Shown: positions 1 through 64,000 of the stretch, piece after piece
Layout: each line of letters starts with the position of its first letter
Numbering within the stretch: the stretch's first letter is position 1
DNA from: a virus
IMG/VR virus record: IMGVR_UViG_3300033802_000463
Coordinates: 32,001-96,000 of that record
Reading direction: 5' to 3' (one strand)
Length of the DNA stretch: 64,000 bases
Notes under the pieces: generated by a model
Databases searched by the model: none
What the model was told of the DNA's origin: nothing
The model's input: only the letters and a program-made list of their open reading frames with translations
Position numbers and translations under genes: made by a program

Positions 1-3000
1 TTGAAAGGAATCTTGTCCGGAATGACGGCTTGCGCTGTGAAAAGGGCTGCTGTTGCGCCAACCGGTTCTGTGTCAACAAATGGAGACTGGCTTCCCCAGT
101 TAAAATCGATTTTGGGATCAATCCGGGAGAACTGAACTTCTCCAAGATAATTGACTTTTGTCGGATCAAAGGTTCCCGTAACCACATACGATTGCACATG
201 AATCCAGTCTTTCGGATTCAAGATGCTGCGATCGATCACAATCGTTTTTCCACTGACACTGTACTTGCTAGGCGCAAGCTTTACGCCATTCAAAAATACC
301 GCTAAACCCTCTCCTGGATCTTGCTCCAGAACAAATACATTGTCAAGGCTGCCGGTTGCGTAACGAACCTTGATATCTCCCGGTGTGATATAGGTGCCAT
401 GAAGCTCGAACTCTTGCCCTTCGATCGTATAACCATTGGTTGAGCTTTCTGGAATCGCAACGCCATTTCGCGTCACCGACAGTACCGTGAACGGCTGCGG
501 ATCAGAGAACGGGAATTTGCTTTGCATCGGCAGCGCATCAATCTTGAAGCCGCCAGCCGTAAAAGTGATGTCTACCACATCCTCTTTATAGAGAGGAGTC
601 CCTATCGTGATCCGTTTTCCATCAACACTGAAATTCGTCGTCGAGATTCCGTTGACTTTGATTTGAACATTCCATGGATCCGGCGCATATTTCAGCTCAA
701 ATACCTGTTGGGCAGCATGACCGATGTTAGTTGTCACAGCATAATCGACTTCTTTGATGCCTTGATTGTATACCTCGATGATCCATGTTCCCTCGATCGG
801 CCGGATGAACGTCATGAGCTCAAACGGAGATGCCCCGCCATTGTATTCATACTGGGCAGCTGATGTAATAAGATTCCCGTTTGCAAAGGTTGTCTTCGTG
901 ATAGGCTCTTCTGACCAGGTTCCGTTATTCTCACTAATCCCGAATGATTCACCGTTTGGCGCTCGAACAATCATGTCCGGGAATGTATCGCCGGTGTTTT
1001 GCATAAAGGAAACCAGGACCTTGAAAGTTTCCTGCCCTGCGGGCACATAGACCGAATGCACAACGCCGCTTTCGGTTGTCGGCATTTTTCCGCGCACGGG
1101 CGCCTGGCCGGCCAGAAGCGTTTCCCGTCCCGGGTTGCCGTCTTGCCGGTATTCCGAAACTTCCTCCTGAACCGTAAAGACCTGCTCCTTCACATGATAA
1201 TCGCCGCCAACAACAAAGGCTTCTTTGATGATTTTCGTTTGCAGCGGGTAGCGGTAATAGGTTCCCAGCAGGCCATTTGTATCCCCCTCTTGTTTGTCAA
1301 CCCAGACAGATACAAAGGGGTTGGAGCTGATTACTTCAACCTTCTCAATAAACACGTTGTCATCATAATTCGGATCCATCATTGGATTGATGGATACTGT
1401 ATCGGTGATTGTACTGACCGACTCGTTATCCGCATAAAAGGTTCGCGGATCTTCCACCCAATCCGTATACCAATCCGTGTACCAGATGTACGCATCTTGA
1501 TAGTCTGACATGAAGCTTATGGTTTTCTTAATTGGATCGAGTTCGAATTTCACCCGCTCGTCATTGGTTTCTATAAACGGCCCCTCAATATTCGTCAGGT
1601 TCGGCGGCAAATAGACTGTATTAGTTGGCACGTTCACCATATTGGCTTTTCCCGCTCCTGGACTGAAGAACGGACGTTTGCCATTCACTTTCCCATACCC
1701 GATATATTTGCCGCTTATCCAAGGTTCATAGCGCGGATCCGGATCACACACGATAACCACGCGATCGTTTTGCTGATCCGTAAACAGAAGCGGTTCGTTT
1801 GTGATCTTGTTCATCGGCGCCGTCGTATTGCGCGTGGTCTGGCCAGGTTTCGACTCCCAATACATCCAGACAAAGCTGAGCTTTCCTATCGGATACTTGT
1901 GCAGTACATAATGCATGTTTGGGTAAATGGCCGGCATCGGTTCTTTCGTATAAGGATTGATGTAATGTTCATGATTTGGCGGAATCTCCACATACACTGG
2001 TCCTTCGCTGTTGACGACCCCTTCATTTTTGATGTCCGCCGGGAAGATGCCTTGATACCATTCCGTTGTTCGAAGCATCAGCACATCTGATGGATCCTGA
2101 TGCGTTTCAACATTTCCGGATTTTTGCCACTTCCAAGCATGATAAGTTGGATCAATGATGTATTCTCCGGTTTCGTTAAAGGTAATTGTATAAGTTGCCC
2201 AATTGCCGCCTGCGAACTCTCTCAGATCACGCGCTGCCACCCATCCATCATGGGCATAAGCTGTGTACTCATAGGTCTTTTCCGTGATCACATGTTCAGG
2301 TTCCGATTCCCAAATGATAAGCTTTTTGTTATTAACAAAGGCCCATTCAGTATCACCAGAAGCAGGTTTGACGATGGTATACGTCGGCGTCAGGCTGGAT
2401 GGATTCACTTCCGGATGCTGTATCAGAAAATCGGCTCGCTCAGCACGGAAAAAGTCGTCAATATCCTCAAATACCACCAAGCCTGTTGTATTGTCAATAT
2501 TGTCTGGCGTTACCAAGACAGTGCCCTTTTTCGTATAAGTATGCCTTTGGATGGTTCCGGCATTTGGACCATTGAACGTTCTTACGGTGACGGGTTGTCC
2601 GATTCCTGCTGTTGCAACGCCCGCTGTCGGATCTTTAACTTCCGCCATAATTTTGCCGATCGTATAAGGCTTTCCCGATATGCCGAGCTGACTCATGCGC
2701 GCCTGAAGGTTGTATTTGATATATTCCTCCGAGCTTGGGTTAATCACTTTTGGAGTCGGCGTTATTTCATCAAACACGGCCCACCCGTTTTGTGGCTCCC
2801 GGCCAGTAAATCGGATCCAACGTTTTACGCGAATTTGGTGAAATTCGACAGCCTGCGACCAGTTGATTGCTCCGAATGAACCTTTATCCCATTCGGTTTC
2901 GAACTCAAACACCTTGTAATAAGGAGAGGTTAAACTATGTCGAACGTAAAGTTCAGTGTGTTTACCTTTGCAGACGACTTTCATGGATTCCTTCGTCATA

Positions 3001-5807
3001 TAATCCCATCCGTTGCCGCCCTCAAGCTCATTGACCTGGACGCGATACATTTTGCCGTCCACGACTTTGTAAACGCGCCGGTGCTGTTTCTTCCACCCTG
3101 TTCCCTCTACGTATACTCTCCATAGCGATTCGGAACCCAAGTATGGGCGTGAATAAGACATATGGTTTCCATCGTCCCATACCGATTGATCTGCTGTAAA
3201 AATATCCGTGCCGTCCAAGTTATCTCCGATTCGATTGGAATATCGAACTCGCTCCTCGGCTTCCCAAAGCATCATATAGAAATTGCGCGGATCTTTTGCC
3301 TTAAAAATAATGCCGACAACATCATCATCCTGCCCGCCAAGGGTGGGCCAAGGATTCGCCTCTGGAATGGTGCGAAAATCAAATTCAACTTCGTAACTGT
3401 CCCAGGTAAAAAATTCATCGTCTTCTCCTCTGGCAATGATGCCGCTGAAACACATGCGATTGGAATCATCATAGATGAATGTTCCATCCGAACTTATCTT
3501 CCATGTATTCATTGGCGGAACGCCGACATAATAGCCATTGTTCGAGGTAAACAGATCTTTGATGTCGCCCTTATCCTCAACCTGGTAGTAAGCTTCGTAA
3601 TTCACTGCCCACTCCAGCGTTTTCTTGGGCACTGTTCCGGAGAGCTCCATATTTACTTCGTATTCTTTCGGAGTCGGAAGGATCCGATCTTCTTGAATTG
3701 TGAACGCAAACTTCTTTGGCGGATACGCATCAATGCCGATTTTGTATGGCGACTCATTGTACGTGATAAACAGATCACCTTTATACCAGATGCTGTACTG
3801 AAAGTTCAGTTCCGGATAAATGAGCACTTGATGCTTGCGCTTCCCGCGCAGCCGAGCGGCATATTGAAACGATTGAACAGATGTTTCATGCTGCGGTTTT
3901 TTAACCAGGAGATCATCATGGTCGCCGATGCCGGAATGTATCGCATGAGCCATATCAACGGATCCATGCGCCCGGCCGTAGAGGATCGTGCTGAAACCTT
4001 TCCCGTCAATATAGTTTTCCTCGAATTTCGGATCACCCCACTGCTCCTCACCGTCTTCAATCGGAAAGTACGTCTGTTCGGATGATCCGTCTATTGGAAG
4101 CGGGTCCGGCGCAGCCATCATCATAATCTGAGCTTCATTGACCTCTACAATGGCCTGCTGCGTCATCTGCCCGGCTGCAGCCGTTACACTGGCTTCCCCA
4201 TTCACAATCCCTTCAATCTTGATCCAGGTTTCGCTTTGATCTATGACACGGACAAGCCCATTGTCTTGCACGGTCCAGGTAACCGGTGCCGGATCTCCAT
4301 TTAAGATTTGCGCATAGATCGTCAGTTGCTCGCCCGGGGCTATCCGCGCGCGCTGCGGTTTGAGCGTAAGAATAGGTTGGCTTTGCCCTTGCGCCGAGAT
4401 GGTGGTAATGGATTCACTGCCATAGGCAGTTGCCCGCACTTTAATGACGCCAGGTGCATGGATCTTGACGGAAACCTCCCTGCCGTTCGTTCGACTGATG
4501 CTGGCCAGCTCCGCCCCTTCAACGATGTCCCAAGTGATGGATTCATCGTCATGCAGCATCTCTTCATACATGACTTCGTAATGTGCAGACAAGGTAATCT
4601 GATCGCCAGAAACCACTGTGATTTCTTCTGGCAAGGTATGGAATCGATACAACTTCTTTTCCCATACCGGCACTTTAACGGTTGCCGAAACTTCTTCCCG
4701 GCGACTGGATCGAACCAGCAAATCGAAAGAAAGGATCTCGTTGGCGTGCGGAGTAATCCGATAAGTCGTCTCGCTGACCTTTTCGATATCCGCCGACCCT
4801 TCTGTTAACGTAAGAGTTGTCATCTGAATCGGAAAACGTTCGCCGTTCTCATATTCAGCCGAAACATGAATTTCGGTCGGATCCCCGATAAAAGATCGCT
4901 CTTGAGACCGGGCGATGCGGATGCGGCCTTTTGGATCAACAACTTCAACTGCAATCACTTGCGAATAAGCCTCATCCACCATTATCGTCAAATTGGTTGC
5001 TCCAACTTGAACGCCCCGTAGCACTATGGAATGTTTGTCAAACGAAACAACTTCGGCAATCTTTAGCTTGTCGAATTTGTAATGCAGCGAATCCGGCCCG
5101 ATGCCGCCGGCGCCTTCGCTTTGAATGTCAATCTCAATTTTTTGCTCCATCCCGCGCACCAGCTGCAAGCGATTGGTGCTGGTAGTGATTCGAATGCTAT
5201 GGTGTTCTTCAATATCCGCGCCATAAGCATACAGTTTATCCGTGTAATTGAGCACAACACGAGGATTATTGCTGATGGCCTCAAGATGGACAATCACGTA
5301 TTCTGTCGGCAGTGGCGCCAATGCGTTGCGATCGATCAATGTTCGAATTTCGGTGTTGAACACCGGGATTTGTGTATCCTCCGAATAAACAAGATTTGTA
5401 TCAATCTGCGGCCCCATAATCCAGTCTGTTTCAACATTAATCTGATCTTGCGGCAGGTTGCTGCACCAAGCAAGTGGATTCTCCGTTCCATCCGGCAAGC
5501 AGACCACAGAAATGCGAGTATCCGGGCACCATATAAAATAAGACTCCACCGTAATATTCGGATCATCTGTTCTCAACCGGTCTAGCTCAGGCGCACACAG
5601 CAAGATGACACTTTGATCAGATAATGGCTTGGCGGAATAGATACTGTCGTTTGAGTTGTTGACGACATCGCTGGATTCATATAATTTGACATGCTGCCGC
5701 GTGCCGTCTCCGTAACGCAAATCACCATAAATTTCATAGTGGAACGATTGGGTGACAACCGGTTGAATCACCGCTTTTAGTTTATAATCGAAGTTTAAGA
5801 TTGCCAT
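1..5807 (-). CDS. Very large virion/baseplate-associated structural protein (>1930 aa, 3' end outside window)
   Basis: ATG at 5807 overlaps the end of the upstream gene and reads MAILNFDYKLKAVIQPVVTQSFHYEIYGDLRY. The ORF track lists no closed minus ORF in this frame, implying it is open to the edge. The long + strand ORFs at 30, 522, 999, 1770, 2100, 3162, 4308 and 5082 are all in the matching antisense frame. Confidence 0.8.
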   Translation of the reverse strand, partial: MAILNFDYKLKAVIQPVVTQSFHYEIYGDLRYGDGTRQHVKLYESSDVVNNSNDSIYSAKPLSDQSVILLCAPELDRLRTDDPNITVESYFIWCPDTRISVVCLPDGTENPLAWCSNLPQDQINVETDWIMGPQIDTNLVYSEDTQIPVFNTEIRTLIDRNALAPLPTEYVIVHLEAISNNPRVVLNYTDKLYAYGADIEEHHSIRITTSTNRLQLVRGMEQKIEIDIQSEGAGGIGPDSLHYKFDKLKIAEVVSFDKHSIVLRGVQVGATNLTIMVDEAYSQVIAVEVVDPKGRIRIARSQERSFIGDPTEIHVSAEYENGERFPIQMTTLTLTEGSADIEKVSETTYRITPHANEILSFDLLVRSSRREEVSATVKVPVWEKKLYRFHTLPEEITVVSGDQITLSAHYEVMYEEMLHDDESITWDIVEGAELASISRTNGREVSVKIHAPGVIKVRATAYGSESITTISAQGQSQPILTLKPQRARIAPGEQLTIYAQILNGDPAPVTWTVQDNGLVRVIDQSETWIKIEGIVNGEASVTAAAGQMTQQAIVEVNEAQIMMMAAPDPLPIDGSSEQTYFPIEDGEEQWGDPKFEENYIDGKGFSTILYGRAHGSVDMAHAIHSGIGDHDDLLVKKPQHETSVQSFQYAARLRGKRKHQVLIYPELNFQYSIWYKGDLFITYNESPYKIGIDAYPPKKFAFTIQEDRILPTPKEYEVNMELSGTVPKKTLEWAVNYEAYYQVEDKGDIKDLFTSNNGYYVGVPPMNTWKISSDGTFIYDDSNRMCFSGIIARGEDDEFFTWDSYEVEFDFRTIPEANPWPTLGGQDDDVVGIIFKAKDPRNFYMMLWEAEERVRYSNRIGDNLDGTDIFTADQSVWDDGNHMSYSRPYLGSESLWRVYVEGTGWKKQHRRVYKVVDGKMYRVQVNELEGGNGWDYMTKESMKVVCKGKHTELYVRHSLTSPYYKVFEFETEWDKGSFGAINWSQAVEFHQIRVKRWIRFTGREPQNGWAVFDEITPTPKVINPSSEEYIKYNLQARMSQLGISGKPYTIGKIMAEVKDPTAGVATAGIGQPVTVRTFNGPNAGTIQRHTYTKKGTVLVTPDNIDNTTGLVVFEDIDDFFRAERADFLIQHPEVNPSSLTPTYTIVKPASGDTEWAFVNNKKLIIWESEPEHVITEKTYEYTAYAHDGWVAARDLREFAGGNWATYTITFNETGEYIIDPTYHAWKWQKSGNVETHQDPSDVLMLRTTEWYQGIFPADIKNEGVVNSEGPVYVEIPPNHEHYINPYTKEPMPAIYPNMHYVLHKYPIGKLSFVWMYWESKPGQTTRNTTAPMNKITNEPLLFTDQQNDRVVIVCDPDPRYEPWISGKYIGYGKVNGKRPFFSPGAGKANMVNVPTNTVYLPPNLTNIEGPFIETNDERVKFELDPIKKTISFMSDYQDAYIWYTDWYTDWVEDPRTFYADNESVSTITDTVSINPMMDPNYDDNVFIEKVEVISSNPFVSVWVDKQEGDTNGLLGTYYRYPLQTKIIKEAFVVGGDYHVKEQVFTVQEEVSEYRQDGNPGRETLLAGQAPVRGKMPTTESGVVHSVYVPAGQETFKVLVSFMQNTGDTFPDMIVRAPNGESFGISENNGTWSEEPITKTTFANGNLITSAAQYEYNGGASPFELMTFIRPIEGTWIIEVYNQGIKEVDYAVTTNIGHAAQQVFELKYAPDPWNVQIKVNGISTTNFSVDGKRITIGTPLYKEDVVDITFTAGGFKIDALPMQSKFPFSDPQPFTVLSVTRNGVAIPESSTNGYTIEGQEFELHGTYITPGDIKVRYATGSLDNVFVLEQDPGEGLAVFLNGVKLAPSKYSVSGKTIVIDRSILNPKDWIHVQSYVVTGTFDPTKVNYLGEVQFSRIDPKIDFNWGSQSPFVDTEPVGATAALFTAQAVIPDKIPF

Positions 5808-7234
5808 ACTTTCGAGCCCTCCCACCGCTTCGGATTAAAGGTGTAGTTCTTCCAAGGTTCAATACTGGAATCCCAAATGTTTGGCAAGTAACCAAGACCA
5901 GTCAAGTCTTTACTGATCGTATCCCAATAACCTTCGTCCCAATTGAAACGTCCCCACATGATTGGCGCAACCGTGTTAATGTAATTCACCCATCGTTTCA
6001 AGATGTCGGTGGCCTGGCCGTCCTCATGGAACATGATGCGATACAGCTCTTCGTCCGTTTTTTGATACAGCTCATATTTCTCCACGTCTTTGATAAACGA
6101 TACGGTTCGCGGCCGCCCCGAATATTGAGCTTGGATAATAACGTAACCGAACTCATCGACGGCGTAATCGGCCGGCTGCAGCGGGACACCATCCACGCGA
6201 ATGGTATGCGGATCAATGCCGCGGCCCTTCAGGTATAAATTCTTGCTGTCATCCTTCCAGGTGACACGGCGTATCAAATTCAACTCCCGGGCGATCCCGT
6301 AGGTGAGACCTTGTTCTCCGCTGTTGGCTGGATAGCGAAATACGTCTTTGATTCGCTCCCGGTAATCCGCATTTCGCTCTCGATGAAGTCTCGGCGTGTT
6401 TGTAAGGAGACCGAACTCATCAAAAGCATTCCAGATATGATGCGGCAAACCGGATGCCGTGAAGCTTTTTCTTCGGTCAATATTCTTGATTTCTCCGCGA
6501 AAGTTTGTATATTCTTTCCGCGCATACATGCGGTTTCTTTCGTAATCGATAATGCCACCGCCATCCAGCTTATTGAAGAAAAACTCCTTTAAGCTCTTGA
6601 TGATAGGAATAGGTTCATCTCCGTCATAGAAAACCACTTCATCTGAAGGTTGAATATCCGGAAGATCATAGACCCATATCCAATCGAGCATATGCGGATC
6701 TAACAGGTCAATAAATTTTTGCCGCTTGATTTCGTCAAATTCATCCGTAATGGTTTCAAGTTCCATAGCAAACCAGTTGAAAAATCGCTGGCCATTCGAT
6801 TCCCGAGAATTGCGTATCCAGGTCCATAATGGATACTCATCCGCGATGCGCTGCGTGATGCTGGAATACCAATAATCATTCAAAAAGACTCCGTAAATTC
6901 CGCCGCCCGTTGCCTTTGCCGCCAACGTCTTTTGCTCGGCATCCAGTTTGGTTTCAAGCACTCTCCACATGCTGATGTTGTCATAATGTGCAATGCGGCA
7001 GTGCTTGGCTTCCGTTTCTGTTAATCGGGTCGCATATGGGATGGTAATGGTCAATTCATCTGCGGGATCTTCTGTATTGATCTCAAACTGCATTGGCGTG
7101 GGAATGTATTTTTCATACATGTCATCCTCGACAAAAACCTTTTGACCTTGGATTTCGGGAATGACTTTTCGCGTACAGGTGACCGGTTTTTTACTCAGGA
7201 TCACGATATCTTCATGATCCCATATGTAATCCAT
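5795..7234 (-). CDS. Putative baseplate wedge-associated protein (479 aa)
   Basis: Long ORF with GAGGGG RBS. The motif HHIWNAFDEFGLLTNTPRLHRERNADYRERI resembles baseplate wedge D..G...R...E....YR.RI motifs. Baseplate context. Confidence 0.65.
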   Translation of the reverse strand: MDYIWDHEDIVILSKKPVTCTRKVIPEIQGQKVFVEDDMYEKYIPTPMQFEINTEDPADELTITIPYATRLTETEAKHCRIAHYDNISMWRVLETKLDAEQKTLAAKATGGGIYGVFLNDYWYSSITQRIADEYPLWTWIRNSRESNGQRFFNWFAMELETITDEFDEIKRQKFIDLLDPHMLDWIWVYDLPDIQPSDEVVFYDGDEPIPIIKSLKEFFFNKLDGGGIIDYERNRMYARKEYTNFRGEIKNIDRRKSFTASGLPHHIWNAFDEFGLLTNTPRLHRERNADYRERIKDVFRYPANSGEQGLTYGIARELNLIRRVTWKDDSKNLYLKGRGIDPHTIRVDGVPLQPADYAVDEFGYVIIQAQYSGRPRTVSFIKDVEKYELYQKTDEELYRIMFHEDGQATDILKRWVNYINTVAPIMWGRFNWDEGYWDTISKDLTGLGYLPNIWDSSIEPWKNYTFNPKRWEGSKVWQS

Positions 7235-7250
7235 GATCCCCGCCCCCTCA

Positions 7251-7281
7251 TTGTAATGTATTACATTACTATATTATAACA
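7251..7281 (-). promoter_or_regulatory. Extended -10 promoter (TGtTATAAT) with downstream palindromic operator-like site
   Basis: Minus strand TG-T-TATAAT at 7281-7273. Perfect inverted repeat GTAATGTA-T-TACATTAC at 7253-7269 lies between the -10 and the RBS. Confidence 0.5.
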
Positions 7282-7292
7282 GAACCCGTACA

Positions 7293-7333
7293 TAAAGAAA
7301 GGACATTTCCGTATAAACAGAAATGTCCTTTCT
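7293..7333 (-). terminator. Intrinsic terminator-like hairpin
   Basis: 14-bp perfect stem AGAAAGGACATTTC (7296-7309) / GAAATGTCCTTTCT (7320-7333) just after the FN3 gene stop, with a U-rich 3' arm. Confidence 0.7.
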
Positions 7334-7343
7334 GGTGGAGGGA

Positions 7344-7982
7344 TTACAGAGAATTGTCGATGGAGGAAACCGCATAGCTGTACTCGACGCCGTTTTCTGC
7401 CGTCAGGTCGTCGTACAGGGTCACATCTGCACCAACTTGAGCAAGGAAAACATGTTGGCCTTCGTCGTTTGCTTCTTTGCGGTAAATCCGATAGCCGGCC
7501 AAGTTTTCGTTCAGCTTTGGCGTTTCGGAATCTTGCACCGAATCCCATGTCAGGCGGATTACCGAGTCTCCAGAAGTTGCCGCCAGGTTTTGAGGAACTG
7601 AAGGAATTGTCTTGACGGCCAGCTCGTCAGATTGTTCGCCTTCGTTTGGCGTAGACTCATCATCAATTGCAGAAACTGCATAGATGTATGAGGCGCCATC
7701 GAACATCGAAGTGTCTTCGTAAGTCGTCACTTGAGCATCTACGCTGGCAGCCACGTTTGCCACCAGTGCAAACGTATCTTCAGCCGAGTCCTTACGATAT
7801 ACACGGTAGCCGGCGAGATCCGAAAGCGGAGATCCATCAGAGTTGGTCGTAACCGGATCCCAAGTAAGGGTCACTTTTCCCTGAGAAACGCTGTAAGCCA
7901 GGTTGAGAACTTTTGCAGGTGCAAGAGTATCTTCAGCCAATGCTATCACAGGGGTTGAAAGCTGCGACTCCAAAGCAGCCAT
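7344..7982 (-). CDS. Fibronectin type III repeat protein (two FN3 domains)
   Basis: Two repeats of P..NL.....V.LTWD.V......LAGYRVYRK......Y.D.....G..Y.YAVSAID. Start placed at MAALES after an AGGAG RBS. Confidence 0.8.
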   Translation of the reverse strand: MAALESQLSTPVIALAEDTLAPAKVLNLAYSVSQGKVTLTWDPVTTNSDGSPLSDLAGYRVYRKDSAEDTFALVANVAASVDAQVTTYEDTSMFDGASYIYAVSAIDDESTPNEGEQSDELAVKTIPSVPQNLAATSGDSVIRLTWDSVQDSETPKLNENLAGYRIYRKEANDEGQHVFLAQVGADVTLYDDLTAENGVEYSYAVSSIDNSL

Positions 7983-8067
7983 ACCACTCACTCCTTTTCT
8001 GATTTATTTATGTCAAGGCTTGACCTTAACACCAGCCCAGAATAGCAACTTTTTCCACATATAAACC

Positions 8068-8096
8068 ATCATAATTCCAAACCATAATATATTCAA
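8068..8096 (-). promoter_or_regulatory. SigA-like promoter TTGAAT-N17-TATGAT upstream of the FN3 gene
   Basis: Minus strand -35 TTGAAT (8096-8091), 17-nt spacer, -10 TATGAT (8073-8068) in AT-rich intergenic DNA. Confidence 0.5.
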
Positions 8097-8115
8097 TCTC
8101 GATTAATGTAGGGCA

Positions 8116-8562
8116 TTACACTTTTCCGATGACTCGTTTCTTTCTTTCTACATGTTCCTGTCGATTTTTCAAAAATTCGCCGGCATGCTCTTCGGCATAC
8201 TTCATATAGTCAAAGAGCCAATCTTTTTTAGGTGTTTTTCCATCCGTAATTTGATGCATATCGAGAATGCGTTGGAGCGATTGTTCAACTTCAACATCTT
8301 CTGCTGTTAGACTCATGCCGTTCAGCTTTTTATTTGCGAGTCTGATGAAGGCAAACAAAATAAACTCCAATACGGAAGCGCCAATCGTCGGATTGACTTT
8401 CTCCGAAGCAATTTCAAACAAAACCTTGCTTACCAGCTTTTGTTCTTCCGGCGGCAGTTGCGAAAAGTTTTCTTGGTTGATTACACCGGATTCAATGCTT
8501 CGGCGAATCATCACTTCTGTTTGTTCTTCTTCGGGAATCAGACGAATACGTTCTCTTGCCAT
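8116..8562 (-). CDS. Hypothetical alpha-helical protein (~148 aa), possibly fibre assembly chaperone
   Basis: ORF with GGAGG RBS 8 nt before ATG (MARER). It is last in the receptor-binding cassette. Confidence 0.6.
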   Translation of the reverse strand: MARERIRLIPEEEQTEVMIRRSIESGVINQENFSQLPPEEQKLVSKVLFEIASEKVNPTIGASVLEFILFAFIRLANKKLNGMSLTAEDVEVEQSLQRILDMHQITDGKTPKKDWLFDYMKYAEEHAGEFLKNRQEHVERKKRVIGKV

Positions 8563-8581
8563 TGTCATTTCCTCCTTTTCA

Positions 8582-9202
8582 TTAAGTCCAGGTGAGCCCA
8601 TAACTTAACAGTTTTGTATCTGGACCAAGCTCAGCTTTGATACGAATATTTCGGCCCATTGGTGAATCGGCGGTGAAGTAGAACAATTCATTAGGGTGGA
8701 TGGTTTCCCAGGTTTCCCCGTCATCACGGGATATAAAATATGCTCCATTGAATATATTTGGATTTAGTGTATTTTCCTCAACAACTAATATTGCTTTCAC
8801 TGGAACGTAATCTGAAATTTCCGGAACCGTGACAATTGTAAAATTCTCAGATCCGCTTGCTTCCACCAAACCATTTTCCGTGTCAAGTCGATATCCGCTA
8901 CTTTTCGCTGAATCAATTCCGCTGGAGTCCAAGAAATCTTCAAAGATCATGTTGTGCATTTTGTATCTTATGGTTTTGGCCACCGCATTAAGTTTTGCAT
9001 GAGCTTTCATAATGTTGATTGCATCATTTACAATAAGCTTATCTGCCTTTGCCACAACTGCCTGCAGCGCATTCTCTAAGGCGTCAATACGACCCTTGAC
9101 GTGAGGGTATGTTCCTTCAATGCCAAGTCCCAGGATGTTCTCTCTTGTGTTTTTTTCGGTTTTTCCTGCTTTATTGGCAATACCAAAACTGATTACATCC
9201 AT
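8582..9202 (-). CDS. Tail-fibre/RBP adaptor-like protein, MDVIS-family paralog 3
   Basis: N-terminus MDVISFGIANKA is shared with 13330..14400 and 18581..19276. C-terminal SRDDGETW...IRIKAEL...SYGLTW is shared with the 599-aa and 1148-aa proteins. Confidence 0.7.
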   Translation of the reverse strand: MDVISFGIANKAGKTEKNTRENILGLGIEGTYPHVKGRIDALENALQAVVAKADKLIVNDAINIMKAHAKLNAVAKTIRYKMHNMIFEDFLDSSGIDSAKSSGYRLDTENGLVEASGSENFTIVTVPEISDYVPVKAILVVEENTLNPNIFNGAYFISRDDGETWETIHPNELFYFTADSPMGRNIRIKAELGPDTKLLSYGLTWT

Positions 9203-9218
9203 GCGGATTCACCTCTTT

Positions 9219-10985
9219 TTAAATCCAGGAGTAGGACAGGCCATGAAGCTCTTGTCCATTCTTCAATACTGCTTTGATGCGCAGTGCATTACCAGAAGGT
9301 AGATCATCCAGCTTTGACAAGACATCGGGCTCTATCTTCTTCCAAGTTACACCGTCATCTCTGGATACATAATATTCGGGAGCTTCTGGTTTCAAAAGAT
9401 CATAGAGCACAGACAAGTTTGTGATGCTTGGCGTCATGGTGTAGACTTTTTCGTTTACTGTAAGCTTGTCTACAGTGACAACATCAGTTGATTTATCTTG
9501 TTCCAGATAGAAAGCAAAGCGAACTTTACCATCAGGGATGAAAGATTGCCATTCAGATTTTGTAAGAGCATTGAGCTGAGCTGGAGTAAACCCATTAGCT
9601 TTCACGGCAGTTAAGTTGGCGGGATCAACGGACACCATACCATTGCCCTTCCATGTTACTCCACTATCCCCACTGACAAGGACTTTGATATCGGTGTTGC
9701 CTTGATTCACTTCAAACATTTTCAATTCATACATATACATAGCTGAAGAACTTTTGCCCGCAGTGACATTAATTCTATATTTTTTGTATGCCTTTGAGTT
9801 ACTGAAGGTAAATTCATTTTCGTAAATGCTTCCTGTACCTGTGAAATTGTAGTTGCTTCTAGTATCAAGCACTACCCATTGTGATCCGTCCCATCCTTCA
9901 AATGTCCAACTCATTGGATATGTGGTGGAAGATGTCACGATTGCATATTTTCCTATAATCTTCTCTGTCGGAAACTCATAGGATAGCCATTGTGGATATG
10001 AAACGATAAGCCATGAATCATTCGTGACACCGTTAAAGGCCATATAAGGATAGGTGTTACTTGTTCCATGTGTATAACTCGCCTCTACTTTTCCAGATGG
10101 AGTAGTGGCACTCGTCATCACTGGGATGGCATTGTTACTTGAATATCCACCAATCGCTGTTGCATCCAATTTCACACTTTCTACTTCTCCTACTGTTAGA
10201 TCTCCTACTGGAAGAACAAGTTTAGCTTTAGGAATAGCAGTCATATTGAGGGTGCGGGAAATAGAATCCCCTTCTTCATTCGTCCAACACAATAACTCAG
10301 GTGTATCTGATGTTAATTGTTGAATAGCTGCATTATCTATCAAAGAGAGATCTGTCATACCATCTGTATCAAACATTGCTTTGGTGACGGGTGCGGTGCC
10401 GACAACTATCCACCCACCACTATTATATTCAAACATTTCAATTTCCCGAACCGCCCAGTTAGAAACGGGAGCGGAGTTAGCCAAAAGCCTCCAATATCGA
10501 CTTGCAGGCGCATCTGCAAATTCAATGGTTTCGGTTAGAAGAGTAGCGGTAACTTGTAAAGGTTTTGTATCAACATCAGCCCAAGTCACATTATCATCTG
10601 AACGCTGTATCTTTACACTAGACACCTTATAGTTGGTTTCAGTACCTGATGTTCCTAAGTGTTGTGTGATAGTAAATTTCTTGATTTTTTTGGCTGTTCC
10701 AAAATCATATCCAATCGCCGCTGCCCCATTTGCTGCGGCACCTGATTGAGCAGACACCCAAACATCAGACAAAGAATCATTAAAAGCATAAGATGCGGCA
10801 CGTGCTGTTGATAAATCTCCATTGGAGATAGCGGCTCCTCCTACACAAACATCAGAAGTAGAATACCCAGGCATAACATATTTCTTTATATCTGTTCCAT
10901 CTTGGATGAGATATTTATTTGAAATCATATTAATCCATTGTGTAACATCGGCAGTTTTATCCCATTCTACGGCTATAATGGTCAT
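9219..10985 (-). CDS. Receptor-binding/tail protein with two discoidin (F5/8 type C)-like domains
   Basis: Two repeats of A..AFND....W.......(I/L).Y(D/E)F...K.I.K(F/Y).I....(S/W)...W...D......R(Y)WR(L/I)......E.(E/K)MFE. Start at ATG 10985 (MTIIAVEW) after GAAGGTGA, with ATGA overlap on the RT stop. Confidence 0.75.
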   Translation of the reverse strand: MTIIAVEWDKTADVTQWINMISNKYLIQDGTDIKKYVMPGYSTSDVCVGGAAISNGDLSTARAASYAFNDSLSDVWVSAQSGAAANGAAAIGYDFGTAKKIKKFTITQHLGTSGTETNYKVSSVKIQRSDDNVTWADVDTKPLQVTATLLTETIEFADAPASRYWRLLANSAPVSNWAVREIEMFEYNSGGWIVVGTAPVTKAMFDTDGMTDLSLIDNAAIQQLTSDTPELLCWTNEEGDSISRTLNMTAIPKAKLVLPVGDLTVGEVESVKLDATAIGGYSSNNAIPVMTSATTPSGKVEASYTHGTSNTYPYMAFNGVTNDSWLIVSYPQWLSYEFPTEKIIGKYAIVTSSTTYPMSWTFEGWDGSQWVVLDTRSNYNFTGTGSIYENEFTFSNSKAYKKYRINVTAGKSSSAMYMYELKMFEVNQGNTDIKVLVSGDSGVTWKGNGMVSVDPANLTAVKANGFTPAQLNALTKSEWQSFIPDGKVRFAFYLEQDKSTDVVTVDKLTVNEKVYTMTPSITNLSVLYDLLKPEAPEYYVSRDDGVTWKKIEPDVLSKLDDLPSGNALRIKAVLKNGQELHGLSYSWI

Positions 10986-11986
10986 TTTTTCACCTTCTTT
11001 AAAAGTGGCGTAATGCATTTCTTTTCTAAATTATATCCGTTTGCCCATTTGATCCAACCACTATAACTCATTATGCTAGACAGATCATAATGATCAATAT
11101 ATGCTTTCTTTCGCAATTTCCTCATTTTCTTCTTAACCTTTTTCGCAATTGATTTTCTCAATAATGTATAATTTCCAAAACTTCGATAACCAACAAAGTC
11201 TACACCTCTTATATATGTCGGGAACACTTGCCAATTTTTCTTGAGTTGCAAATTTAATTGGTCAGATAAATAATTTTCGATTTCTTTTCGGAGTCGATGA
11301 AGAAAATTTTTATCATGATGTAGGATAACTATATCATCCATGTATCGCAAGTAATACTTGATTTTCTTTTCTTCTTTTATCCAATGATCAAAATAGGAAA
11401 GATAAAAATTTCCAAAATACTGAGAGAGATAATTTCCAATCGGTACTCCTCGATCACAACTATCAATAATTTCATCTAAAATCCAAAGTAGATTCTTATC
11501 TTTGAATTTTTTTCTTAATAATTGTTTAAGAATTTCTTTATCAATGGAAGGAAAGAATTTATTTATATCTAACTTCAAACAATATTTTGTTCCTTCTTGA
11601 TCCATCATAAACTGATGAAGTCTTTGTAATGCCTTATGTGTTCCTTTGTTTGGCAAAGCCGCATACGTATCATGAATAAAAGTTTTTAAGAAAATATCTT
11701 CAATTTGAAGCATAATTGCCCAATGAACGATACGATCAGGATAATAAGGAAGTTTGTATATTTCTCTTTCCTTCCCACTGTCCTGTATCGTAAATATGGT
11801 ATATGGTGAAGTTTTGTATGTTTTATTGGTCAACATAGTTTGAATATGAAAAAGATAGAAATCTGGATCTTGATCGACCATTTTGACTTCTTGATAAAAT
11901 GTTTTATTTTTGCGAGCTTTCTGGTGCGCTAATCGTAAGTTGTCGATATCTGTAATTTTATCAAAGATTCGGCCATGTCTTTTCAT
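10982..11986 (-). CDS. Reverse transcriptase, DGR class (334 aa)
   Basis: RT motifs KEREIYKLPYYPDRIVHWAI, YCLKLDINKFFPSID, GVPIGNYLSQ (SQ signature of DGR RTs), YLRYMDD, GVDFVGY. No maturase or endonuclease extension. Adjacent to the TR. Confidence 0.96.
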   Translation of the reverse strand: MKRHGRIFDKITDIDNLRLAHQKARKNKTFYQEVKMVDQDPDFYLFHIQTMLTNKTYKTSPYTIFTIQDSGKEREIYKLPYYPDRIVHWAIMLQIEDIFLKTFIHDTYAALPNKGTHKALQRLHQFMMDQEGTKYCLKLDINKFFPSIDKEILKQLLRKKFKDKNLLWILDEIIDSCDRGVPIGNYLSQYFGNFYLSYFDHWIKEEKKIKYYLRYMDDIVILHHDKNFLHRLRKEIENYLSDQLNLQLKKNWQVFPTYIRGVDFVGYRSFGNYTLLRKSIAKKVKKKMRKLRKKAYIDHYDLSSIMSYSGWIKWANGYNLEKKCITPLLKKVKK

Positions 11987-12118
11987 TTTATCAATTCCTT
12001 TTGTGTGCTCTGATATTGGATGTTCAGATTACTTACTAATCCAATGTACTGATGCAAGTTGTGTGTTCGACCAAGCGGTCAGGCAAGTGGGGTTACACCA
12101 TGAATAATTGCACACAAT
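11987..12118 (-). ncRNA. Structured TR-RT spacer (3' part of DGR template RNA)
   Basis: Inverted repeats TTGTGTGC (12001-12008)/GCACACAA (12110-12117) and ATTGGAT (12015-12021)/ATCCAAT (12039-12045). Position is equivalent to the spacer used for cDNA priming in characterised DGRs. Confidence 0.55.
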
Positions 12119-12251
12119 AGGTGGGTGCCAATATTCGAGTTCACATTAGACGCCACATTATTCAAGTGGAGATTGAACGTGCCTGCATTCGAACCATTAC
12201 TCCAATTGCCGCCAAAATTGGCGACCCGACCCGAATACAGATTCCCATTTT
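12119..12251 (-). repeat. DGR template repeat (TR)
   Basis: Non-coding 133-nt copy of 12298..12430. In the target frame it reads with 12 AAY codons. Confidence 0.95.
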
Positions 12252-12287
12252 ACTTGCCTATATTGGCAATATTAACATAAATTTATT

Positions 12288-13328
12288 CTATAGAGCAAGG
12301 CGGGCGCCAATACTCGAGCTCACACTAGACGCCACACTAAACAAGCGGAGACTGAACGCGCCCGCAAGCGAACCAAAACTCCAATCGCCGCCAAAATAGG
12401 CGACCCGACCCGAATACAGAGCCCCATAATCATATAATTTAGACGTAGCAGTTCCTGAAAAAGTCTTACCAATAAATCCTAACTGTGGTTCAGATTGAAT
12501 ATCACTAATATATCCTCCTGTGTTTGGAATAGTTACTGTAAATTTTTGATATCCAGTTCCTGCATCATTAAAGCCTTTATTTCCAATTAAGATACCAGTT
12601 GAATCAGTCACAATTCCATCAATAAAGTAAAAGATATTGCCCCAATAGTCTTCAATTCCTCGATATGACATTTGTTGTTTTCCTGTTGTTTCGCCATAAG
12701 AGTGATTACCTTTATTTAATGTTCCGCCTGTATTGATTGATGCAGTATTTCCATCAACATATCCTCTGCCAATTTTCGTTTGTGAGTCAAAATGACCATA
12801 TTCTATCAAATAAAGCAATTGCACGGCATATAAAAGATTATAATCGACAAGTCCCCATCCATTACCTCTTGCTTGTGCTTGTGATCGAAAAGTTCCAATC
12901 GTTTGTGAAACAGTTGGCGATTTATTAGGTAAAGACTCTAATTTTCCTGCGTTATTGTATCCCATGAAGGCGGAGTAATAGCGAAAATCCACTTCTTCAG
13001 CAATTCCGTCACCATCTCGGTCACGATAAAAGGCAGGGTGAACTTCATATCCTTCTGCCGGCCCGGAAGAAATATAAAATCGAAATCCCATTTTACTTCC
13101 TTCGGTAAAAGGCTCTTTTTTATACCAAAACTTTGGAATTTCCACCATGACTTGACCATTGGCTCCTGTTAAATTCGCTGTTGTCCCATCAGCCTTTTTC
13201 GTCGAATCATTTGGATCTAAATAATAATTGACTGTTCCATTGTCTAAAACCAAACAACGTTTCATTCCAGCCCAAGGCATGGTTGTATTAAAATCTACAG
13301 GTGGCGTGGTTGTGTATTGCAATGCCAT
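12288..13328 (-). CDS. DGR target protein, C-type-lectin-fold (Mtd/FGE-like) putative receptor-binding protein
   Basis: Motifs GQVMVEIPKFWYK, YRGIEDYWGNIFYFIDG and C-terminal FGGDWS.GS.AG.F.L......S.....IGARL. The VR encodes the last ~45 residues. Confidence 0.9.
   Translation of the reverse strand: MALQYTTTPPVDFNTTMPWAGMKRCLVLDNGTVNYYLDPNDSTKKADGTTANLTGANGQVMVEIPKFWYKKEPFTEGSKMGFRFYISSGPAEGYEVHPAFYRDRDGDGIAEEVDFRYYSAFMGYNNAGKLESLPNKSPTVSQTIGTFRSQAQARGNGWGLVDYNLLYAVQLLYLIEYGHFDSQTKIGRGYVDGNTASINTGGTLNKGNHSYGETTGKQQMSYRGIEDYWGNIFYFIDGIVTDSTGILIGNKGFNDAGTGYQKFTVTIPNTGGYISDIQSEPQLGFIGKTFSGTATSKLYDYGALYSGRVAYFGGDWSFGSLAGAFSLRLFSVASSVSSSIGARLAL
12298..12430 (-). repeat. DGR variable repeat (VR) at 3' end of target gene
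   Basis: Ungapped alignment to the TR at offset 179, with 22 mismatches counted by hand, all at TR adenines (minus strand). Confidence 0.95.
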
Positions 13329-13329
13329 T

Positions 13330-14400
13330 TTAAACTACCTCCAGTTTCTCAATCGATTTGAATTGATTTTTATTAATGACTGTTCGAAGCAATGTTCCTG
13401 TTTCGACCCATGCGGGATCTACATTGAATGACTGTGTGTAATTTGTTTTCAATTTCAGTGATCCATTAAATATAACCTGTTCATCGGATTGGAAAAGATT
13501 CTTCTCGTTTGAATCAAAATCATACATCGTTTTTGGATTGATCATTCCATCGGCTTGCAATTCGATTTTTATTTTCAAAAATCTTCCATGAGGAGAACTA
13601 ATCGTACCGTCTGAATTAACTGGACTGAATGGTAAAAATGACTGATTATCCATAGAAGTTGATACATAGACAGTCGCTTTAGTAGGATCTGAAGATGTGT
13701 AAATGATTTTATAAATCGATTTGTAATTGTCCCCTAAATCAATGACAGGAGATTCCCATGTCCCTGTTGAGTAATAAATGCCGGGTTCTTTTTCTGCAAT
13801 CTTGATTGTATAACTATCGCTGGATATCACAATCCATTGTGTTGTATCTGCTGATTGTTCCCATTCCATTCCGATGCTTCCTGGATTTTTTATTGCAATC
13901 GTTTGTTGATGATTTCCTTGTTGTAAATTAATAATTTTGTCATCCTGCGTTTTTGCATTACTTGCTTGAGATACAACAATCATTGTAGGATCTGAAGAAG
14001 TGGTTTCTGCTGTGGTTACGACCTCGGCTTGTGTTTGACCTGGATCGATTTTGACTTTCTTTCCCGCAGCGTCAAACAAGAAACCAGTGGACTTGGCTTT
14101 ATCGATCCCTGTGTCATCTCCGAAGTCATCGAAGGCCAAATCGGTCATGCCGTATCGGTTCTTATTAACCACGGCATTCATGCGAAGATTGTGTTTATTT
14201 ATATTAGCTGCTGTGTTTGCTTCCACATCCGACACACGATTGTAAAGTGTCACATGCGGATCTTTTTTCTCCAATTCTTCCAGCCTTGTTTTTACATTGG
14301 GATATATATCTTGAACGCCATCACCAAGACGTGTATTAACTTTTTGCACTGCTCTCTTGGCATGGTTTGCTTTCCCCAAAGAGATGATATCCATACACAT
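13330..14400 (-). CDS. Tail-fibre/RBP adaptor-like protein, MDVIS-family paralog 2
   Basis: MDIISLGKAN N-terminus (alternative start 14394). GTWESPVIDLG and C-terminal GTLLRTVINKNQFKSI are shared with 18581..19276. Confidence 0.7.
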   Translation of the reverse strand: MCMDIISLGKANHAKRAVQKVNTRLGDGVQDIYPNVKTRLEELEKKDPHVTLYNRVSDVEANTAANINKHNLRMNAVVNKNRYGMTDLAFDDFGDDTGIDKAKSTGFLFDAAGKKVKIDPGQTQAEVVTTAETTSSDPTMIVVSQASNAKTQDDKIINLQQGNHQQTIAIKNPGSIGMEWEQSADTTQWIVISSDSYTIKIAEKEPGIYYSTGTWESPVIDLGDNYKSIYKIIYTSSDPTKATVYVSTSMDNQSFLPFSPVNSDGTISSPHGRFLKIKIELQADGMINPKTMYDFDSNEKNLFQSDEQVIFNGSLKLKTNYTQSFNVDPAWVETGTLLRTVINKNQFKSIEKLEVV

Positions 14401-14427
14401 AACACTCCTTTATGAACGCATGGGCGA

Positions 14428-17400
14428 TTAAGCCCATGCGTATGACAATGCAGTCAGAGTTGATTGGTCATCAGGCAGTGTAACCCTTATCTTGAGCTCA
14501 TTCCCTTGTTGATTTGTAATGTCTTTCAACTCCTCAATATTGATATTATACCATGTAATTCCCCCGTCCAGTGAGTATTCGAATTTACATCCATGATGAT
14601 CTGCATTTACTATCAGCACGCTTCGATTGTCTGGAAGAGATTCCATATCAGTTTCAATGATTCCTGGGCCCTGATAGTCTTTGGTCGATGGCCGATACAA
14701 GCTTCCTTCAACTCTAATCATGCTATCGTCTTCAAAAGTATCAACGACCATATCATGCAATTTATATTTTTCCGAATTGAGCAATGCATTGCTCTTGAAG
14801 TTGAGCTTTGCGATATTGATGGCGTTGATGCGTTCCAGATCCTGAAGCCGCCCTTCGAGCGTAATCGCTTCGTAAGTGATGGTGATCGATTCTAGCGATG
14901 GAGTGCTGGTTGCTGCGCCTTTCGGCGTGTACCCAATAAGACTCACGCTTGGAACATCGGCTAATGTGTTTTGTTCAAGATAATAGGCGAAACGAATTGT
15001 TTTGGATGACCCCAGGTAAGTGTTCCACTCTTCTTGCGTAATAGCATTCAAAACATTCGGCGTCATACCAAACGATCTAACCTTATCGAGATCATTCAGA
15101 TTCACATGAACAAACTCAGACCCCACCTTGGCCTGCCAAGTCTGTCCAGAGTCTTTGCTTACAAATGCAAGAATTTTGCTTGTACCTGGTGCTGTAGCTG
15201 TCAGTGTAAAGTCATTAATACCCTGACCAGGAATATCAATATCTCCAATTGGCATAATCACCTGATCATTTGGTATGGCTTCCAATGCAATCATGTCACT
15301 CGTGCTTTCCTGGTCGTCAGTCCACATCAAAATCTTTGGATGATTGGAAGACAGAAGCTGAATTGCAGTCTCATCAATGCTTAAGAGACGGCTCATTCCT
15401 TTTAGATTAAACATTTCTTCTGTTGCTGGTGCATCTCCTACAGTCTCCCATCGATAAGCAAATGAGACATCACTGCTCCATTGCACATTCGTTAATGTGC
15501 CTGTTGCTTGGGTGATTTTCTCCGTGGTGGTGCTTCCAGTTGCTTCATCAAATGTCCAGTAATGAACGATCCCGTTTTCATCGCCTTTCAAATAGATATT
15601 TCTGTAATAGGTGATCTCCTCTTTCGTTAACGCTCTACTCCAGATTGAAATATCGTCAATATTGCCATTGAATTTGTACTGGTCAGATATGAGATGAGCT
15701 CCAATAATGGTATTGCCTCGAACCAGACTTGGACTCATGATGGTCGAATTTCCGGAAGGTAAACCATCTACGAAAACCTGAATCATTCCACCATTATGAA
15801 CAACCGCAACCTGATGCCACTTACCATCATTCACGGCGATTGTTGAGTTTGTTCCACCCACGGCGTACAAATCAAATCTTACGAAGCCTTCGGGAGTCAG
15901 ATAGAAGAATAAGCTTTGATTTTTCTGTTCGGCCCCGAAATCAATAATCTCTTGCCGCTTGCCACTGGAGCTGGTCTTGATCATGGCAATGATGGTAAAA
16001 TCACCAGAACCAGTTATTGGAGAGGTTGAGCAGAGCACCTGTCCATTTCCATTGAATTTAAGAGAGCTGCCTGGCAAGAGAGAATACCTCTTAATCTTTC
16101 CATTATCCTCAACAAGAAACTTACGAATGGGTGTTTTTTCAATGATAAGAATCGGCCGGAACCCGGTCAATGCGCCACTATAGCTGCTCGCAGTTGAAGA
16201 CCATTTAGCAAGACTGGGCTGATCTGATCTGTTATTGTAACCACGAACAACTCTTGTATCAGTGGATGTATCTGTCGATGTTGGTGAAGTGGATGTGATG
16301 GAATAAAGGTTGTTTTGATTCCACACATACACGTCACCTGGAATAATCGAACCTTCAAGATCAGAGCCTTCAACATACCTATCCCACTCATTATCTTTGT
16401 CAGCGTTATTGATGCCGCCAGTCGGAAGACGAAGATACAAATTCGAATTACTGTCATCGACAAACAAGTGATTAGCCAACAATCCGCTCCCGCTTGCTAC
16501 GCCTGCAGTGTTTAATGCATCATAACTAATGGTGTGTTGCAGGTTTCGATCTGCCAGAAGCTTTAATCGTCCATTTTCTCTGTCAAAATCAACGCAGATA
16601 AAATAGAAATCACCGTCTGGAGCAACTGATGATGTTGCTGGAATAAAGTCTTTGTTTTCTTGCCCGAGCCCATAAAATGATCCGAGAGCTCCTGGTGAAA
16701 CGACTTTGTATCCACACCGAATACGCTTGCCAACTGTCAATCCGTTAACAGAAAGAACTTCATCCAGATGCAAAAGACGGCCGTTTTCATCAATATCAAT
16801 GGCGTCCACGATCATTTGTGACACCGTGTTTGCAGTTATTTTGACAAGATGTTCCCCATCTGGCAGGTCATTCTTTTCATAAAGGACAGTTTGGTATCTA
16901 CCGATCGCATCATAGCCACGAATACTGATGATTTCTTCAATCCCGTCGATTTCTACTTTCACACTGTCAGAAGTAGCAGAACTCATATATCCAATCCATC
17001 TTAACTTGGTTCCTTTAAAGCGAAAAGTAAAGAACATGTTTTCTTTCGATGCATTGGTTTGGCCATATGCGGCTGTGCCGTGATAGGTTTTGTTGTACAT
17101 TTTTTCACTTTGAGTTGCGGATCCTACAAACCAATTACCGCCCCCGTAAGTGATGGCTGAATGCGAGTCATCATATCTTTTCCACCCATCTTCTACCCTA
17201 TCAAGGTATTCTCCAACCGTTATCTCATCTGAAGTTCCTTGCCAAATCTCAATATCATCAAGATCGCCAGTGAAAAATTGCTGATATGTGTTGGCATTTT
17301 GCGCGTGCATGCATCCGAGGACAAAGTTGCGCCCGTAATACGTAGGGTACGTATTCGGCGTATACATGGCACTATACGTGTGAGTGTTGTCTATGGCGAT

Positions 17401-17874
17401 AGAGATGATCCCATGCTCATTGTCATTGACAATTTTAATGTCGTGCCATTTATTATCACAAACATTTACGCCCTCAGTTATTATCGCATTGTACAAATTG
17501 GTCTTATCCTCGCCGACAACACGAAGGACCAGTGAACCTGGGCTTGGCCTATCATAGCCATGAATATAAAGACAGATGCCAGGCTCGATAGCCGTTTGAA
17601 CTGTTGTTCCTGTTGCAAAGATGACCTCAATAGCATTTGGGATGGCGGCCACTCTTAATTTCATCTTTAGAACAAACGATCCTCTAGGAATAATGGGATT
17701 CGAAAAAACGATCCTACTTGATGATGATGCAGTAAATCTCCTTGCATTCCCGAAACCTGCAGGGCCTGCAATGATTGTTGTGTTGGTGGCTGTGCCATTA
17801 TATTTCCCAAGTGCATCAACAACAGTCGTACCACTAGATTCGTCGAGTCTCCAAATCGCAACCTGTTTATTCAT
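14428..17874 (-). CDS. Large receptor-binding/tail protein with two LamG (concanavalin-like) domains and a lectin-like module (1148 aa)
   Basis: LamG motifs WRLDESSGTT...DNKWHDI...FTGDLDDIEIW and NDGKWHQVAVV...FNGNIDDISIWSRALT. Internal ADRNLQHTISYDALN...NEWDRY...GFRP module. C-terminal half paralogous to the 599-aa protein. Confidence 0.8.
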   Translation of the reverse strand: MNKQVAIWRLDESSGTTVVDALGKYNGTATNTTIIAGPAGFGNARRFTASSSSRIVFSNPIIPRGSFVLKMKLRVAAIPNAIEVIFATGTTVQTAIEPGICLYIHGYDRPSPGSLVLRVVGEDKTNLYNAIITEGVNVCDNKWHDIKIVNDNEHGIISIAIDNTHTYSAMYTPNTYPTYYGRNFVLGCMHAQNANTYQQFFTGDLDDIEIWQGTSDEITVGEYLDRVEDGWKRYDDSHSAITYGGGNWFVGSATQSEKMYNKTYHGTAAYGQTNASKENMFFTFRFKGTKLRWIGYMSSATSDSVKVEIDGIEEIISIRGYDAIGRYQTVLYEKNDLPDGEHLVKITANTVSQMIVDAIDIDENGRLLHLDEVLSVNGLTVGKRIRCGYKVVSPGALGSFYGLGQENKDFIPATSSVAPDGDFYFICVDFDRENGRLKLLADRNLQHTISYDALNTAGVASGSGLLANHLFVDDSNSNLYLRLPTGGINNADKDNEWDRYVEGSDLEGSIIPGDVYVWNQNNLYSITSTSPTSTDTSTDTRVVRGYNNRSDQPSLAKWSSTASSYSGALTGFRPILIIEKTPIRKFLVEDNGKIKRYSLLPGSSLKFNGNGQVLCSTSPITGSGDFTIIAMIKTSSSGKRQEIIDFGAEQKNQSLFFYLTPEGFVRFDLYAVGGTNSTIAVNDGKWHQVAVVHNGGMIQVFVDGLPSGNSTIMSPSLVRGNTIIGAHLISDQYKFNGNIDDISIWSRALTKEEITYYRNIYLKGDENGIVHYWTFDEATGSTTTEKITQATGTLTNVQWSSDVSFAYRWETVGDAPATEEMFNLKGMSRLLSIDETAIQLLSSNHPKILMWTDDQESTSDMIALEAIPNDQVIMPIGDIDIPGQGINDFTLTATAPGTSKILAFVSKDSGQTWQAKVGSEFVHVNLNDLDKVRSFGMTPNVLNAITQEEWNTYLGSSKTIRFAYYLEQNTLADVPSVSLIGYTPKGAATSTPSLESITITYEAITLEGRLQDLERINAINIAKLNFKSNALLNSEKYKLHDMVVDTFEDDSMIRVEGSLYRPSTKDYQGPGIIETDMESLPDNRSVLIVNADHHGCKFEYSLDGGITWYNINIEELKDITNQQGNELKIRVTLPDDQSTLTALSYAWA

Positions 17875-18584
17875 AAATTCAACTCCTTATATTCAAACAC
17901 CGGTCGATATCCAACGTGCATGTCAGCTGTTGCAGCATCCGCACGATACCCCATCCGATTAAAAGTTGGATTAAAGACCAATTGCCCAACTTTCCCTCTC
18001 CTAACTTTGCTTTTCGCGTTAGCGTTTCGGGTGGCTCCATCAGCACTGGCCAGACTTGTAATTGGTGTGTCTTGACACCATGTGCTTACGCCTACGCTCC
18101 AGTGAAACACATCATCGAGTGTCTTTCCTTGTTGAACCAATTCGGTAGGAAACTTAACCAGGTAACGATCCCATTCATTGTTGGTAGGCCAAGCTCCAAA
18201 TCCAAGATCTCCATCCAGATACATCTCACCGCTGGCATTTGCGTATGCAACGCCGCCTGTAGGAGTACGTAGCAGACCTGAATAGCCGTCCAACACTTCT
18301 GGCTTACCTTCAATGAGTTTGTTATTGTTTAGTGCAACCCACGTGACGGAGTGAAAAATCGTTCTATCACTTACCAACAACCCTCTTGCCACTTTTATAA
18401 AGTAAAAGAACCCATTTGAAGCAGTGCTCCAGTCCGATCCTTCCAATGGATATTCCGTATATCCTTTATCGCCAAGAGATATGGTGTTTGTCTGTTTGGT
18501 GTAATTAGTTTTGATATAGTCCCCAATCCCCATTTCCTCGATTTTTGATCTAAGTTGGCCTATTGTCGCTGGAACCGGCATCAT
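17871..18584 (-). CDS. Tail-associated protein, paralog of the central module of the 1148-aa protein
   Basis: Shares G(F/D)FYFI...L..DR...H.(V/I).W.ALN...R.PTGG...NEWDRY...G(Y/F)RP with 14428..17874. Confidence 0.65.
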   Translation of the reverse strand: MMPVPATIGQLRSKIEEMGIGDYIKTNYTKQTNTISLGDKGYTEYPLEGSDWSTASNGFFYFIKVARGLLVSDRTIFHSVTWVALNNNKLIEGKPEVLDGYSGLLRTPTGGVAYANASGEMYLDGDLGFGAWPTNNEWDRYLVKFPTELVQQGKTLDDVFHWSVGVSTWCQDTPITSLASADGATRNANAKSKVRRGKVGQLVFNPTFNRMGYRADAATADMHVGYRPVFEYKELNL

Positions 18585-19276
18585 ATGTCACTCACTTTCT
18601 TAATAGACTTGAACTGTGTTTTATCAATTACAGCAGACAACACCGTTCCTGTTCCCACTGCCCCTTCGTTTGTCATGGCGCTGGTGTATCTTGTCTTAAA
18701 CTTGAGTTGTCCATCAGCTACCAGCTTGTCATCCAGAGTGAATGTATTTTGTGGATCTTGGTTGTTGAAATCAAGATTTGTTGCTTCCCCTGGCCCTGCC
18801 TGCGCAGATAAAGATGCACGGATCTTCACGTATCTTGCTTGTGGAGGAGTAGTTGGATCAAGAGATTCATAGTTTGTGAAAGACATTCCATCTTGAGATG
18901 AAGCCACTTCAAGAGAAATATCTGTCGTTGGCGTAGCGATTTGTTTCACTACATCCACTAAGCTTGTATTAATCCATCCTTCTCCTAAATCAATAATAGG
19001 AGATTCCCATGTGCCTGATGTGGCGTAAGCATTTGTTCCAAAAGCTTTTAATTGTATCTTTCCACCGGCCACTTCCGTATTGGTGAATGTACCAATTGTC
19101 AGATCTAGCTGTTTACTGCTTGTCGCTTTAATCTTGCCGGCCTGCGCCTCCAGCCAATCCAACCGTGCATCGACGGTTGGAAAACGCCCCTCTGCTTTTG
19201 GTGCTACGACATTGATATCAAGGTCTTTAGTTTTATTCAATGCTTGCGAGGCTTTTCCCAAGGAAATAACATCCAT
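18581..19276 (-). CDS. Tail-fibre/RBP adaptor-like protein, MDVIS-family paralog 1
   Basis: MDVISLGKAS N-terminus, GTWESPIIDLG, RYVKIRASL. Confidence 0.7.
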   Translation of the reverse strand: MDVISLGKASQALNKTKDLDINVVAPKAEGRFPTVDARLDWLEAQAGKIKATSSKQLDLTIGTFTNTEVAGGKIQLKAFGTNAYATSGTWESPIIDLGEGWINTSLVDVVKQIATPTTDISLEVASSQDGMSFTNYESLDPTTPPQARYVKIRASLSAQAGPGEATNLDFNNQDPQNTFTLDDKLVADGQLKFKTRYTSAMTNEGAVGTGTVLSAVIDKTQFKSIKKVSDI

Positions 19277-19291
19277 GACTGTTCACCTTCC

Positions 19292-19783
19292 TTAGTCGAT
19301 TGTAGTGATCGTAGCAACCCCTGTAATATTTCCTGTTTCCAAATCGTAGGAGTAATCTTTGCGAATCGTCACGTTTTTGCCGTCCTGCACAAATTTCTTT
19401 TCTGAATAGCTCAGGATCCCGTTTTCCGGATCCGTATATACGTAGTCCACCGTATATTCGACATCACCCGTTACAATTTGCTTGATTACATTGCCGTTCG
19501 TATCGTATTGGTATGTTTCATTGAAATTGCCCTGCTCGGTCAACCCGACCAGGAGCTGCTTAATGGATTGAATTTCTTCCGTGTGAGAGTCGATAATGCC
19601 ATTGTTTCCGTCCACGCGGCCGATCAATTCTTCGAGCTGCTGGCTTATATCTTGAATGGATTGATCGATGGAGTTCAGTCGCTCTGGCAAGTTGGCTTTT
19701 GTTCCCTTCGAGTTTTCCAAATCGGTGATCAGCTGCTGCAGTTCGAATCCAAGGTCTTCTTTCAAAATTTTCGTGAGTGACAT
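19292..19783 (-). CDS. Coiled-coil tail-fibre-associated protein
   Basis: Heptad-rich N-half plus beta-rich C-half (YQYDTNGNVIKQ). GGAGG RBS before MSLTK. Confidence 0.6.
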   Translation of the reverse strand: MSLTKILKEDLGFELQQLITDLENSKGTKANLPERLNSIDQSIQDISQQLEELIGRVDGNNGIIDSHTEEIQSIKQLLVGLTEQGNFNETYQYDTNGNVIKQIVTGDVEYTVDYVYTDPENGILSYSEKKFVQDGKNVTIRKDYSYDLETGNITGVATITTID

Positions 19784-19798
19784 GACAGGTTCCTCCAA

Positions 19799-20650
19799 TC
19801 AAAGGATCTCAATATGTGATGGAACAATCAGTTCATCGTTAAATATGTCTTGATTTGTCAGCAGTGCCGGCTGGTCGTTCAAGTAAAATTTGAGTACACT
19901 GAAGTCAACGATCTTTGTATTTGCATTCATGATTTCTTGAACAAGATCATGGTAGATAAATCCTTGTCCTAATTCAAACTTGCCGAAATATTGATACAGG
20001 TTTGTTTTGACATCCAATCTCGCTTTGTCTTTTTCGGCTGTTGTCGCCGACTCGTGAAACACAAGCTGTATGCGCAGCTCAAGCGGAATTTGGTTTGGCA
20101 GCATGATAAGCGGCCGGATCCCGTACCCTTTGACCTTTTGCACCTCTTGCTCGACGCTTTCTTTCACCAAATTGGAGTCATAACCGTACTGCGGGATCAC
20201 AATGAAACTAAAACTTCCTGTCCCTTGTGTATATTCAGATCCAATCACATCAACGACACCTGGGACCGCGAGACATGCAATGCGAAGCGCATGATAATTG
20301 GCATTCGCCGCGGTGAGTACCCTCTGCGAAATCTCATAACGGTATGTCTCATCATCTAATGGAGCGGTTGTGGTTTCGCCGGTTTTTGCATCATAATGCG
20401 TTACATTGCGTCTTGGATAACTGAAGAGCGCCCCAATCAGATCCAGGTATTCGTCCGATGCTTTACTCAAGAATCCTGCATTCACAATCATTTCTCCGTA
20501 ATCATACAGCCTCGGGAACTCTGGGCCAATCGCTTCAACAATCGATCGAGCAATGGCGCCGGCGCGAAAATTGGTAATCGGAGTATGATCCTTCAAGTGC
20601 TGAAAGGCATCGGCCAGAATCTCATTAACAGATCGTTTTAATAATGGCAT
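19799..20650 (-). CDS. Baseplate J-like wedge protein
   Basis: TNFRAGAIARSIVEA, A..EYLDLIG, DDETYRYEI, ACLAVPGVVDV are baseplate J/gp47-like motifs. Confidence 0.8.
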   Translation of the reverse strand: MPLLKRSVNEILADAFQHLKDHTPITNFRAGAIARSIVEAIGPEFPRLYDYGEMIVNAGFLSKASDEYLDLIGALFSYPRRNVTHYDAKTGETTTAPLDDETYRYEISQRVLTAANANYHALRIACLAVPGVVDVIGSEYTQGTGSFSFIVIPQYGYDSNLVKESVEQEVQKVKGYGIRPLIMLPNQIPLELRIQLVFHESATTAEKDKARLDVKTNLYQYFGKFELGQGFIYHDLVQEIMNANTKIVDFSVLKFYLNDQPALLTNQDIFNDELIVPSHIEIL

Positions 20651-20662
20651 GATCGCACCTCC

Positions 20663-21079
20663 TTAGAGGTTAAGATTATTTTTTACGACAATCGGCTTGT
20701 TTTCGCCGGCATTGAGAAAGGTATAGTAATCAATCTGATAAATATTCACAGGGACAGGCCGGATCTCAAGATCTTGCGGCTGGAAGCGGCCGTCATACGT
20801 TAAAGTCTCCATGATTTGGGCTACGCCTTTCATGGCCGTTTCCCGTGTGTTCGGCTCGCCCTCCAAAAGCTCCAGGTCTCCTCCGATTTTCGGATGGCTG
20901 CGCCAATCCGTCGTTTGAGTGCGGATACGATTATTCAGATCCTGGCGTGCCGATTCATATTCACCGGTAAGCCGAAAATCAACCAATCCTTCACCATCTG
21001 CGGGGCCGAGATCGAAATCTCCTTCTTTTTCTCCATAAAAAGCGATATCTGTTTCATCATACTTTGGCATCACTTCCAC
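20663..21079 (-). CDS. gp25-like baseplate wedge/sheath initiator protein
   Basis: ARQDLNNRIRT...W..HP.IG..L..L.G......I...L..D.R. Directly upstream of the baseplate J gene. Likely start 21070 (MPKYD). Confidence 0.75.
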   Translation of the reverse strand: MEVMPKYDETDIAFYGEKEGDFDLGPADGEGLVDFRLTGEYESARQDLNNRIRTQTTDWRSHPKIGGDLELLEGEPNTRETAMKGVAQIMETLTYDGRFQPQDLEIRPVPVNIYQIDYYTFLNAGENKPIVVKNNLNL

Positions 21080-21416
21080 CTCCGATCATATCCAAAACGG
21101 CTTTATAGTCATCATTTATTGGATCAAAAGGTTGCTTCTCAATGTCGTCAATAACTTGAAAGTTTTTGCAAACAAACTGAATGTTTGGCGCATAAACGGA
21201 GAACATCATACGGGACGGATCCATACGAAATCCGAGATGATAATAAGCAAATGCTTCAAGCACGCCGCTGTCCCGAGCTAAAAGTCCAGCTCCTGAAACC
21301 TTATTAATGAGTCCAATGTCATGCGTTTTCGCTTCATTTGATGCCCTCAGCATGTCATCAATGTTCTGCTCGATAGGAAACATGATGTTATTCAGCTGAT
21401 CCATCCATTTCGCCAT
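21057..21416 (-). CDS. Hypothetical baseplate-region protein (~119 aa)
   Basis: GGAGGAG RBS before MAKWM. Tight overlap with neighbouring genes. Confidence 0.6.
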   Translation of the reverse strand: MAKWMDQLNNIMFPIEQNIDDMLRASNEAKTHDIGLINKVSGAGLLARDSGVLEAFAYYHLGFRMDPSRMMFSVYAPNIQFVCKNFQVIDDIEKQPFDPINDDYKAVLDMIGGGSDAKV

Positions 21417-21525
21417 CTTCCTGCTCCTCCAATTGGGCTTCTGTGGCCATGCAATCTGGACAAAATGATTCATTGCAACAAGGACATTGAACAAGAAATG
21501 TATGACATTCCGGACACTTATTCAT
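21388..21525 (-). CDS. Small Cys-rich zinc-binding protein (45 aa)
   Basis: AGGAGAG RBS. MNKCPECHTFLVQCPCCNESFCPDC followed by an acidic tail. Confidence 0.6.
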   Translation of the reverse strand: MNKCPECHTFLVQCPCCNESFCPDCMATEAQLEEQEDGEMDGSAE

Positions 21526-21536
21526 AACTCTCTCTC

Positions 21537-21932
21537 CTAGAAATGAAATAATTCCTTCAGAAACGAGCTCACGCCATATCGCAAGTCGTTCCAAAACATG
21601 GTCAACTGTGAAGGATCACGATAAAACGCAGTTACGATCGGTTGCTTTTTGTCGCCGCCGATAAATTGCACCCACACGCGATCATTCACCGAAAGACCAT
21701 GATCGATGATGCCTTGGCTGTAGACAAAACACGGGACATTTTTGTAGGTTGTCACCTGCTGTCCAGTTCGTACCTCCACATCCACCGTATGGCGGAGTGC
21801 CGGATCAACAAAATGACTTTCTCCATAATAAGCCGTTACATATCCAATAAGTCCCGGGGAGCTCAAATCAAGAGCTCCCTCAATACCTTGCTTTGCTATT
21901 TTCCGACTAATTTCACTTTGCTCATATGCCAT
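21537..21932 (-). CDS. Baseplate spike-like OB-fold protein (gp5/gpV N-terminal-like)
   Basis: IGYVTAY...TVDVEV...YKNVPC...G......VNDRVWVQFIGGD...PIV. Follows the hub gene. Confidence 0.65.
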   Translation of the reverse strand: MAYEQSEISRKIAKQGIEGALDLSSPGLIGYVTAYYGESHFVDPALRHTVDVEVRTGQQVTTYKNVPCFVYSQGIIDHGLSVNDRVWVQFIGGDKKQPIVTAFYRDPSQLTMFWNDLRYGVSSFLKELFHF

Positions 21933-21945
21933 GCTTACCCACTCC

Positions 21946-24900
21946 TCATGTCGGGTAACTGATGTGAATGTGGTTGTAATGGTCGCTTCGGACAATGAAG
22001 GTCTTTCCTGGATATTTAGCTCGCATCCTGTTCAGGATATCGCTGTCGGCATGAATGATGCCGTCAAATCCAATCTGAGCTGCCAGGTCAATAATGGTTT
22101 CTACCATTTCTCGATCCGCGTTATTGACAAATCGAAGCTTTCCGGCAATGACTTGCATATCAGGCGTATCGATATCAAAGGCAAATCCCGTGTTATGCCA
22201 ACTCAACGAGCTGCCATCTTGTCTTCGATAGGTGGAAGTGATGAGCAGCTTCTTTCCTGTTCTTGCTGTGTACGCCAATCCCAGCTGCTGCAGCAAATCC
22301 GCTGTCGCTTTACGAATCAGCGGCGCCTGCATAATGGGTTGATAGAAGTTCACACTGGTTACAGTATTGGTGCTGACAAGTACGCTGCTTGCTTGCTGAG
22401 GTGTGAGCAAATATTTTCGTTTCCCTGCTTCGCTCCGATCCGTCGGCACTTCCGAATTGGTGATTACTTTCGAAACAGAAGGCATTTTGAAGTTCGGATC
22501 GTGCTTTGCGATTTGAGCCATGATGTTGGCGATTTTCTTATGCCATTGCTTGTCGCTTGCATACTTGACATTCATGCCGACAAGTGTTGGGCCATTGTAA
22601 TATTTTCCGCCAGGCGTCAAATAATTTTCTTTGATTTTGTTCGCTGCATAGTAGATGCAATCTTGAACGGAAGCAAATCGATACGCGCTGTTATACGGAT
22701 CGCGATCGTAGGCTCCATAACCAAACAGGTTATTTTTATCCTTGAAGATCCGCGAAGTCCCCCATCCTGTTTCTAACGCCGCATGAGCAGCCAAGTACAG
22801 ACCATTCATGACATTCTCTCCGTTTGCACTTCCTTCAATCATCAACGGAGATGGCGGAGATGGGATAGAAATTTCAACTTGCTTAAAGTATTTTCCAAGG
22901 CCGGCAAGCCCAGTTCCCTGGAATGCAGCATCAATCGCTTCCGCAGAAATGCCGCTAGGTTTGTTCAAATCCATATTTTCAAAGCTATTTCCAACAACGC
23001 CATACCCACTGCCATTATTTATGGCCTCTGTCAACTCTTCACCGGTGATCAATGAGCGGCGTTCTTCGTATATGGGTTTTCGTGCGGCATCCTTTTCCTG
23101 ACGTTCCAGATGTCCCTTCCATTGCCTTCGAGCTTCTTCAACTTCGAAATTGTAGATTCGAATTGCTTCAGGATCTGGGATCACCTTGTAGCGATGCTTT
23201 TCAAAAAAGCTTGCAGCCAGTTTTGAAAAGTCAATGGGACTGTTGTTATTGTTTTGCATGAGCATATCACCTTCATTGGTGATCGGCGCATATTGCGTCG
23301 TATCCGCGCCCAGGAAGCCGGCAAGAATAGCTCCCACTACATTGTTGGTTAATACGCGCTGCCAGAAGTCTGGTGAGTCACCAATGACAGATCCCATATG
23401 TCCATTGATCCCTGCAGAAAACTCCATTCCATCTTTTCGAAGAACGGCGATGATGCAAGCCTTTCTTGTAAACAAGAACCGCTCAATTAATTCGCTAATC
23501 GAAGCGCAGACGATTTCAACAATCGCAGTTTCGATCAGGAAGGCGGCAATACCTACGGGTCCGCCAAATATCGCCAGAGCACCGCTTGCGGCTTGCCAAC
23601 CGCGTCTTCCCCATTTTGCTGCCTTGGCAGTAACTTTGAAGCCGCGGTTCATGAAATTGCTCGCGCCAACCTTTAACTTTGCCAACTTGGCAGGGTCAAT
23701 TTTATGATAACCCATAAAACGTTTATCGTACAAAGTTTTATCCAAGTTATCAAATAGGGCGATGATATCTTTTTCTGAGAAATTCTCGATTTTAGAAGCA
23801 ATATCCTTCAATATTCCGCTTTTTGTCCAGCGATTCTTCATTTCGTTCGTAACAGGATCGTAACGCCTTACTTCTTTGGATATTGGGTCGATTTCAATGC
23901 GTCCGCCCTTTGTATCGATGGTTCGCGTTTGTTTGAGCTCTTTTCCGGCGCTTTGACTCCATTCTTTGATAATGGAACCGACCTTTGTGGCATTAAACTT
24001 GCCTAACAGAGCATCATATCTGCGTTTAACGACCGCCCAAATCGCATTCATGATTGGGAATGCGCCTTTGTATCCCATGTTTCGCAGCACTGCGCGCAGT
24101 GTATATGACAAGATCATGTATGTGGCTACATGCATCAAGCTTTGAAGCATGGTCATGACGTGACGATCGTAATTAACCACTACGGCGTCCGGCTTAATCA
24201 TCGTAATGAATCCTGTTTCAAAGTTGAACAAATGATTGACTTCCCGCACTTCAATCGGACCATTCATGTTATGGAATGTGTCTTGGAAGTAGCAAATATC
24301 GTGCGGCTTCACAGAAGGATCGCCGGTAACGGTCAGATAGCCGTCATACATTTGTTTTACAAAATCTCTGAGCCCCGCAGCAGCAATTTTAATGGCAACT
24401 TTCTCATCGAAGTACCACTTTGGAAGCTTGTTTAAGAAATGACCGACAAGCGGAATATGCTCGATCAATCGGATGCCTTGTGCGTTTAGCTGCGTATCGA
24501 TCTGCACAGTTCGCTGAAGCTCCGGCCAAATATTCGTATCCACGTAAATGCCTTCTGTTGTATCCAGATTGCCTTCGTTGCTGTAAACACCAACGGCTAC
24601 CGTGTACATGTTTTCAGTTGTGGCAATGATTTGATTCTCCAAAATCGATGTCCAGCTATCATAAATATGATACTGTCTAAACGGTTTGGAGAGCGTTACA
24701 AAATCGTAATGAGATGATTTTGCATCTTGCAAGCCATTGCCTCCGATAGCTTGGTATCCGTATGCAAGTGGAAAGTATGGCTTGCCCATAAATATGGTGT
24801 TTCGGAAATCGAAAGGATGAACAGCCAAAATAAAGTCTTCGCCGATCGCCGCACATACGCTGAGGACATCCCATACGGTTTTATCATACAGATTGATATT

Positions 24901-27900
24901 GATTCCTACTTCGTCGCCTTCCCCAATGCCAAAGAAGTTGCCAAGCTTGTTCCAAAAGCTGTTGGCTTCATCTCGAAGCAAGCCGGTTGTCTTATAAATG
25001 TTTTGTGTGATTTCATTTCGCTGCCGGTCTTCAAAAGCACCATTGAAATTGATCGCATTATGATTGATTGGCGGGCCCGGCATGCCAAAATGCATGATCC
25101 CCAAAGAGTGCTGCTGATAATCGGCATTGCTCCATGCTTTGGAGAGATCGGACCAGAAACCGGTATGATCAGTCAGGATCTCATCAATGATTTCCGTTGG
25201 TTCTTTTTTGCTGAAGACCCATCCGCGCGTAGTATCGCCAGGCGATGCTTTTAACTTGTTGGTAAGCTCAATACCGTCATCCTGACAGATGACCGTAATT
25301 GTTTCTCCGTTATTCTGCAGCTGCGTAATGACGCCATTCATGATGGTTGGCATATTGGCCGCGTTTGAACCATATCCCATCCGGAAGTGAACTCTGGCGC
25401 CAGTGCGCAAATAAATCGAATTGTACCAGTTCGGATTGCGTCCGCGGCGCGATTTCTCAATCTCACGAGCCAGAGATGAAGGATTGAACATTAATTGTAC
25501 AATGTCCCATCCGTTGGTATTTGTAAGATCCATGCTTTTCATAGCATCATCCAAGTTGCCGAATACATTGGACATCTCCAATACAAGGGTGCTCGAAGCC
25601 GTCTTTCTGCTGTTTGTATACATAATGTCGGTGACCGCCCGATAATTAAAGTAATTATCGGACATCTTTGTGGCCGCCACATACTGCCCTTCGTCAACAA
25701 ACAGAAGCAAGAAAGTCGGAAACGCCCGCACAAGTCGGCCGCGGCGGTCATACTTGCGCATATCATGGAAGCTTTCCCGAAAGATCTTGTCAAAATCTCG
25801 GTATTCCTTCTCTGTCAGCTGCGAGTCCGTGAAAGTCGGCGTATCACTGTTCATGTTGATCGTCTTGTAATCCGGAACTGGAAGCTTGCTGTATTTTTGC
25901 GCAATCTGCACGTCCGTCCACTTGTCGATCTTATCAACCTCATTGAGCACGGATTTGATGATCTGCGAAACAAGATACGGCATCTTCTTGTTGCTGTTTA
26001 AGAGCAAATTGTATTCCCGCTCATAACCGAGGTACATCGAGATTGCGCCGACCCAAATGGCTTTTTGTTTTTGCTCCGGCTTTAGATCAAAAGCAGTAAA
26101 TACGTAATCATTGACCAGGTTTGCGCCTTGTACGATATCAAGATAATGCTGCATCAACTTGCAGCCTTGTTCCACATTGTATTCGATGTTTCGCGCCAGG
26201 CTATTCGGATCACCCATGAGCGGACTTACGCGCATCACGCCGATATAGGATGCATTCCGAAGGAAGTTGGCATCCCTAAAGTAACGCATGTCTTGCATCT
26301 GCATGACAGGTATTCCAATCTCTGTAACTTCGATTCCTCCAAGCTCTTTGTTGGCGCCCGGACCCACTTCATAAAATTGACGGAGCTTGGGGTCAAAAGC
26401 TCTGGCCAATGCTAACATGAGAGCTTGATCCACTCTGGGAGCCGTAAGATCCGATTGTTCATTGGACACATCTTGTGCTTTTTTCCGGATCAAGGTCTCC
26501 ATGTCCTGAACAGACAAGTTGGCCACATCGACCGATTGAGGAACCGGTGTGGCGACAACAGGATTCTGTTGCTGCTGTTTGATTTCTTCGATATTATCGA
26601 GAACTTGCTGATCCGGATTTATGGATCCCGGAATAACCGTAGCCTTTCCATTCATCGAATCGCGCCACTCTGATGGAAGGGTAGAGTTTTCGGACAGATA
26701 GCGATCAAGCTCACTGCCAAAGTCTATCGGATCATCGTAGATGAGGAAAAAGTCCGGATCCACATATTCTCCATCATTCAAGTTTGGAATCTCAAACCCC
26801 GCTTCCCTGACTTCTTTATAAGTAGGAAGCTCTAAATCCGGATAGAGTTCAATCATAGACATAAGCTCTTTGATTTTTGATTCATAGATGGCGCGCTTTT
26901 GCCAATCCTGGTCGCTCATGAAATCAGCCAAACCAGCAAAGAAATCGGCATTGCGAATGAAAGGCTTGTCAAAAATATCCCACCATTGGTAGTTGCTGAG
27001 CTCAAACGGAATCGTCTTGTTGTTGGCCTTATCATAAAGCATTTGCACTTCTTCAAGGCGCTTGGCGGCTCGGTTAAATGCAGAGAGCGTCAGCGTGATT
27101 TCATGTACGCCTGGCATCCCTTCTACAGTCGTGGAAACCATATCTTCTACGACTACATACGTGCAGCCGAATAAACGTGTCAATTGATGATCGAACTGGA
27201 TGAATCCATTGGACAAGACTTGATGATACTCCCGATTCAGATATGTAGAGCGGCGAACCAAATTCTCCAGACTGGCAAGAGCTTCCGGATCATCCGTTCT
27301 GAAGCGGGCAATATACACTGCATCTTGGGAGCCCAAATATTGATGTGTTGGCGACTCATGGGCCTGCAGCTGGACTGACGTGATAATGTTTTGGTAGCCG
27401 ACGCTCAACTCTTCGAGTACAAGCCCCGGGATATCCCAGTTATCCATCCGGAACTCATAAGTTTGAAGCAGTTTGTAAATATCATCGGCGTACATGCTGT
27501 CGATTTCTTCATCGAACATAATTTGCTTCCATTCGTCAATCCAACCGGTTGGGATGCCGTCTTCATCTTTGCCGGCAGGACGCGGCACCGGAAAGATGCC
27601 GCCTATCCACATCCAGTCTTCTTCATCAAGTCCTGGCTTATCCTTTTTGTCATTGATCCATTTTTTAATGAGCGTGTTGCGCTTCTCGCGCCACTTCTTC
27701 ATCATTTGCAAATCTTCTTCGGCCACAATGCGAAACATGAAATCGTTATGCAGTTCAATTTGCAGCGGCTCGTAGAACAAGATGTTGCGTTTGGGATTTG
27801 GCTCCAGGCTGCGGCGATAATACCATCGGAACAATGGCCAGTTAAACATCTCCTCGAAGCTTCGCTCTGATTGATCAAAAATGTAAGAGAAGGGATTAAA

Positions 27901-28308
27901 AGCATACATCTGCAGCTGAACCATAAGGCAGTGCGGGAATCCTTTAATCGTCTGCACAGAGATGCCGGCGATCGTTACCGCCTCAATTTGATACGTATCA
28001 TTGAGCAGTTTATTGGATATCGGCAGAAATGGACATTTTCGCACTTGTGCGAGCAATGGCCGCAATTCATTATTAATGCTTTGCATGTTTGGGAAAAACA
28101 AATTGAGCTCAATAATATGATCAAAATATCCGGACGATTTCACCATGCTGCTTCGGCTGCGCAGCATGTTGATTTTTTCATTTTTCATCCGTTTGGTTAC
28201 GGTTATCGCGGTTGGCGGTATATAGAATTGAGAGTCTCCAATTCGCAAATGATGATCACGCAACGCCCCGTACAGGGCGTCGCGATCATCATATCCAAGA
28301 GTAGGCAT
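21946..28308 (-). CDS. Baseplate hub / tail-associated peptidoglycan hydrolase (2120 aa) with GH73 glucosaminidase and M15-type peptidase domains
   Basis: Hub-like [12 protein letters not shown]...NGVIT and [17 protein letters not shown]73 motifs [30 protein letters not shown]15 motifs ITSTYR..SWH..G.AFDI..HIHIS. Confidence 0.85.
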
Positions 28309-28320
28309 GGATTATCACTC

Positions 28321-31300
28321 CTAAGAGTATTGCTCAACTTTATCCCGATACCAAATCCGACTCAAATGGGCTGTATTGTCTGAATGATTCACGTTCATTT
28401 GCACTTTGCCGTTGTACCCGGATTGCTGCAGGGCTTGACCGATCATCGGACCAAAATTTTGAGACCCTTTTCCTTGAGCCGAAATGGTGATATTCGCTCC
28501 CGAAAATCCAGCGTCAATCGGCGTAATTGCAGGCATTGGCGTTCCGCCATACATCATCGATGCGTGCGCACGCGCCTGCTCTGCAGATTGGTAATCTGAA
28601 TTGTAAGGCATTACAGGCTCACTATCGTTAAGAGTATTGTACCCTATAATACCTGCAAGCGCTAGACCTCCAATAAGAGCAGCTTTCTTATTCCTTGGAC
28701 CATTTGGACCATTGAAGAATGCATCGAGTGATTGCGAGACTTTATTGTATGTTTTTGGTCCAAGCATTCCACCTGTTCCATCTTCAATGATTTCAGCAAT
28801 GGTGCCGGCCGGTCCCTCCAGCCGCTTGGCCATCATGGAATCCAATCCAGGTTCAAGCGGACTGACCTTTCGATATTCCGGCGTAATATCCATGGGCTCC
28901 GGATATTGAATATCAAGTCCCGCTTCTTCTCGAAGCAGTCGCTGCAAAAGCCCCATGTATTGATTGGTGCCTGTCATATCTGGATTCTTACCCATGATGG
29001 TATCGACAATCTTGGTTAATCCATGATCTGATAGCCTCATGCCGCGGCTTGTTCCCGCGCGAAGCTCGACATTCTTGAAGTCTTCCTTCATGCGCTTCAT
29101 GGCTTCTTGAAGATGGCCGGCAGCCATTTCCAAGTCATATTCTTTGGCAAAACGACCTTCAAAAAGCCGTTTGTCTATGTCGATTGCTTCCTTCCAGTTC
29201 CCATAACGAATAGCTTCCAGCAATTCCGAAGCACCGGATCGTGCCATGAGGACTTGACCAGTACCGTGTTTCGAGGAAATCGTGAGTTTCTGTTCTAAGC
29301 CCTCCCCGAGATTAAAGATCGCTTGTCTTGCCGCCTCATTGTCCGCATAGTAGTGGTTGGCAATTTGACGCATCATGTAGTTCAAGTCTGATGCTTGCCC
29401 AACCAACTCTTTACCGGATTTCGCAAGCATTTCATCAATTTGATTTGGAGCAATGGCCTCAATTCTTCCGGATTCGCCGGCTAAATCACGCAATCCGAAT
29501 CTGCGCTCTTTTTCTCCATCCACTGCTTTTTTCATGAATCCTTCGATATAATCAGATGGATATTCTTCGCTATTTGCCAGCGCGCGCTGATATGCCGCTT
29601 CGTGCCGTTGGCGCCGAGCATATTCTTCTGCTTTATATCGTTGCTCCAATTCTTCTTGAACTTTTTCATCATGTATCGCAAGCAGCTGATTGTAGTCGCC
29701 ATCCGAGTCAGCTGCAAGGAATTTGGCCAGAAGCGAAGTTACATGATGTTGCCCGGTGGCTACATTCTCGCTTACTTTCAGCCTGGCTACTTGTACAGCC
29801 TTATCTGTGAAAGTCGGATATCGCACATCGACCACATAGAAATCTTTTCCATTCACAATGTGATCGTAGACGCCAAGAGCCCTTGCTTCATCCGGAGAGA
29901 TAAAGACATGTTCGCCTCCGAGTTGACTTGATATCGATGTCGGCAAAACCTTCGTGAGACCCGATGAGGAGAATGGCATATTCGTCTTAAATACACTTTC
30001 TCCTGTTTGTCCTTTGGAAGCTGTCACATGCTTTACCAAACCTTCGACATAGCTGTTTACCGATCTCTGAAGCCTTTCCATGGCTCGCTGACGTTCGATA
30101 TCTGTGCCGGCCTTTCCAACCTCTGCTGCACGCCGATAAATATCAGCAATATGTTGCTGCATTTCACGCTTCCAGATCTCGTTCCCCTTTCCCTCATTTT
30201 TCATGAAGGGAACAAAGATGCGATTGATCTGTCTTCCATCCACATTGACCGTTAGCGGCGTTTTTTGACCACTGATTTCAGCATGCGGCAATTCCAGCCA
30301 GTATCCATGGTAATCGTTATCCTCGACCAGGCTTCGCAGATAGTCGTCATCCAGGATGGTGCCATAGATGGTCGCTCGGTTTGTATCTGTGGTCGGAAGC
30401 GGCAAGAGATCTCCCAATCGCACAGTCCGTTTTTCAAAATCCGGATCGACAGCTTGTTCTCCGTAGACAAGTCCGCGCAATGCATGCACCATGCTGATTG
30501 CTTCCTGGGCCCGGCCGGTTTCTCTGGCAGAAGTCTTCATGTGATTCCAGATATAATCAAATGTGTGATTATACCCTTTTTGTTTGAGCATTCCAAGTTC
30601 TCGGAACCCATACTTGACACCTTTTACTTCACCTTCGTTATACACGATGTTGACCATTCTGCCATCATCACTAATATCATAATTCAAGATGGCTTTTCGT
30701 TTTCCATCAACCATGGTGGAGTAGGTTTGAACTTGTGCTGCACGCATTGCCTGAATGCCCCATACAACGCCCTGTTCGGATGTCTCTGAAATGCCGAGCT
30801 GTTCAAACAGCTTGTAGAAATTCTCGACATTGATGGACCTGTATTTGTTTACCTTTGTGACATCAAGAAGTTCAACAGTTCCATCGGCGTTGATTGTGGC
30901 CTTCAAACCCACTCTTCCTCTGTTGATCATGGCCACGGCTCTTTTCTTGTCTTCTTCGCTCATCTGATCGACATAATATTTCAGCTTGTTTGCTTGCGCG
31001 CGCAAAGCGCCGCCAAAGTCTCTGTGTTTGGCAATATCAGGATTGTAAACCGCCCCGATGCCCTCTACACCAGTGAGCTCCTCCAAAAAGCGCTGGCCAT
31101 AGCCGAACTCTCCGTTCAATTGCCCGCCTCCGATGGTTGTTTTCTCAATATCGAAGGTGAATTTATTGGCCTGCTCTTTGTATTCAATGGCAAATGCATT
31201 GTCGCTCATTTCTGATGCGATTCGTCCGACGTGCCTCTGATCGTAGAACACATCTTCCCGGCGGCCGTCAATAATCCGGTATCCAAGTCGCTCACCCGGC

Positions 31301-34300
31301 AAAATGTCAATATTTGTCCGGAGATTTCCATCCGCGTCGATGAATTTTTCATCCCAATAAATCTCGTCTCCTCGGTAAATTTTGTAGTTCTTCATCTTGA
31401 AGCGATTGACGAGATCCCTGTTCATCAGCGCTTGCTGCTCATAAACATTGGGATAGCGGACCGGATTGATATTGCCGCTGACATCAATAATGCCTTCGGA
31501 TCGAAGAATGCGGCGTCCTTCTTCTGTTTCCATCATTCGCTGAATGGCCTCATCGACTTGAGCCTGACTCATGAGAGCCGTTTTAACATGCACTTCCCTC
31601 TTATACGGAAGCACTTGATCCAGTCGATCTTGTAATTTGGTTTTCACCATTGGCTCGGTACTGATCCAGGCTGACGACTCGTTCAGTATATTTTCGAGAT
31701 CACGATCGATCGCATAAGAGTTCATAATCTGAACGGCATTATCCCGGCCCATATTGGTGAAATGACCATATGGGATCAAATCCCGGGCATCCATTCGGCT
31801 GGCACCGCCATCAATTACCACATCACTTTTGACTGCAGAATAAAACAGATTACCGATGCCGTTTGCTTTCGCCCACTGAGGCAGATCTTTACGAATCATG
31901 AACCGCGCTTCATCGCTTAAATCTTCGAGTGACACGAATGGATGAAGTTTCTTTTTATCCGCATTCAAAATAACCTCTTTGTTATAGAAGTCATCATCGG
32001 AAATAAGGCCGCGTTCATAGTAATCTTGAATCATTGCGGAGTGGGCATATACACGAGATTGCTTGGCCAAATCGGATTCGTTGCGCCGCACTTTCAAGTC
32101 ATCATCCAAGTCCCGCTTCACTCCAGACAAGACGGTAACTTGATTGCGAACCAATCGCCTGGCCAGTTTATTTGCTTCTTCAAATTCTCCTTTTTGAATC
32201 GCCTCAACCATATTTCGATAATTCCATTGGTCGTTTTCAGCCATGAGTTTGGGATCTGTCAGCATCATCGCCAATTTCTCGACCGAAGAAATCTGACGAT
32301 TCTCTCTATTGATGCGAATCACATCAGTTACCGCATTAAGATGCTGGTTTCCATACACAAGCGTTCCTTGCCGGCTGACAAGCGGCACGACCATTTCAAA
32401 CGCTTTCGGATGGGCCTCGTTTGATCCTGAAATCAGATGACGCATGACACTCATGCTGTCCTCTTTGTTGAACATGGTAATGATAGCTTGCGTCCCTTCC
32501 CTGTTCATGGAAAGAACCGTCTGCATGCCTGGATTGATTTGGTTCAGATGACTGATGATTTGCTCCACGGCTTTACGGTTATTTGGATTCAATCCTGTAA
32601 TCGGATGTCTGCGATCCAACTGATTGAAGATTTCCCCGATGTCGCCTTGAGACAAATCGGGCCTTACAACAAATCCATTATCAATCAAATATCCTTGCAT
32701 GCCGCGCGCTTGCCCAATCACCGACTGAATCATTTGATGACCGGCTTGTTTGGATATTCGCTCTACGGATTCTCGCTTGCGAAGCGACTGTTCCGTGATG
32801 TTTTGCATCATCAAACGCTGATTTTCCATGAGATCAAGCGCCAGGATTTGAATGGATTGCGGGATGGTCAGATTTCGCCCATGATAATCCCGGATGAGAT
32901 TTTGCATGTATTCGTCTTCGATGATGCCTGAATCGTTTAGCGAAGCAAGCAAGGTCTTGAACCGTTCTTCCCGTACCACCAATTTTTCGGACTCGGACAA
33001 ATCAGCAGTATCGCTATTTACATATGAGCTTAATTGATTGATAGTATAATTCACATTTTGCAAGGTTACATTTCTACTCTTCCCTGTGATGCGGTCGCGG
33101 AATGTAAAACCGCGCTGCTCATAAGGAAGCGGTTCCCGAATCTCTTTATGATCTCCCGCAATTTCTTTTACTTGCTCGTGAAACAAAGCCCAGGCAACAC
33201 TCTTTTTCTGCTCATCCAATCCGCTTTTGTCGATGGCGTCGATTGCACTTTGATACAGCTGCCGTTCTGACATCAATCTTGGCAGCATGCGCCAAAATGC
33301 TCTTTCCTCTGCTTCGTTGTATACCCATGTTTTTGATACCGAATCCCAAAGCGAGTTAAAGTCCATCAGCTCTCTCATTTCGTCCTTGTTGATCCGTTTC
33401 TTGAGCAACCTGCCAATAATTTTTTCACGGGCCTGCTCATATTTCTCTGGAGTCCAATGACGGATAAATTGTCCGTTCTTGATTGTCAGCTCGTCAAGAC
33501 GCCGGGAGGCTTCAGCCTCAATGGCGCTCCACCGGCCGGCAGCAAATTTTTCATAGACCGCTGCATTTGCATACATGCGTCGAGCAGCCCGAAATCCTTT
33601 GGTCGCACTGTCATCCAAACTAAACAAGTTCTCATAGCGGCGACGTGCCAAATCGGATTCTCGACGATACTCAATCATTTTCCGCATTTTCTTGCTCAGG
33701 TTACTCACAGGCATGAAACTTCGGTGATAGAAATCCGCGATTTCATATGCTGCATTTTCGCCTTCACGCACCACAAAAGAACGAAGCGTTGGATTATCCG
33801 CGTTGACAAACTCGATGGCCCATCTTGGAATCCCGCCGGACGATAGGTCACGAATGCCGGCTACGCGATAAAACGATTCCGCGTTGATGACATTCTGATT
33901 AAATCCCGGTCGGAAGATTCGATATGTCCCATCTTCGGCCAACTCCGCCATGTAATCCAAATGACTGCCTTTATAGTTGCTGACTGCCCGGGTGGCAAAC
34001 AACAGATCATTTGTCGTTAGCGGTTGATTGGAGTACATCAAGTAAGGAAACCGTTGTCCTAATTTTCTCGCCTTGTACCGCTCGTTCACTTCCATGTGCG
34101 GCAGCATGCGGTCAAAATATTCCCAGGTATTTGCCACGACACCGCCAACCCCATGCATGCCTGTATCCGCTGAAGCCGCGTGTGCATCTCCCGTATCCAA
34201 TCCGAGCGTTCTGCGCCACTCTTGCAGCGTCCATGGACCTTCGACAAATGGCATGTCTTTTGTCCGGCCATAGATATCATGCAAATCTATAGGATTGCGG

Positions 34301-35298
34301 ATGATGGATTGCATGACAGCTTGATAATCCATATGATATTTTGGACCTTGAATCTTGAGACCAACACGATCCGCCCATCGCTGCAGCGTCGGCAAGTCAA
34401 AACGATCACCGTTCATGGTGACAAAATAACTGTTGCGATGCCTGGAAAGAAATTCATTGTATTCATTAATGACTTCTTCATATCCAGCGCCATTCGCAAT
34501 CAAGTTTTGCAGACCGCTGCGCATATGGCGAACAAACCGGTTTACATCTTGACTCAGAACGATTTGCTGAATTTCCTTGCCATGCAACACGCTGTGAATC
34601 AAGCTGTTGTGTCTGACCTCTTTTCCAAAGGATGCGGCCGTATATCCCTCCTCCGCGATCGAGGAATAACGAATCAAGTCCACCAGCGTTCGCTGTTGGC
34701 TAGGATTCAACTCATGAAAACGGCCGGTACGATACATGTAAATCAGATGATTCAATTCCCGCTGCATGATTTCATCCGGCCTAATCAATCGATTAAAACG
34801 AAGCCGTTTTGATTCTCCAATAACTTTGCCGCTTCGCATATTGATGGCATTTGCGGATATTTCTGACACAAAAAATTTATCGGATGCCGTATCTCCAAGT
34901 GTTTCAATATCCAATCCAAAGAATCGTGCATTTTTTAGCGTTCTTGTTCGCTCTGCAAAATGACGAAAAGTTTCGATATGACGTTGTGCATCGAATCGAT
35001 AATCACTGTAAGGATCAGCATTGCTTACAGGATTCAAAAAACTCCAAATGGTGGTGCCGCCCATATTAATGACGCCATTCTTCAGCGGCAGCGCAGGTAT
35101 TTTATTGATCGCATCGTTCAATTCAACAAGTGAAGGATTAATCTCATTGCTTCGTGTTGTCTTTGGTTTGTTAAACGAACCGTAAGCGGAGAGCACCACC
35201 CGTTTATGGCGATCGGCCGGCACATATTGCAAGCCGGCCTCGATCCCTTTGTTCACATTCTGAAATAACCTGTCATAATTCGTTTCATTTGTCGCCAT
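28321..35298 (-). CDS. Giant protein with N-terminal DEDDh exonuclease and fused beta/beta'-like two-barrel RNA polymerase motifs (putative virion RNA polymerase)
   Basis: Exonuclease motifs LDIET, NGDRFD, HAASAD. RNAP-like motifs NVYEQQALMN, KFTFDIEK, GVKYGFRE, IADIYRR, LQRSVN, RYPT, ADSDGD. Start at MATNET after GGAGGTG. Confidence 0.72.
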   Translation of the reverse strand: MATNETNYDRLFQNVNKGIEAGLQYVPADRHKRVVLSAYGSFNKPKTTRSNEINPSLVELNDAINKIPALPLKNGVINMGGTTIWSFLNPVSNADPYSDYRFDAQRHIETFRHFAERTRTLKNARFFGLDIETLGDTASDKFFVSEISANAINMRSGKVIGESKRLRFNRLIRPDEIMQRELNHLIYMYRTGRFHELNPSQQRTLVDLIRYSSIAEEGYTAASFGKEVRHNSLIHSVLHGKEIQQIVLSQDVNRFVRHMRSGLQNLIANGAGYEEVINEYNEFLSRHRNSYFVTMNGDRFDLPTLQRWADRVGLKIQGPKYHMDYQAVMQSIIRNPIDLHDIYGRTKDMPFVEGPWTLQEWRRTLGLDTGDAHAASADTGMHGVGGVVANTWEYFDRMLPHMEVNERYKARKLGQRFPYLMYSNQPLTTNDLLFATRAVSNYKGSHLDYMAELAEDGTYRIFRPGFNQNVINAESFYRVAGIRDLSSGGIPRWAIEFVNADNPTLRSFVVREGENAAYEIADFYHRSFMPVSNLSKKMRKMIEYRRESDLARRRYENLFSLDDSATKGFRAARRMYANAAVYEKFAAGRWSAIEAEASRRLDELTIKNGQFIRHWTPEKYEQAREKIIGRLLKKRINKDEMRELMDFNSLWDSVSKTWVYNEAEERAFWRMLPRLMSERQLYQSAIDAIDKSGLDEQKKSVAWALFHEQVKEIAGDHKEIREPLPYEQRGFTFRDRITGKSRNVTLQNVNYTINQLSSYVNSDTADLSESEKLVVREERFKTLLASLNDSGIIEDEYMQNLIRDYHGRNLTIPQSIQILALDLMENQRLMMQNITEQSLRKRESVERISKQAGHQMIQSVIGQARGMQGYLIDNGFVVRPDLSQGDIGEIFNQLDRRHPITGLNPNNRKAVEQIISHLNQINPGMQTVLSMNREGTQAIITMFNKEDSMSVMRHLISGSNEAHPKAFEMVVPLVSRQGTLVYGNQHLNAVTDVIRINRENRQISSVEKLAMMLTDPKLMAENDQWNYRNMVEAIQKGEFEEANKLARRLVRNQVTVLSGVKRDLDDDLKVRRNESDLAKQSRVYAHSAMIQDYYERGLISDDDFYNKEVILNADKKKLHPFVSLEDLSDEARFMIRKDLPQWAKANGIGNLFYSAVKSDVVIDGGASRMDARDLIPYGHFTNMGRDNAVQIMNSYAIDRDLENILNESSAWISTEPMVKTKLQDRLDQVLPYKREVHVKTALMSQAQVDEAIQRMMETEEGRRILRSEGIIDVSGNINPVRYPNVYEQQALMNRDLVNRFKMKNYKIYRGDEIYWDEKFIDADGNLRTNIDILPGERLGYRIIDGRREDVFYDQRHVGRIASEMSDNAFAIEYKEQANKFTFDIEKTTIGGGQLNGEFGYGQRFLEELTGVEGIGAVYNPDIAKHRDFGGALRAQANKLKYYVDQMSEEDKKRAVAMINRGRVGLKATINADGTVELLDVTKVNKYRSINVENFYKLFEQLGISETSEQGVVWGIQAMRAAQVQTYSTMVDGKRKAILNYDISDDGRMVNIVYNEGEVKGVKYGFRELGMLKQKGYNHTFDYIWNHMKTSARETGRAQEAISMVHALRGLVYGEQAVDPDFEKRTVRLGDLLPLPTTDTNRATIYGTILDDDYLRSLVEDNDYHGYWLELPHAEISGQKTPLTVNVDGRQINRIFVPFMKNEGKGNEIWKREMQQHIADIYRRAAEVGKAGTDIERQRAMERLQRSVNSYVEGLVKHVTASKGQTGESVFKTNMPFSSSGLTKVLPTSISSQLGGEHVFISPDEARALGVYDHIVNGKDFYVVDVRYPTFTDKAVQVARLKVSENVATGQHHVTSLLAKFLAADSDGDYNQLLAIHDEKVQEELEQRYKAEEYARRQRHEAAYQRALANSEEYPSDYIEGFMKKAVDGEKERRFGLRDLAGESGRIEAIAPNQIDEMLAKSGKELVGQASDLNYMMRQIANHYYADNEAARQAIFNLGEGLEQKLTISSKHGTGQVLMARSGASELLEAIRYGNWKEAIDIDKRLFEGRFAKEYDLEMAAGHLQEAMKRMKEDFKNVELRAGTSRGMRLSDHGLTKIVDTIMGKNPDMTGTNQYMGLLQRLLREEAGLDIQYPEPMDITPEYRKVSPLEPGLDSMMAKRLEGPAGTIAEIIEDGTGGMLGPKTYNKVSQSLDAFFNGPNGPRNKKAALIGGLALAGIIGYNTLNDSEPVMPYNSDYQSAEQARAHASMMYGGTPMPAITPIDAGFSGANITISAQGKGSQNFGPMIGQALQQSGYNGKVQMNVNHSDNTAHLSRIWYRDKVEQYS

Positions 35299-35313
35299 GT
35301 TTTGCACCTCCAC

Positions 35314-38300
35314 TTACATCAATGATGCCATGTTGTATCTTAAATAATTGTCGATCTCATCGCTGCGATCTTGCTGGTATTGGATCCCAATCCGTGTTGT
35401 GGATCCGGTATTGGGAGTCACCATGACATTGACATTTTTTAACCCTTGTCCTTCCAACACTTCTTGGATAGTGCGGCGCACTCTTTTGTAGCTGAATCCT
35501 TCGTTCTGATACAGATCATTTCCATAAGGCGTTAGATCTGGCGCCAGACGGGAGGCTTCAACATCATCCGGCCAAAAGTTAAAGTCGGAGAGATCCAGTT
35601 GCTGATTTTGAACCACTTTCAATTTGATGCTCTCCAAGTCAAATTCTGGCCGCCATCCTTCCCAATCTGCATCTGGAAGCACGTACTTTTGGAAGTATTC
35701 TTCAAGCGGCGGAACTTCTTCATCTCCATAGCCCCACAATGCTTTGTATATCCGCCTTTGATTTCTCGGAACAAGTTCCAGAATCCTCTCCCGGTCCCGC
35801 TCCGGCGCATTTACAAATTCGTCGAAAAACCACCGATCTTTCGTTGGAAAGGCGCGGGCAACCTTCATGCGATCGTCATACGGATCGATAGCATATAAGG
35901 TTTCTTCACTTTTCTCCTTATATTGTAACGCTTGACGTACAATATCGGGAAGTATTAATTCATCCCAACGGCTCTCTTGAATTTGAGCAAGCTCCTGATT
36001 GATTTCTCTTCGGCGTTCCTCCCAACCTTTGGGCTGAGTAATATACAGCCGCCGCTTTTCTTGCTCCAACTCATATCGGCGCTGCTTAACTTCAGCTTCT
36101 TTTTGTTCAATGTCTGCGAGTAGTGCTTCAACATCATAACCTTGTGCAGCGGCTTCTCGCTTAGCAGCCTCATACAAGCCAGTATATTTCATATACTTCA
36201 AGATGTCGAAGTATTCATTGATGTCATGCTCGATCCGTCTCCGTTTCGGGATCCATACTTCTCCATCATGAGTATATTCGTAGTGCCTTGCATATGCATG
36301 GCCGAGACCGCCAATCAGTGCTCCAACGATGGCTCCCGCGCTAGTGCGTCTTTTACCGCCTCCGCCCAGCACGGCCATAATCACCCCGCCGATTAAACCG
36401 CCGCGCATCATCGACTCCAGCAGATCGTGACGAAACGCAGCCTGGAAGCTTGGGATCAAGTAGTCACTTGTCAGGAAGTTGCGCCAAGTTGCCCAATCCT
36501 TTCCGTAAATCTGGTCTCGCTCGTATTCTTCAAGCGCTGTGCGCACTTGCAGAAATTTGGTATTTAGCGCCGATTCAAAATGCGCGATGGATTCCCATCT
36601 TGCTCCTTCAGCGATCTCATCAGTTGTAAAGCGCGCGTGAACCGCCGGCGCCGAGAAATCCGTCAGATTCTCTTTCATCAGGCCGCGGCGCAGGATTTCC
36701 TGGTTGATGTTTTTCAAGCCATCAAAGACAACGGCGCGCATCGTCTGATACGTATCATCTGATATTCGCCGGCTTTGATCCGCATCAACACCGATTGTGA
36801 TTTTATCCCCTACACTGATATAAGATTGCAAAACACCTTCCGCATTCGGCCGATAATCTACGCCGGCAAGCCGAATTGGCGTATCCCCAAATTCCTTCGT
36901 GAGAAACGTGTAATCATCCAGGAACTTGGTCACAGTTACTTGATATTTTTCAATATCTGCATATTTGAATCGGTAATCCACAAATTCATATTTTTGTTTT
37001 CGCCTCGCAACTTGCCGTTTAATCTCGGCGATTTGTTTACGAAGTTCCGGATCCGTAACGTTGGCCACCACATAATCGCGCCAAAATTTATATTCATCAC
37101 TCCATGGCGCCACATCAGCCAGAATTTTGAACTTGTCGAATGCACCGTAACGTCCGGTTTCATCCGGATGCAGCGTATTCAGTTTTTCATATGCTTCACC
37201 GGGCAAGCGATATTCTCCATGCTCAATTTTCGTGTAGGGATCGCCTACCTGGAAATTGATAAAGTAATTTGCTCCGGGGAGCCAATCTGGCATTGTGTTG
37301 CGAACCGGATTATAAGTATCCAGCTGCCCGTCATCGCGTCGAATGAAACGCCGGCCAATTTCGGAGACTGGTCCTCCGAGCGAACCAAGATTCATTCCCC
37401 AAAAACGGTTTGACAGGTTATTGGCTGCATCCGCTTTTTGGATGACCATTTCGCCTGCATAGGTGTTGTCTCCGACGACCTCCTCAAACATCCACTTGTA
37501 AACCCCAAGCGGTTCTGTCCAGTTTTGCGCAGTTTCTTGGATTCGCCAATTGAGACTTGTCGGATCATTCAATTCGCGCAGTTTTCGATTACGCACTTCG
37601 TTTTTGTACGCAAACTCCTCGGTTCTAAGTGCGCGCGGACTTGTATCCAATATGGGCTCGATTGGAGCAGCCATTGCAAACAGCTGATCAATGGAATAGT
37701 CTTCTTTTGCAATGCTGGACGGCACATAGATTGCTTGTCCGCTGGCGATTTCTTGCGCCACATAGGCACCTGTCGGATTTCCTTGGTCGTCTAATTCATT
37801 GGCGACAAAATATCGGATACCTTGCTCTTGACCGATTGTTTCCTCAGCTCCAGTCAAACCCGCAGCATAAGAGGATCCGTAATCGGTTGGTCCCGCATAA
37901 ACGATATGTTCAATTCGGCCGGCTGGAGATATGCGAGTCACAACCGGTGCCGTCGGTCGATCACCAAGTTCCTGATTTTCAGCATCAACCAAGACGGGAT
38001 CGCCCCAATACTCCGGATGCATATAGCGCGATGGCTTGATCAGCTGTCCGATCGTCGCATTCCCAATATCACCAAAAAACATCGTGTTCGGGTTAAACAG
38101 AGAACCGGTAATCAAGTAAGGGCGATCATAGTAGTGTTTTTGTTCCCAGTAATATTCATTTCCGTTCAGGACTCGTTTGAAGATCCCAAGCGGGTTTTCA
38201 AAGGTCGGCAAAATGTTCATTTCACCGTACCGTTCTTCGCCCGTCAGGTTTGTATTGGAATGTTCCCAATCACTCATCGCCAAACGCCATGCATTCGGTC

Positions 38301-41214
38301 TGAACTCTGTAATGCGATCGCCGCGATAAGCGGACTTGGAGCCCCACAGCCACCACCGGCTCTTACGCACCTCATCCACGCCATTCATCAGATAATCCGC
38401 GTACTCTTCAGCCGTGTACGTATCCTTCTCATCGATCGGCACAGTATTGCCCGTCAGAATATTGCCAATTGCTTCGATGGGGCTTCCGGATGTAAAGACA
38501 GCACCAAGAACATGCCCAGGTCCAAATTCACCAATCCCGGGCAAATACCATTCAGGCATCGCATCAAAATGCTCAATGCCCGGGTAAAGCATGCGTCTTC
38601 GAGCAAGGTCATCATTGACACCCATAGCATCTCTTGCCATGGCTGCCTCCAGATTTTCTCTTGCCCGCATGTTCTGCCATCTTGCTGTGATTCCCATGCC
38701 GGTATGTTTCTGCAGCTCATAATCGGCATATTGATAAGCTTCATACCCCAGATAAATTGGCAAAAATCGCTTCAAGAACAGAGATGATACGGTTTTCAGC
38801 GGACTGGACAGTGAATCCTGCGAAAAGCCAAGCCCCCAATCGCCGAGCGCATCCTGCAGACGGAACCATGGATACTGGCCGCCAAAAATCGAAAGTGTTG
38901 TGAAATCCTCCATATTTCGCCGGCCTGTGGTCCAGCTGAGCTGCTTCGCAATATCTTTGATGGTGTTGATGCCATCCCATCCGTTAAAGGCCTTGTTGAC
39001 ATATAAAAACTCGTCATTCACCAGGTTCGGCGGCTTCTGTCCTGTGAATTTTTCATAAATCGGATTCGTGCGTCGTACCGCTCTTAATACATCTTCACGA
39101 AATTCTTGAGAAAATGTGCCTTGTCCTAAAATCAAATGATTGACACTATCAACGGCAAAGGCTGGATTATCGTAAAACTGTGAGCTGGCTCGACGCAGCA
39201 GATGATGATTGAGCAGGAAATTTGCGTTTTGCGCATCGGCCGACAAAATGTCTCCGCTCCGATACAAGTCATTGAAGATCTTTCTGAGATTTAGATTGGG
39301 ATGACTTGCGTTATTCTCCGTTATCTGACGAATCAGCTCAAGACTAACTTCTCTCCGGATCCGATCGTGTCCGCTTTGAATCCGGGTATACTCATCAACA
39401 AGTAAGTTGCTCTCGCCAATCGGCCGCTTCGCCGCAAGGAACGAGTCCGGATCACGGCTGTACTTGCGCCAGATTTGGCGAATGACTTCTCCGGATTGAC
39501 TTTCCTGATAATTTTCTCCGAAGAATCGAAACAGCTTCATGATATGTTCTTCATTGGAGAAATTAATGCCGTTCTTCTCTAAGAATTGCTGAATATGCCC
39601 CGGCAGATACGTGCGAATCCTATTTAGCACACGCGGCGACAGCTCAACACTGTATTTATCAAAATAGCCGCGAAGCGCGCGCAAGCTCTCCTCATCAACA
39701 CCGCGATGCATGGCAGTGGTTACGATATTGCGCTCCCATTCTGGGTTCCAAATCTTTGTGATTTGGCTAAGCAGCTTGGGGCCAATCGCATCCTTGTCTT
39801 GCCGACCCAAATCGAATAACTTTTTGAATCGGCCGCGCGTATCTTCTTCGATATCCATAATGCCGCCTGTGCTGCGGTGAATTTTTGCGATCGTACCGAA
39901 GCGAGAGGATGTTGCATACATCTTTCGATGAGGATTAAGAATCTCCAAGGCTCGGGTTGGATCATTGACGGCCGCGGTATCCATCAATCTCACAAAGTCT
40001 CCGTTGATGAATACCAGATCCTCGTCCAGCGTACTGTTGATGTCTTTTCCCATTTGTGCAAGAAGGCTTTGATGGCGCGCTCCCATCGATACAACACGAA
40101 AGCTTCCGACTTCCCTTGCTTCCCGGATATTGATTTGATCCCGCAGGTGAAGCAGTCCGCCGGGCACCGTATTAGCTGCCTTTTTCTTTAGACCGAACAT
40201 CATCTCGTCGAATACTTTGTAATCCGTATAATCAATGATGTTTCCTGCGCTGTCGGTTTTGACATACAAATTGGCATCGAAGATTTGTTTGCGAAAATCA
40301 TCATGCCGGCGAATCATGTCATTAAGTTGGGCGACGGAATCCGCATCCAGCTGTATTCTTCCCGAGCTGTGCATAGCAAGAACATCTTCAACGGTTGCTT
40401 GCCGCTGTCCGCGAATATACCGGCTGAATGCAAATTCCCGCTTTACGACACCTTCTGCATTTGCTGCTGCCATTGTTTTAAGTTTGTCTTGCATGACATT
40501 AACGTATTGGCGAAACTCATCGCTGGTTCGGTAATTTACATTTCGCAATGCGTTCCGTGCATCCAATGCATGATCGATCAGGCTTTGTTCAATGCCCTGC
40601 TGATGCAAGAGTCCGCGAAGCTGATCGTCAGTATAATGACTCAAAAATCCAGGATCTTCCCGCCAACCAACCTTCATTGCCTCACGAACACGCTGCATGG
40701 GCGCGTTGCCAGCGCGCCGTTCCAGCTCCAGCATTACATCGCGGAAGCGAAGCCGATTTTCAATGCGGTAAGGGATATCATTTTGCAGCCGCTGATTGAC
40801 TTGCCGAATATACCGCAGCATATCGTATTCATTTTCCGGATCCCGCGCAGTAGCAAAATCGCTAAATTTGGACCTACGTTCATCCACGATGCGCCGGCGC
40901 CGCTCTGCAAAGTCACGCATCATTCTATCCAGGCGAGAAACGCTCATATCTTGACGCAACGCTCCCTGATGATCGAGCGTTTCTCGCAGGGCTAGAAGCG
41001 ACCCCTTTCCTTCAATCTCAAGAAATCGAGCAAACCGTTTCAGTGCTCCGATTCGATGCAGGACCGCTAATGCACCGACGCCAATGGCGGCATTAACAAG
41101 CAATGAACGAGCAGGCGATTGATCATCTTCGTCACTTGTCAAGAAGCGCGTAAGAGGCCGTTCATCTGTGCCATAATACTGCGCATACCTGGATTGTCCT
41201 GTTTCATCCGCCAT
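35314..41214 (-). CDS. Tape-measure-like giant tail protein (~1966 aa) with degenerate thermonuclease-like domain
   Basis: Directly follows the tail chaperones. Helical, with Gly/Ala-rich hydrophobic segments. SNase-like segment VTVTKFLDDYTF...IRLAGVD...NINQEILRRGL. Confidence 0.65.
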   Translation of the reverse strand: MADETGQSRYAQYYGTDERPLTRFLTSDEDDQSPARSLLVNAAIGVGALAVLHRIGALKRFARFLEIEGKGSLLALRETLDHQGALRQDMSVSRLDRMMRDFAERRRRIVDERRSKFSDFATARDPENEYDMLRYIRQVNQRLQNDIPYRIENRLRFRDVMLELERRAGNAPMQRVREAMKVGWREDPGFLSHYTDDQLRGLLHQQGIEQSLIDHALDARNALRNVNYRTSDEFRQYVNVMQDKLKTMAAANAEGVVKREFAFSRYIRGQRQATVEDVLAMHSSGRIQLDADSVAQLNDMIRRHDDFRKQIFDANLYVKTDSAGNIIDYTDYKVFDEMMFGLKKKAANTVPGGLLHLRDQINIREAREVGSFRVVSMGARHQSLLAQMGKDINSTLDEDLVFINGDFVRLMDTAAVNDPTRALEILNPHRKMYATSSRFGTIAKIHRSTGGIMDIEEDTRGRFKKLFDLGRQDKDAIGPKLLSQITKIWNPEWERNIVTTAMHRGVDEESLRALRGYFDKYSVELSPRVLNRIRTYLPGHIQQFLEKNGINFSNEEHIMKLFRFFGENYQESQSGEVIRQIWRKYSRDPDSFLAAKRPIGESNLLVDEYTRIQSGHDRIRREVSLELIRQITENNASHPNLNLRKIFNDLYRSGDILSADAQNANFLLNHHLLRRASSQFYDNPAFAVDSVNHLILGQGTFSQEFREDVLRAVRRTNPIYEKFTGQKPPNLVNDEFLYVNKAFNGWDGINTIKDIAKQLSWTTGRRNMEDFTTLSIFGGQYPWFRLQDALGDWGLGFSQDSLSSPLKTVSSLFLKRFLPIYLGYEAYQYADYELQKHTGMGITARWQNMRARENLEAAMARDAMGVNDDLARRRMLYPGIEHFDAMPEWYLPGIGEFGPGHVLGAVFTSGSPIEAIGNILTGNTVPIDEKDTYTAEEYADYLMNGVDEVRKSRWWLWGSKSAYRGDRITEFRPNAWRLAMSDWEHSNTNLTGEERYGEMNILPTFENPLGIFKRVLNGNEYYWEQKHYYDRPYLITGSLFNPNTMFFGDIGNATIGQLIKPSRYMHPEYWGDPVLVDAENQELGDRPTAPVVTRISPAGRIEHIVYAGPTDYGSSYAAGLTGAEETIGQEQGIRYFVANELDDQGNPTGAYVAQEIASGQAIYVPSSIAKEDYSIDQLFAMAAPIEPILDTSPRALRTEEFAYKNEVRNRKLRELNDPTSLNWRIQETAQNWTEPLGVYKWMFEEVVGDNTYAGEMVIQKADAANNLSNRFWGMNLGSLGGPVSEIGRRFIRRDDGQLDTYNPVRNTMPDWLPGANYFINFQVGDPYTKIEHGEYRLPGEAYEKLNTLHPDETGRYGAFDKFKILADVAPWSDEYKFWRDYVVANVTDPELRKQIAEIKRQVARRKQKYEFVDYRFKYADIEKYQVTVTKFLDDYTFLTKEFGDTPIRLAGVDYRPNAEGVLQSYISVGDKITIGVDADQSRRISDDTYQTMRAVVFDGLKNINQEILRRGLMKENLTDFSAPAVHARFTTDEIAEGARWESIAHFESALNTKFLQVRTALEEYERDQIYGKDWATWRNFLTSDYLIPSFQAAFRHDLLESMMRGGLIGGVIMAVLGGGGKRRTSAGAIVGALIGGLGHAYARHYEYTHDGEVWIPKRRRIEHDINEYFDILKYMKYTGLYEAAKREAAAQGYDVEALLADIEQKEAEVKQRRYELEQEKRRLYITQPKGWEERRREINQELAQIQESRWDELILPDIVRQALQYKEKSEETLYAIDPYDDRMKVARAFPTKDRWFFDEFVNAPERDRERILELVPRNQRRIYKALWGYGDEEVPPLEEYFQKYVLPDADWEGWRPEFDLESIKLKVVQNQQLDLSDFNFWPDDVEASRLAPDLTPYGNDLYQNEGFSYKRVRRTIQEVLEGQGLKNVNVMVTPNTGSTTRIGIQYQQDRSDEIDNYLRYNMASLM

Positions 41215-41238
41215 AACATTCACCTGCTTTTCTTTGCA

Positions 41239-41967
41239 TTATTCAAAATCCCCTTTCAGCTCCTCCTCTGCTCGGAACCAAGCCAGCTCTGGGAATATGT
41301 CATTCATCGTGTTCGGTTGATCCAAATTGACGGGTCTCCCTTCGGCTTGCGATAACATCCTCTCCACTTCTTCTTTGGAAAGCTGTTGATTTTTAGGGGA
41401 AACAGAATTAGTTTCTTGGACCGGCGGAGGGCTTACCGTATGTTGTTGCGGCTGCGCACCCGATCCAGGTTGATGATTTGCACTTGTCTCCTGTTCAATC
41501 GGAACCAGCTGCACGCCTCTCAAATTCACCAGTACCCATTCTGCCCGCGCAAGATAATACATCATTTTCTTGACGGACCAACTCTGAATTTCTTCCATTG
41601 AGATGTTCGGGAAAGCTTCATGAATAATCACGTCGGCTTGATAATCGAATATTGTCATATCTTGACGATATTGTTCCAGCAGCGCCTTCGCTTGGCCCTC
41701 TTGCAATCCGGATGCTTCAAGAATGAAATTGCTGATCGTTTCAGCAATTCCGGCAACATTATCAACAAAGTCATATGCTTGAGGATACAGTACTGCCTTT
41801 TGGCAAATAGCTTCCTGCATATCACTTATATTTTCTACGGAAAGAAGAATCTCTTTATATTCTTCTCGGCCAATGACCCGGAACACAAACTGTTGCTCCA
41901 GAATCGTTACTAAATAAACTTCCTCATACATGGATTTCCATTGTGCAATCTGTTCGTCACTCAGCAT
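41239..41967 (-). CDS. Tail assembly chaperone-like protein 2
   Basis: EQIAQWKSMY..VY......FVFRVIGREEY...VLYP...AG....IS..I...SG is paralogous to 42029..42481. Confidence 0.7.
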   Translation of the reverse strand: MLSDEQIAQWKSMYEEVYLVTILEQQFVFRVIGREEYKEILLSVENISDMQEAICQKAVLYPQAYDFVDNVAGIAETISNFILEASGLQEGQAKALLEQYRQDMTIFDYQADVIIHEAFPNISMEEIQSWSVKKMMYYLARAEWVLVNLRGVQLVPIEQETSANHQPGSGAQPQQHTVSPPPVQETNSVSPKNQQLSKEEVERMLSQAEGRPVNLDQPNTMNDIFPELAWFRAEEELKGDFE

Positions 41968-41992
41968 ATCGATCCGCCCTTATATAAAAATC

Positions 41993-42016
41993 AAGCAGGA
42001 CTCGACAGCCCTGCTT
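41993..42016 (-). terminator. Hairpin (GUCG loop) followed by GATTTTT
   Basis: AAGCAGGGCT-GTCG-AGTCCTGCTT between the two chaperone genes. Confidence 0.55.
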
Positions 42017-42028
42017 CGTTCTCATTGT

Positions 42029-42481
42029 TTAGAGTTTGATCGGCGCACTTTGGGCGACGAAACCGGATTTATCCATGATATTTTCAGACAGCAAACTTGG
42101 AACGCCGGCTTTTTCCGTCTGCAGCATTTCCCGTGTCAAATTGCGCGGATACAATACGCACATCACCGTGATTTCTTCTTCCCGGTCCATGGTGGTCAAG
42201 CTTTTATTATTAATGAGCGCATTGTATTCCCTGCGCTCCAGTACGCGCCAAATGTACACTTCATTTTCAATCGGCGTGAAATAGACGCCTTTGGGATATT
42301 TTTGTTTCCATTCTTCAACTTCCCGTCGCGTTGGACCGAATCCATCGAAGATGGGCGAGTTCCATTCTTCCTCTGTGTATCCAAATTCATTTACCGGCTC
42401 TTGCCTTTCTTGCTGATTTGCATTCCCGTTCTCAGGCTCTTTATTGGGATCCATGGGCGATTTCACTTGCTCCTCTTTCAT
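42029..42481 (-). CDS. Tail assembly chaperone-like protein 1
   Basis: VEEWKQKY..VY......YIWRVLERREY...CVLYP...AGVPSLLSENIMDKSGF. Lies between tube and tape-measure genes. Start MKEEQ after AGGAAGGGG. Confidence 0.7.
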   Translation of the reverse strand: MKEEQVKSPMDPNKEPENGNANQQERQEPVNEFGYTEEEWNSPIFDGFGPTRREVEEWKQKYPKGVYFTPIENEVYIWRVLERREYNALINNKSLTTMDREEEITVMCVLYPRNLTREMLQTEKAGVPSLLSENIMDKSGFVAQSAPIKL

Positions 42482-42545
42482 TTTCGTTCCCCTTCCTCGA
42501 ATCATTTTGTAATGCATTATTTTATTTTTATTATACTTGATTATT

Positions 42546-43325
42546 CTAGCGATATAAAGGCCCATTTAAGTCTCTTGCAATAAAGCCATAGTATTCGACG
42601 ATTGGCATCCCTTGCGCATCCGTTCCAATCCCGTGTTTGATCATGCTGTTAATTTGAACCCCATTTATGGTCTCCACCGTGATATTTGGCGGTTTGCGGC
42701 TGAGACTTGTTGTTGCGAAATTGGGCAGATTCGGATTCATGGCTTCGGATACTGCGCCATAATTGATTTTAATGTCAAACCCGATCGGATCGTGACGGAA
42801 GTACGTACTTGCGCTGGATGACAGCAGATTCTTCTCATCATCTTTCAAACCCCATAATGCCCGCTCATAATCATCGGCAATCTGATCGAAACTCTCTTTT
42901 CCGTACATGCTCAAAATCTCATCGAGCTTATATTTTTTGAAGTCATCCGGTTTGATGACACCTTCTTTTTGAGCGCTTTGCACTGCATACATCACGGCAT
43001 TGGCGTTTTCTAAAATCTGCTGCAGATATCCGACTTGCTTGAAGTTAATGCCAAATGATCCTTGAATCAGTCGGCGACCGCGCGCAACTGCATCAAACGT
43101 ATAAGAAGCATATCCATAGATCGGTAATACTTCTTCCTGCAGCTGAAAATTGAGTGATATGGCCTCATCCACCCAAATATCCCCGAAGAACAAATTCACA
43201 TCTGCACCGGAAAAATAATCCTCCGAAAACAATTGGTATTCCAGCCTTGTGTCCGGCCGTCGATACAAATTTCCTTGCGGAGCCGGTTTCATGCCTCGAA
43301 AGTTACCGTATAAATTGTATGCCAT
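42546..43325 (-). CDS. Tail tube-like paralog 3 (possible tube initiator)
   Basis: FSGADV...PIYGYAS...ARGRRLIQGSFGINF...FDIKINY...E...GVQI matches the tube gene. Confidence 0.7.
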   Translation of the reverse strand: MAYNLYGNFRGMKPAPQGNLYRRPDTRLEYQLFSEDYFSGADVNLFFGDIWVDEAISLNFQLQEEVLPIYGYASYTFDAVARGRRLIQGSFGINFKQVGYLQQILENANAVMYAVQSAQKEGVIKPDDFKKYKLDEILSMYGKESFDQIADDYERALWGLKDDEKNLLSSSASTYFRHDPIGFDIKINYGAVSEAMNPNLPNFATTSLSRKPPNITVETINGVQINSMIKHGIGTDAQGMPIVEYYGFIARDLNGPLYR

Positions 43326-43825
43326 TACATACCCGCTCCTTGTCTGATCCTTGTCAAAGGATCAATATCGAGTGCATAAAACTCATAAGTGTTTTCGATC
43401 AAAAGGTTGTTGGCGGACAATACTTTGCCCTCAGTATAGGTGGTGATGCCGTAGATCGTCATCTTGCTTCGCTGCCCATATTCGTTTGCCATACTGATGG
43501 TGACATCAAACATTGGCATTTCATCCATCAGCATTCGATAGCCTTGTGCAGCCACTTCTTCCATCGCCCGATAAACGATTGTCTCATCGAAGACGGTGAA
43601 ACTGAGAATCCCGGTAATTGTCCGCGCGCCGCGGGTAAATCCTTTCATGGTATGGCGACCGAGCGCTCGAACAGGATATTTTTCTCTGAATACGGAATAC
43701 GAAATCGTTGACAGCTCGCCAAATACAACCGGACCTTGGCCTGGAATATTTAACGTCGCAACCATGTCGGTTCCGCCATAACTGGTGAATGTTCGCATGT
43801 ATTCGCTCGGCATGATTCTTGCCAT
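43325..43825 (-). CDS. Tail tube-like paralog 2
   Basis: RTFTSYGGTDMVAT...GELSTISYSVFRE...RGARTITG.L.F...PMFDVTISMANEYGQ is strongly similar to 43892..44620. Confidence 0.75.
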   Translation of the reverse strand: MARIMPSEYMRTFTSYGGTDMVATLNIPGQGPVVFGELSTISYSVFREKYPVRALGRHTMKGFTRGARTITGILSFTVFDETIVYRAMEEVAAQGYRMLMDEMPMFDVTISMANEYGQRSKMTIYGITTYTEGKVLSANNLLIENTYEFYALDIDPLTRIRQGAGM

Positions 43826-43851
43826 GATTCTCACCTCTTTCCGGTATGTAA

Positions 43852-43879
43852 AATGGGACAGCCGTACAGCTGCCCCATT
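43852..43879 (-). terminator. Hairpin (GUAC loop) after the tube gene
   Basis: AATGGGGCAGCT-GTAC-GGCTGTCCCATT followed by TT. Confidence 0.55.
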
Positions 43880-43891
43880 GAAATTGGCGGC

Positions 43892-44620
43892 TTATGCGAA
43901 CAAGTTTTTGAAGTAGTTCCCAACCGTCCCGTTGTAGGAGTCTTCGCCGGAGTTGCGGAGGTTCTCCTTTGGCGTAACTCCTTTGATCTTGCGGGCAACC
44001 CAAGTATATGCTTTTGCCGAAACGACATCATCAACAGAGAATCCGGAACCTTCGTTCAAAATTTGAACGCCATAGATCTCCATGCCTGCACGTTGGCCGA
44101 ACTCGTTTGCCATCGAGATCGAGATATTGAACGGCATCAATTGGTCTGCATACTCCGGAGTATAAAACCCGGTAATTGCAGCATCATTGAACTGACCTTC
44201 GCCTTGAACGTTCGCATAACCCAATTGCGTCATCACATCATCCCAGGCTCTTACGCCGTAGCCGCGCTCGGTCCCCTTGAGTCCTGAGAGGATCGCATTC
44301 TCGTATGGATCCATATTGGCGACAAATTGCTGGAATGTTTGCATGATCGGCGCGCCCTGATATTGCTTTTTCATTTCATCCATCAATGCATCGCGGTCAA
44401 ACTGGGTGAAAATCAGTGAACCGCTGATTCCCCTTTTGCCGCGGCTAAAGCTTCTTGGATCCGGAGAACCCATCGTGTAAATTGGGGCCACTTCACGGAC
44501 AACTGAATAGCTGATGGCTTGCAATTCGCCAATCACCCGGCCGTTAAAGGTTGCCACAATATCCGCTCCGGAAAAAGAACTGAACGTTCGAGTATATCCT
44601 TCCATGTTCGGTCCAGCCAT
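43892..44620 (-). CDS. Major tail tube protein
   Basis: Immediately downstream of the sheath gene. SFSGADIVATF..GELQAISYSV.RE.APIYTMG...RGKRGISGSLIF. Confidence 0.8.
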   Translation of the reverse strand: MAGPNMEGYTRTFSSFSGADIVATFNGRVIGELQAISYSVVREVAPIYTMGSPDPRSFSRGKRGISGSLIFTQFDRDALMDEMKKQYQGAPIMQTFQQFVANMDPYENAILSGLKGTERGYGVRAWDDVMTQLGYANVQGEGQFNDAAITGFYTPEYADQLMPFNISISMANEFGQRAGMEIYGVQILNEGSGFSVDDVVSAKAYTWVARKIKGVTPKENLRNSGEDSYNGTVGNYFKNLFA

Positions 44621-44646
44621 AATGATTTCACTCCTTTGGTTTAATT

Positions 44647-44674
44647 CATGCGGGAGCTCTACAGCCCCCGCATG
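44647..44674 (-). other. Intergenic hairpin (GUAG loop) between sheath and tube genes
   Basis: CATGCGGGGGCT-GTAG-AGCTCCCGCATG, with no U-tract. Confidence 0.55.
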
Positions 44675-44716
44675 GTTGTATCATTTTGGTGTTGTTTATT
44701 AAACTAAACCAAACCT

Positions 44717-47515
44717 TTAGGAAGCTTTCAGCACAACTGAGGTCAAGAACTTCCTCGTTTCAAATTGCGGCACAAGCTCCAGCGTGACAAATGCATTGCC
44801 AAGCACGGCATCTTGTACAGAGCTGTAGATCGTGAACTTGAAGCGCTGAATGACACCAAGCTCCTTCAGGCGATCCAGTCCTGCCTGGATTTCGGCCGAC
44901 AGCGCATTTCGCTGTGCCAGACCATTTGGCAATCCGATGAACGGGTCAGCCTTTTTGCGGATGAGTTGAACCGCTGTGTGCGTGATTCGGAGCGTGGAAA
45001 GACGAGTGTAATCCGAAGTCGGGCTTGCTGCCGTGATGCCGTCTTTTACCACAAACCGAGATGAGTTCCCGGCATTGCCGCCGAAAATCTTACGGTCAAA
45101 CGTCACGTATCGACCGCCTACAAGCTGATTGTGCTGCGCTTCCGACAAAATGTAACGGAGTCCGGTCACTGAATCCAATGCTTGGTTCGTAGTTGCCACT
45201 TCCGGATTCAATGTCGTAATCAGAGCGCCGTAGATTGTTGCCCCGCTCGTAACATAATTGCCGAGCTTGTCGCTCGATTGGCCAATCTCAGGTCCGAACA
45301 AAACGCTGATATAGCGGCCGACATCAATTCGATTGCCTTCATCATCCAGGACATATTCGAAGTTGGCCTCGTTGTACATGTAGTGTTCGTTCGTATAATC
45401 CAGGCGGATACCTTGCTCTTTGTACAAAGCTTGCCGGTCATCGCTGAGGCTTTGCGGCGAGATGGCGCCCGTCAGCAAATCTACGTACTCTTGTACGGCC
45501 ACCAGGCTGGAATCCAGAGCCGGTGCGACGCCGATTACCCCGATGGTCTCCCACGTTTTGGCCGTGACCACCGCGCAGTGTTGTGCCAGCTGTGTTGCGA
45601 AGTTCTTGTTCGGCTGCTCGCTATCAACAACCGTGTTTGCATAAGCATCCAACAGCACGATAACATCCACGACATAGTTCTCCAAGCTGGAGTAGATGCC
45701 TTGCTTAACCAGCTTGGTTTCACCCTTCGCATTTTGTTCGTATACGCCGCCCAGTTTTTCAAACAGCTTTTTCATGTCCTCTTCTTTGGTAACATCGAAA
45801 ATGCCGTCTTGGCCAAGCCACGGATAACGTTCAGGCGTATGCTGCGGAGCCGAAGGATCTTCTTTCAGGACACTCGGTGCCTCTTGTCCAAGATAGACTG
45901 CTTCCGGAATAGCCCCTTCGCCGGTTTGCAGCAATCCTTTAATCGGTACACTGCCAAATGCGTTGTCGCAAGACAAGTACACGATATTGTTCATCGGGTC
46001 ATTGTTGACATGCTTGATGAACTCGCGCATCGTGCGCACTTTGACTTTTGCCAGATCAGCCGTCTTGTACACCAATGCTTCATCCGATGCATACAGTTTC
46101 TTTTCTTCCGGTTTGAAGAACGTGATAATCTTTTCATTGTCAGCCGCATGCTCCGGATCGATTTCAACTTTCACGGATACACCGCGAATAGATTCGGGAT
46201 CATAAATATCCGTCAGGCTGCCGTAAATGGAACCCGGATATTTCCCTTCAACGACCAGTTTCGGATCCTGCACAGTGCTCGCCGAAGTCTTATAGGAAGC
46301 AAACAATTGCGCTCCGACCGGAACCGCACCGGCAAATACCGTCACTTTCTTGTTGATCGCGCTGTAAGAGAAATCAACGCCTTCAACAAGCTCGTATTTG
46401 TTTGTGCCAACCATGTAGTAGACCTTGAAATTTTCCGCTTGCGGCGTGTAGTTCAGGTCATACTCGGCATCAACACCCGGGATTCGCTCCGTCACTGAAT
46501 TTTCATTGATCAGCGACGTATACCAGGCATATTCCACCATGACCTGCACGTTGCCGGTAATGCTTGGATACGTCCCTTTTGCCACTTCTGCATCATAAGC
46601 AGCTGTGAAGAAAATTCCGCCGTCCGCATAATCTTGATCAGACCATGGATCTCTCAGCGGATCCGCCACTTGACCTTTACCCACGCGATAGATATACTCG
46701 CCGGTCGGCGTCATAGATGGAATGGTATACACTTCATTATTCGTCAGGTCTTTCACCACGACGGTTGGGATATGGCCGCTTTCCAGCTTATTGGACCAAT
46801 TGCGGCGAGACGAATAGAAGTAGTGCGTATTCACGGTGTCCCGTGTCAGCGTATAGTCCGGATCGCTGTAGTCCGGGATGTCGCCTGAATCTCTCTTCGG
46901 AACCAGCGTATAGCTTCTGGTTTCGTAATTGTAGGTCACTTTAACATCATCCATCGGCCGCATTTTATTGGCATAAAAGTAAGCCTTCTCTTGGCCGGGC
47001 GTGCGATCCACATAATCCAGGGCATTCGCAATAACCGTCGAATTGTTTTCCTTGTCGATCGCTTCGATCTTTGTAATTTCAACGAGCTCACCTCCGGCCG
47101 GAACATTCAGATTCACGCTAAACGCCGTGTTGCCGCCCGCATAATCAAGGAACTGCTCCATGTTGCGCGCAATATCTTTGGCCTTCAGTTCCGTCCGCGC
47201 GGATACGCCATCGATGCGCAGCAAACGAACATCTTCGTTGCCGGCGCGAATCGCTTCATACATGCCACGAATCAGGCTTGCTCTGACCGGTTCTTTCGTT
47301 CTGCGGTCCACCAGTCCGCCGAACAGTTTTTCAGCGGATTTGATGCCGATATCACGAACCGAGATCGGTTCTCCTACAGGACCATCCACCGCACTGCCAA
47401 TGAGCAAAATCGATTGCGTATTTGCTGCAAGGCGCTGATCACCAGCATAAAGATTCCCATCTTCATAAGTGACTTTGACACCAGGGAGATTTTGATACTT
47501 CTCTGTCTGTGCCAT
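44717..47515 (-). CDS. Tail sheath protein (932 aa)
   Basis: N-terminal LPGVKV, LLIGSAVDGPVGEP...AEKLFG. C-terminal SDYTRLSTLRI...FIG.PN...LELVPQFETRK. These are sheath-family hallmarks. Confidence 0.88.
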   Translation of the reverse strand: MAQTEKYQNLPGVKVTYEDGNLYAGDQRLAANTQSILLIGSAVDGPVGEPISVRDIGIKSAEKLFGGLVDRRTKEPVRASLIRGMYEAIRAGNEDVRLLRIDGVSARTELKAKDIARNMEQFLDYAGGNTAFSVNLNVPAGGELVEITKIEAIDKENNSTVIANALDYVDRTPGQEKAYFYANKMRPMDDVKVTYNYETRSYTLVPKRDSGDIPDYSDPDYTLTRDTVNTHYFYSSRRNWSNKLESGHIPTVVVKDLTNNEVYTIPSMTPTGEYIYRVGKGQVADPLRDPWSDQDYADGGIFFTAAYDAEVAKGTYPSITGNVQVMVEYAWYTSLINENSVTERIPGVDAEYDLNYTPQAENFKVYYMVGTNKYELVEGVDFSYSAINKKVTVFAGAVPVGAQLFASYKTSASTVQDPKLVVEGKYPGSIYGSLTDIYDPESIRGVSVKVEIDPEHAADNEKIITFFKPEEKKLYASDEALVYKTADLAKVKVRTMREFIKHVNNDPMNNIVYLSCDNAFGSVPIKGLLQTGEGAIPEAVYLGQEAPSVLKEDPSAPQHTPERYPWLGQDGIFDVTKEEDMKKLFEKLGGVYEQNAKGETKLVKQGIYSSLENYVVDVIVLLDAYANTVVDSEQPNKNFATQLAQHCAVVTAKTWETIGVIGVAPALDSSLVAVQEYVDLLTGAISPQSLSDDRQALYKEQGIRLDYTNEHYMYNEANFEYVLDDEGNRIDVGRYISVLFGPEIGQSSDKLGNYVTSGATIYGALITTLNPEVATTNQALDSVTGLRYILSEAQHNQLVGGRYVTFDRKIFGGNAGNSSRFVVKDGITAASPTSDYTRLSTLRITHTAVQLIRKKADPFIGLPNGLAQRNALSAEIQAGLDRLKELGVIQRFKFTIYSSVQDAVLGNAFVTLELVPQFETRKFLTSVVLKAS

Positions 47516-47533
47516 GTTTTTCTCCTCCTTTAA

Positions 47534-48142
47534 TTAAGCTTGGGGCTTGACTGCTTTTGCTTGAGCAAGGATCTGCTCAATTTGATTTAGGAATACAGGG
47601 GTGACTTTTTCAAACCGCATTGTATATTGGATCGGCCTAACGGCAATTGGGAACCGATAGTCCGTGATCACCTTATCAGATTCTTGGGCGTAAAAAAGCA
47701 TTTCTTGAACACCGTTTCGCTTGAAATAGCCTTTATACATCTGAATAAAGTCATCAAGCTCATCTACGATGTAATCCGCATCTTCTGCGGACGTGGAATA
47801 AACGGTAAACTCCACCCAAACATCAAAAATTTGACCATAGAGTTGAACATATTGATCTGGAACATAAGGATGACGAATCGTTGTTCGAATCCTTGGTTTA
47901 ATATCCTTGAAATCCTGATTCACCAGGCGCCGCAAAATCTTGAATGTAATCAAAGGAAATTCAGCTTCATCATCCAATGGTGTGTCCCGCTTAATGATTC
48001 CAGGCTTGCCAGCCAACTTCCATAGTCGATTCAGATCGTCAATGAAGCTTAGGAATGTGGCGGCTTTTTCCGATCGGAGCCGAGCATCAAGGTAAGGATC
48101 TTGCTCCGGATCATAGCCGTCTGCATAGATTTCCTGATTCAT
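47534..48142 (-). CDS. Tail terminator/completion-like protein
   Basis: Directly upstream of the sheath gene. FPLITF...FDVWVEFTVYSTS..DAD......F...RPIQYTMR pattern. Confidence 0.6.
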   Translation of the reverse strand: MNQEIYADGYDPEQDPYLDARLRSEKAATFLSFIDDLNRLWKLAGKPGIIKRDTPLDDEAEFPLITFKILRRLVNQDFKDIKPRIRTTIRHPYVPDQYVQLYGQIFDVWVEFTVYSTSAEDADYIVDELDDFIQMYKGYFKRNGVQEMLFYAQESDKVITDYRFPIAVRPIQYTMRFEKVTPVFLNQIEQILAQAKAVKPQA

Positions 48143-49173
48143 CTTCTCACCCTCACTTGTACCGTAGAACTCATGCGATACACCGAAAATATAGGCACAA
48201 TCTCAATATCGGTGCGCATATAAGGACCATCAGCATAGACTTCAAAAGTTCCAGATGTAATGCGATTCAAATCAATATAAGATTGAATCGTACTTGCAGC
48301 AATGAGCCGCAAATCCTCAAGAACAGGAATATATCCAACGCGCCCCACCAAAAGATCCTGCTTCTCGGCAATCTCTTGAATAAGCCATTGTGCGATTCGA
48401 AAATTCGCAATGTGCTTATGCGCACTGCCTGGTGTGGAGACCGCACAGCTTGATGTTGCACATACAACGCCTTTCTTGAATGTTTTTTTGAAACACACAA
48501 TTCCGGCCGCACCAAGCTCATCTATTTCTTTATTGCTATATTCGGTTGCGAGTTCTACATCAAGAGTTTTATTAACAGGACTGATTTCAGGATTCAGTGA
48601 AGACAAGAACCCGGCATATACCGCGGCAGCTTTCTTCTCCTTCATCTGATCAGCAACGACGGAAAGATATTTTCCTTGCTCCTCGATGCCATCTTCAACA
48701 GGAACTGACAATTTCATGATTGGAATATATAACTCCCGAAGGTTGTCCATTTCCTTTGATCCAGCATCGAAAAAACCATGGATGAGCTGCCCCATCTCCT
48801 CTTTTTCTTTGGCGAACGCAATAAACGATGAAATCAGCGAACCTGCTTCTGAAAAAGTGAGCCCATCATTGTAAATCAGGTCGAATGGAAATTTAATCAG
48901 ATAACCCCATGCTTTTTGAAAAGCATTTGGTTCAATCCTCATCAGATAAACCCCAGAACTGTTGCCGGCAGCCACATCATTCAGACGATCGATCAGCGGA
49001 CCAGAGCCAAATACTGCCTTGGCAATCTCTACATTAGAGATGGGAATTGGGTTGTATAATTCGCCTTGGGTTGACTCGCCAAGAAGCACAAGTCGCTTTC
49101 CTGTCGGCAAATACGTGGAGAAGTAGCTGTTTGGCAACTGGATATACTCAATGCTCTGTGAGGGCTGCATCAT
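48139..49173 (-). CDS. Short tail-sheath paralog (~344 aa)
   Basis: LVLLGESTQGELYNP...AKAVFG, GKYLSVV, AAVYAGFLSSLNPEISPVN, IANFRI, IEIVPIF all mirror motifs of the 932-aa sheath. Confidence 0.7.
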   Translation of the reverse strand: MMQPSQSIEYIQLPNSYFSTYLPTGKRLVLLGESTQGELYNPIPISNVEIAKAVFGSGPLIDRLNDVAAGNSSGVYLMRIEPNAFQKAWGYLIKFPFDLIYNDGLTFSEAGSLISSFIAFAKEKEEMGQLIHGFFDAGSKEMDNLRELYIPIMKLSVPVEDGIEEQGKYLSVVADQMKEKKAAAVYAGFLSSLNPEISPVNKTLDVELATEYSNKEIDELGAAGIVCFKKTFKKGVVCATSSCAVSTPGSAHKHIANFRIAQWLIQEIAEKQDLLVGRVGYIPVLEDLRLIAASTIQSYIDLNRITSGTFEVYADGPYMRTDIEIVPIFSVYRMSSTVQVRVRR

Positions 49174-49630
49174 CTTCACTACCTTTGTAGATCGACCGTG
49201 TATACACCTGATAAAATTCGACCCGACCATTCTTCCCTCGCTTCACTGCTGAATAACTAATTTCCTGTTTATCCAAAATGCGAATCGGGTTGTTTCCTTT
49301 CCATTCAATTTCGAGGATCAAATCGTTATCTTTTGGGTTCACATCATGCTCGAAATAGTAGATGTATGCTTTGGGAACCAGTCGGCCCGCCGGCGTCCCC
49401 TGGTTCACCCCTGAAAGCGTCATCGGCTCTGAATTGGGTCTTCGGAACGTTCGGATCTTATGAATGGTCACGCAATAACCGGTCCCGTAGCATTTGGGGC
49501 ATCCACCTCCAGACTCCCCGCTTCTTTCCACATAACATTCGCATCGAAACCTTATGTCACGCCTTACATAGATCACCGGATAACCGACTTGATCCAGAAG
49601 CTTGGCAAGATCAGCGCGCAAATCACGCAT
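49148..49630 (-). CDS. Neck/head-closure-like protein with CxC...CxxCxGxG zinc motif
   Basis: RCECY...CPKCYGTGY, YYFEHDVNPKDNDLILE. Neck position. Confidence 0.6.
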   Translation of the reverse strand: MRDLRADLAKLLDQVGYPVIYVRRDIRFRCECYVERSGESGGGCPKCYGTGYCVTIHKIRTFRRPNSEPMTLSGVNQGTPAGRLVPKAYIYYFEHDVNPKDNDLILEIEWKGNNPIRILDKQEISYSAVKRGKNGRVEFYQVYTRSIYKGSEDDAALTEH

Positions 49631-50424
49631 CAGAATCCACCCCTATCATCTGGCGTTACCGTGTTTCTTCGGAATCCAGCAGAAATCGGAGCTGCGTATC
49701 CACGGCGATCACGGTTCATCAAATGATCCGTCCAGTATTTCGTTTGCAATTCCACTTCATTCATCATGGCCTTAATCGCATCCAAGACCCCGGCCCCGAT
49801 CAGCTTCGGATCCGCTTTCTCGGAAACGCTCAAATCGCCAAGTGAAGTCATCAGTTCGCTGGAAATACTGAACTCAGGATCGCCAAGTTTCATTTTCTCA
49901 GCAAGCCGAATGTAGAGCGTTCCAAGCAAAAATCTGGCTGCCTCATAAGGCACATATCGCGTGACACCAAAATATTCGGTCCTTGAATCCAGGAGCGGCC
50001 GAAAACGCGGACTATTCACGTCAGGATGCATATTCAGAAGCACATAAGCCTTTTGTCCGGCGTCTCGAAGCGCAACATACACTTCATGAATCGTAAAATA
50101 ATCACACAAACTCTTCATGATGTTTTGCACTTCAAGGAGCTGGTTGCCAAAAAGAGGACCATACTGACTGGTAAAGATCTTCTTGATCTTTTCCTTCGGG
50201 CTTAGTCCAGATTCTGACTTCACAGATGTATCTACAACAACCGTATAGGTATGGTTGTACTGGAAGCCGTCTCTTGGCCTGAAAACCAGTTTCCTTGCCT
50301 TAACATCGGACAGCTTTGCATCCTCTAAAGTCATTCTTGTGCCATCTGCGGTTTCCACATAAATAGTGCCCGGCATTCCATATACTGCAGAAGGTGTGAA
50401 TGATTCAACAGGAATATTTAACAT
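49630..50424 (-). CDS. Head-tail adaptor-like protein with N-terminal partial Ig-like segment
   Basis: GGGAGGTGA RBS before MLNIP. LVFRP...YNHTYTVVVD..VKS..G (Ig-like C-half) then a helical adaptor-like region with SLGDLSVS. Confidence 0.6.
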   Translation of the reverse strand: MLNIPVESFTPSAVYGMPGTIYVETADGTRMTLEDAKLSDVKARKLVFRPRDGFQYNHTYTVVVDTSVKSESGLSPKEKIKKIFTSQYGPLFGNQLLEVQNIMKSLCDYFTIHEVYVALRDAGQKAYVLLNMHPDVNSPRFRPLLDSRTEYFGVTRYVPYEAARFLLGTLYIRLAEKMKLGDPEFSISSELMTSLGDLSVSEKADPKLIGAGVLDAIKAMMNEVELQTKYWTDHLMNRDRRGYAAPISAGFRRNTVTPDDRGGF

Positions 50425-50725
50425 ACTGCCATCACCTCCCATGAAATTTCGGCTTGAATCTTTTGGCGATGGCGATGTAATCACCGGGCAAAAACATAAA
50501 AACAGCCTGAAAGCAGATTCTTTGGCCTGTTTCTTCCAGTGTAACACGCGCAACGCCATAATGACTATTTTCATCAAAATAATTCAAGGGATACCGTACA
50601 TGCAAAATCATTGGAATCACAGCAATATCCTAGCTTTAGTCAATAATTCTAAAATAATCATTGAGTTTTTGCTGTATTCTCGAACGATTTCACTGCACCA
50701 TCACCCTTCTTCATCGTTATGTAAC

Positions 50726-50748
50726 GCTCTCCAAAACACTTGGAGAGC
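50726..50748. other. Perfect 9-bp hairpin after the Ig/FN3 gene
   Basis: GCTCTCCAA-AACAC-TTGGAGAGC. Confidence 0.5.
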
Positions 50749-50755
50749 ATAATTG

Positions 50756-51667
50756 TTAATTCCTTTGAGCTATGACATAAAAGCTGCTGCTGTTAATGGT
50801 GGACAGATCCAGATCGTCATCAAACTCAACCACGATCTCAGTTAACGGATTATTCGTGATGTCATACGAGATAGGAACGTTCACTTCCTGATCGGCCGGC
50901 GTCATTGAAACAACGTTGAGTGATTCCTCTTCTTCTTCTGAGCCGCCAAGTTCATCTTTGATCTGTTCCAACTCCTCATCGAGACCATCCGAACAACCCG
51001 GATCGGATCCATTTGGAGGCTCAGGATCTGGATGTTGATGCTGTGAGGATTTCTCCACATAGAACTGGATCGGCTTGGAGTACGAACTTTTCTCTCCGCT
51101 GTGATTCACCGTGCGGATACGTGCATAATAGTTGCCAGGCTCATAAGAAATATCGGGAGTTACTTGTGTCTCATAAACGCGTGATTCGCCCCGCGGCCAT
51201 ACCAACACATCAAATGTATTGCTCCGAGAAATCTCCAACTCATAGAAGTAAGCTTTTTCTGCCGCATTCCAGGCAAACGACACAGGACCGGTCAAGGAGG
51301 TTTGATGTGCAGGAGCGGTAAGTACCGGCGGCTTAATGTGATCAACGTCGGCAGTATAAAACTCAAAAAGATAGGATTGTTCAAGGAACCGGCCAGTAAT
51401 ATCCTTAATCCCGTTCTTACCCCCAACAAGCTCAATCTGATAGTGCGTATTTGGACTAAGCTTGTTTTCGGGCTTAATCAGGAGAACTTTATTCCGGTAT
51501 TCAAGTGTAATCGATTCGCTTCTTTGCTCTTCGACATTAAGCAAGATCACATTTTGCGGCAAAATGGTATCTGTAACAATGTCGATGACAAAGTAAATCT
51601 CTATCGTAACATCTTGCGGGACGGCCACCGCGAGATGATTGGGAAAAGTTCTTAATACGAACTTCAT
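50756..51667 (-). CDS. Ig-like (Big_5-type) + FN3 domain virion protein
   Basis: VLRTFP...VP....I.I.F...LLIKP...L.PNT.Y...GIKD..G..L...Y.F.F.T, then an FN3-like W....A..YELEIS...YYARIR segment. Confidence 0.7.
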   Translation of the reverse strand: MKFVLRTFPNHLAVAVPQDVTIEIYFVIDIVTDTILPQNVILLNVEEQRSESITLEYRNKVLLIKPENKLSPNTHYQIELVGGKNGIKDITGRFLEQSYLFEFYTADVDHIKPPVLTAPAHQTSLTGPVSFAWNAAEKAYFYELEISRSNTFDVLVWPRGESRVYETQVTPDISYEPGNYYARIRTVNHSGEKSSYSKPIQFYVEKSSQHQHPDPEPPNGSDPGCSDGLDEELEQIKDELGGSEEEEESLNVVSMTPADQEVNVPISYDITNNPLTEIVVEFDDDLDLSTINSSSFYVIAQRN

Positions 51668-51975
51668 TGCTGCGGATCCATGGTTTTATAGTTTACGACG
51701 ATCACCGCACGATCAGATGGCGCTTCAGCAAAGACAATGACCTTTCCATTGATCACATAGTCTTTATCTACGCCACGCATCATGAACATGCCGTCTTTGA
51801 AGATTTGTTCACTTTGCGGGATCGGCGTGTTACTCAAAACAAATTGCTTATTTTCGCCGTCTTTTACACCCATTGGCTCTTCCTGGCTGATCTGACGGGT
51901 GCCTGAAAACTCTGGCATAACGCCAATTTTCACACGATACTGCGGGAACCTATCATGCTGAACGACTCTTGCCAT
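51664..51975 (-). CDS. Small virion structural protein (103 aa)
   Basis: EEPMGVKDGENKQFVLSN.P......DY.I....IVF.EAP.....V.Y is the same module found in 54305..56401 (EEPQGVIDGVNRVFTL). Confidence 0.65.
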   Translation of the reverse strand: MARVVQHDRFPQYRVKIGVMPEFSGTRQISQEEPMGVKDGENKQFVLSNTPIPQSEQIFKDGMFMMRGVDKDYVINGKVIVFAEAPSDRAVIVVNYKTMDPQQ

Positions 51976-51987
51976 ATCCTTCCCTCC

Positions 51988-52500
51988 CTATTTCCACTGT
52001 ACGCAGAAATCGTAAACAACCGGCCGAACTGTTCCTTTATACAAGCAATCGACCTTGATCTGAAGAAATTTGGTCGGCGCCGGCAAATAAATGGGTTCGT
52101 CCAAATTGCACGGAATCCATGGGCCGGCCGACCCTGTTCGATAATTGAATTGGACCTTCGCATCATTGGCCGGATCTTCTTCAATATTGCCGTACAGGTA
52201 AATTTCGCTTGTTGGAGCAGGCAGTTCCAAGAGGGTAGTGATCCAAGAGTCGGCATTAATCGAGTACGACAGTGGGTTTAGCACTGCCGTACTCGACGGA
52301 TCGCGACGACTCGTATCGATGAAGGGTTCGGCGAAGTACATTTGATAAGGCGACACCATCAGCAACATGTCATAGCGCTCATACATGGTTTTGAGCTTGA
52401 TCGCTTGTGAGATGTTGGATTGCATGGTATTCAGATGGAAGTCATGCAATACCTGGCCATCCAGAAAGCTGATCCGCTTCATGTAGTTGCCTGTTGCCAT
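51988..52500 (-). CDS. Hypothetical virion structural protein (170 aa)
   Basis: ORF with RBS in the structural operon. N-terminal F.DGQVL....LN.MQ motif. Confidence 0.6.
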   Translation of the reverse strand: MATGNYMKRISFLDGQVLHDFHLNTMQSNISQAIKLKTMYERYDMLLMVSPYQMYFAEPFIDTSRRDPSSTAVLNPLSYSINADSWITTLLELPAPTSEIYLYGNIEEDPANDAKVQFNYRTGSAGPWIPCNLDEPIYLPAPTKFLQIKVDCLYKGTVRPVVYDFCVQWK

Positions 52501-52518
52501 TATCCTTCACCGCCTATC

Positions 52519-54285
52519 TTAGAATGTGACCGACCACGTAATCCGCATGCCTGTGTTTTTATCTTTGGTAACCGGACCAATACCGGAAATATTGAACATC
52601 TTGCCTGCTGTTTGCTCAGTGAACATGGCCACTTGATAAATGTCGTGGGTCTCTTTGTACCACTTGTAGGAGATCGCCAGCGTATCACCTGTCGCTACAG
52701 CAATATTCAGGATGATTTGCGCTCCATCTGCAGACAGATTGTAGTCTGTGCCTTCAGTAAGCTCGGTCGTTCCTTTTTTGACCGAATCGATAACGAATTT
52801 CCCGCTTCCGTCTTTCGCTACCGGATGCTGCAGCGAATACGTGGTTTGCCCTGTGTTCATCGGAATTAATTCCTGATGGCTTGTGAGCATCGGGCCGGGA
52901 ATCCCCTTCGGGAAGTCCGCGACAAATTGAACAGTTGTGCCGGAGTTAATCCGATATTGGAACGTGAGCTGCCCAGGCTTATCGACAGGCGGCGCAGGAT
53001 TTAGCGGGTCTTTCCCTTTGGGTTCTGTTGAGAACTGCACAATGCCTTTGCTCGGGTTGAGCAGCCATACATCCCCATTTCCAACCACAAGACCGCCATT
53101 AGTGATTTGATAGGCTGTTACCTTGCCATTCAAATCTTCGTGCGTCACGCTGATCAGTTCCAAAACCGGACCTTGCGACAAACTAAAGATGGTGTAGTTC
53201 ACATTCTCTCGGACCTTGTAACGCACCTCAATGACGTTGCCTTCCGTCAGTTCCGTGTTAAATTTGATAGTTGCCCTATTTGCATCTTGAATGGCTACAT
53301 TCTCGGTAAGATCAACCGGATTTTCCGAATCGGTTACATCTGTCACGCTGACCAAATCGGTCAGCAGCCTGCCGGCCGCACCGGAGAGTACATATGTGTC
53401 TTCTGTCGTTGCAGTGATTGTGTCTGTTACTTCAACCTTGGCCATGACTTGCGTCGGAAATACTTCCACTTCCGGCTCACCGGTGCCAATCGGAGCGGGA
53501 TAACGAATCAGTTGACGGCAGCCTTCAAATTCGGCATCCATAAACGTCTTCATTTTGTCGAGATTCGAAAATTCCACCGGTTTGTAATCCGGGTGACCTT
53601 CCGGCTTGCCGCCAAGCCCCATGAACCCGAGACCATAAGCAACTTTGTACACGTAGCTGACCGATACACCCGATTTCGCAGATTCAAAATAAACTTTGCC
53701 GGCGCCGTAATCGATTGTGTACGTTTTGTTTGCATCCGATGGTTCGGTTCCGCGCATGTAAGCCACTCCGCCAACCGTGACCGTTTCTGTACCGGCCACA
53801 ATCTCCACATAGGGATTGTATACGCGCCGGTACTCAACGGTAACTCGGCCTTTGGGCGCGACAGCAAAATACAGGATACCCGCATCTGCATCTTTCAGAA
53901 ATACATCCTGATCGATGACTTGCTCCACATCGTCCACGAGAACTTTCTTGAGCTGAACGATATTGGTTACATTCGTCAGCACCAAATCTTGATTCGTATT
54001 CGTGGAACCCAAATCGACGGTATAGCTGCCATCGATTTGCGGCTGCAGCGACAAGTTGAAGCAATATTTCCCGTCCGGATCGGCCGTCAGATTGGATGAA
54101 CCTTCATCCGTCTGATTGGCCCGAACCGTTTTCTTGGGATCCGCAAAAGCGGCACCCACAATTTCATTTGCCGAAAGCACGACAAGGTTTTTCTTTTCTT
54201 TGGTGAAGAACACTTCACCATTCTCGTCGTAGAGCTCAAGCTTTACGTGTCCCTTTGCGTTAATGAAAGCATCGTCTCTCAACAT
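52519..54285 (-). CDS. Virion structural protein, paralog of 54305..56401
   Basis: N-terminal KGHVKLE....NLVV.SA.EI...F.DP and C-terminal K....GMRITWSVTF are shared with the upstream gene. Repeated Y.ID...G...F modules. Confidence 0.7.
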   Translation of the reverse strand: MLRDDAFINAKGHVKLELYDENGEVFFTKEKKNLVVLSANEIVGAAFADPKKTVRANQTDEGSSNLTADPDGKYCFNLSLQPQIDGSYTVDLGSTNTNQDLVLTNVTNIVQLKKVLVDDVEQVIDQDVFLKDADAGILYFAVAPKGRVTVEYRRVYNPYVEIVAGTETVTVGGVAYMRGTEPSDANKTYTIDYGAGKVYFESAKSGVSVSYVYKVAYGLGFMGLGGKPEGHPDYKPVEFSNLDKMKTFMDAEFEGCRQLIRYPAPIGTGEPEVEVFPTQVMAKVEVTDTITATTEDTYVLSGAAGRLLTDLVSVTDVTDSENPVDLTENVAIQDANRATIKFNTELTEGNVIEVRYKVRENVNYTIFSLSQGPVLELISVTHEDLNGKVTAYQITNGGLVVGNGDVWLLNPSKGIVQFSTEPKGKDPLNPAPPVDKPGQLTFQYRINSGTTVQFVADFPKGIPGPMLTSHQELIPMNTGQTTYSLQHPVAKDGSGKFVIDSVKKGTTELTEGTDYNLSADGAQIILNIAVATGDTLAISYKWYKETHDIYQVAMFTEQTAGKMFNISGIGPVTKDKNTGMRITWSVTF

Positions 54286-54304
54286 GGATATGTCCCCTCC
54301 TGTA

Positions 54305-56401
54305 TTAGAATCCGCCAGTAAACGGTTGTCCATCTTTATTGAGCAGCGTGATTGTCCACGTTACGCGGATGCCCGTAGATACTTCTTTGCGAGTTTCGCC
54401 GACGCGCACCAAGGAAAATGCATCAACCGGATAATTATTGAACCCTTCGATTTTGTCATCGGCACGCGGCCCGTCAAACAAACCCATTTCACGGATCGTA
54501 ACTTGATAATTCGGCACATTCTCCGGAAACTCCGCGATGAAGCTGACCGAACCTTTGTCCAGCTGATACCACGGATACGCCGTTCCGGCTTTCGGCTTCT
54601 CGATAACCGCACGGGCATAGCCAGTAGGCACACCAGGGACTTCATCCGATGTCATGAAGATCTCATAAGCCGCAATTTCATTACCTTCGCTGTTGCGATT
54701 GCTTACAATGATCTTTTTGTTGTTTGCATCGACCTTGAATGTACCCTTGCCAAACTGATTATCGTCGGTTACCAGAGTAAGCTCTTTTCCGGTCCCGTAC
54801 TCCAACACCTGAACCGTATTTGGCACATGCTCCAAATCAATTTCTTTGGAAGGTGTTGTGTTTTGATAGTCAACCAGCAGTGATTCACCTGCTTTCGGCT
54901 TCTTATTCTCATTAAAGGTGATCTTGCCGTTTGCGTTGTCCACCACATAATCCGAAGGTGCCACAATTACCGGTTCTTCACTGTCTGCAGGGATTTTTCG
55001 AACCACAACACTTCCTGCAACCAAATTTTGATTGGCCAGCGTAAAGACGCGGTTCACGCCATCGATAACACCTTGCGGCTCTTCTCCTTCCACAGAACGT
55101 GTTACCATTCCGGAAGTGAGCCCAGAAGCTTGCCGGGTCAGATAGAGTTCTCCGGTCACGTTGTAGGTGACGAGCAGATTGGACAACGAACGGTTGAAGT
55201 AGACCTTTCCATACTTTGGATCGACATAGTATTTCCCTTCAGCCAATTCTGACAGATCGTTGACCGGTTCCAGCTTCACAGAGTTATATTCAACATTCAA
55301 GCTTTCCGGAACAATCGGGAAATGCTCCAGCTGAATATAGAACGGGGCCACCGTCGTAGTACTGTAAAAAGTCGGCGTATCAAACGTTCGGGTGAAAGAC
55401 TCGAACTCATGAATGAGGGCGTTCATGTCCTTGCTCAGCGCATCAAAACGAAGAGAAGTGATCACCACTTTCGGCTCAGCCACGGATTCGTCAGCGCCGC
55501 TAAATACGATGTTGATTTCTGTTTCTGCTTCATGGTTCAACGCATTGTATTCTTTGAACCCTTCCACCGGCTCATCCAGGGTTGAGTCCAGCGTTTCAAT
55601 GGTATCTTTCAGCACGCCGTTGATATATACGCTGATCTGGCCACCTGTATTGGACTTCTGATAGCCAAGCACAAAGTTGCTGATTTTCTCCTTGAACGAA
55701 AGGCTTTCTCCCATCTCAGCAGCAACTTTATGGCCATCTTCATCCGACCAATTTGCGGAATAGGTCAGGCGAGTGTCGCTCAAATCAACAGCATAGTTTT
55801 TGCCGTCGCCGATACCGATAAACAAGTTGGTGTGCGTGCTGTAGATCTCCGAACCGATCGGAATGCAGCCTGAAACATCATTCTTGGCGTGAATCGTAAA
55901 GGCCTTCTTGCCAACTTCGGATACATCCGGCGTTTCTTCTTTGAGGTATACCGTGTGCGGCCGGTAACTGTAAAACACGTCGAAATCCTTGTCATCGACA
56001 ACGCGCCAGAAAATGTTCGGCGCAAAGTTCAGCTGATCAACGCCGTTTTCGACTCTGGAGATGGTATCGCTAAGGCCGATATGATATTTCGGTGAAACGC
56101 CGTTTTTCGGAATGCGAACTTTGTACAGGATCTGATCGGGATCTCCGGAAAATGCGCGCAGCAAAATTTCTTCTGCACCCTTCACGACCAGGTTTGCTTG
56201 ATCGGCAAGTACGCCCGTCACATGGCCGTTCGAGTCAATGGTTTCAATTTTAATATGTCCCTTCGGCGCAAACTCAAATGTGTCATGAAGTCCCGTTTTT
56301 GCTTTACCGCCAACAACTTGATTGAATTTGGCCATGAGCTCCCTCTTTTTCTCACCTTCAGGAAGCATGCCGATCAACTTTTTGATGACATTGAGGTTCA
56401 T
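54305..56401 (-). CDS. Virion structural protein (698 aa)
   Basis: KGHIKIE...NLVVKGAEEI...FSGDP and C-terminal K...GIRVTWTITL. Beta-rich repeats. Confidence 0.7.
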   Translation of the reverse strand: MNLNVIKKLIGMLPEGEKKRELMAKFNQVVGGKAKTGLHDTFEFAPKGHIKIETIDSNGHVTGVLADQANLVVKGAEEILLRAFSGDPDQILYKVRIPKNGVSPKYHIGLSDTISRVENGVDQLNFAPNIFWRVVDDKDFDVFYSYRPHTVYLKEETPDVSEVGKKAFTIHAKNDVSGCIPIGSEIYSTHTNLFIGIGDGKNYAVDLSDTRLTYSANWSDEDGHKVAAEMGESLSFKEKISNFVLGYQKSNTGGQISVYINGVLKDTIETLDSTLDEPVEGFKEYNALNHEAETEINIVFSGADESVAEPKVVITSLRFDALSKDMNALIHEFESFTRTFDTPTFYSTTTVAPFYIQLEHFPIVPESLNVEYNSVKLEPVNDLSELAEGKYYVDPKYGKVYFNRSLSNLLVTYNVTGELYLTRQASGLTSGMVTRSVEGEEPQGVIDGVNRVFTLANQNLVAGSVVVRKIPADSEEPVIVAPSDYVVDNANGKITFNENKKPKAGESLLVDYQNTTPSKEIDLEHVPNTVQVLEYGTGKELTLVTDDNQFGKGTFKVDANNKKIIVSNRNSEGNEIAAYEIFMTSDEVPGVPTGYARAVIEKPKAGTAYPWYQLDKGSVSFIAEFPENVPNYQVTIREMGLFDGPRADDKIEGFNNYPVDAFSLVRVGETRKEVSTGIRVTWTITLLNKDGQPFTGGF

Positions 56402-58494
56402 CAGGAAGTACCTCCCTTTAGTGTATTGGTGCCAATTTTGAATTTACCAAGCGGCCATCCTGTATCCGACATTTCACCAAGGGCGTACAAGACCCGCTCC
56501 TTGCCGTTCAACTCATACTTGTCTTTAATATCGGACAACATCAGAATGTCGCATGATTCCTGTTTATCTCGACCATAACTGTCCTTTGGATGGGGCAGAT
56601 ATGTCGGTGAAACATTTCGAGAAAACGTCATCTGCAAATATTCAGATGGTGAGGAAACCAGATCGAAATGCTTTTCAATTCGCTCTTCCGGACCAATATC
56701 AAAATAGTCATAGAGGCTGGATATGAGATCAAGACGACCAGACACGCTATCGAAAGATTCAAATGTCAATTCATCCAGCATCTGCTTTTGAGTCCAGGGG
56801 CGGATATACAGCAAATCATCCAATTTCATATTAAGATGATCCGACAATGATTGGGTAAGTGTCGGGGAAATATTCAGGATTTCACCATTTAACAACGAAA
56901 GCACTTCGTTCTTGCTCGGAGAAAAATCCGGCAGCAAGTCGGTTTCATCTTGCAAATCGAACGCGATATCTTCTTTTTGATCTGCAAAAATCGCGTTATA
57001 ATGCGCAGCAAATTGCTCTCCCATGAGCGATATGCAATCAAAGTATTCAATCCAATGATTGTTGATATAAAGCGCAGTCCGATCTGTCACCAAACGGATC
57101 AGTTCATCGATGAGCTCGATTTCATAGGAGCGGCGAAGATGCACATCATTCAAGAGCAACGTCTTGACCATATCACGAACCAGCAGGGTTCTGAATATGC
57201 CATCTTCTGATTCCAAATCATACTCCACAACAGCATCATCAACTTGAACCTTGTCTCTGGTATCATCAAGATCGATGGTAATTTCGGCCAGCCGCTGATC
57301 CACGATCAGGTGCGGCACATACAAATCCTTCATGATCATGCGAAGGAATTTGGAAATTTCCTCAGATGGATGAACCTCTAAGGTTTCGCTGACAAGCTTT
57401 TTGAATAAAAGCAGCGATTGCCGCAAAGAGCTGATCATCTGGTAATCCATCGATTCACGAGCCACGGGTTCTGCTATTAATTGTACCGTACTGGTTGCGT
57501 TAAGGAAAAAGCGATCTTCAGGCATTAAGGTATAGGAGTGACGCAAGAGTTCTCCTTTTATATCGAAATTGTAATGCCCTTCTAAATAAATCTGCTGATT
57601 TTCCTCATTATCTAAGAAGACTTCAATCTTGGTCGATTGAACAACCTTCTCTATGGCTTCTTCCAGATAATGCTGAACAAGAAGACCTGCCAAGTCACTG
57701 AGGCTCTGCGTAAACACATCCTGCCTTTGATACCTTTTGAGAATATTCGAGTCTTCGTTTATTGTTGTGCAAAGCATTTCCTTAAATGATTCATGGAGCT
57801 TCGAGCTTATATGTTGCATCATCCCTTCAATGCGTGCAACAAACTTCTCGTCTACTCCGGGTATCGCTTGATTGCTTGTTGTTTTAATCTGCTCTTGTAA
57901 ATAATGCTCAACTTGCTCAAGCGAATCCAGTCCCAATGCATACAGAGGCGACCCCTCTTGGAACAAGATTGCATGAAAGGAATCCTGCACAAGCGTTGTC
58001 AAAAAAGTTTCCAGCTCGTCATCATATACCATTGCTGCCAAATCCAGAATATCATGCAGCAGCTGGAAGATTTCGAGGCGATTTTCTCGATCGCGAAGCT
58101 CGGAATACACCCAATCCGTATACCAGCCTTGTTTCGTGACGCCGCGAACCCGGTACTGATTATGATCTTGAATCAGATCCGCATAATCCTGATGATGCAT
58201 GGTGAGCCAGTATGATTCGGACACGCCATCAATGGACTCACTTAACACTGCTTTAATTCGGAATCGTTTCCCATCAACATTCTCAATCGGAATGCCTGTT
58301 TCAACAGCCCTCCGGATAACCGTACTCAATGTTTTTAGATTTTTACCCTTAGCCCGGATCCGATAGGTGCCAACCGTTCCAGGAAAGACAACTTGCCGAT
58401 AGAGACGATCATCGGATTGATCCTTGAAATCAACAGGGAAAGGCACGGCTCTTGCTGTCGCGCTTGCCGCTATGGACAGTTTTGACTCAAGCAT
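56401..58494 (-). CDS. Hypothetical acidic protein (697 aa)
   Basis: Long ORF coupled to the downstream gene by a TGATG overlap. No recognised motif. Confidence 0.65.
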   Translation of the reverse strand: MLESKLSIAASATARAVPFPVDFKDQSDDRLYRQVVFPGTVGTYRIRAKGKNLKTLSTVIRRAVETGIPIENVDGKRFRIKAVLSESIDGVSESYWLTMHHQDYADLIQDHNQYRVRGVTKQGWYTDWVYSELRDRENRLEIFQLLHDILDLAAMVYDDELETFLTTLVQDSFHAILFQEGSPLYALGLDSLEQVEHYLQEQIKTTSNQAIPGVDEKFVARIEGMMQHISSKLHESFKEMLCTTINEDSNILKRYQRQDVFTQSLSDLAGLLVQHYLEEAIEKVVQSTKIEVFLDNEENQQIYLEGHYNFDIKGELLRHSYTLMPEDRFFLNATSTVQLIAEPVARESMDYQMISSLRQSLLLFKKLVSETLEVHPSEEISKFLRMIMKDLYVPHLIVDQRLAEITIDLDDTRDKVQVDDAVVEYDLESEDGIFRTLLVRDMVKTLLLNDVHLRRSYEIELIDELIRLVTDRTALYINNHWIEYFDCISLMGEQFAAHYNAIFADQKEDIAFDLQDETDLLPDFSPSKNEVLSLLNGEILNISPTLTQSLSDHLNMKLDDLLYIRPWTQKQMLDELTFESFDSVSGRLDLISSLYDYFDIGPEERIEKHFDLVSSPSEYLQMTFSRNVSPTYLPHPKDSYGRDKQESCDILMLSDIKDKYELNGKERVLYALGEMSDTGWPLGKFKIGTNTLKGGTS

Positions 58495-58517
58495 AGCGAT
58501 CCCTGCCTTTCACCGGA

Positions 58518-59063
58518 TTATTGTTTGCGCCCACGTCTGCTGCTCTTTTTCACTTCTTCTTGGGAATCTTCTTCATTTTCTTCTTGTTCTGCAAAGTCAT
58601 TTGCTTCTTGTTCTGCAAAGTCATTTGCTTCTTGTTCTGGGTTTTCTTCAGCGCCTACATCTGACGACTGATTTTCCAGGTCCAAAGCAAGTTCAGCGTC
58701 ACCAACAGATTGCGGCGTAATCGCATCAGCAGGATTTGTTTTCACTTGACCGAAACCTTGCGAGCTCACGTCTGACACCGGTGGCCTTTCGATTCCTGCA
58801 ATATGGTCAGCTCTTGCCTTAGCCTGCCGGCCAGCAAGGTCAAATTTCGCCTTATATGCATCAACAGCCGCTTGCGGCAATTCACCTTCATAAAGTTTGA
58901 GCGCCGGAGCAGATCCCAAAATAGCATGCGCAATCCCCGAGAGATCGGTGCTTCCATCAAAACGGATCACTTGAACCGGATTGCTTGGCGTAATGTAGGT
59001 GTTTGTTTTTGGATCATAATAGCTTCCAGATGGCGAAGACAATCCAACTTTGATTTCAGGCAT
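58518..59063 (-). CDS. Hypothetical protein with acidic low-complexity C-terminus
   Basis: AAGGAGG RBS. First gene after the capsid terminator. Confidence 0.7.
   Translation of the reverse strand: MPEIKVGLSSPSGSYYDPKTNTYITPSNPVQVIRFDGSTDLSGIAHAILGSAPALKLYEGELPQAAVDAYKAKFDLAGRQAKARADHIAGIERPPVSDVSSQGFGQVKTNPADAITPQSVGDAELALDLENQSSDVGAEENPEQEANDFAEQEANDFAEQEENEEDSQEEVKKSSRRGRKQ
58580..58639. repeat. 24-bp tandem repeat, 2.5 copies (EQEANDFA)
   Basis: CTTCTTGTTCTGCAAAGTCATTTG twice plus a 12-nt partial copy. Confidence 0.9.
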
Positions 59064-59096
59064 GGTAGTATCCTCCTTTAATCATGATCAACATTA

Positions 59097-59133
59097 GAAA
59101 AGGCAGGCGAACAGACATCTATTCGCCCGCCTT
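59097..59133 (-). terminator. Intrinsic terminator after the major capsid gene
   Basis: AAGGCGGGCGAATAGA-TG-TCTGTTCGCCTGCCTT followed by TTCT. Confidence 0.75.
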
Positions 59134-59149
59134 GAGATCAAGAGCAGTA

Positions 59150-60235
59150 TTAAGATACGATCTTCATGCGATCCGGTTGCGGATAAGACTTCGCAAACGC
59201 CAGGTTGCGGGCTGTTGCAACAGCTTTTCCTTCATTCAGGATGCCGATGCCGTAGCGCTCTTTTACTTTGATCGTTTGGATGTCGCGCGTCGGATCGTCA
59301 AACTGCTCGGTCGAAAGCGGATCTTTCACAAGCAGAATGCCGATATTGTTGCGGTCAACAACGTACATGTCGAATTTCTTGGTTTCAAAGTTGAACGGCG
59401 CAAACGGCGTGAAATTGATATTGATCGCAAATGGGATGCGTCCTTGAACCTGCTCCGGATTGATTTGCAGATTCGTAATTTGGCTGCCGCCAAGAGCTGC
59501 ATAGCTCAGCGAGCTGATCAAATCGTTCTTGAAGAACACGCTCCAGGTCAGCGGATGCATGATGATGTCGCTTGGCGTGAAGCCATTGGCCATAACTGCA
59601 ATGAACAGGTCGATCAAATCTTCCGTGCTCATCGTGTTATTGAAGTTGCCGTCGATATCGCAGCCGGTCGTACCTGCTTCCGGATATTTCTGACGGATAT
59701 CGTTGTCAAATACGATATGTCCGTGCTTGGAGAACTGGATAAAGATCTTCTCCTCTTTCAAGCGCGCCATCGCTTCCCCGGCTTTGCGAACCAAGATCCC
59801 GATTACGTCCCATTGCGAATCGTTGATCATTTCATCCGTAACCCGGACGACCATACCGGACTTGCCAACCTTCACCTCTTGCGTCCGATGCAGTTGGAAG
59901 TCCACCGTTTCTTCAAGGTACGATTGGCTTTCACCAATATCATGCGCCCGCATCGCGCCGATGGATGGGAACTCAATGGAGCGGCCTTCCGTGAGCCGTA
60001 CCGTTTGCAGAAGCTGCGTGCCGATATACATCGGTTCTGCCGCCTCGCGCATCATTCCGGTAATAACACGCGGGATCAAGATGGAAGCGTCCTGGGTTGT
60101 CAGAGCTTCTTTTACGGTCACCAGTTCATTTTTTGGAATTTGTGTCCAGTCTTCAGAAAGATTCAACTGGCGCTGCATGCGCTTAAGGACATTCATGGAT
60201 TGTTCGCTAAGTTTCAGATCATTTACATTAATCAT
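59150..60235 (-). CDS. Major capsid protein (HK97-like fold)
   Basis: LIPRVI....REAAEP, K.G..V.VTDEMINDSQWDVI......G.AMAR..E, P.DIIMHP..W, KERYG.GIL. Followed by a terminator. Confidence 0.88.
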   Translation of the reverse strand: MINVNDLKLSEQSMNVLKRMQRQLNLSEDWTQIPKNELVTVKEALTTQDASILIPRVITGMMREAAEPMYIGTQLLQTVRLTEGRSIEFPSIGAMRAHDIGESQSYLEETVDFQLHRTQEVKVGKSGMVVRVTDEMINDSQWDVIGILVRKAGEAMARLKEEKIFIQFSKHGHIVFDNDIRQKYPEAGTTGCDIDGNFNNTMSTEDLIDLFIAVMANGFTPSDIIMHPLTWSVFFKNDLISSLSYAALGGSQITNLQINPEQVQGRIPFAININFTPFAPFNFETKKFDMYVVDRNNIGILLVKDPLSTEQFDDPTRDIQTIKVKERYGIGILNEGKAVATARNLAFAKSYPQPDRMKIVS

Positions 60236-60257
60236 GGCTCCTCAGACCTCCCTTTCT

Positions 60258-61490
60258 TTATTTTTGAAGCAGGATGCGAACGGCACCTACGGAGCCTTTC
60301 CAATCCCAGTTGGTTGGTACGCCTGGAATTTGTCCCGTCGCTTTGAACGTAGCCTTGATGTCAACCGGAGCCGAACCAGACGAGTTGTCATAGTTCACAA
60401 CAACAAGACCCGTTTCATAGTCCACATAGGCCGGCTGGATCGGAGTTCCGTTTGCGGTCAGCGTCAAGGAACCTTCAACAATCGGCACTTGCCAGATGCG
60501 GAAATCATGGCGACCAGATTGACCTGGCTGAACGGTGCCGATGACAATATCGGTGAACGGTACTTCGATATTGGCGCCGTTGGTCAAACCAGGAATAGCG
60601 CGAGGGAAGTATTTCGCACCTTCCATATTTCGGTACGTTTTTTCATATGGATAGCCCGGGAATCCATCTTGCGCGCCGATGTCCTGCGGGCGGAAGCCGC
60701 TGTTGTTGATCCATCTGTCATCTTGCCGCATGTCTTCCATGGACCAAGTAACCCATTTCAACCAGCCTTGCGGAGGCAGATTCGTTTCAACGGACCATAC
60801 TTGGCCGATGACTTGTTCCTGCAAACGGCCGAGCTCTTTGACCAGCTTGTTGTATTCAACCAGGTCGCCGGCTGCTGCGGCAGCGTCAAGCTGTGCATAG
60901 ATTTTCTCAAACGGTGCTTTGATAAAGCGGCCGTTTTCGTCGGACATTACAAAGTCGCCGTTTTTCACAGGGTCGCTCAAATCGTAGTCGTAGAAGCTGC
61001 CCCATTCGATTTCTTCTGCGTCTTCTTTTTTCGGAATGTACGGCAGCTCGATGTAAATTTCATTCTCGATGGTCGGCTGCATGCCGTTGAAGCCATCGAC
61101 AAATTCCTCATACAAGTTGCCGTAAGCCACCCCAATAGCCCTGTTCGCCTTGCGAACGTGCTGCGTGCCGTCTTTTCCGATTTCGGTTACATCCTTGCCG
61201 CCATTGGCCAGGGTAAGAACCGGACGCTTTACATTGCCGTCAAAATCATGCATCACACCGTCTTGGTTTTCACCGAAATTATCGGTCGCCGGCGCCACGA
61301 TGCGTCCCTTTGGAATGACTACCCAGCCATCGCCGCCGAAGTGGTAACGGAACAAACGTTTCAGCCGCGGGTCAACCAGGAATTTTTCACCTGGGGAATC
61401 GTGCGTACCAGCTTGAAGCTTGGTATTTGTGCGCATATATTGGTCTGGGGTCGATTTAATTGGACCGGCAATACCACGAAATAGTGCCAT
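60258..61490 (-). CDS. Capsid-associated/decoration-like protein (410 aa)
   Basis: Lies between the protease/scaffold and capsid genes. VVIPKGRIV, AIGVA, GDFV.SD.NG.F, QVIGQV are beta-tulip-like motifs. Confidence 0.6.
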   Translation of the reverse strand: MALFRGIAGPIKSTPDQYMRTNTKLQAGTHDSPGEKFLVDPRLKRLFRYHFGGDGWVVIPKGRIVAPATDNFGENQDGVMHDFDGNVKRPVLTLANGGKDVTEIGKDGTQHVRKANRAIGVAYGNLYEEFVDGFNGMQPTIENEIYIELPYIPKKEDAEEIEWGSFYDYDLSDPVKNGDFVMSDENGRFIKAPFEKIYAQLDAAAAAGDLVEYNKLVKELGRLQEQVIGQVWSVETNLPPQGWLKWVTWSMEDMRQDDRWINNSGFRPQDIGAQDGFPGYPYEKTYRNMEGAKYFPRAIPGLTNGANIEVPFTDIVIGTVQPGQSGRHDFRIWQVPIVEGSLTLTANGTPIQPAYVDYETGLVVVNYDNSSGSAPVDIKATFKATGQIPGVPTNWDWKGSVGAVRILLQK

Positions 61491-61517
61491 TTGAACTCAC
61501 TCCTCATTCAAAATGTG

Positions 61518-63011
61518 TTATTTTCTTTTTCTTTTGCTGCTGAACATGCTGGAGATGATGCTTTCAGCTTCGGCTACCGTGTAGGTTTTGTCGTTTTCGT
61601 TTTCCTCGCCGGACCAACCAGGATTTGTGACACTTCCTGGCGCCGGACGCTGGCTTTTCATTTCCAGCTGCAGATCTGCGAGTGTATTTTCGAGCGACTC
61701 TTTTGTACGCTCCGCATGAGCCGCAATTGCCGCTTCACGCTCAACGCCAATCACATCCGGTTTGTTCAAGCTTCGCTTGAGATCAACCACTTTTTCCGCC
61801 AAGTTGCGATGGAGTTTTGCAAGCAGTTCAGCATTTTCAGCCAACAGCCGCTGTGTTTCTTGCTCTGCAGTCGAGACGCGCGTCGCCAGACGTTGGTTTT
61901 CCATTACCAGGTTGGTAATCGTCCCTTGCATCTCGGTGACCTTTGTGCGAAGCGCAGTCAGGTCATTTTCTTGAACAGATGTCGCAGGAGGCGTTGCTGC
62001 AGGTTCAGCCGGATTTGCCGGTGATTGTTGCCCTTCTTGCACAACAGGAGGTTCACCTTCCTGCTCCGGAGGCGCAGACTGTTGCTGCTGTCCTTCCTGA
62101 ACAGGCGTTTCAGTCGGATTGTTTGCAGGCACCGGGGGTTCAGGAGCTTGTTGTCCTTCTTGAACCGGTACTTGCTGATTTTGATTTTCAGGTTCAGGGT
62201 CCATCTTTGGATCGCTCCTTTCTGCGGTCACAAGACCTGTGATGAGTCGCCTTACATTTTCATTCAGCTGATGATACAGATTCACATCAGGCTGGCGTAT
62301 ATTTTGAAACAGCCCTTCGGCGATTTGGTAAATCTCCATATACGCCGATTCATTCGAGCTGGAAGGTTGCTGGTTGTCGCCTTCAACAACAGACACGCTG
62401 ATGTTTCCAGCATCTTGGTCTGCGGGTACATTCACATAAGAGACTTCGCGCCCATAAGTGGTTCCAATAATGAAATGTGCGGTTTGTCCATCGTATTCTT
62501 CCCCTGGATAGTGATCACACCACTCTTGAGTGCGGTCTGTACCGCAAATGTTACACGTTACTTTATCCGTCGTAGCCCCAATTGAGACGGTTTGGTAACG
62601 CCCATCGAGCACCTTCTCGATGGCCTCGGGATCCGTAATCTCACATGTGAATACCAGACCTGCCCGGCCGGATTTTGTTGTTTCATGAAATTCAGCCTTC
62701 AGAATGCGGCCGATCGGCTCTCCGAAATAATCGTTATGATGGGTGAGAACCGGTTTATTGTACGGCGTCGTCCAACTGGTAAGTCCTGCACTTAGCCCCT
62801 CTTTCGTGTAGTACGTGTAGTTGGCCGTCCGTCCAACGTGAATCGCCTCCATCTGAACGATCAGCTTCCGTTTGCCGGCGTTTTTCGCCGATTCATTCAG
62901 CTGCTGGACAGCTTCCTTCGAGAGCTTCGGAATGGAGCATACATACTCGGTGACGCTTCTCGGGACCAGCTTCCTGGATTGATGCTCTGCAAGAGAATAC
63001 AAGTGCTTCAA
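61518..63011 (-). CDS. Prohead protease-scaffold fusion
   Basis: KPVLTHH...PIGRI, EKVLDGRYQTVSIG, C.ICG, EVSYVNVPAD, followed by a Pro/Gln/Glu-rich linker (VQEGQQ repeats) and a coiled coil. Confidence 0.85.
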   Translation of the reverse strand: MKHLYSLAEHQSRKLVPRSVTEYVCSIPKLSKEAVQQLNESAKNAGKRKLIVQMEAIHVGRTANYTYYTKEGLSAGLTSWTTPYNKPVLTHHNDYFGEPIGRILKAEFHETTKSGRAGLVFTCEITDPEAIEKVLDGRYQTVSIGATTDKVTCNICGTDRTQEWCDHYPGEEYDGQTAHFIIGTTYGREVSYVNVPADQDAGNISVSVVEGDNQQPSSSNESAYMEIYQIAEGLFQNIRQPDVNLYHQLNENVRRLITGLVTAERSDPKMDPEPENQNQQVPVQEGQQAPEPPVPANNPTETPVQEGQQQQSAPPEQEGEPPVVQEGQQSPANPAEPAATPPATSVQENDLTALRTKVTEMQGTITNLVMENQRLATRVSTAEQETQRLLAENAELLAKLHRNLAEKVVDLKRSLNKPDVIGVEREAAIAAHAERTKESLENTLADLQLEMKSQRPAPGSVTNPGWSGEENENDKTYTVAEAESIISSMFSSKRKRK

Positions 63012-63026
63012 AACAGTTCACCTCCT

Positions 63027-64000
63027 TCAATCATGGCGCCCAATCTCCTTTTCATCTGATAAAGCTTCATCCGAATGGATCGTCAGATCGCACTCGCAGT
63101 TTGTATGAAACGGCGGAATCTGATGAAACAGGATGGCTTCATCAATTTTGCCGGGATTGGATATATCAATCGGGATCTTCGATTTTTCGTGACAATGCAT
63201 GCATTCGCTTGCGGAAGCCTTCGGATATAACGTGGTTTCCCCGTAACGAATCATTGCCAGTGCATACCCGTAATGATGGGTCTTCATCAAAATCGATTTG
63301 GAGATCGATGCAAGCCGATGCCTGATCGACTGGAACGCGCCTTTCACAGCCAATATGGAATCAAGGAGATTATCTGTTCCTTCAAGTCGCTTAACCAGAA
63401 GTTCATGAAGGTTTTTTTCGATGAGATCAATCGAGTTCATCGCTGATTCGTTAATCAAACGCAGTGCCATCGAAGCATCGATCGCTGCGAGCTTTGTTCG
63501 TCTCGCATCTTCCATTGCCCGATGAACGCCAGTTTGCAAGATGGAATATGCTTCTTTTTGGATCAGCTGCTTCATGCGATCTTTTCCGAAGTAGATCGAA
63601 GATACCATTTGCTTCACGTTGTGAAGCGGGAACGCTTTTCGTTCACTGTAGCGTTTAAGCTCTTGAATCACATCGGTTTCCATTTGCTGATAGATGGATT
63701 CCAATGCGTTGGTCAGATCAGTGATACTCTGCCTTGGAATCTTATCCAAGGCGGATTCTTTGAGACTTTCAAGAACAATCGATTCTGTACTTCGTTTTGG
63801 ACCTGATCGCTTGCCATGCTGATTCTCTGGCTGCTGCTTGTTATTGGTTTCACTATTTCCGGCTTCGGTAGTTTTGGCGCCGGCCAGAAGCTTTGGAATC
63901 TCGATCATATTCAGATATAGGCGAGATTCATCGACTACCGGTTCCATCGACATGTTCTTGCGTGTTTCTTCGAAGGTCTGAATATTGTGCTCGAACTTGT
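63027..64000 (-). CDS. C-terminal part of portal protein fused to a Mu gpF/SPP1 gp7-like head morphogenesis domain (5' end outside window)
   Basis: Frame is open to the edge: KFEHNIQTFEETRKNMSMEPV resembles the portal C-terminal T..E.R.....P motif. C-terminal C..C...IPPFHTNCEC is gpF-like. Confidence 0.65.
   Translation of the reverse strand, partial: KFEHNIQTFEETRKNMSMEPVVDESRLYLNMIEIPKLLAGAKTTEAGNSETNNKQQPENQHGKRSGPKRSTESIVLESLKESALDKIPRQSITDLTNALESIYQQMETDVIQELKRYSERKAFPLHNVKQMVSSIYFGKDRMKQLIQKEAYSILQTGVHRAMEDARRTKLAAIDASMALRLINESAMNSIDLIEKNLHELLVKRLEGTDNLLDSILAVKGAFQSIRHRLASISKSILMKTHHYGYALAMIRYGETTLYPKASASECMHCHEKSKIPIDISNPGKIDEAILFHQIPPFHTNCECDLTIHSDEALSDEKEIGRHD

Follow-up and report, generated by a model that had tools for sequence, protein, structure and literature searches.

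Does the pair of imperfect repeats beside a reverse transcriptase gene in this virus DNA belong to a working diversity-generating retroelement (DGR), and what would such an element diversify? The window, a stretch of 64,000 nt taken from a record of 136,063 bp, had previously been read from its sequence alone as containing an intact DGR that hypermutates a tail receptor-binding protein. According to our analysis, the element is, with a probability of roughly 0.9, a complete, accessory-free DGR within the tail-fibre/baseplate cluster of a phage of approximately 136 kb related to Psychrobacillus phage Perkons.

The repeats and the reverse transcriptase

All parts of the cassette reside on the minus strand. 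The target gene (13328-12288), which contains the variable repeat (VR, 12430-12298), comes first; it is followed by the template repeat (TR, 12251-12119), then by a spacer of 132 nt and finally by the gene for the reverse transcriptase (RT, 11986-10982). VR and TR are separated by 46 nt, and the ORF list of the window contains no ORF between VR, TR and RT. By a BLAST search of the TR against the whole record, one copy each of TR and VR was detected. The anatomy is that of a DGR: an open target gene contains the VR in its 3′-terminal part, as codons 300-344, with 8 nt left before the stop codon, while the TR adjoins the RT gene and is non-coding, the frame through it being open for 56 aa only.

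A recount on the coding strand showed that TR (12119..12251) and VR (12298..12430) align without gaps over 133 nt. The numbers given by the sequence-only reading were exactly reproduced. Twenty-two mismatches exist (12 A>G, 8 A>T and 2 A>C from TR to VR), every one of them at an adenine of the TR, and none of the 99 non-adenine positions differs. The TR adenines, estimated before at about 34, amount to precisely 34, of which 24 belong to 12 AAY codons (11 AAT and one AAC). These correspond to codons 301, 303, 311, 315, 318, 321, 326, 330, 331, 335, 337 and 339 of the target. An independent repeat search recovered the same pair as 130 nt with 85% identity (12119-12248 / 12298-12427), leaving the 5′ boundary uncertain by about 3 nt; if these shorter limits are used, the mismatches number 20, and A is once more the TR base at each of them. 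The repeat bounds are real, since extension by 2 nt per side immediately adds non-A mismatches. The GC content is 57% in the VR versus 47% in the TR.

The coding capacity of the TR was calculated arithmetically. With 12 AAY and 7 single-adenine codons, it can give rise to approximately 15^12 x 4^7 (about 2e18) protein variants and never to a stop codon. In an alignment of 80 homologues of the target, the 12 AAY codons revealed a mean column entropy of 3.2 bits, compared to 1.75 bits in the other VR columns. Hypervariability across the homologue family is confined to the AAY columns.

The RT gene (10982..11986, minus strand) is an intact ORF encoding 334 aa with a pI of 9.7. RTs of the DGR clade are defined by a catalytic YxDD and an [I/L]GxxxSQ motif. 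Both occur intact in the deduced protein, as had been noticed earlier, namely YMDD at residues 215-218 (11344..11333) and IGNYLSQ at residues 183-189 (11440..11420); beside them, the LKLDINKFFPSID motif was found. The RT matched the profiles PF00078 (E 7e-17) and phrog_1423 (E 5.6e-126). Among solved structures, the 328-aa RT of 8ub7 came closest (E 6.4e-42), while group II intron RTs gave E 1.7e-15 or weaker. In tblastn searches, identities of 64.5% to Perkons, 44-54% to crAss-like phages and 33.4% to BPP-1 brt (96% of the length, E 8e-32) were obtained, with further matches in archaeal viruses and Bacteroides phage p00. Judged by these similarities, the RT belongs with the DGR RTs.

The locus might also be regarded as an ordinary tandem duplication lying beside an unrelated RT of a retron, a group II intron or a defence system, with mismatches that hit adenines by chance. 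Matches of the RT to NCBIfam models of group II intron RT, Drt3a and retron RT point in this direction, but all of them remained far under the cut-offs (scores of 111 vs 300, 72 vs 200 and 63 vs 235), and the protein is far nearer to DGR RTs. Moreover, the hypergeometric probability that 22 mismatches all fall within 34 adenines of 133 positions is 7.3e-17, and the adenine pattern is repeated in seven related loci. This scarcely credible explanation is refuted by the TR/VR recount, the related loci and the chance calculation. The DGR is genuine and looks functional, and it represents an example of an already well-known system.

The target protein and its probable role

The target gene (12288..13328, minus strand) is an open frame for a product of 346 aa, which is a stand-alone variable protein of the kind labelled 'tail collar fiber' in phages. 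Searches of Pfam and NCBIfam assigned it to no family, and its match to phrog_5302 'tail protein' (E 6.1e-76) covered profile positions 189-541 of 548. A structure prediction, which the sequence-only reading had suggested with a C-type lectin face in mind, yielded an AlphaFold2 model of high confidence (pLDDT 95.7, pTM 0.94). In this model the protein has a fold of the C-type-lectin/FGE type and is nearest to solved DGR variable proteins. By far the best match was TaqVP (5vf4; Z 25.9, with 257 residues superposed at an rmsd of 2.9 and 24% identity), followed by TvpA (2y3c, Z 13.7), FGE (Z about 12) and Mtd (1yu0, Z 11.6). Furthermore, a profile built of the 80 homologues matched 5vf4 by sequence (E 1.7e-4) with the C-terminal VR segment aligned. 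With the RT clade, the non-coding TR, the position of the VR in the 3′ end of the target gene and this fold all found, the earlier identification of the element as a DGR was borne out.

Several lines of evidence support the assignment of the target as a tail protein: the phrog_5302 match, structural matches to 'tail collar fiber' proteins in BFVD (TMq 0.75-0.90) and the neighbouring genes, which according to PHROG profiles encode a baseplate wedge, a tail lysin and tail fibres. To this extent, the proposed tail protein was corroborated; that it is located on the virion and binds a receptor is suggested by its fold, its neighbouring genes and the labels of annotated matches.

The target may instead be an accessory lectin-like protein, of the tail or virion or outside the virion, with a ligand different from the primary receptor. 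The 346-aa protein lacks the N-terminal collar/fibre part present in its structural homologues of 500-1000 aa, and it matches phrog_5302 from position 189 on. Adjacent genes encode at least four further fibre-like proteins whose domains are of lectin type (F5/8 type C, laminin G), and these could be the main receptor binders. In addition, the entry title of TaqVP, the nearest structure solved, points to a DGR of a bacterium instead of a phage tail. Against this, the gene is flanked by tail-fibre-like genes in the same minus-strand block, the viral proteins nearest to it in structure bear the labels tail collar fibre or tail fibre, DGR-targeted ones of crAss-like phages among them, and it has the fold in common with Mtd, the receptor-binding protein of BPP-1. 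We therefore consider a role apart from the primary receptor rather unlikely. Since the VR residues map to the C-terminal portion of a protein that shares its C-type-lectin/FGE fold with TaqVP, TvpA and Mtd, what the element diversifies is most probably the binding of a ligand or receptor at the tip of the tail.

Spacer RNA and probable activity

Within the spacer between TR and RT, we identified a structured RNA resembling RT-17 (RF03020) at positions 12001..12085 (minus strand; 31.8 bits, E 2.5e-4). Because this score stays under the gathering score of 40.4, the RNA is most suitably regarded as an RT-17-like element that has diverged. The motif occupies the same place in all seven relatives possessing TR/VR, in four of them above the gathering score (L006, L008 and L009 with approximately 60 bits, L012 with 48.5 bits) and in L014, L016 and L003 below it. 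Compensatory changes were detected in 8 of the 13 predicted pairs of the spacer among six sequences. This RNA presumably corresponds to the 'Sp' RNA of BPP-1, by which cDNA synthesis is positioned and primed.

The 8 nt located directly 3′ of the TR (12110..12117, minus strand) can pair perfectly with 12001-12008, where the RT-17-like motif has its 3′ tail, and form a candidate arm of a template:primer duplex. Homologous pairings of TR flank and spacer exist in L003 (7 bp), L009 (9 bp) and L014 (8 bp), where the sequences differ and covary. Each duplex is weak on its own, as an equal length was reached in 34-292 of 1000 shuffles, and in RNAduplex calculations the pairing was no more stable than that of shuffled sequences. 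The gap between VR and TR contains a short inverted repeat (12254..12269, minus strand) with a 5-bp stem and a 6-nt loop. The RNA fold contains it as well, and terminator scoring did not pick it up. Possibly it corresponds, in a weak form, to the DNA hairpin that follows the VR in BPP-1.

If the element follows the BPP-1 paradigm, an RNA would be made across the TR and the structured spacer. The RT would bind the RT-17-like spacer, and a short duplex between the spacer tail and the sequence 3′ of the TR would set the start of the cDNA. By the same analogy, the RT would copy the TR with misincorporation opposite adenines, and the cDNA would replace the VR, which makes up the final 45 codons of the target gene.

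An avd gene (PF05635) was not found at E <= 1 when the 136,063-bp record was searched in all six frames, a search that a very divergent Avd would escape; the records of five relatives, including the complete Perkons genome, did not contain one either. The BPP-1 RT is inactive without Avd, according to 10.1101/2023.10.23.563531. The mechanism of BPP-1 is not simply transferable, because the Avd that its RT needs was not found here, and priming in the element would probably be independent of Avd. Neither the lack of Avd nor the conserved RNA motif in the spacer had been mentioned before, and neither alters the reading of the locus.

To judge whether the element is recently or currently active, as had been claimed, 14 related loci were compared, six of which contain a full-length RT together with TR/VR. 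Non-adenine mismatches between TR and VR accounted for 0/32, 0/22, 1/29, 0/26, 0/22 and 2/32 in these six. In L012, which retained only residues 2-84 of the RT and served as a natural negative control, 6 of the 19 mismatches are non-adenine. L014 and L016 have identical TRs and flanks diverging by about 1%, yet between their VRs 17 of 40 adenine sites have changed versus 2 of 94 other sites; a comparable pattern was seen in L006, L008 and L009. A relative of approximately 94% identity was present in run X3 (its RT differs by 22 of 728 letters, its target by 55 of 833). Its VR, overlapped by two contigs among the matches listed, differs from that of the window at no fewer than five positions, and the five differences among those listed are all at TR-adenine sites.

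The DGR may, however, have been active until recently and since become silent or disabled, e.g., by loss of a host or accessory factor, so that the VR is now a frozen allele. Two runs (X1 and X2) with the exact window phage, one of which may be the sample of origin, disclosed one VR allele, that of the window, in contigs, which drop rare variants and therefore cannot show minority variants. The missing Avd would fit this explanation too, as would the TR/VR homology, which stops 3 nt past the last variable adenine compared to 9-12 nt in Perkons and L014. Decay is moreover common among the 14 loci: besides the truncated RT of L012, only RT remnants were left in L005 and L011, and the records of L004 and L007 lack an RT. 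On the other hand, the frame and the catalytic motifs of the RT are intact, and the zero differences at 99 non-adenine positions are set against the 6/19 in the decayed L012. The entire clade is devoid of Avd, yet near-identical members possess diversified VRs, and contigs from an RNA library span 11820-12247, i.e., the TR, the spacer and the start of the RT gene. A silenced element hence appears improbable to us. The strict adenine specificity of the window pair and the adenine-restricted VR differences in relatives give indirect support to recent or current activity of the DGR, as claimed earlier, and we infer that the element is probably active at present.

Comparison with known systems

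The element shares with the BPP-1 DGR (mtd-avd-TR-brt) the adenine-specific differences between TR and VR, a VR at the 3′ end of a phage tail gene whose product has a C-type-lectin fold, a homologous RT and a structured TR-RT spacer of approximately 130-140 nt. Unlike BPP-1, it has no avd between VR and TR or elsewhere in the record, and its spacer resembles Rfam RT-17, whereas RT-10 was placed in BPP-1 by PMC5737381. No clear IMH/IMH* pair was recognised in the element. The last two TR adenines are replaced by G in the VRs of all eight elements compared (that of the window and those of seven relatives); either selection for Ala/Gly-Arg codons or an IMH/IMH* difference that has become fixed could explain this. 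The target is far nearer to TaqVP (PDB 5VF4) than to Mtd. TaqVP is the best structural match over model residues 20-346, but the entry title names the bacterium Thermus aquaticus and the sequence identity is only about 17-24%.

The cassette does not appear to belong to the BPP-1-type, Avd-dependent architecture B of Wu et al. It resembles the accessory-free DGRs (Wu et al. 2018, architecture A, RT lineage 3) and those of crAss-like phages in its TG-VR-TR-RT order without avd. Accessory-free TR-RT DGRs and the avd-less RT lineage 3 are described in PMC5758913. The TG-VR-TR-RT layout of crAssphage LMMB and the assignment of crAss-like RTs to lineage 3 are given in PMC7290462. The order TR-RT with an upstream target and the lack of an accessory gene both agree with architecture A1, and the RT resembles crAss-like RTs in terms of similarity, not of a tree. 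The window DNA matches the RT of crAssphage LMMB, and the target model matches tail fibre proteins of cr55_1, cr7_1, cr6_1 and cr85_1. Differences concern the phages themselves, as crAss-like phages are about 100 kb in size and have another host range than the Perkons-like phage, and the LMMB target, a 486-aa tail-collar fibre protein, in contrast to the stand-alone module in the window. The carrier of the window element is a large phage of soil or plant surface.

The closest cultured relative is Psychrobacillus phage Perkons (MT325768.1), a siphophage of a Bacillota host, in which ORF175 (reverse transcriptase) and ORF176 (hypothetical protein) are the counterparts of RT and target. The terms DGR, retroelement and reverse transcriptase do not occur in the main text of the 2026 Perkons paper (PMC13245101). 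Its VR and TR sequences and the neighbouring fibre genes differ from those of the window, and its 3′ homology past the last variable adenine is longer. The order of the parts is identical, the nucleotide identity over the cassette is about 70%, and the target proteins are 63% identical. Perkons has an RT-17-like spacer (31.4 bits) as well, and its own TR/VR pair of 137 nt exhibits 32 mismatches, all 32 of which are at adenines.

Organization of the retroelement

All components of the diversity-generating retroelement (DGR) were located on the minus strand. The target gene (13328..12288), a 346-aa ORF, carries the variable repeat (VR; 12430..12298) at its 3′ end. A gap of 46 nt separates the VR from the template repeat (TR; 12251..12119), which is followed by a TR-RT spacer of 132 nt and the reverse transcriptase (RT) gene (11986..10982; 334 aa). 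No ORF was found between VR, TR and RT. A recount on the coding strand yielded exactly the repeat figures of the sequence-only reading: a gap-free TR/VR alignment of 133 nt with 22 mismatches, all of them on TR adenines (12 A>G, 8 A>T and 2 A>C), and a TR containing 34 adenines, 24 of which reside in 12 AAY codons. An adenine-only pattern of this kind has a hypergeometric probability of 7.3e-17. Extension of the repeats by 2 nt on either side introduced non-adenine mismatches at once. An independent repeat search recovered the same pair with 130 nt and 85% identity, and the 5′ edge is therefore uncertain by about 3 nt. The whole virus record (136,063 bp) contains a single TR, a single VR and no second copy of the target. 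Computed from the TR codons, the theoretical repertoire comprises approximately 2e18 variants (15^12 x 4^7). The two 3′-most TR adenines are replaced by G in the VR of all eight elements compared (window 12298-12306/12119-12127 and the homologous sites in related loci among L003-L016), resulting in conserved Ala/Gly-Arg codons at positions 342 and 343. These fixed G residues may reflect either selection or a fixed IMH/IMH*-like difference.

The RT matched PF00078 and phrog_1423 (E 5.6e-126). Its motifs IGNYLSQ (residues 183-189), YMDD (215-218) and LKLDINKFFPSID are intact, affirming what had been stated about the YMDD and SQ motifs. As a group II intron, Drt3a, retron or Drt2 RT, the protein scored far under the NCBIfam cut-offs. 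The best solved relative was the 328-aa RT of 8ub7 (E 6.4e-42), which by its length and the BPP-1 brt match is presumably the BPP-1 RT; group II intron RTs came next with E 1.7e-15 or weaker. In tblastn searches of phage genomes, the RT shared 64.5% identity with its counterpart in Psychrobacillus phage Perkons. Identities were 44-54% with crAss-like phage RTs, 35-43% with those of archaeal viruses and 33.4% with Bordetella phage BPP-1 brt, the last alignment spanning 96% of the window RT. Outside the Perkons group, the closest relatives of both RT and target belong to crAss-like phages. The RT gene coincides with a GC trough (30% in window 11001-12000 versus 43-48% in the neighbouring tail genes and 46% in the whole window), which suggests that the cassette came from a source of lower GC.

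The accessory protein Avd (PF05635) gave no match at E <= 1 in the six frames of the 136,063-bp record, very divergent forms aside, nor was it found in the records of five relatives including the complete Perkons genome. A helical 161-aa ORF near the DGR (8116-8601) had no Pfam or PHROG match. According to PMC5758913, avd is present in 275 of 372 DGRs, the accessory-free architecture A (TR-RT) accounts for 75, and RT lineage 3 is devoid of avd; crAssphage LMMB, arranged TG-VR-TR-RT without avd, is assigned to this lineage in PMC7290462. The element is a genuine and complete DGR of the known accessory-free type.

The target protein and its tail neighbourhood

No family was assigned to the target by Pfam or NCBIfam, which made a fold search necessary. 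The protein matched phrog_5302 ("tail protein", E 6.1e-76) and had 2092 homologues in the protein database at E <= 0.001, the top non-self homologue sharing 66% identity; named homologues came from Bacillus, Clostridium, Paenibacillaceae, Exiguobacterium and Metabacillus records. An AlphaFold2 model built with 80 homologues reached a pLDDT of 95.7 and a pTM of 0.94. Foldseek searches with this model placed DGR variable proteins on top (TaqVP 5vf4, E 2.5e-11; Mtd 1yu0, E 2.3e-5), followed by proteins of the formylglycine-generating-enzyme type. In VIA-align, TaqVP was superimposed on model residues 20-346 with a Z score of 25.9 (rmsd 2.9, 257 residues), and lower scores were obtained for TvpA (13.7), FGE (about 12) and Mtd (11.6). 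Searched against predicted viral structures, the model best matched proteins labelled tail collar fibre (TMq 0.75-0.90), some of them fibre proteins from those crAss-like phages that also encode RTs similar to the window RT. In these homologues, the matched part is the C-terminal approximately 340 residues of proteins of 500-1000 aa, whereas the window target stands alone. In an alignment of 80 sequences, the 12 AAY-codon columns had a mean entropy of 3.2 bits, compared with 1.75 in the other VR columns and 1.59 in residues 1-299, and the residues at the AAY columns are those reachable by AAY mutagenesis. The target of the DGR is a tail protein with a TaqVP-like lectin fold in a Perkons-like phage.

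On the same strand, the neighbouring genes encode fibre-like proteins that carry F5/8 type C and laminin G domains, as well as baseplate wedge-like proteins and a 2120-aa tail-associated lysin. These neighbours point to the tail as the location of the target, a predicted placement which is well supported by gene context. Of the earlier designation as a tail receptor-binding protein, the tail part is thus well supported; receptor binding is what we infer for it.

Four fibre-like genes surround the DGR (8582-9202, 9219-11018, 13330-14400 and 14428-17874, all minus). Three of their products (206, 599 and 1148 aa) have similar modules at the C terminus, each containing an Asp-box-like S/D-x-D-G-x-T-W segment, and the PHROG pieces 31511, 38477, 15809 and 5811 are common to all four in differing combinations. 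The set looks like the outcome of shuffling among tail-fibre modules. The gene of the 599-aa F5/8-type-C fibre (9219-11018) begins 37 nt within the 3′ end of the RT gene (10982-11986), and ORF174 of Perkons overlaps the RT likewise. The DGR therefore forms part of the fibre operon instead of being a separable island. Four giant minus-strand ORFs of unusual size were also present (3-5825, at least 1941 aa; 21946-28308, 2120 aa; 28321-35313, 2330 aa; 35314-41223, 1969 aa). The 2120-aa product matched an endolysin/tail-lysin PHROG (E 0), and the 2330-aa product had no PHROG match.

Intact and decayed elements in relatives

Fourteen related loci were examined, comprising Perkons (L003) and 13 IMG/VR loci; the contigs of L010, L013 and L015 stop at most 123 nt past the target match and lie outside the RT/TR comparison. 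Perkons harbors the same DGR (MT325768.1, 90877-93399; ORF175 and ORF176) with a full-length RT and repeats of 137 nt, in which all 32 mismatches reside at adenines. The other loci with full-length RT and TR/VR exhibited non-adenine mismatches in 0/22 (L006), 1/29 (L008), 0/26 (L009), 0/22 (L014) and 2/32 (L016) cases, compared with 0/32 in Perkons. In L012, where the RT is truncated to residues 2-84 and the RNA motif RT-17 of the spacer is kept, 6 of 19 mismatches were not at adenines. RT remnants directly downstream of the target homologue were detected in L005 and L011, and no RT occurs in the records of L004 and L007; a search for adenine-tolerant repeats found no TR in any of these four. 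The RT fragments of L011 carry stop codons. L005 is a complete 116.8-kb phage with terminal repeats, in which about 50 C-terminal RT residues are left and no TR. Together, L012, L011 and L005 represent stages in the decay of this DGR. Such a series from intact through truncated to deleted elements helps to calibrate how fast the adenine specificity of TR/VR pairs is lost after loss of the RT.

The near-identical genomes of L014 and L016 differ at 19 of 2366 nt upstream and 22 of 1960 nt downstream. With identical TRs, the two elements diverge in the VR at 17 of 40 adenine sites but at only 2 of 94 others. The same pattern of VR divergence was seen among L006, L008 and L009. These comparisons provide direct evidence that this clade has undergone diversification.

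Ten sequencing runs with matching sequence were found, all in the form of contigs, and four were compared. The VRs of runs X1 and X2 are identical to that of the window; one of these runs possibly represents the source sample, and because rare alleles are not visible in contigs, this identity is neutral evidence. Run X3 contains a relative differing in 22 of 728 letters of the RT and 55 of 833 of the target. The VR is overlapped by two contigs of this run and differs from the window VR at five positions at least; those listed (12352, 12367, 12368, 12380 and 12386) all coincide with TR adenines. Contigs of the RNA library X5 cover 11820-12247, a stretch made up of the TR, the spacer and the beginning of the RT gene. 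A TR-spacer transcript could account for this coverage, as could DNA carry-over, and no weight attaches to the remainder that is uncovered. The perfect adenine specificity of the window fits the elements with a working RT, not the decayed ones. Recent activity is strongly suggested and present activity is possible; the original phrase "recently or currently active" is thus supported indirectly.

In the main text of the 2026 paper on Perkons (PMC13245101), the terms DGR, retroelement and reverse transcriptase do not occur. Plaques of variable size are described there, as is an adsorption assay without consistent result; a link of this variability to heterogeneity of the tail protein is pure speculation. 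Since Perkons, the nearest relative in culture, is available together with its host and carries the same cassette, it offers an experimental handle on this DGR.

The spacer RNA and proposed priming without Avd

The spacer of the window resembles the Rfam motif RT-17 (31.8 bits, E 2.5e-4), although its score is below the gathering score of 40.4. The motif was found at the same position in all seven relatives with TR/VR and exceeded the gathering score in four of them (L006, L008 and L009 with about 60 bits, L012 with 48.5 bits). Furthermore, compensatory changes occurred in 8 of 13 predicted pairs of the spacer RNA (six sequences). The spacer ties this orphan motif, as yet a candidate structured RNA known from the vicinity of RT genes, to DGRs. 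In PMC5737381, RT-1 to RT-19 are presented as motifs located close to RT genes, and the main text does not mention RT-17 by name. A literature search joining "RT-17" and "diversity-generating retroelement" found no paper; the supplements of PMC5758913 and PMC5737381 may list the lineage or the link.

Directly 3′ of the TR, 8 nt (12117..12110) show perfect complementarity to the 3′-terminal 8 nt of the RT-17-like element (12008..12001). Pairing at the homologous positions recurs in L003, L009 and L014 with differing sequences, suggesting a covarying template:spacer duplex, each single case being weak. RNAduplex revealed no excess stability for the TR 3′ flank paired with the spacer in any of six lineages (20-126 of 200 shuffled spacers performed equally well), and the fold of the 341-nt TR and spacer region was no better than that of shuffles (z -0.53). 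Because of the weakness of each pairing and the RNAduplex values, we put forward only conditionally that the 8 nt after the TR and the spacer tail would form a template:primer duplex. A scan for promoters and terminators gave 13 promoter-like sites (11.0 +/- 3.6 expected) and 0 terminators, and therefore no transcript boundaries are proposed.

Tentatively, at odds of roughly one in three, RT-17 may act as the spacer for cis-priming in a DGR clade that works without Avd and is common to crAss-like phages and Bacillota siphophages, with its unpaired 3′ tail pairing to the 7-9 nt after the TR and thereby setting the cDNA start. If true, this pairing would explain how these RTs act without Avd. 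Avd-independent mutagenic retrohoming would become directly testable in a Gram-positive laboratory system, and the reading might bear on the plaque-size variation and inconsistent adsorption of Perkons.

DGRs diversifying phage tails have been known since BPP-1 and are catalogued in large surveys. Another tail-targeting DGR adds little alone; this one has some value as an unusually clean and complete accessory-free example, and also for the RT-17 link and for the cultured relative Perkons. The one DGR RT that has, to our knowledge, been characterized biochemically requires Avd, which gives accessory-free examples their mechanistic interest. As described in 10.1101/2023.10.23.563531, the BPP-1 RT is inactive without Avd and synthesis is cis-primed from the spacer RNA. 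The cassette of the window differs from this system: the BPP-1 RT requires Avd, whereas the window RT is encoded without a detectable one, and we infer that its priming is Avd-independent.

Follow-up and report, generated by a model that had tools for sequence, protein, structure and literature searches.

To our knowledge, the only phages for which experiments have shown a tail-delivered polymerase are the Thermus siphoviruses of the P23-45 group. In the Thermus phage P23-45, the enzyme in question is gp96, a virion RNA polymerase (RNAP) fused to the tape measure (Chaban et al. 2024, PMC10770324; PDB 8h2m/8h2n). Single-chain two-barrel enzymes are further represented by YonO from SPbeta, QDE-1 and the PF05183 enzymes, and by gp66 of the crAss-like phage phi14:2, a giant (~2,180 aa) virion-packaged RNAP. 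We do not know of YonO as a virion protein, and gp66, carried as cargo by a short-tailed phage, is not known to be encoded in a tape-measure slot. The RNAPs of the jumbo phages phiKZ and AR9 are made of four or five polypeptides.

The gene described here belongs to a jumbo, contractile-tailed phage of Bacillus-like bacteria, related to 0305phi8-36, which we analyzed in a window of 64,000 nucleotides (positions 32,001 to 96,000 of IMG/VR record IMGVR_UViG_3300033802_000463). We consider it reasonably likely that this gene encodes a virion-associated, tail-delivered, single-chain DNA-dependent RNAP of the cell-type, two-barrel kind, of which both the activity and the packaging are inferred. A first-pass annotation of the window had already proposed a single-chain RNAP, with YonO and the crAss-like RNAPs as precedents; these are retained in our comparison, but the most relevant one, P23-45 gp96, had not been named (PMC10770324).

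The giant gene and its tail-operon surroundings

A single uninterrupted frame extends from 28321 to 35313 on the minus strand according to the ORF listing, and the gene is intact. Its likely start is the ATG at 35298, because of the spacing of the ribosome-binding site (RBS; Table 1) and because the matching Met is the first residue in 5/5 aligned homologues; this Met is residue 1 in our numbering. The ORF of ~2325 aa announced by the first-pass annotation is thus correct, and its motifs were recomputed at the same places, namely VHVKTALM from 31593, NVYEQQ ending at 31432, KFTFDIEK at 31164-31141, GVKYGFRE at 30621-30598, RYPT at 29823-29812, DSDGD at 29709-29695 and the hydrophobic segment AALIGGLALAGIIGY at 28683-28639. 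From N- to C-terminus, the protein comprises an exonuclease, a middle region of unknown fold, a beta-like module, a beta'-like module, the hydrophobic segment and a C-terminal tail. Pfam gave no family at E <= 0.1 for the protein.

Table 1. Features of the giant gene and of its two neighbours in the window; folds are predicted.
Feature	Residues	Position	Strand	Basis
Whole gene	2,325 aa + stop	28321..35298	(-)	ORF; start by RBS and homologue starts
RBS GGAGGTG		35305..35311	(-)	Read off sequence; 6 nt 5' of ATG
Predicted DEDDh (DnaQ-like) 3'-5' exonuclease	112-402	34093..34965	(-)	Predicted fold and motif conservation
Alpha/beta region, confidently folded, fold unassigned	~403-1123	31930..34092	(-)	pLDDT mostly >85
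Predicted beta/Rpb2-like module, first double-psi beta-barrel	~1124-1594	30517..31929	(-)	VIA-align; conservation
Predicted beta'/Rpb1-like module, second double-psi beta-barrel	~1611-2115	28954..30468	(-)	VIA-align, Foldseek, conservation
DSDGD, candidate catalytic Mg-binding loop		29695..29709	(-)	D, D, G, D each 33/33
Gly/Ala-rich hydrophobic segment AALIGGLALAGIIGY		28639..28683	(-)	Most hydrophobic 19-residue window
C-terminal module common to 0305phi8-36 gp146	~130 residues	28324..28725	(-)	hhalign
Upstream neighbour, giant protein, 0305phi8-36 gp145 homologue	1,969 aa	35314..41223	(-)	BLASTP
Downstream neighbour, baseplate-hub-like, glucosaminidase domain	2,120 aa	21946..28308	(-)	Pfam, PHROG, tblastn

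Sheath, tube-like and baseplate PHROG matches flank the gene on both sides. The upstream neighbour aligns with 0305phi8-36 gp145, annotated as a virion structural protein (BLASTP: one alignment of 634 aa at 37% identity, E 1e-113, and another of 727 aa, E 4e-65). The downstream neighbour matches PF01832 (E 4.1e-15), phrog_20474 (1215 bits) and, by tblastn, 0305phi8-36 ORF147, a 'baseplate hub protein' (E 3e-64). The giant gene is syntenic with ORF146, amid ORF145/146/147, and the triad of gp145-like, giant and hub genes recurs in 2/2 related IMG/VR loci that are full, with sizes of 1952/2349/2132 aa in one and 1950/2267/2060 aa in the other. The product of ORF146, gp146, is described as a 'hypothetical tape measure protein' (Hardies et al. 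2007, PMC2147016), and its annotation adds 'identified as virion protein by mass spectrometry'.

The likeness to gp146 (2,537 aa, a similar size) resides in the C-terminal end, where the hydrophobic segment is followed by a ...DNT..LNR.WYRDK tail. This module was aligned by hhalign with gp146 residues ~2391-2535 (72.5%, E 3.2e-5 with 6 sequences; probability 90.2%, E 1.5e-6 with 33 sequences), so that the tape-measure-like tail suspected at first sight is indeed homologous, over its last ~130 residues, to the end of an assigned tape measure. No similarity to gp146 was detected by hhalign beyond the C-terminus; unlike the giant protein, gp146 does not contain any DxDxD, and of the exonuclease motifs it displays only an Exo-I-like YLDIETTG at residue 1222. 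By synteny and this C-terminal homology, the giant gene stands where the tail module has its tape-measure locus. The earlier placing of the gene, between a tape-measure-like gene and the hub, is right for the hub but not for the upstream gene, a gp145 homologue that is not the tape measure assigned in the literature; it is the polymerase gene itself that fills the gp146 slot. On the other hand, a canonical helical-ruler tape measure is not recognized here, since resemblance to the end of the assigned one is confined to the ~130 C-terminal residues, and residues 1-2115 are predicted to form compact, confidently folded, globular mixed alpha/beta domains. The segment AALIGGLALAGIIGY has a Kyte-Doolittle mean of 1.33, the top value of the protein for a 19-residue window; this falls short of the value usually required of a transmembrane segment, and a membrane helix can be considered plausible but no more.

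A search of 1.84 billion representatives yielded 39 family members at E <= 0.001, some 30 of them with lengths of 2,160-2,730 aa. Full-length relatives are found in three cultured Bacillus phages, WH1, Edson and KLEB27-3. WH1 gp095 (hhalign probability 100%, E 1.2e-51) is annotated 'virion structural protein' and KLEB27-3 gp034 is labelled structural, the basis of these labels being unknown; current database labels of the family are hypothetical, structural or 'DNA polymerase III epsilon subunit-like'. With the entire protein as query, tblastn gave nothing at E 1e-5 in 50,697 phage records, which reflects a limit of sensitivity because WH1 gp095 is clearly homologous by hhalign; the 33-sequence profile had no significant hhalign match to Acinetobacter phage ME3_36. 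We found no publication describing this family, although the lists of two-barrel families and of two-RNAP viral genomes in Supplementary Data 3 and 4 of PMC10770324 might include it, and no paper on vB_BceM_WH1 or KLEB27-3.

Predicted folds and conservation of the active-site signature

All of the 50 matches listed by VIA-align for the N-terminal model (m71fb65e3f42a, pLDDT 87.6) are DEDD-fold exonuclease domains or near relatives. The highest-scoring one is Pol III epsilon (1j53_A; Z 14.6, rmsd 2.4, 163/174 aligned), and the best matches also include the PolC exonuclease domain and exonuclease domains of family-B polymerases. Exo I (D130/E132), Exo II (D301) and Exo III (H373/D378, Hx4D) could all be located, and these five residues show a conservation of at least 90% across 33 sequences and are invariant in 6/6. 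With an RNase-H-like fold and the three motifs present, residues 112-402 fulfill, in the predicted structure, the definition of a DEDDh exonuclease. Sequence searches provided weak evidence (PHROG exonuclease, E 0.002; PDB profile, E 0.3) and Foldseek against the PDB returned nothing at E <= 0.001 for this model, so the assignment comes from VIA-align. For residues 403-1123, the Atlas search gave no usable match, and exonuclease matches fill the VIA-align list.

The following region was modelled with AlphaFold2 (aa 1115-2115, 33-sequence alignment, no templates; pLDDT 87.4, pTM 0.86). Foldseek found at least 500 matches to this model in the PDB at E <= 0.001, and the 48 matches listed are without exception RNA polymerase second-largest or beta' chains. 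VIA-align, searching 48,161 chains, matched the beta-like half (model residues ~10-480) with Z 14.3-15.6: AR9 nvRNAP 7s00_C (15.6), phiKZ nvRNAP 7ogp_C (15.2), Pol IV 7eu0_B and Pol I 4c2m_B (14.8 each) and bacterial beta 6j9e_C (14.3). The beta'-like half (model residues 497-1001) was matched by 7ob9_A (Z 11.1), 2pmz_A (10.6), 9mu7_A (10.5) and 6edt_D (9.2), with model residues 661-774 matching isolated double-psi beta-barrel (DPBB) domains. Single-chain RNAPs in the same list include QDE-1 (Z 11.5), RDR2 (11.2) and P74 gp62 (8.6). The polymerase-length matches listed by both programs are all RNA polymerases, with no PolD chain among them; the other VIA-align matches listed are isolated double-psi barrels and helical bundles. 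A BFVD structure search also yielded viral RNAPs. The loop at K2010-H2011 (model residues 897-906), which connects two long helices and might correspond to the trigger loop, has a pLDDT < 50. In this model, a beta-like and a beta'-like module are each present with a DPBB, as required of a two-barrel RNAP. The two barrels that the first-pass annotation expected from structure prediction are therefore found as predicted folds, each half matching RNAP chains, and the fused beta then beta' order and identity it proposed are backed by both the fold and the conservation described below.

Sequence comparison lends no support. Neither phmmer nor hmmsearch with a 6-sequence profile found any RNAP among PDB sequences, and hhalign of the 33-sequence profile with E. 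coli beta' and beta was not significant (E 0.13 and 0.35). The only E. coli regions aligned were RAPTLH...NADFDGD of beta', with RYPT...ADSDGD, and GQRFGEME of beta, with GVKYGFRE; hhalign thus chose the same regions as the earlier by-eye pairings, but does not make these pairings significant.

In two-barrel RNAPs, an invariant R-x-P (Rpb1 R446/P448) precedes DxDxD by ~35-40 residues, and the beta-like barrel provides two basic residues (Rpb2 K979/K987). Our alignment of 33 homologues has a mean column identity of 22%. In the beta'-like module, R1826, P1828 and the D1864-x-D1866-G-D1868 loop are conserved in 33/33 sequences at each of the six named positions, with DHDGD in WH1 gp095 and DYDGD in KLEB27-3 gp034. 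The loop is placed on E. coli NADFDGD in the above non-significant alignment, the R being 38 residues away from the first D, compared with 35 in E. coli beta'. As far as the alignment can tell, the DxDxD loop of the beta'-like barrel and the upstream R-x-P are both in place. In the beta-like module, E1287, E1385, K1386, R1566 and E1567 are each found in 33/33 sequences and K1379 in 32/33, so the conservation of DxDGD and of the candidate lysines, put forward earlier as a check, holds. The candidate lysines K1379 and K1386 are 7 residues apart and lie between E1287 and R1566/E1567, an order established from sequence only. The beta-side motif reads Y-E-[Q/N], E1287 being followed by Q in 28 sequences and N in 5 and never by D, exactly the caveat raised at first reading about the E-D pair. 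Rpb2 D837 is a beta-side Asp and one of eight universal residues according to Ruprich-Robert and Thuriaux (PMC2919709); here the motif does supply a carboxylate, but from a Glu and not from an Asp, and whether this Glu corresponds to D837 or to E836 is undecided. Altogether, invariant residues at 22% identity and fold searches that return RNAPs confirm that the resemblance to RNAP exceeds chance.

Comparison with other polymerases and a separate YonO-like polymerase in the genome

The giant protein, as predicted, and gp96 (PMC10770324) share a two-barrel RNAP with DxDGD in a giant protein at the tape-measure locus, a polymerase located N-terminal to hydrophobic segments, a phage encoding a second, non-virion two-barrel RNAP, and a proposed role in pre-early transcription tied to DNA entry. 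However, gp96 is found in a siphovirus, whose tail does not contract, carries its polymerase at the very N-terminus of a 5,002-aa chain, and has a metallopeptidase and no exonuclease, whereas our protein comes from a contractile-tailed phage, has the polymerase in its C-terminal half and is fused to a predicted DEDDh exonuclease; gp96 activity is experimentally shown and that of the giant protein only inferred. The structural likeness to gp96 is modest (VIA-align Z 7.1 and 6.4), below that to multisubunit beta (15.6) and beta' (11.1) and to QDE-1 (11.5). On the predicted structure, specific relatedness is not met, and the giant protein is analogous to gp96 without being a member of the gp96/gp64 family. 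It is predicted to be a single-chain two-barrel enzyme like YonO and QDE-1, the latter aligning across the entire model, but has no PF05183 match. It shares its large size and single chain with phi14:2 gp66 (PDB 6vr4), a weak structural match (Z 6.5). The beta-like subunits of phiKZ and AR9 best match its first half, but here beta and beta' are fused in one chain encoded in the tail operon.

A separate YonO-like polymerase is present in the genome, as a 1,143-aa ORF with a PF05183 match, RNP and DNDGD, among short, mostly plus-strand genes. The giant family is not significantly similar to it (hhalign probability 0.4%), and by this comparison the giant protein does not qualify for the YonO/RdRP family (PF05183). 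Beyond this genome, 2/5 genomes surveyed carry a PF05183 gene: G002 and 0305phi8-36. It was not found in WH1, Moorella phage MTATph1 or the 53%-complete G001, and we rejected a second RNAP in every carrier as a rule; since the WH1 genome is complete, a two-polymerase cascade is not general. A promoter hunt in the 136-kb record retrieved only the word GCATTACAA(T), in 15 copies, of which a rough ORF map places 7 between genes. This word resembles a -10 element of the sigma-A type, or else an operator, and we do not claim it as a polymerase-specific promoter.

Interpretation and significance

The failure of sequence-only searches (Pfam, phmmer, hmmsearch, hhalign) could suggest a chance resemblance or a modelling artefact, without any polymerase core. 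We find this hardly credible, as Foldseek and VIA-align, independently of each other, placed nothing but RNAPs at the top of their lists for each half, in the correct beta-then-beta' order, BFVD adds viral RNAPs, and the signature residues are invariant. One would also wonder whether the protein is a structural tail or ejection component of polymerase descent, which kept the fold and lost polymerisation. The beta-side acidic pair, E-Q/N instead of E-D or D, would fit such a history, and the syntenic gp146 without DxDxD implies that a polymerase is not needed to fill the slot; yet R-x-P, DxDGD, K1386 and E1287 remain invariant in 33/33 sequences at 22% mean identity, which points to selection on an active site and not on a scaffold, and we judge this loss of function improbable.

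The exonuclease raises the question of a two-barrel enzyme that synthesizes or primes DNA, PolD-like in function, with DEDDh proofreading at genome entry. Proofreading in DNA polymerases is classically the work of DEDDh domains, and the best matches of the exonuclease come from DNA polymerases. Archaeal PolD belongs to the two-barrel superfamily (PMC7824862). However, the polymerase-length matches listed are RNAPs without a PolD among them, and the R-x-P-T-[FL]...A-D-x-D-G-D surroundings, of beta' type, are those seen in RNAPs, so that we regard DNA synthesis as quite improbable. Finally, an active RNAP could be a late product expressed with the tail genes, not packaged, and acting inside the cell, for instance on late genes. 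The lack of proteomic data for the family leaves room for this idea, and a large globular protein would be awkward to pass through a tail tube. It is nevertheless unlikely in our opinion, given that the neighbours of the gene in the tail operon encode a gp145-like virion protein and the hub, that the C-terminus of its product is homologous to that of the mass spectrometry-verified gp146, and that cultured-phage homologues are annotated as structural, whatever the basis of these labels.

The prediction of a complete one-chain RNAP core and a nuclease in a gene among tail genes makes it probable that the phage delivers a transcription enzyme of its own into the cell, the packaging, ejection and catalysis of this enzyme all being inferred. 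Presence in the virion is supported only indirectly, by gp146 mass spectrometry and the structural labels; no virion proteomics exists for the family, and gp146 shares the C-terminus only. For a tail-delivered RNAP, we propose that the C-terminal module would anchor the protein to the hub or the tail lumen as the tail assembles. Since residues 1-2115 are predicted to be globular, the protein would need unfolding for passage down the tube: upon sheath contraction, it could exit at least partly unfolded, with its hydrophobic C-terminal end leading. It would then transcribe the first genes on the incoming DNA without need for the host RNA polymerase. Its early targets may include the gene of the YonO-like enzyme, in the way that gp96 serves gp64 in P23-45 (PMC10770324). 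The exonuclease could work on nucleic-acid 3' ends at entry, by transcript trimming or DNA-end resection, its substrate being unknown.

A bolder hypothesis, which we offer only tentatively and with low confidence, concerns a whole lineage of jumbo contractile-tailed Bacillota phages, including WH1, Edson and KLEB27-3, in which the tape-measure body would have been replaced by an ejected nucleic-acid machine made of the fused beta-beta' RNAP and the DEDDh exonuclease. In such a machine the exonuclease could proofread transcripts, or resect the incoming DNA end and so provide a single-stranded template for a promoter-free start. We know of no other exonuclease-bearing two-barrel RNAP. With full-length members in three cultured Bacillus phages, the question is directly testable. 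Were the protein active and packaged, the strategy of tail delivery would extend to contractile-tailed jumbo phages of Bacillus-like hosts, with an origin from a different two-barrel branch, nearer to multisubunit beta/beta' in predicted structure. The fused exonuclease would then be an unusual partner for an RNA polymerase, and the housing of a ~260-kDa globular enzyme in the tail, and its exit from it, would constitute a mechanical puzzle.

The giant gene and its tail module

Within a contractile-tail module of the window, three giant minus-strand genes lie side by side (table), with PHROG matches to sheath and virion proteins on one side of them and to baseplate wedge proteins on the other. 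This triad was seen again in two IMG/VR loci. The probable start codon of the middle gene is the ATG at 35298, with GGAGGTG ending 6 nt before it, and in the alignment the starts of the homologues coincide with the methionine encoded there. The length of 2,325 residues reported in the first-pass annotation follows from this start, and the coordinates of its polymerase-like motifs were all reproduced on recomputation. Residues are counted from this ATG; the numbers of P0001, the same frame translated from further upstream, are higher by 5, those of the first model described below are lower by 1114, and the second model bears the true numbering.

Homologues of the downstream giant are the baseplate hub ORF147 of Bacillus phage 0305phi8-36 (E 3e-64) and giant proteins in Moorella phage MTATph1 and in Bacillus phages KLEB27-3, WH1 and Edson. 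The upstream giant (1,969 aa) is a homologue of gp145 of 0305phi8-36 (E 1e-113). It displays Gly-rich hydrophobic stretches near residues 1600-1645, and an Atlas search provided only a weak lead for it, to an SNase-family cluster (score 0.76).

Coordinates of the giant genes and of the second polymerase gene
Feature	Position	Strand	Remark
Upstream giant gene	35314-41223	-	adjoins the polymerase frame
Middle giant frame	28321-35313	-	polymerase giant, stop-free translation
Downstream giant gene	21946-28308	-	adjoins the polymerase frame
PF05183 (YonO/RdRP-type) single-chain polymerase gene	G000:C1:111109-114540 (L004 160-3591), outside the window	+	Pfam E 8.4e-11

Predicted folds and conserved residues

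A word-seeded search returned 6 proteins, the window's own among them; the closest of the others (58% identity) comes from a Paenibacillus isolate, where it is encoded on a contig of 213 kb. An exhaustive phmmer search with residues 1145-2045 against 1.84 billion representatives gave 39 proteins at E <= 0.001; some 30 of these have lengths of 2,160-2,730 aa and are matched throughout this region. In the clusters of ten homologues, several of which are located on 194-213 kb contigs, the named members are 'hypothetical protein' in Alicyclobacillus, Oceanobacillus and a Bacilli MAG, and one is labelled 'DNA polymerase III epsilon subunit-like protein'.

The AlphaFold2 model of residues 1115-2115, computed from a 33-sequence alignment, has a mean pLDDT of 87.4 and a pTM of 0.86. 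Foldseek found at least 500 PDB matches at E <= 0.001, and all of those listed are either second-largest subunits of RNA polymerases or beta' chains. VIA-align, run on a set of 48,161 representative chains, divides the model into two clear parts. Beta-like subunits align to its residues ~10-480 (AR9 nvRNAP, Z 15.6; phiKZ nvRNAP, 15.2; Pol IV and Pol I, 14.8 each; bacterial beta, 14.3), Rpb1/beta' chains to residues 497-1001 (Z 11.1, 10.6, 10.5 and 9.2), and isolated double-psi barrels to residues 661-774. The fused beta and beta'-like polymerase claimed from motifs is thus borne out at the level of the predicted fold. Single-chain enzymes scored Z 11.5 (QDE-1), 11.2 (RDR2), 8.6 (P74 gp62), 7.1 and 6.4 (P23-45 gp96) and 6.5 (phi14:2 gp66). 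The best BFVD matches are two long viral proteins (TMq 0.56-0.57), one of which, from an uncultured siphovirus, bears the name 'Minor tail protein'; next come proteins from Acinetobacter phage ME3 and from Microcystis phage MaMV-DC, then giant-virus RNAPs. Directly after a conserved ISSKH (K 32/33, H 30/33), residues 2011-2020 (window 28954-29000 region) form a short loop of pLDDT below 50 between two long helices, an arrangement that we take to recall the RNAP trigger loop.

Searches based on sequence alone gave the polymerase reading no support, which is a weakness of it. Pfam assigned no family, PHROGs returned only a weak exonuclease match (P0001 residues 279-330, E 0.002), neither phmmer nor the family profile detected a polymerase among PDB sequences, and tblastn against 50,697 phage records gave no match. 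With hhalign, the family profile showed no significant similarity to E. coli beta' or beta. The sole, non-significant matches nevertheless set RAPTLH...NADFDGD of beta' (421-483) against RYPTF...ADSDGDY and GQRFGEME of beta (1265-1292) against GV.GHRE, so that hhalign chose the same RYPT/DSDGD and GVKYGFRE pairs as had been picked by eye, although neither alignment is significant.

In the 33 sequences (mean column identity 22%), R1826, P1828 and the DxDGD residues D1864, D1866, G1867 and D1868 are invariant, as are K1157, Q1190, E1287, E1385, K1386, T1388, K1424, R1566, E1567 and G1967; K1379 is found in 32/33. DxDGD and the two candidate lysines (K1379 and K1386), whose conservation the first-pass annotation had proposed as a check, are conserved to this extent. 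Its caveat about the beta-side acidic pair also stands: E1287 is followed by Q (28/33) or N (5/33) and never by an acidic residue, and this Glu/Gln-type carboxylate is a further weakness. Given these counts, the fold and the hhalign pairings, we judge that five of the eight universal two-barrel RNAP residues listed by Ruprich-Robert and Thuriaux (PMC2919709) are certainly present. There are good candidates for the two universal lysines, and in place of the universal beta-side Asp there is an invariant Glu.

The model of residues 1-1130 (pLDDT 87.6, pTM 0.77) indicates that the N-terminal part is also compact. VIA-align assigned a DEDDh exonuclease fold to residues ~112-402 (Pol III epsilon, Z 14.6, rmsd 2.4 over 163 residues), all 50 matches listed being DEDD-type domains. 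Foldseek matches were sub-threshold, with TREX1/2, PolC exonuclease and CRN-4 listed at probability ~1. Conservation is 90% or higher at D130, E132, D301, H373 and D378. No fold was assigned to residues 403-1123 by VIA-align or the Atlas search.

Functional precedent and a second polymerase gene

By analogy, the closest functional precedent is gp96 of Thermus phage P23-45. According to PMC10770324, gp96 has an N-terminal two-barrel RNAP fused to the tape measure and transcribes pre-early genes, including that of the non-virion RNAP. Both are tail-module giants in which the polymerase precedes a hydrophobic C-terminal end, and both genomes encode a second polymerase elsewhere. On the other hand, our protein belongs to a contractile tail, its domain order differs, it carries an added exonuclease and it lacks specific structural kinship to gp96; we therefore do not place it in the gp96 family, membership of which we rejected on the latter ground (Z 7.1 and 6.4). 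The fold prediction, conservation and synteny are shown here, whereas packaging, ejection, template and activity rest on inference. The predicted globular shape is also ill-suited to a ruler or a narrow tube, a weakness of the virion-RNAP reading. We found no published description of this family in the literature, the supplements of PMC10770324 being outside our scope.

The second polymerase (1,143 aa, with RNP and DNDGD motifs) is encoded in the 136-kb IMG/VR record, estimated 69% complete, to which the window belongs. A 410-nt intergenic gap precedes its gene, amid short genes and many intergenic gaps, and hhalign showed no profile similarity between it and the giant's polymerase. PF05183 is found also in 0305phi8-36 and in a relative that is 99% complete, but the Pfam search did not find it in WH1 or the Moorella phage. 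In a 2021 jumbo-phage survey (PMC7824862), the YonO-like enzyme is the only one credited to 0305phi8-36. The record contains 15 copies of the word GCATTACAA(T), 7 in intergenic regions (copies lie for example at C1 107072-107090, outside the window, and at window ~42507) and one as the perfect palindrome ATTGTAATGCATTACAAT. Judged by its letters only, the word is similar to an operator or to a -10-like TACAAT element.

Occupants of the tape-measure slot

In 0305phi8-36, the slot between gp145 and the hub is occupied by ORF146 (2,537 aa), annotated as a hypothetical tape measure protein and detected in virions by mass spectrometry. Hardies et al. (PMC2147016) based this assignment mainly on tail length, and were able to align gp146 with the proteins in the same position of related prophage-like elements over its last 60 residues only. 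Our family profile gave the same pattern: in two hhalign runs (probability 72.5%, E 3.2e-5; probability 90.2%, E 1.5e-6), the match to gp146 is confined to the last ~130 residues, where its hydrophobic segment and its tail lie. A scan of gp146 found no DxDxD anywhere, and it is a weakness of the virion-RNAP reading that the only proteomically verified protein of this slot has no polymerase motif. By contrast, WH1 gp095, a 2,515-aa 'virion structural protein', aligns end to end with the family (E 1.2e-51) and carries RYPT...DHDGD. By tblastn in the phage collection, its only relatives are in Edson and KLEB27-3 (gp034), the latter with RYPT...DYDGD.

Other occupants deserve mention. An Exo-I-like YLDIETTG is present at residue 1222 of gp146 (L001, the 0305phi8-36 locus, 11573-19186). 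In MTATph1 (L002 9772-17128), the same-slot gene CDS0027 encodes 1,309 aa with an Exo-I-like LDLETTT at residue 869, and is followed by a transposase gene, two short ORFs and then the hub; an insertion element may have interrupted the giant gene. In Acinetobacter phage vB_AbaM_ME3, the 1,603-aa hypothetical protein ME3_36 (L010 6467-11278) lies between gp145-like and hub genes, and its sole hhalign match, not significant (E 0.27), pairs R-E-P...D-H-D-Q-D with RYPTF...DSDGD. The structural matches from BFVD include two ME3 proteins, whose accessions are not tied to ME3 genes. The slot may always be occupied by a nuclease-bearing giant, with a polymerase in some lineages only.

Follow-up and report, generated by a model that had tools for sequence, protein, structure and literature searches.

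A giant phage tail-module protein predicted to combine a DEDDh 3'-5' exonuclease with a two-barrel RNA polymerase core

Gp96 of Thermus phage P23-45, like the giant phage protein analysed here (P0001), holds a two-barrel RNA polymerase (RNAP) with a DxDGD motif inside a giant protein at the tape-measure position, and the P23-45 genome also encodes a second, non-virion two-barrel RNAP, a two-polymerase scheme like that of the P0001 phage (PMC10770324). Pre-early transcription during DNA entry has been proposed for gp96 (Chaban et al. 2024, PMC10770324). Unlike P0001, gp96 is a siphovirus protein with the RNAP at its N-terminus, and the main text and seven supplementary files of PMC10770324 contain no mention of an exonuclease for it. 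No sequence similarity between gp96 and P0001 was found, and structural similarity to the P0001 core is weak (Z 7.3 and 6.8), the latter being nearer to multisubunit RNAPs. [quoted passage not shown] Gp66 is a podovirus-like crassvirus protein, structurally distant from P0001 (Z 6.7).

The non-virion RNAPs (nvRNAPs) of AR9 and phiKZ provide the best structural matches of the P0001 beta-like module, but they consist of several split subunits with beta unfused to beta', lack a DEDDh domain and are encoded outside any tail module. In coronaviruses, the DEDDh exonuclease (ExoN) nsp14 serves the RNA polymerase nsp12, which is a right-hand polymerase. Archaeal PolD (DP1-DP2) pairs a two-barrel polymerase core with a 3'-5' exonuclease (PMC6355029, PMC4996933), but PolD synthesises DNA, and the exonuclease, carried by a separate subunit, is a phosphoesterase with a different fold. 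Neither PolD nor nsp12 is a DNA-dependent RNAP.

The window, a stretch of 64,000 nucleotides (positions 32,001 to 96,000 of IMG/VR record IMGVR_UViG_3300033802_000463), comes from a large phage of the Bacillus group and carries the P0001 gene within a block of tail genes, with sheath, baseplate and head genes around it. The features of the gene and its neighbours, in window coordinates, are:

35314..41223, minus strand: upstream giant gene, 1969 aa, homologue of 0305phi8-36 gp145 (tblastn 31% over 65% of query, E 3e-98)
28321..35313, minus strand: predicted exonuclease-RNAP fusion gene (product P0001), 2330 aa as listed from GTG; homologues 2172-2729 aa
34099..34965, minus strand: DEDDh 3'-5' exonuclease domain, residues ~117-405 (predicted structure, fold matches)
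34903..34911, minus strand: Exo I, D135-I-E137 within FGLDIETLG (translation; invariant in relatives)
34444..34728, minus strand: helical insertion between Exo I and Exo II, residues ~196-290 (secondary structure of model; approximate boundaries)
34396..34413, minus strand: Exo II, N301-GDRF-D306 (translation; family alignment; matches Exo II of family-B DNA polymerases in a profile search)
34165..34182, minus strand: Exo III, H378-AASA-D383, H-x4-D, 'h' type (translation; family alignment)
31864..34026, minus strand: middle region, residues 430-1150 (conserved in relatives)
30514..31866, minus strand: RNAP beta/Rpb2-like module with the first double-psi beta-barrel, residues 1150-1600 (AF2 model, fold matches)
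31141..31164, minus strand: K1384-FTFDIE-K1391, candidate active-site lysine pair of the beta-like barrel (invariant in 20-member alignment; 'KK' in most of 61 giants)
28984..30468, minus strand: RNAP beta'/Rpb1-like module, residues 1616-2110 (structure matches)
29815..29823, minus strand: R1831-Y-P1833, R-x-P signature of the metal-binding barrel (invariant in family alignment)
29695..29709, minus strand: D1869-S-D-G-D1873, catalytic aspartate triad (invariant in 20-member alignment)
28324..29016, minus strand: C-terminal tail, residues 2100-2330 (Gly/Ala/Leu-rich hydrophobic stretch and conserved end)
21946..28308, minus strand: downstream giant gene, 2120 aa, C-terminal glucosaminidase, homologue of 0305phi8-36 gp147, baseplate hub (PF01832 E 4e-15; phrog_20474; tblastn)

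Judged from sequence and structural models, P0001 is very probably one chain with two enzymes, an intact DEDDh 3'-5' exonuclease (residues ~117-405) and a two-barrel RNAP core in which beta is fused to beta' (~1150-2110). The listed start is the GTG at 35313, but the true start is likely the ATG at 35296-35298 (M6), giving 2325 aa; M6 is invariant in the family alignment and GGAGGTG lies upstream, on the 5' side of this ATG. A sequence-only reading had fused the exonuclease to the N-terminus of the RNAP protein; the domain does lie near the N-terminus, but about 115 conserved residues come first. Some 700-750 residues separate the two enzymes, and the middle region gave no match in Pfam, PDB sequences or the Atlas. 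The tail, with its hydrophobic stretch at residues 2209-2228 (28630-28689) and its conserved terminus NHSDNTxxLxRIWYRDKV, matches by itself CDS0031 of Moorella phage MTATph1 (E 7e-9, 5-protein search) and may serve for incorporation into the virion or as a membrane module.

Retranslation of the ORF and of sub-ranges placed all three Exo motifs in frame and intact, as that reading had claimed. Residues D135, E137, N301, F305, D306, H378 and D383 are invariant among 20 aligned family members (25-59% identity), and the five catalytic residues (D, E, D, H, D) all align in 49 of 61 giants; in the other 12 the alignment is gapped at Exo I or Exo III. The domain is conserved, no catalytic residue being substituted at any aligned column of the 61. 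The AlphaFold (AF2) model of residues 90-440 (pLDDT 90.8) seats the acidic residues in an RNase H-like DEDDh fold, which agrees with the proposed signature, and superposes on E. coli Pol III epsilon (2ido_C) with Z 13.9 and rmsd 2.4 Å over 166 of 175 residues. An unbiased structure search of 48,161 PDB chains gave Z 13.7 to 1j53_A, the best 50 chains all being DEDD-fold exonuclease-type domains; the top Foldseek matches were DnaQ, TREX, PolC exo and RNase T. Given the invariant residues, the lack of substitution in 61 giants and the modelled fold, the motifs are not a product of chance. Inactive exonuclease-like folds, ESRP1 and Exuperantia, do occur among the fold matches, as would suit a relic or structural domain kept for folding, packaging or DNA-end binding without catalysis. 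Relic enzyme domains normally lose their catalytic residues, however, and the persistence of these down to about 25% identity makes such a role highly improbable.

The domain shares its fold and its D-E-D-H-D signature in Exo I, II and III with DnaQ/epsilon and other DEDDh enzymes (TREX1/2, RNase T, 3'hExo, ExoI, the DinG N-domain, Cas2-DEDDh), but sequence identity is only 12-21%, and the wording of its Exo I and II (FDIET, NGxxFDxP) is nearer to family-B polymerase exonucleases. It also differs from epsilon-type enzymes by the helical insertion, which carries a conserved QRTLVDLxRYS motif and the invariant H235; conserved residues there are R208, D212, L213, R215, Y216, S217 and H235. D135 and D306 lie 171 residues apart, whereas in E. 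coli epsilon the spacing from D12 to D103 is 91. Because of this insertion the best Pfam match of the domain reaches only E 0.15.

In the AF2 model of residues 1150-2110 (pLDDT 87.8), a beta-like module is followed by a beta'-like module. The first matches Rpb2-type subunits (Foldseek E 4e-8; structural Z 16.7-15.6), its best matches being the AR9 nvRNAP (7s00_C, Z 15.7, 349 aligned) and the phiKZ nvRNAP (7ogp_C, Z 15.5, 345 aligned). The second matches human Pol I A190 (7ob9_A, Z 11.3, 381 aligned), archaeal RpoA' (2pmz_A, Z 10.8) and M. tuberculosis beta' (6edt_D, Z 9.8). The exact D.DGD motif is present in 55 of 61 giants and the three aspartates align in 56, the R-x-P is comparable to R446/P448 of Rpb1 (PMC2919709), and K1384/K1391 are the candidate counterpart of beta K1065/K1073. 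The earlier label 'RNAP-like' thus holds at fold level, as a two-barrel polymerase with invariant RxP, DxDGD and lysine pair. Could the core instead make DNA, like PolD, with the exonuclease as proofreader? An exonuclease beside a polymerase is the usual replicase design, PolD itself joins a two-barrel DNA-making core to an exonuclease partner (PMC6355029, PMC4996933), and no DNA polymerase gene was found in the 136-kb contig. This contig is probably incomplete, however, and a Pol III alpha-type polymerase (~1170 aa) is encoded in four of five related records, including all three that are at least 90% complete. As the P0001 gene additionally lies in the tail module rather than the replication module, and the best 50 structural matches listed are RNAP subunits and unrelated barrel domains with no PolD chain among them, DNA synthesis by the core is very unlikely.

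A profile search of 1.84 billion representative sequences gave 66 hits, 52 of which are giants of 1708-2729 aa with the exonuclease domain near the N-terminus, so that the fusion, whose retention the sequence-only reading had left to a survey, is kept. All 52 share one architecture; among ten short hits looked up, seven come from contigs no longer than 6.2 kb and one more is named 'partial'. The exonuclease and RNAP parts diverge in step from giant to giant (r = 0.83 for pairwise divergence, 1686 non-independent pairs from 61 giants), with mean pairwise identities of 0.247 and 0.235, respectively. By this sequence evidence the fusion is the rule in the P0001 family and the two parts are co-inherited. 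Unlike other DEDDh enzymes, this exonuclease subtype was seen solely inside the giants: no stand-alone or otherwise fused copy was found among the 1.84 billion representatives. Such a restriction argues for a polymerase-linked role and makes it unlikely that the exonuclease is an independent nuclease travelling on an ejected protein, which might blunt or protect genome ends against host AddAB-type nucleases, aid end joining or recombination, or degrade nucleic acids of the host or the small DNAs or RNAs that defence systems make. In favour of such a passenger, DEDDh domains are joined to many unrelated partners, such as S. aureus DinG (Z 13.3-13.4), Cas2-DEDDh (11.6) and Cap18 (12.6), the conserved insertion could serve as a specific binding surface, and the enzyme would be present from the very start of infection if P0001 is a virion protein.

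A domain-profile search reached 42 PDB sequences, 41 of them family-B DNA polymerase exonucleases (best E 0.004); this, with the DNA proofreader epsilon as best structural match, weakly favours DNA. RNA-acting DEDDh enzymes match almost equally well (3'hExo Z 13.4, ERI2 12.9, RNase T 11.1, against 13.7 for DNA-acting), and the fold therefore gives no sign of a DNA substrate. These RNA-acting matches would suit transcript editing, a possible but rather doubtful reading in which an exoribonuclease trims transcripts of the fused polymerase at the 3' end, removing misincorporations or rescuing backtracked or arrested complexes in place of Gre/TFIIS-type factors that a divergent injected polymerase could not recruit. 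Coronavirus nsp14, a DEDDh ExoN working with an RNA polymerase, is a precedent; the fusion is strictly in cis with both parts co-diverging, and the exonuclease catalytic residues vary no more than those of the polymerase triad. Against editing, the motifs find their nearest sequence relatives among DNA-polymerase exonucleases, ~750 residues separate the domains, fidelity in a short pre-early burst would seem to be under weak selection, and multisubunit polymerases, to which this core belongs by type, normally use their own active site to cleave backtracked RNA. The available part of PMC5467207, on the other hand, describes the phage RNAP YonO as having neither RNA cleavage nor proofreading, a point for editing.

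The three-giant synteny around P0001 is preserved in five of five related loci, and 0305phi8-36 has a matching block between tail and baseplate genes (gp145-gp146-gp147). The P0001 gene sits at the tape-measure position of a 0305phi8-36-like contractile-tailed myophage, a position taken in 0305phi8-36 by gp146, annotated 'hypothetical tape measure protein'; the record's notes place both gp145 and gp146 in the virion on the basis of mass spectrometry. Unlike P0001, gp146 has no exonuclease or DxDGD motifs and does not match P0001-family profiles, and no sequence similarity between the two was found. Because gp146 is so dissimilar, it is position that points to the virion, and we infer that P0001 is probably carried there, is delivered to the cell together with the DNA or shortly before it, and is responsible for transcribing the first genes. 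Elsewhere in the genome a 1143-aa ORF (Pfam RdRP match, E 4e-9) encodes a second, YonO-like RNAP, with homologues in four of five related records (three of three among those at least 90% complete); 0305phi8-36 likewise encodes one (PMC7824862). The YonO-like gene may be among the first transcribed by P0001.

The sequence-only reading had proposed three possible functions, namely trimming of transcripts, processing of genome ends and generation of single-stranded template, any of which may apply. Our tentative preference, held at somewhat less than even chances, is that the exonuclease resects the 3'-ended strand of entering DNA. Acting at nicks or where the genome end enters, it would leave the complementary strand single-stranded and give the sigma-less fused polymerase a place to load and initiate, perhaps at promoters folded into hairpins; the phage Pol III alpha-type replicase could later fill in the recessed 3' end. 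The rationale for a single-stranded template comes from crAss gp66, for which single-stranded or denatured DNA is a good template and double-stranded DNA a poor one (10.1101/2020.03.07.982082), and from N4 vRNAP, described as requiring single-stranded hairpin promoters. On the plus strand, at genome positions 115,764-132,950, there are eight covarying 5-bp hairpins whose TGAC loop is invariant, each 33-209 nt upstream of an ORF with a Shine-Dalgarno sequence before it (10 pattern sites in the genome against 0.88 expected). They are possible promoters; the genes downstream are oriented toward the right contig end, and 3'-5' resection from that end would leave their template strand intact. Against resection count the nearly equal fold match to RNA-acting enzymes and the resemblance of the core to multisubunit RNAPs, which open duplex DNA themselves, that to gp66 being much lower (Z 6.7). 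The hairpins, absent by exact pattern from the five related records, could instead serve the YonO-like polymerase or act as RNA elements. The ~700 residues between the two enzymes also count against it, as does the lack of a terminal repeat in the 136-kb contig, whose ends may differ from the true genome ends.

A search of the literature found no published description of an intact 3'-5' exonuclease joined to a cell-type RNAP core, and their union in one phage protein is apparently a pairing new to the literature.

The giant P0001, which joins an exonuclease domain to an RNA polymerase (RNAP) core in one chain, is encoded on the minus strand together with the three motifs of a DEDDh exonuclease:

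28321-35313, minus: open reading frame (ORF) of the giant P0001, 2330 aa as listed
34903-34911, minus: Exo I, D135-I-E137, a D-x-E motif invariant in 20 of 20 aligned sequences
34396-34413, minus: Exo II, N301-GDRF-D306, with N301, F305 and D306 invariant; it carries the third acidic residue
34165-34182, minus: Exo III, H378-AASA-D383, an invariant H-x4-D motif of the 'h' subtype (not Y-x3-D)

Translation of P0001 probably starts at the ATG at 35296-35298, which follows GGAGGTG and whose methionine is invariant in the relatives. The sequence-only reading had described the three motifs as intact, and each was recovered in frame where that reading had placed it. The five catalytic residues D135, E137, D306, H378 and D383 are invariant across 20 sequences sharing 25-59% identity, and Exo II aligns with Exo II of family-B polymerases. 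A wider comparison covered 61 giants (the window's own and 60 others). The histidine and aspartate of Exo III are present in 51 of them, the remaining 10 being unaligned there, and all five residues are aligned in 49, the other 12 being gapped, with no substitution observed. A relic exonuclease domain, one of the lesser rival readings, is highly improbable.

Examination of P0001 with Pfam gave PF16473 as the best match (E 0.15), and PHROGs gave phrog_255, annotated as 'exonuclease' (E 0.002). Clearer signals came from two homologues, P0008 matching PF00929 (RNase_T) at 26.8 bits (cut-off 24) and P0007 matching PF13482 at 23.0 bits (cut-off 22). The weak Pfam signal of P0001 is explained by a helical insertion that splits Exo I from Exo II; this insertion is confidently modelled and has a conserved motif of its own, QRTLVDLxRYS, together with H235. 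Modelling of residues 90-440 with AF2 from a 30-sequence alignment yielded a mean pLDDT of 90.8 and a pTM of 0.89. A Foldseek search of the PDB with this model retrieved the DnaQ domain, TREX2, TREX1, the PolC exonuclease and RNase T, and a structural aligner superposed it on the E. coli Pol III epsilon subunit with Z 13.9 and an rmsd of 2.4 A over 166 of 175 residues. In an unbiased structure alignment against 48,161 chains epsilon again ranked first (Z 13.7); the best 50 of these chains were all of the DEDD-fold exonuclease type, with DEDDh enzymes outranking the polymerase DEDDy ones. The DEDDh assignment is borne out in that the catalytic motifs fall within a predicted RNase H-like alpha/beta fold and the domain is conserved. 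Judged from alignment and model, P0001 carries a catalytically complete DEDDh 3'-5' exonuclease module of predicted activity. An antisense ORF of 210 aa (34180-34812, plus strand) lies inside the exonuclease-coding region; it is probably spurious, since the conserved minus-strand frame accounts for the sequence.

The polymerase core was modelled from residues 1150-2110, likewise with a 30-sequence alignment (pLDDT 87.8, pTM 0.86). In Foldseek the core had at least 500 matches at E <= 0.001, and those ranked highest were second-largest RNAP subunits (E 4e-8) apart from one bacterial beta'. The beta-like module (model residues 1-450) reached Z 15.6-16.7 against beta/Rpb2, over the C-terminal half of that subunit, and in the unbiased search its best chains were the beta-like subunits of the AR9 and phiKZ non-virion RNAPs (Z 15.7 and 15.5). 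The beta'-like module (model residues 467-961) reached Z 11.3 with Rpb1-type subunits over 381 residues and Z 9.8 with beta'. Single-chain enzymes scored lower (QDE-1, Z 10.1; P74-26 gp62, 8.5; P23-45 gp96, 7.3; crAss gp66, 6.7), and in its fold the core stands closer to the multisubunit RNAPs of cells and jumbo phages than to known single-chain phage RNAPs.

The signature of two-barrel enzymes, as given in extracts of PMC2919709, comprises the R-x-P of Rpb1 (R446/P448), the metal-binding triad and the Rpb2 lysines K979/K987. P0001 has an invariant DxDxD triad (D1869-S-D-G-D1873) and, 38 residues upstream of D1869, an invariant R-x-P (R1831-Y-P1833); a candidate lysine pair, K1384/K1391, is also invariant and is placed by the model in beta-strands of the beta-like module. 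Based on the fold matches and these signature residues, the core can be regarded as a beta-then-beta' fusion of the multisubunit kind. The description 'RNAP-like' is supported, as the modelled two-barrel fold shows both large-subunit likenesses and the triad and R-x-P are invariant; RNA synthesis is predicted. A PolD-like DNA polymerase, another lesser rival, is very improbable, and no PolD chain appeared among the best 50 rows of the polymerase-core search of 48,161 chains. Searches at the sequence level gave little: the RNAP-region profile had no match among PDB sequences, phmmer with the whole of P0001 against the PDB gave a carbohydrate kinase as sole match (E 0.06, taken as chance), tblastn of the whole protein against 50,697 phage records, from which near-identical ones may have been withheld, gave none, and the middle region (residues 430-1150) had no match in Pfam, PDB sequences or the ESM Atlas. 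Neither this region nor the C-terminal 220 residues belongs to an assigned module.

The window sequence and five loci supplied a profile for the exonuclease domain, which at E <= 0.001 matched 66 proteins among 1.84 billion representatives. Fifty-two are giants (1708-2729 aa) in which the domain lies close to the N-terminus, so that the fusion is kept in homologues, and 14 are short. The short matches are mostly fragments: of ten inspected, seven come from contigs of 1.3-6.2 kb. The names of two include 'partial'; one of these is among the seven and the other is on a contig of 198,868 bp, and one short match on an 84.7-kb contig is without explanation. A locust repeat protein among the short matches was taken as spurious. 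Among the 1.84 billion representatives the profile picked up not one ordinary DnaQ, epsilon or RNase T, and this exonuclease subtype seems, on sequence grounds, to be confined to the giants. For some family entries the name goes no further than 'hypothetical', 'exonuclease domain-containing' or 'DNA polymerase III epsilon subunit-like', and in the names inspected the RNA polymerase part is unrecognised. Relatives are carried by strains of Oceanobacillus profundus and Paenibacillus.

The two enzymatic parts appear to travel together. Among the 61 giants, 55 contain the exact D.DGD and 56 are matched by the RNAP-region profile, with the three aspartates aligned in those 56. Pairwise divergence of the exonuclease and RNAP parts is correlated (r = 0.83 over 1686 pairs), which is a sign of co-inheritance and similar constraint rather than a probability, the pairs not being independent. 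Mean pairwise identity is about equal in the two parts (0.247 and 0.235).

Several genes surrounding P0001 define its setting:

35314-41223, minus: 1969-aa ORF, abutting the giant ORF upstream
21946-28308, minus: 2120-aa ORF, abutting the giant ORF downstream
44717-47515: tail sheath gene
19799-20650: baseplate wedge gene
59150-60235: major head gene

By gene content the source phage is a myovirus, an assignment that goes with the sheath, baseplate wedge, head and other genes around the giants, and the P0001 gene sits between the sheath/tube and baseplate genes. The 1969-aa neighbour is homologous to gp145 of Bacillus phage 0305phi8-36; the 2120-aa neighbour has a glucosaminidase domain and is homologous to gp147, the 'baseplate hub' of the same phage. 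In the 0305phi8-36 record gp146, a 'hypothetical tape measure protein', lies between these two, and the record notes that gp145 and gp146 were detected in virions by mass spectrometry. With gp145 and gp147 homologues on its flanks, the P0001 gene thus fills the tape-measure slot. The synteny of the three giants is kept in five of five related loci. No similarity was found between gp146 of 0305phi8-36 and the exonuclease-RNAP family by tblastn or with the family profiles.

Of the pieces of Moorella phage MTATph1 compared with the whole-protein profile of the P0001 family, the C-terminal tail alone of CDS0031 gives a clear match and CDS0027 a weak one (E 4.9e-07); the exonuclease and DxDGD motifs are absent from both. 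In this cultured relative the middle gene of the three-giant block (L012:7772-15128) is broken by a transposase gene, and its annotation is divided into several CDS. By eye, the window giants of 2330 and 1969 aa resemble each other at their C-terminal ends, each with V-x-V-x-V...R-I-x-Y...D:

28324-28700 and 35314-35450, minus: resembling C-terminal ends; the MTATph1 tail match is at L012:14187-15128

This shared sequence pattern may be a packaging or tail-incorporation signal.

The window is part of a contig of 136,063 bp (G000:C1) in which no terminal repeat was found. Related records judged 97-100% complete measure 191-206 kb, so the contig is probably incomplete and probably represents about two thirds of the genome. 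It also carries the following features, L007, L009, L010 and L011 being stretches of the same contig:

10982-13328, minus: diversity-generating retroelement
10982-11986, minus: reverse transcriptase ORF of the retroelement (phrog_1423, E 6e-126)
12119-12248 and 12298-12427, minus: template repeat and variable repeat of the retroelement
3-5825, on to genome 29,270, minus: fourth giant ORF, 2851 aa in the whole genome
L009:5046-7748 (genome 99,046-101,748), minus: terminase large subunit region
L009:10477-11676, minus: ParM/Alp7-like actin
L010:13924-14556, plus: GGDEF diguanylate cyclase
L007:326-682, minus: NrdI flavodoxin

The variable repeat lies at the 3' end of a tail-protein ORF (12288-13328) and differs from the template repeat at 20 positions, 20 of 20 falling on template adenines. 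The fourth giant closes the tail-fibre block distally, has PA14, Ig-like and invasin-like domains, and is probably a host-binding fibre. In the terminase region a 323-aa ORF covers the ATPase half; directly after it come an ORF for a LAGLIDADG endonuclease (233 aa) and an unmatched one of 279 aa, which hints that a homing endonuclease or an intein/intron has split the terminase gene.

Beyond the window, the contig contains a second polymerase gene and a set of hairpins:

L010:1109-4540 (genome 111,109-114,540), plus: 1143-aa ORF matching Pfam RdRP PF05183, E 4e-9
genome 115,764-132,950 (L010:5753-19403; L011:3390 and 6950), plus: eight hairpins

The PF05183 match identifies the 1143-aa protein as a YonO-like single-chain two-barrel RNAP, and the phage therefore has two two-barrel polymerases. 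Homologues of the YonO-like enzyme (36-38% identity) occur in four of five related records. No DNA polymerase was found in ORF scans of the contig; a Pol III alpha-type DNA polymerase is encoded by four of the five related records, the near-complete ones among them. The hairpins have covarying 5-bp stems and an invariant TGAC loop, followed by nnTTC, and each is intergenic, 33-209 nt upstream of a plus-strand ORF with a Shine-Dalgarno sequence. The genome holds ten such sites where shuffles predict 0.88, and the exact pattern gave two stray matches in five related records. The hairpins may serve one or other phage RNAP as hairpin promoters, or may instead be RNA elements.

P23-45 gp96 is a tape-measure-fused virion two-barrel RNAP (PMC10770324) of a siphovirus; P0001 likewise stands at the tape-measure position, in a contractile-tailed phage. 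By analogy with gp96, P0001 is probably carried in the particle, enters with the DNA and makes the first transcripts, and the YonO-like enzyme would act as second polymerase. The structural likeness of its core to gp96 is weak (8h2n and 8h2m, Z only 7.3 and 6.8) and no sequence match to PDB chains, gp96 included, was found; for these reasons P0001 was likened to gp96 without being filed in its family. The word 'exonuclease' is absent from the main text of the gp96 paper (PMC10770324) and seven supplementary files.

As to the role of the exonuclease, we tentatively favour, at somewhat less than even chances, an action on DNA in which the 3'-ended strand would be resected at the entering end of the genome. 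Resection would hand the P0001 polymerase a single-stranded template and, if it started at the right end, would leave intact precisely the strand that serves as template for the hairpin-led plus-strand genes; the recessed 3' end could later be refilled by the replicase. This reading is suggested by the nearest sequence relatives of the motifs, which are DNA-polymerase exonucleases (41 of the 42 PDB sequences reached), by epsilon as the best structural match, by the eight TGAC hairpins upstream of plus-strand genes, with ten sites in the genome against 0.88 expected, and by the need of two unrelated virion RNAPs for single-stranded or denatured template in vitro. According to parts of the respective reports, crAss gp66 has this requirement (preprint 10.1101/2020.03.07.982082), and N4 vRNAP needs a single-stranded template and uses hairpin promoters. 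Against resection, RNA-acting DEDDh enzymes fit the modelled exonuclease fold nearly as well, and the modelled core resembles enzymes that open duplex DNA themselves. Moreover, the hairpins may serve the YonO-like polymerase, their pattern is not conserved in relatives, and the contig probably lacks the true genome ends.

The main rival, for which there is perhaps one chance in several, holds that the exonuclease trims the 3' end of the transcript, for proofreading or backtrack rescue. The strictly cis linkage of exonuclease and polymerase speaks for trimming, as does YonO, described in extracts of PMC5467207 as lacking RNA cleavage. That the domain is a dedicated 3'-5' exoribonuclease, proofreading or un-jamming the RNA of the polymerase in the same chain, is rather doubtful; if true, P0001 would give DNA-dependent RNA polymerases their first example of proofreading by a separate exonuclease domain, matching in transcription the proofreading of replicases and the coronavirus ExoN. 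A nuclease injected with the particle and working independently of the polymerase is a lesser rival, and an unlikely one.

Giant virion RNAPs are already known (N4, crAss gp66), and DEDDh domains have known fusions with helicases, Cas2 and DNA polymerases. The literature search turned up no description of a two-barrel RNAP joined to a DEDDh exonuclease, the Iyer and Aravind 2012 catalogue of RNAP families lying outside the search. Virion-delivered RNA polymerases let several phage groups begin infection without the host enzyme, and to our knowledge the way in which those of N4, crAss-like phages and P23-45 open or obtain their template is unresolved. That at least 60 sequence clusters combine an invariant, catalytically complete exonuclease and a polymerase in one chain points towards a solution of a new kind. 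The enzyme would either make its own single-stranded template or edit its own transcript, and a beta-beta' fusion at the tape-measure slot of a contractile-tailed phage widens the P23-45 precedent beyond siphoviruses.
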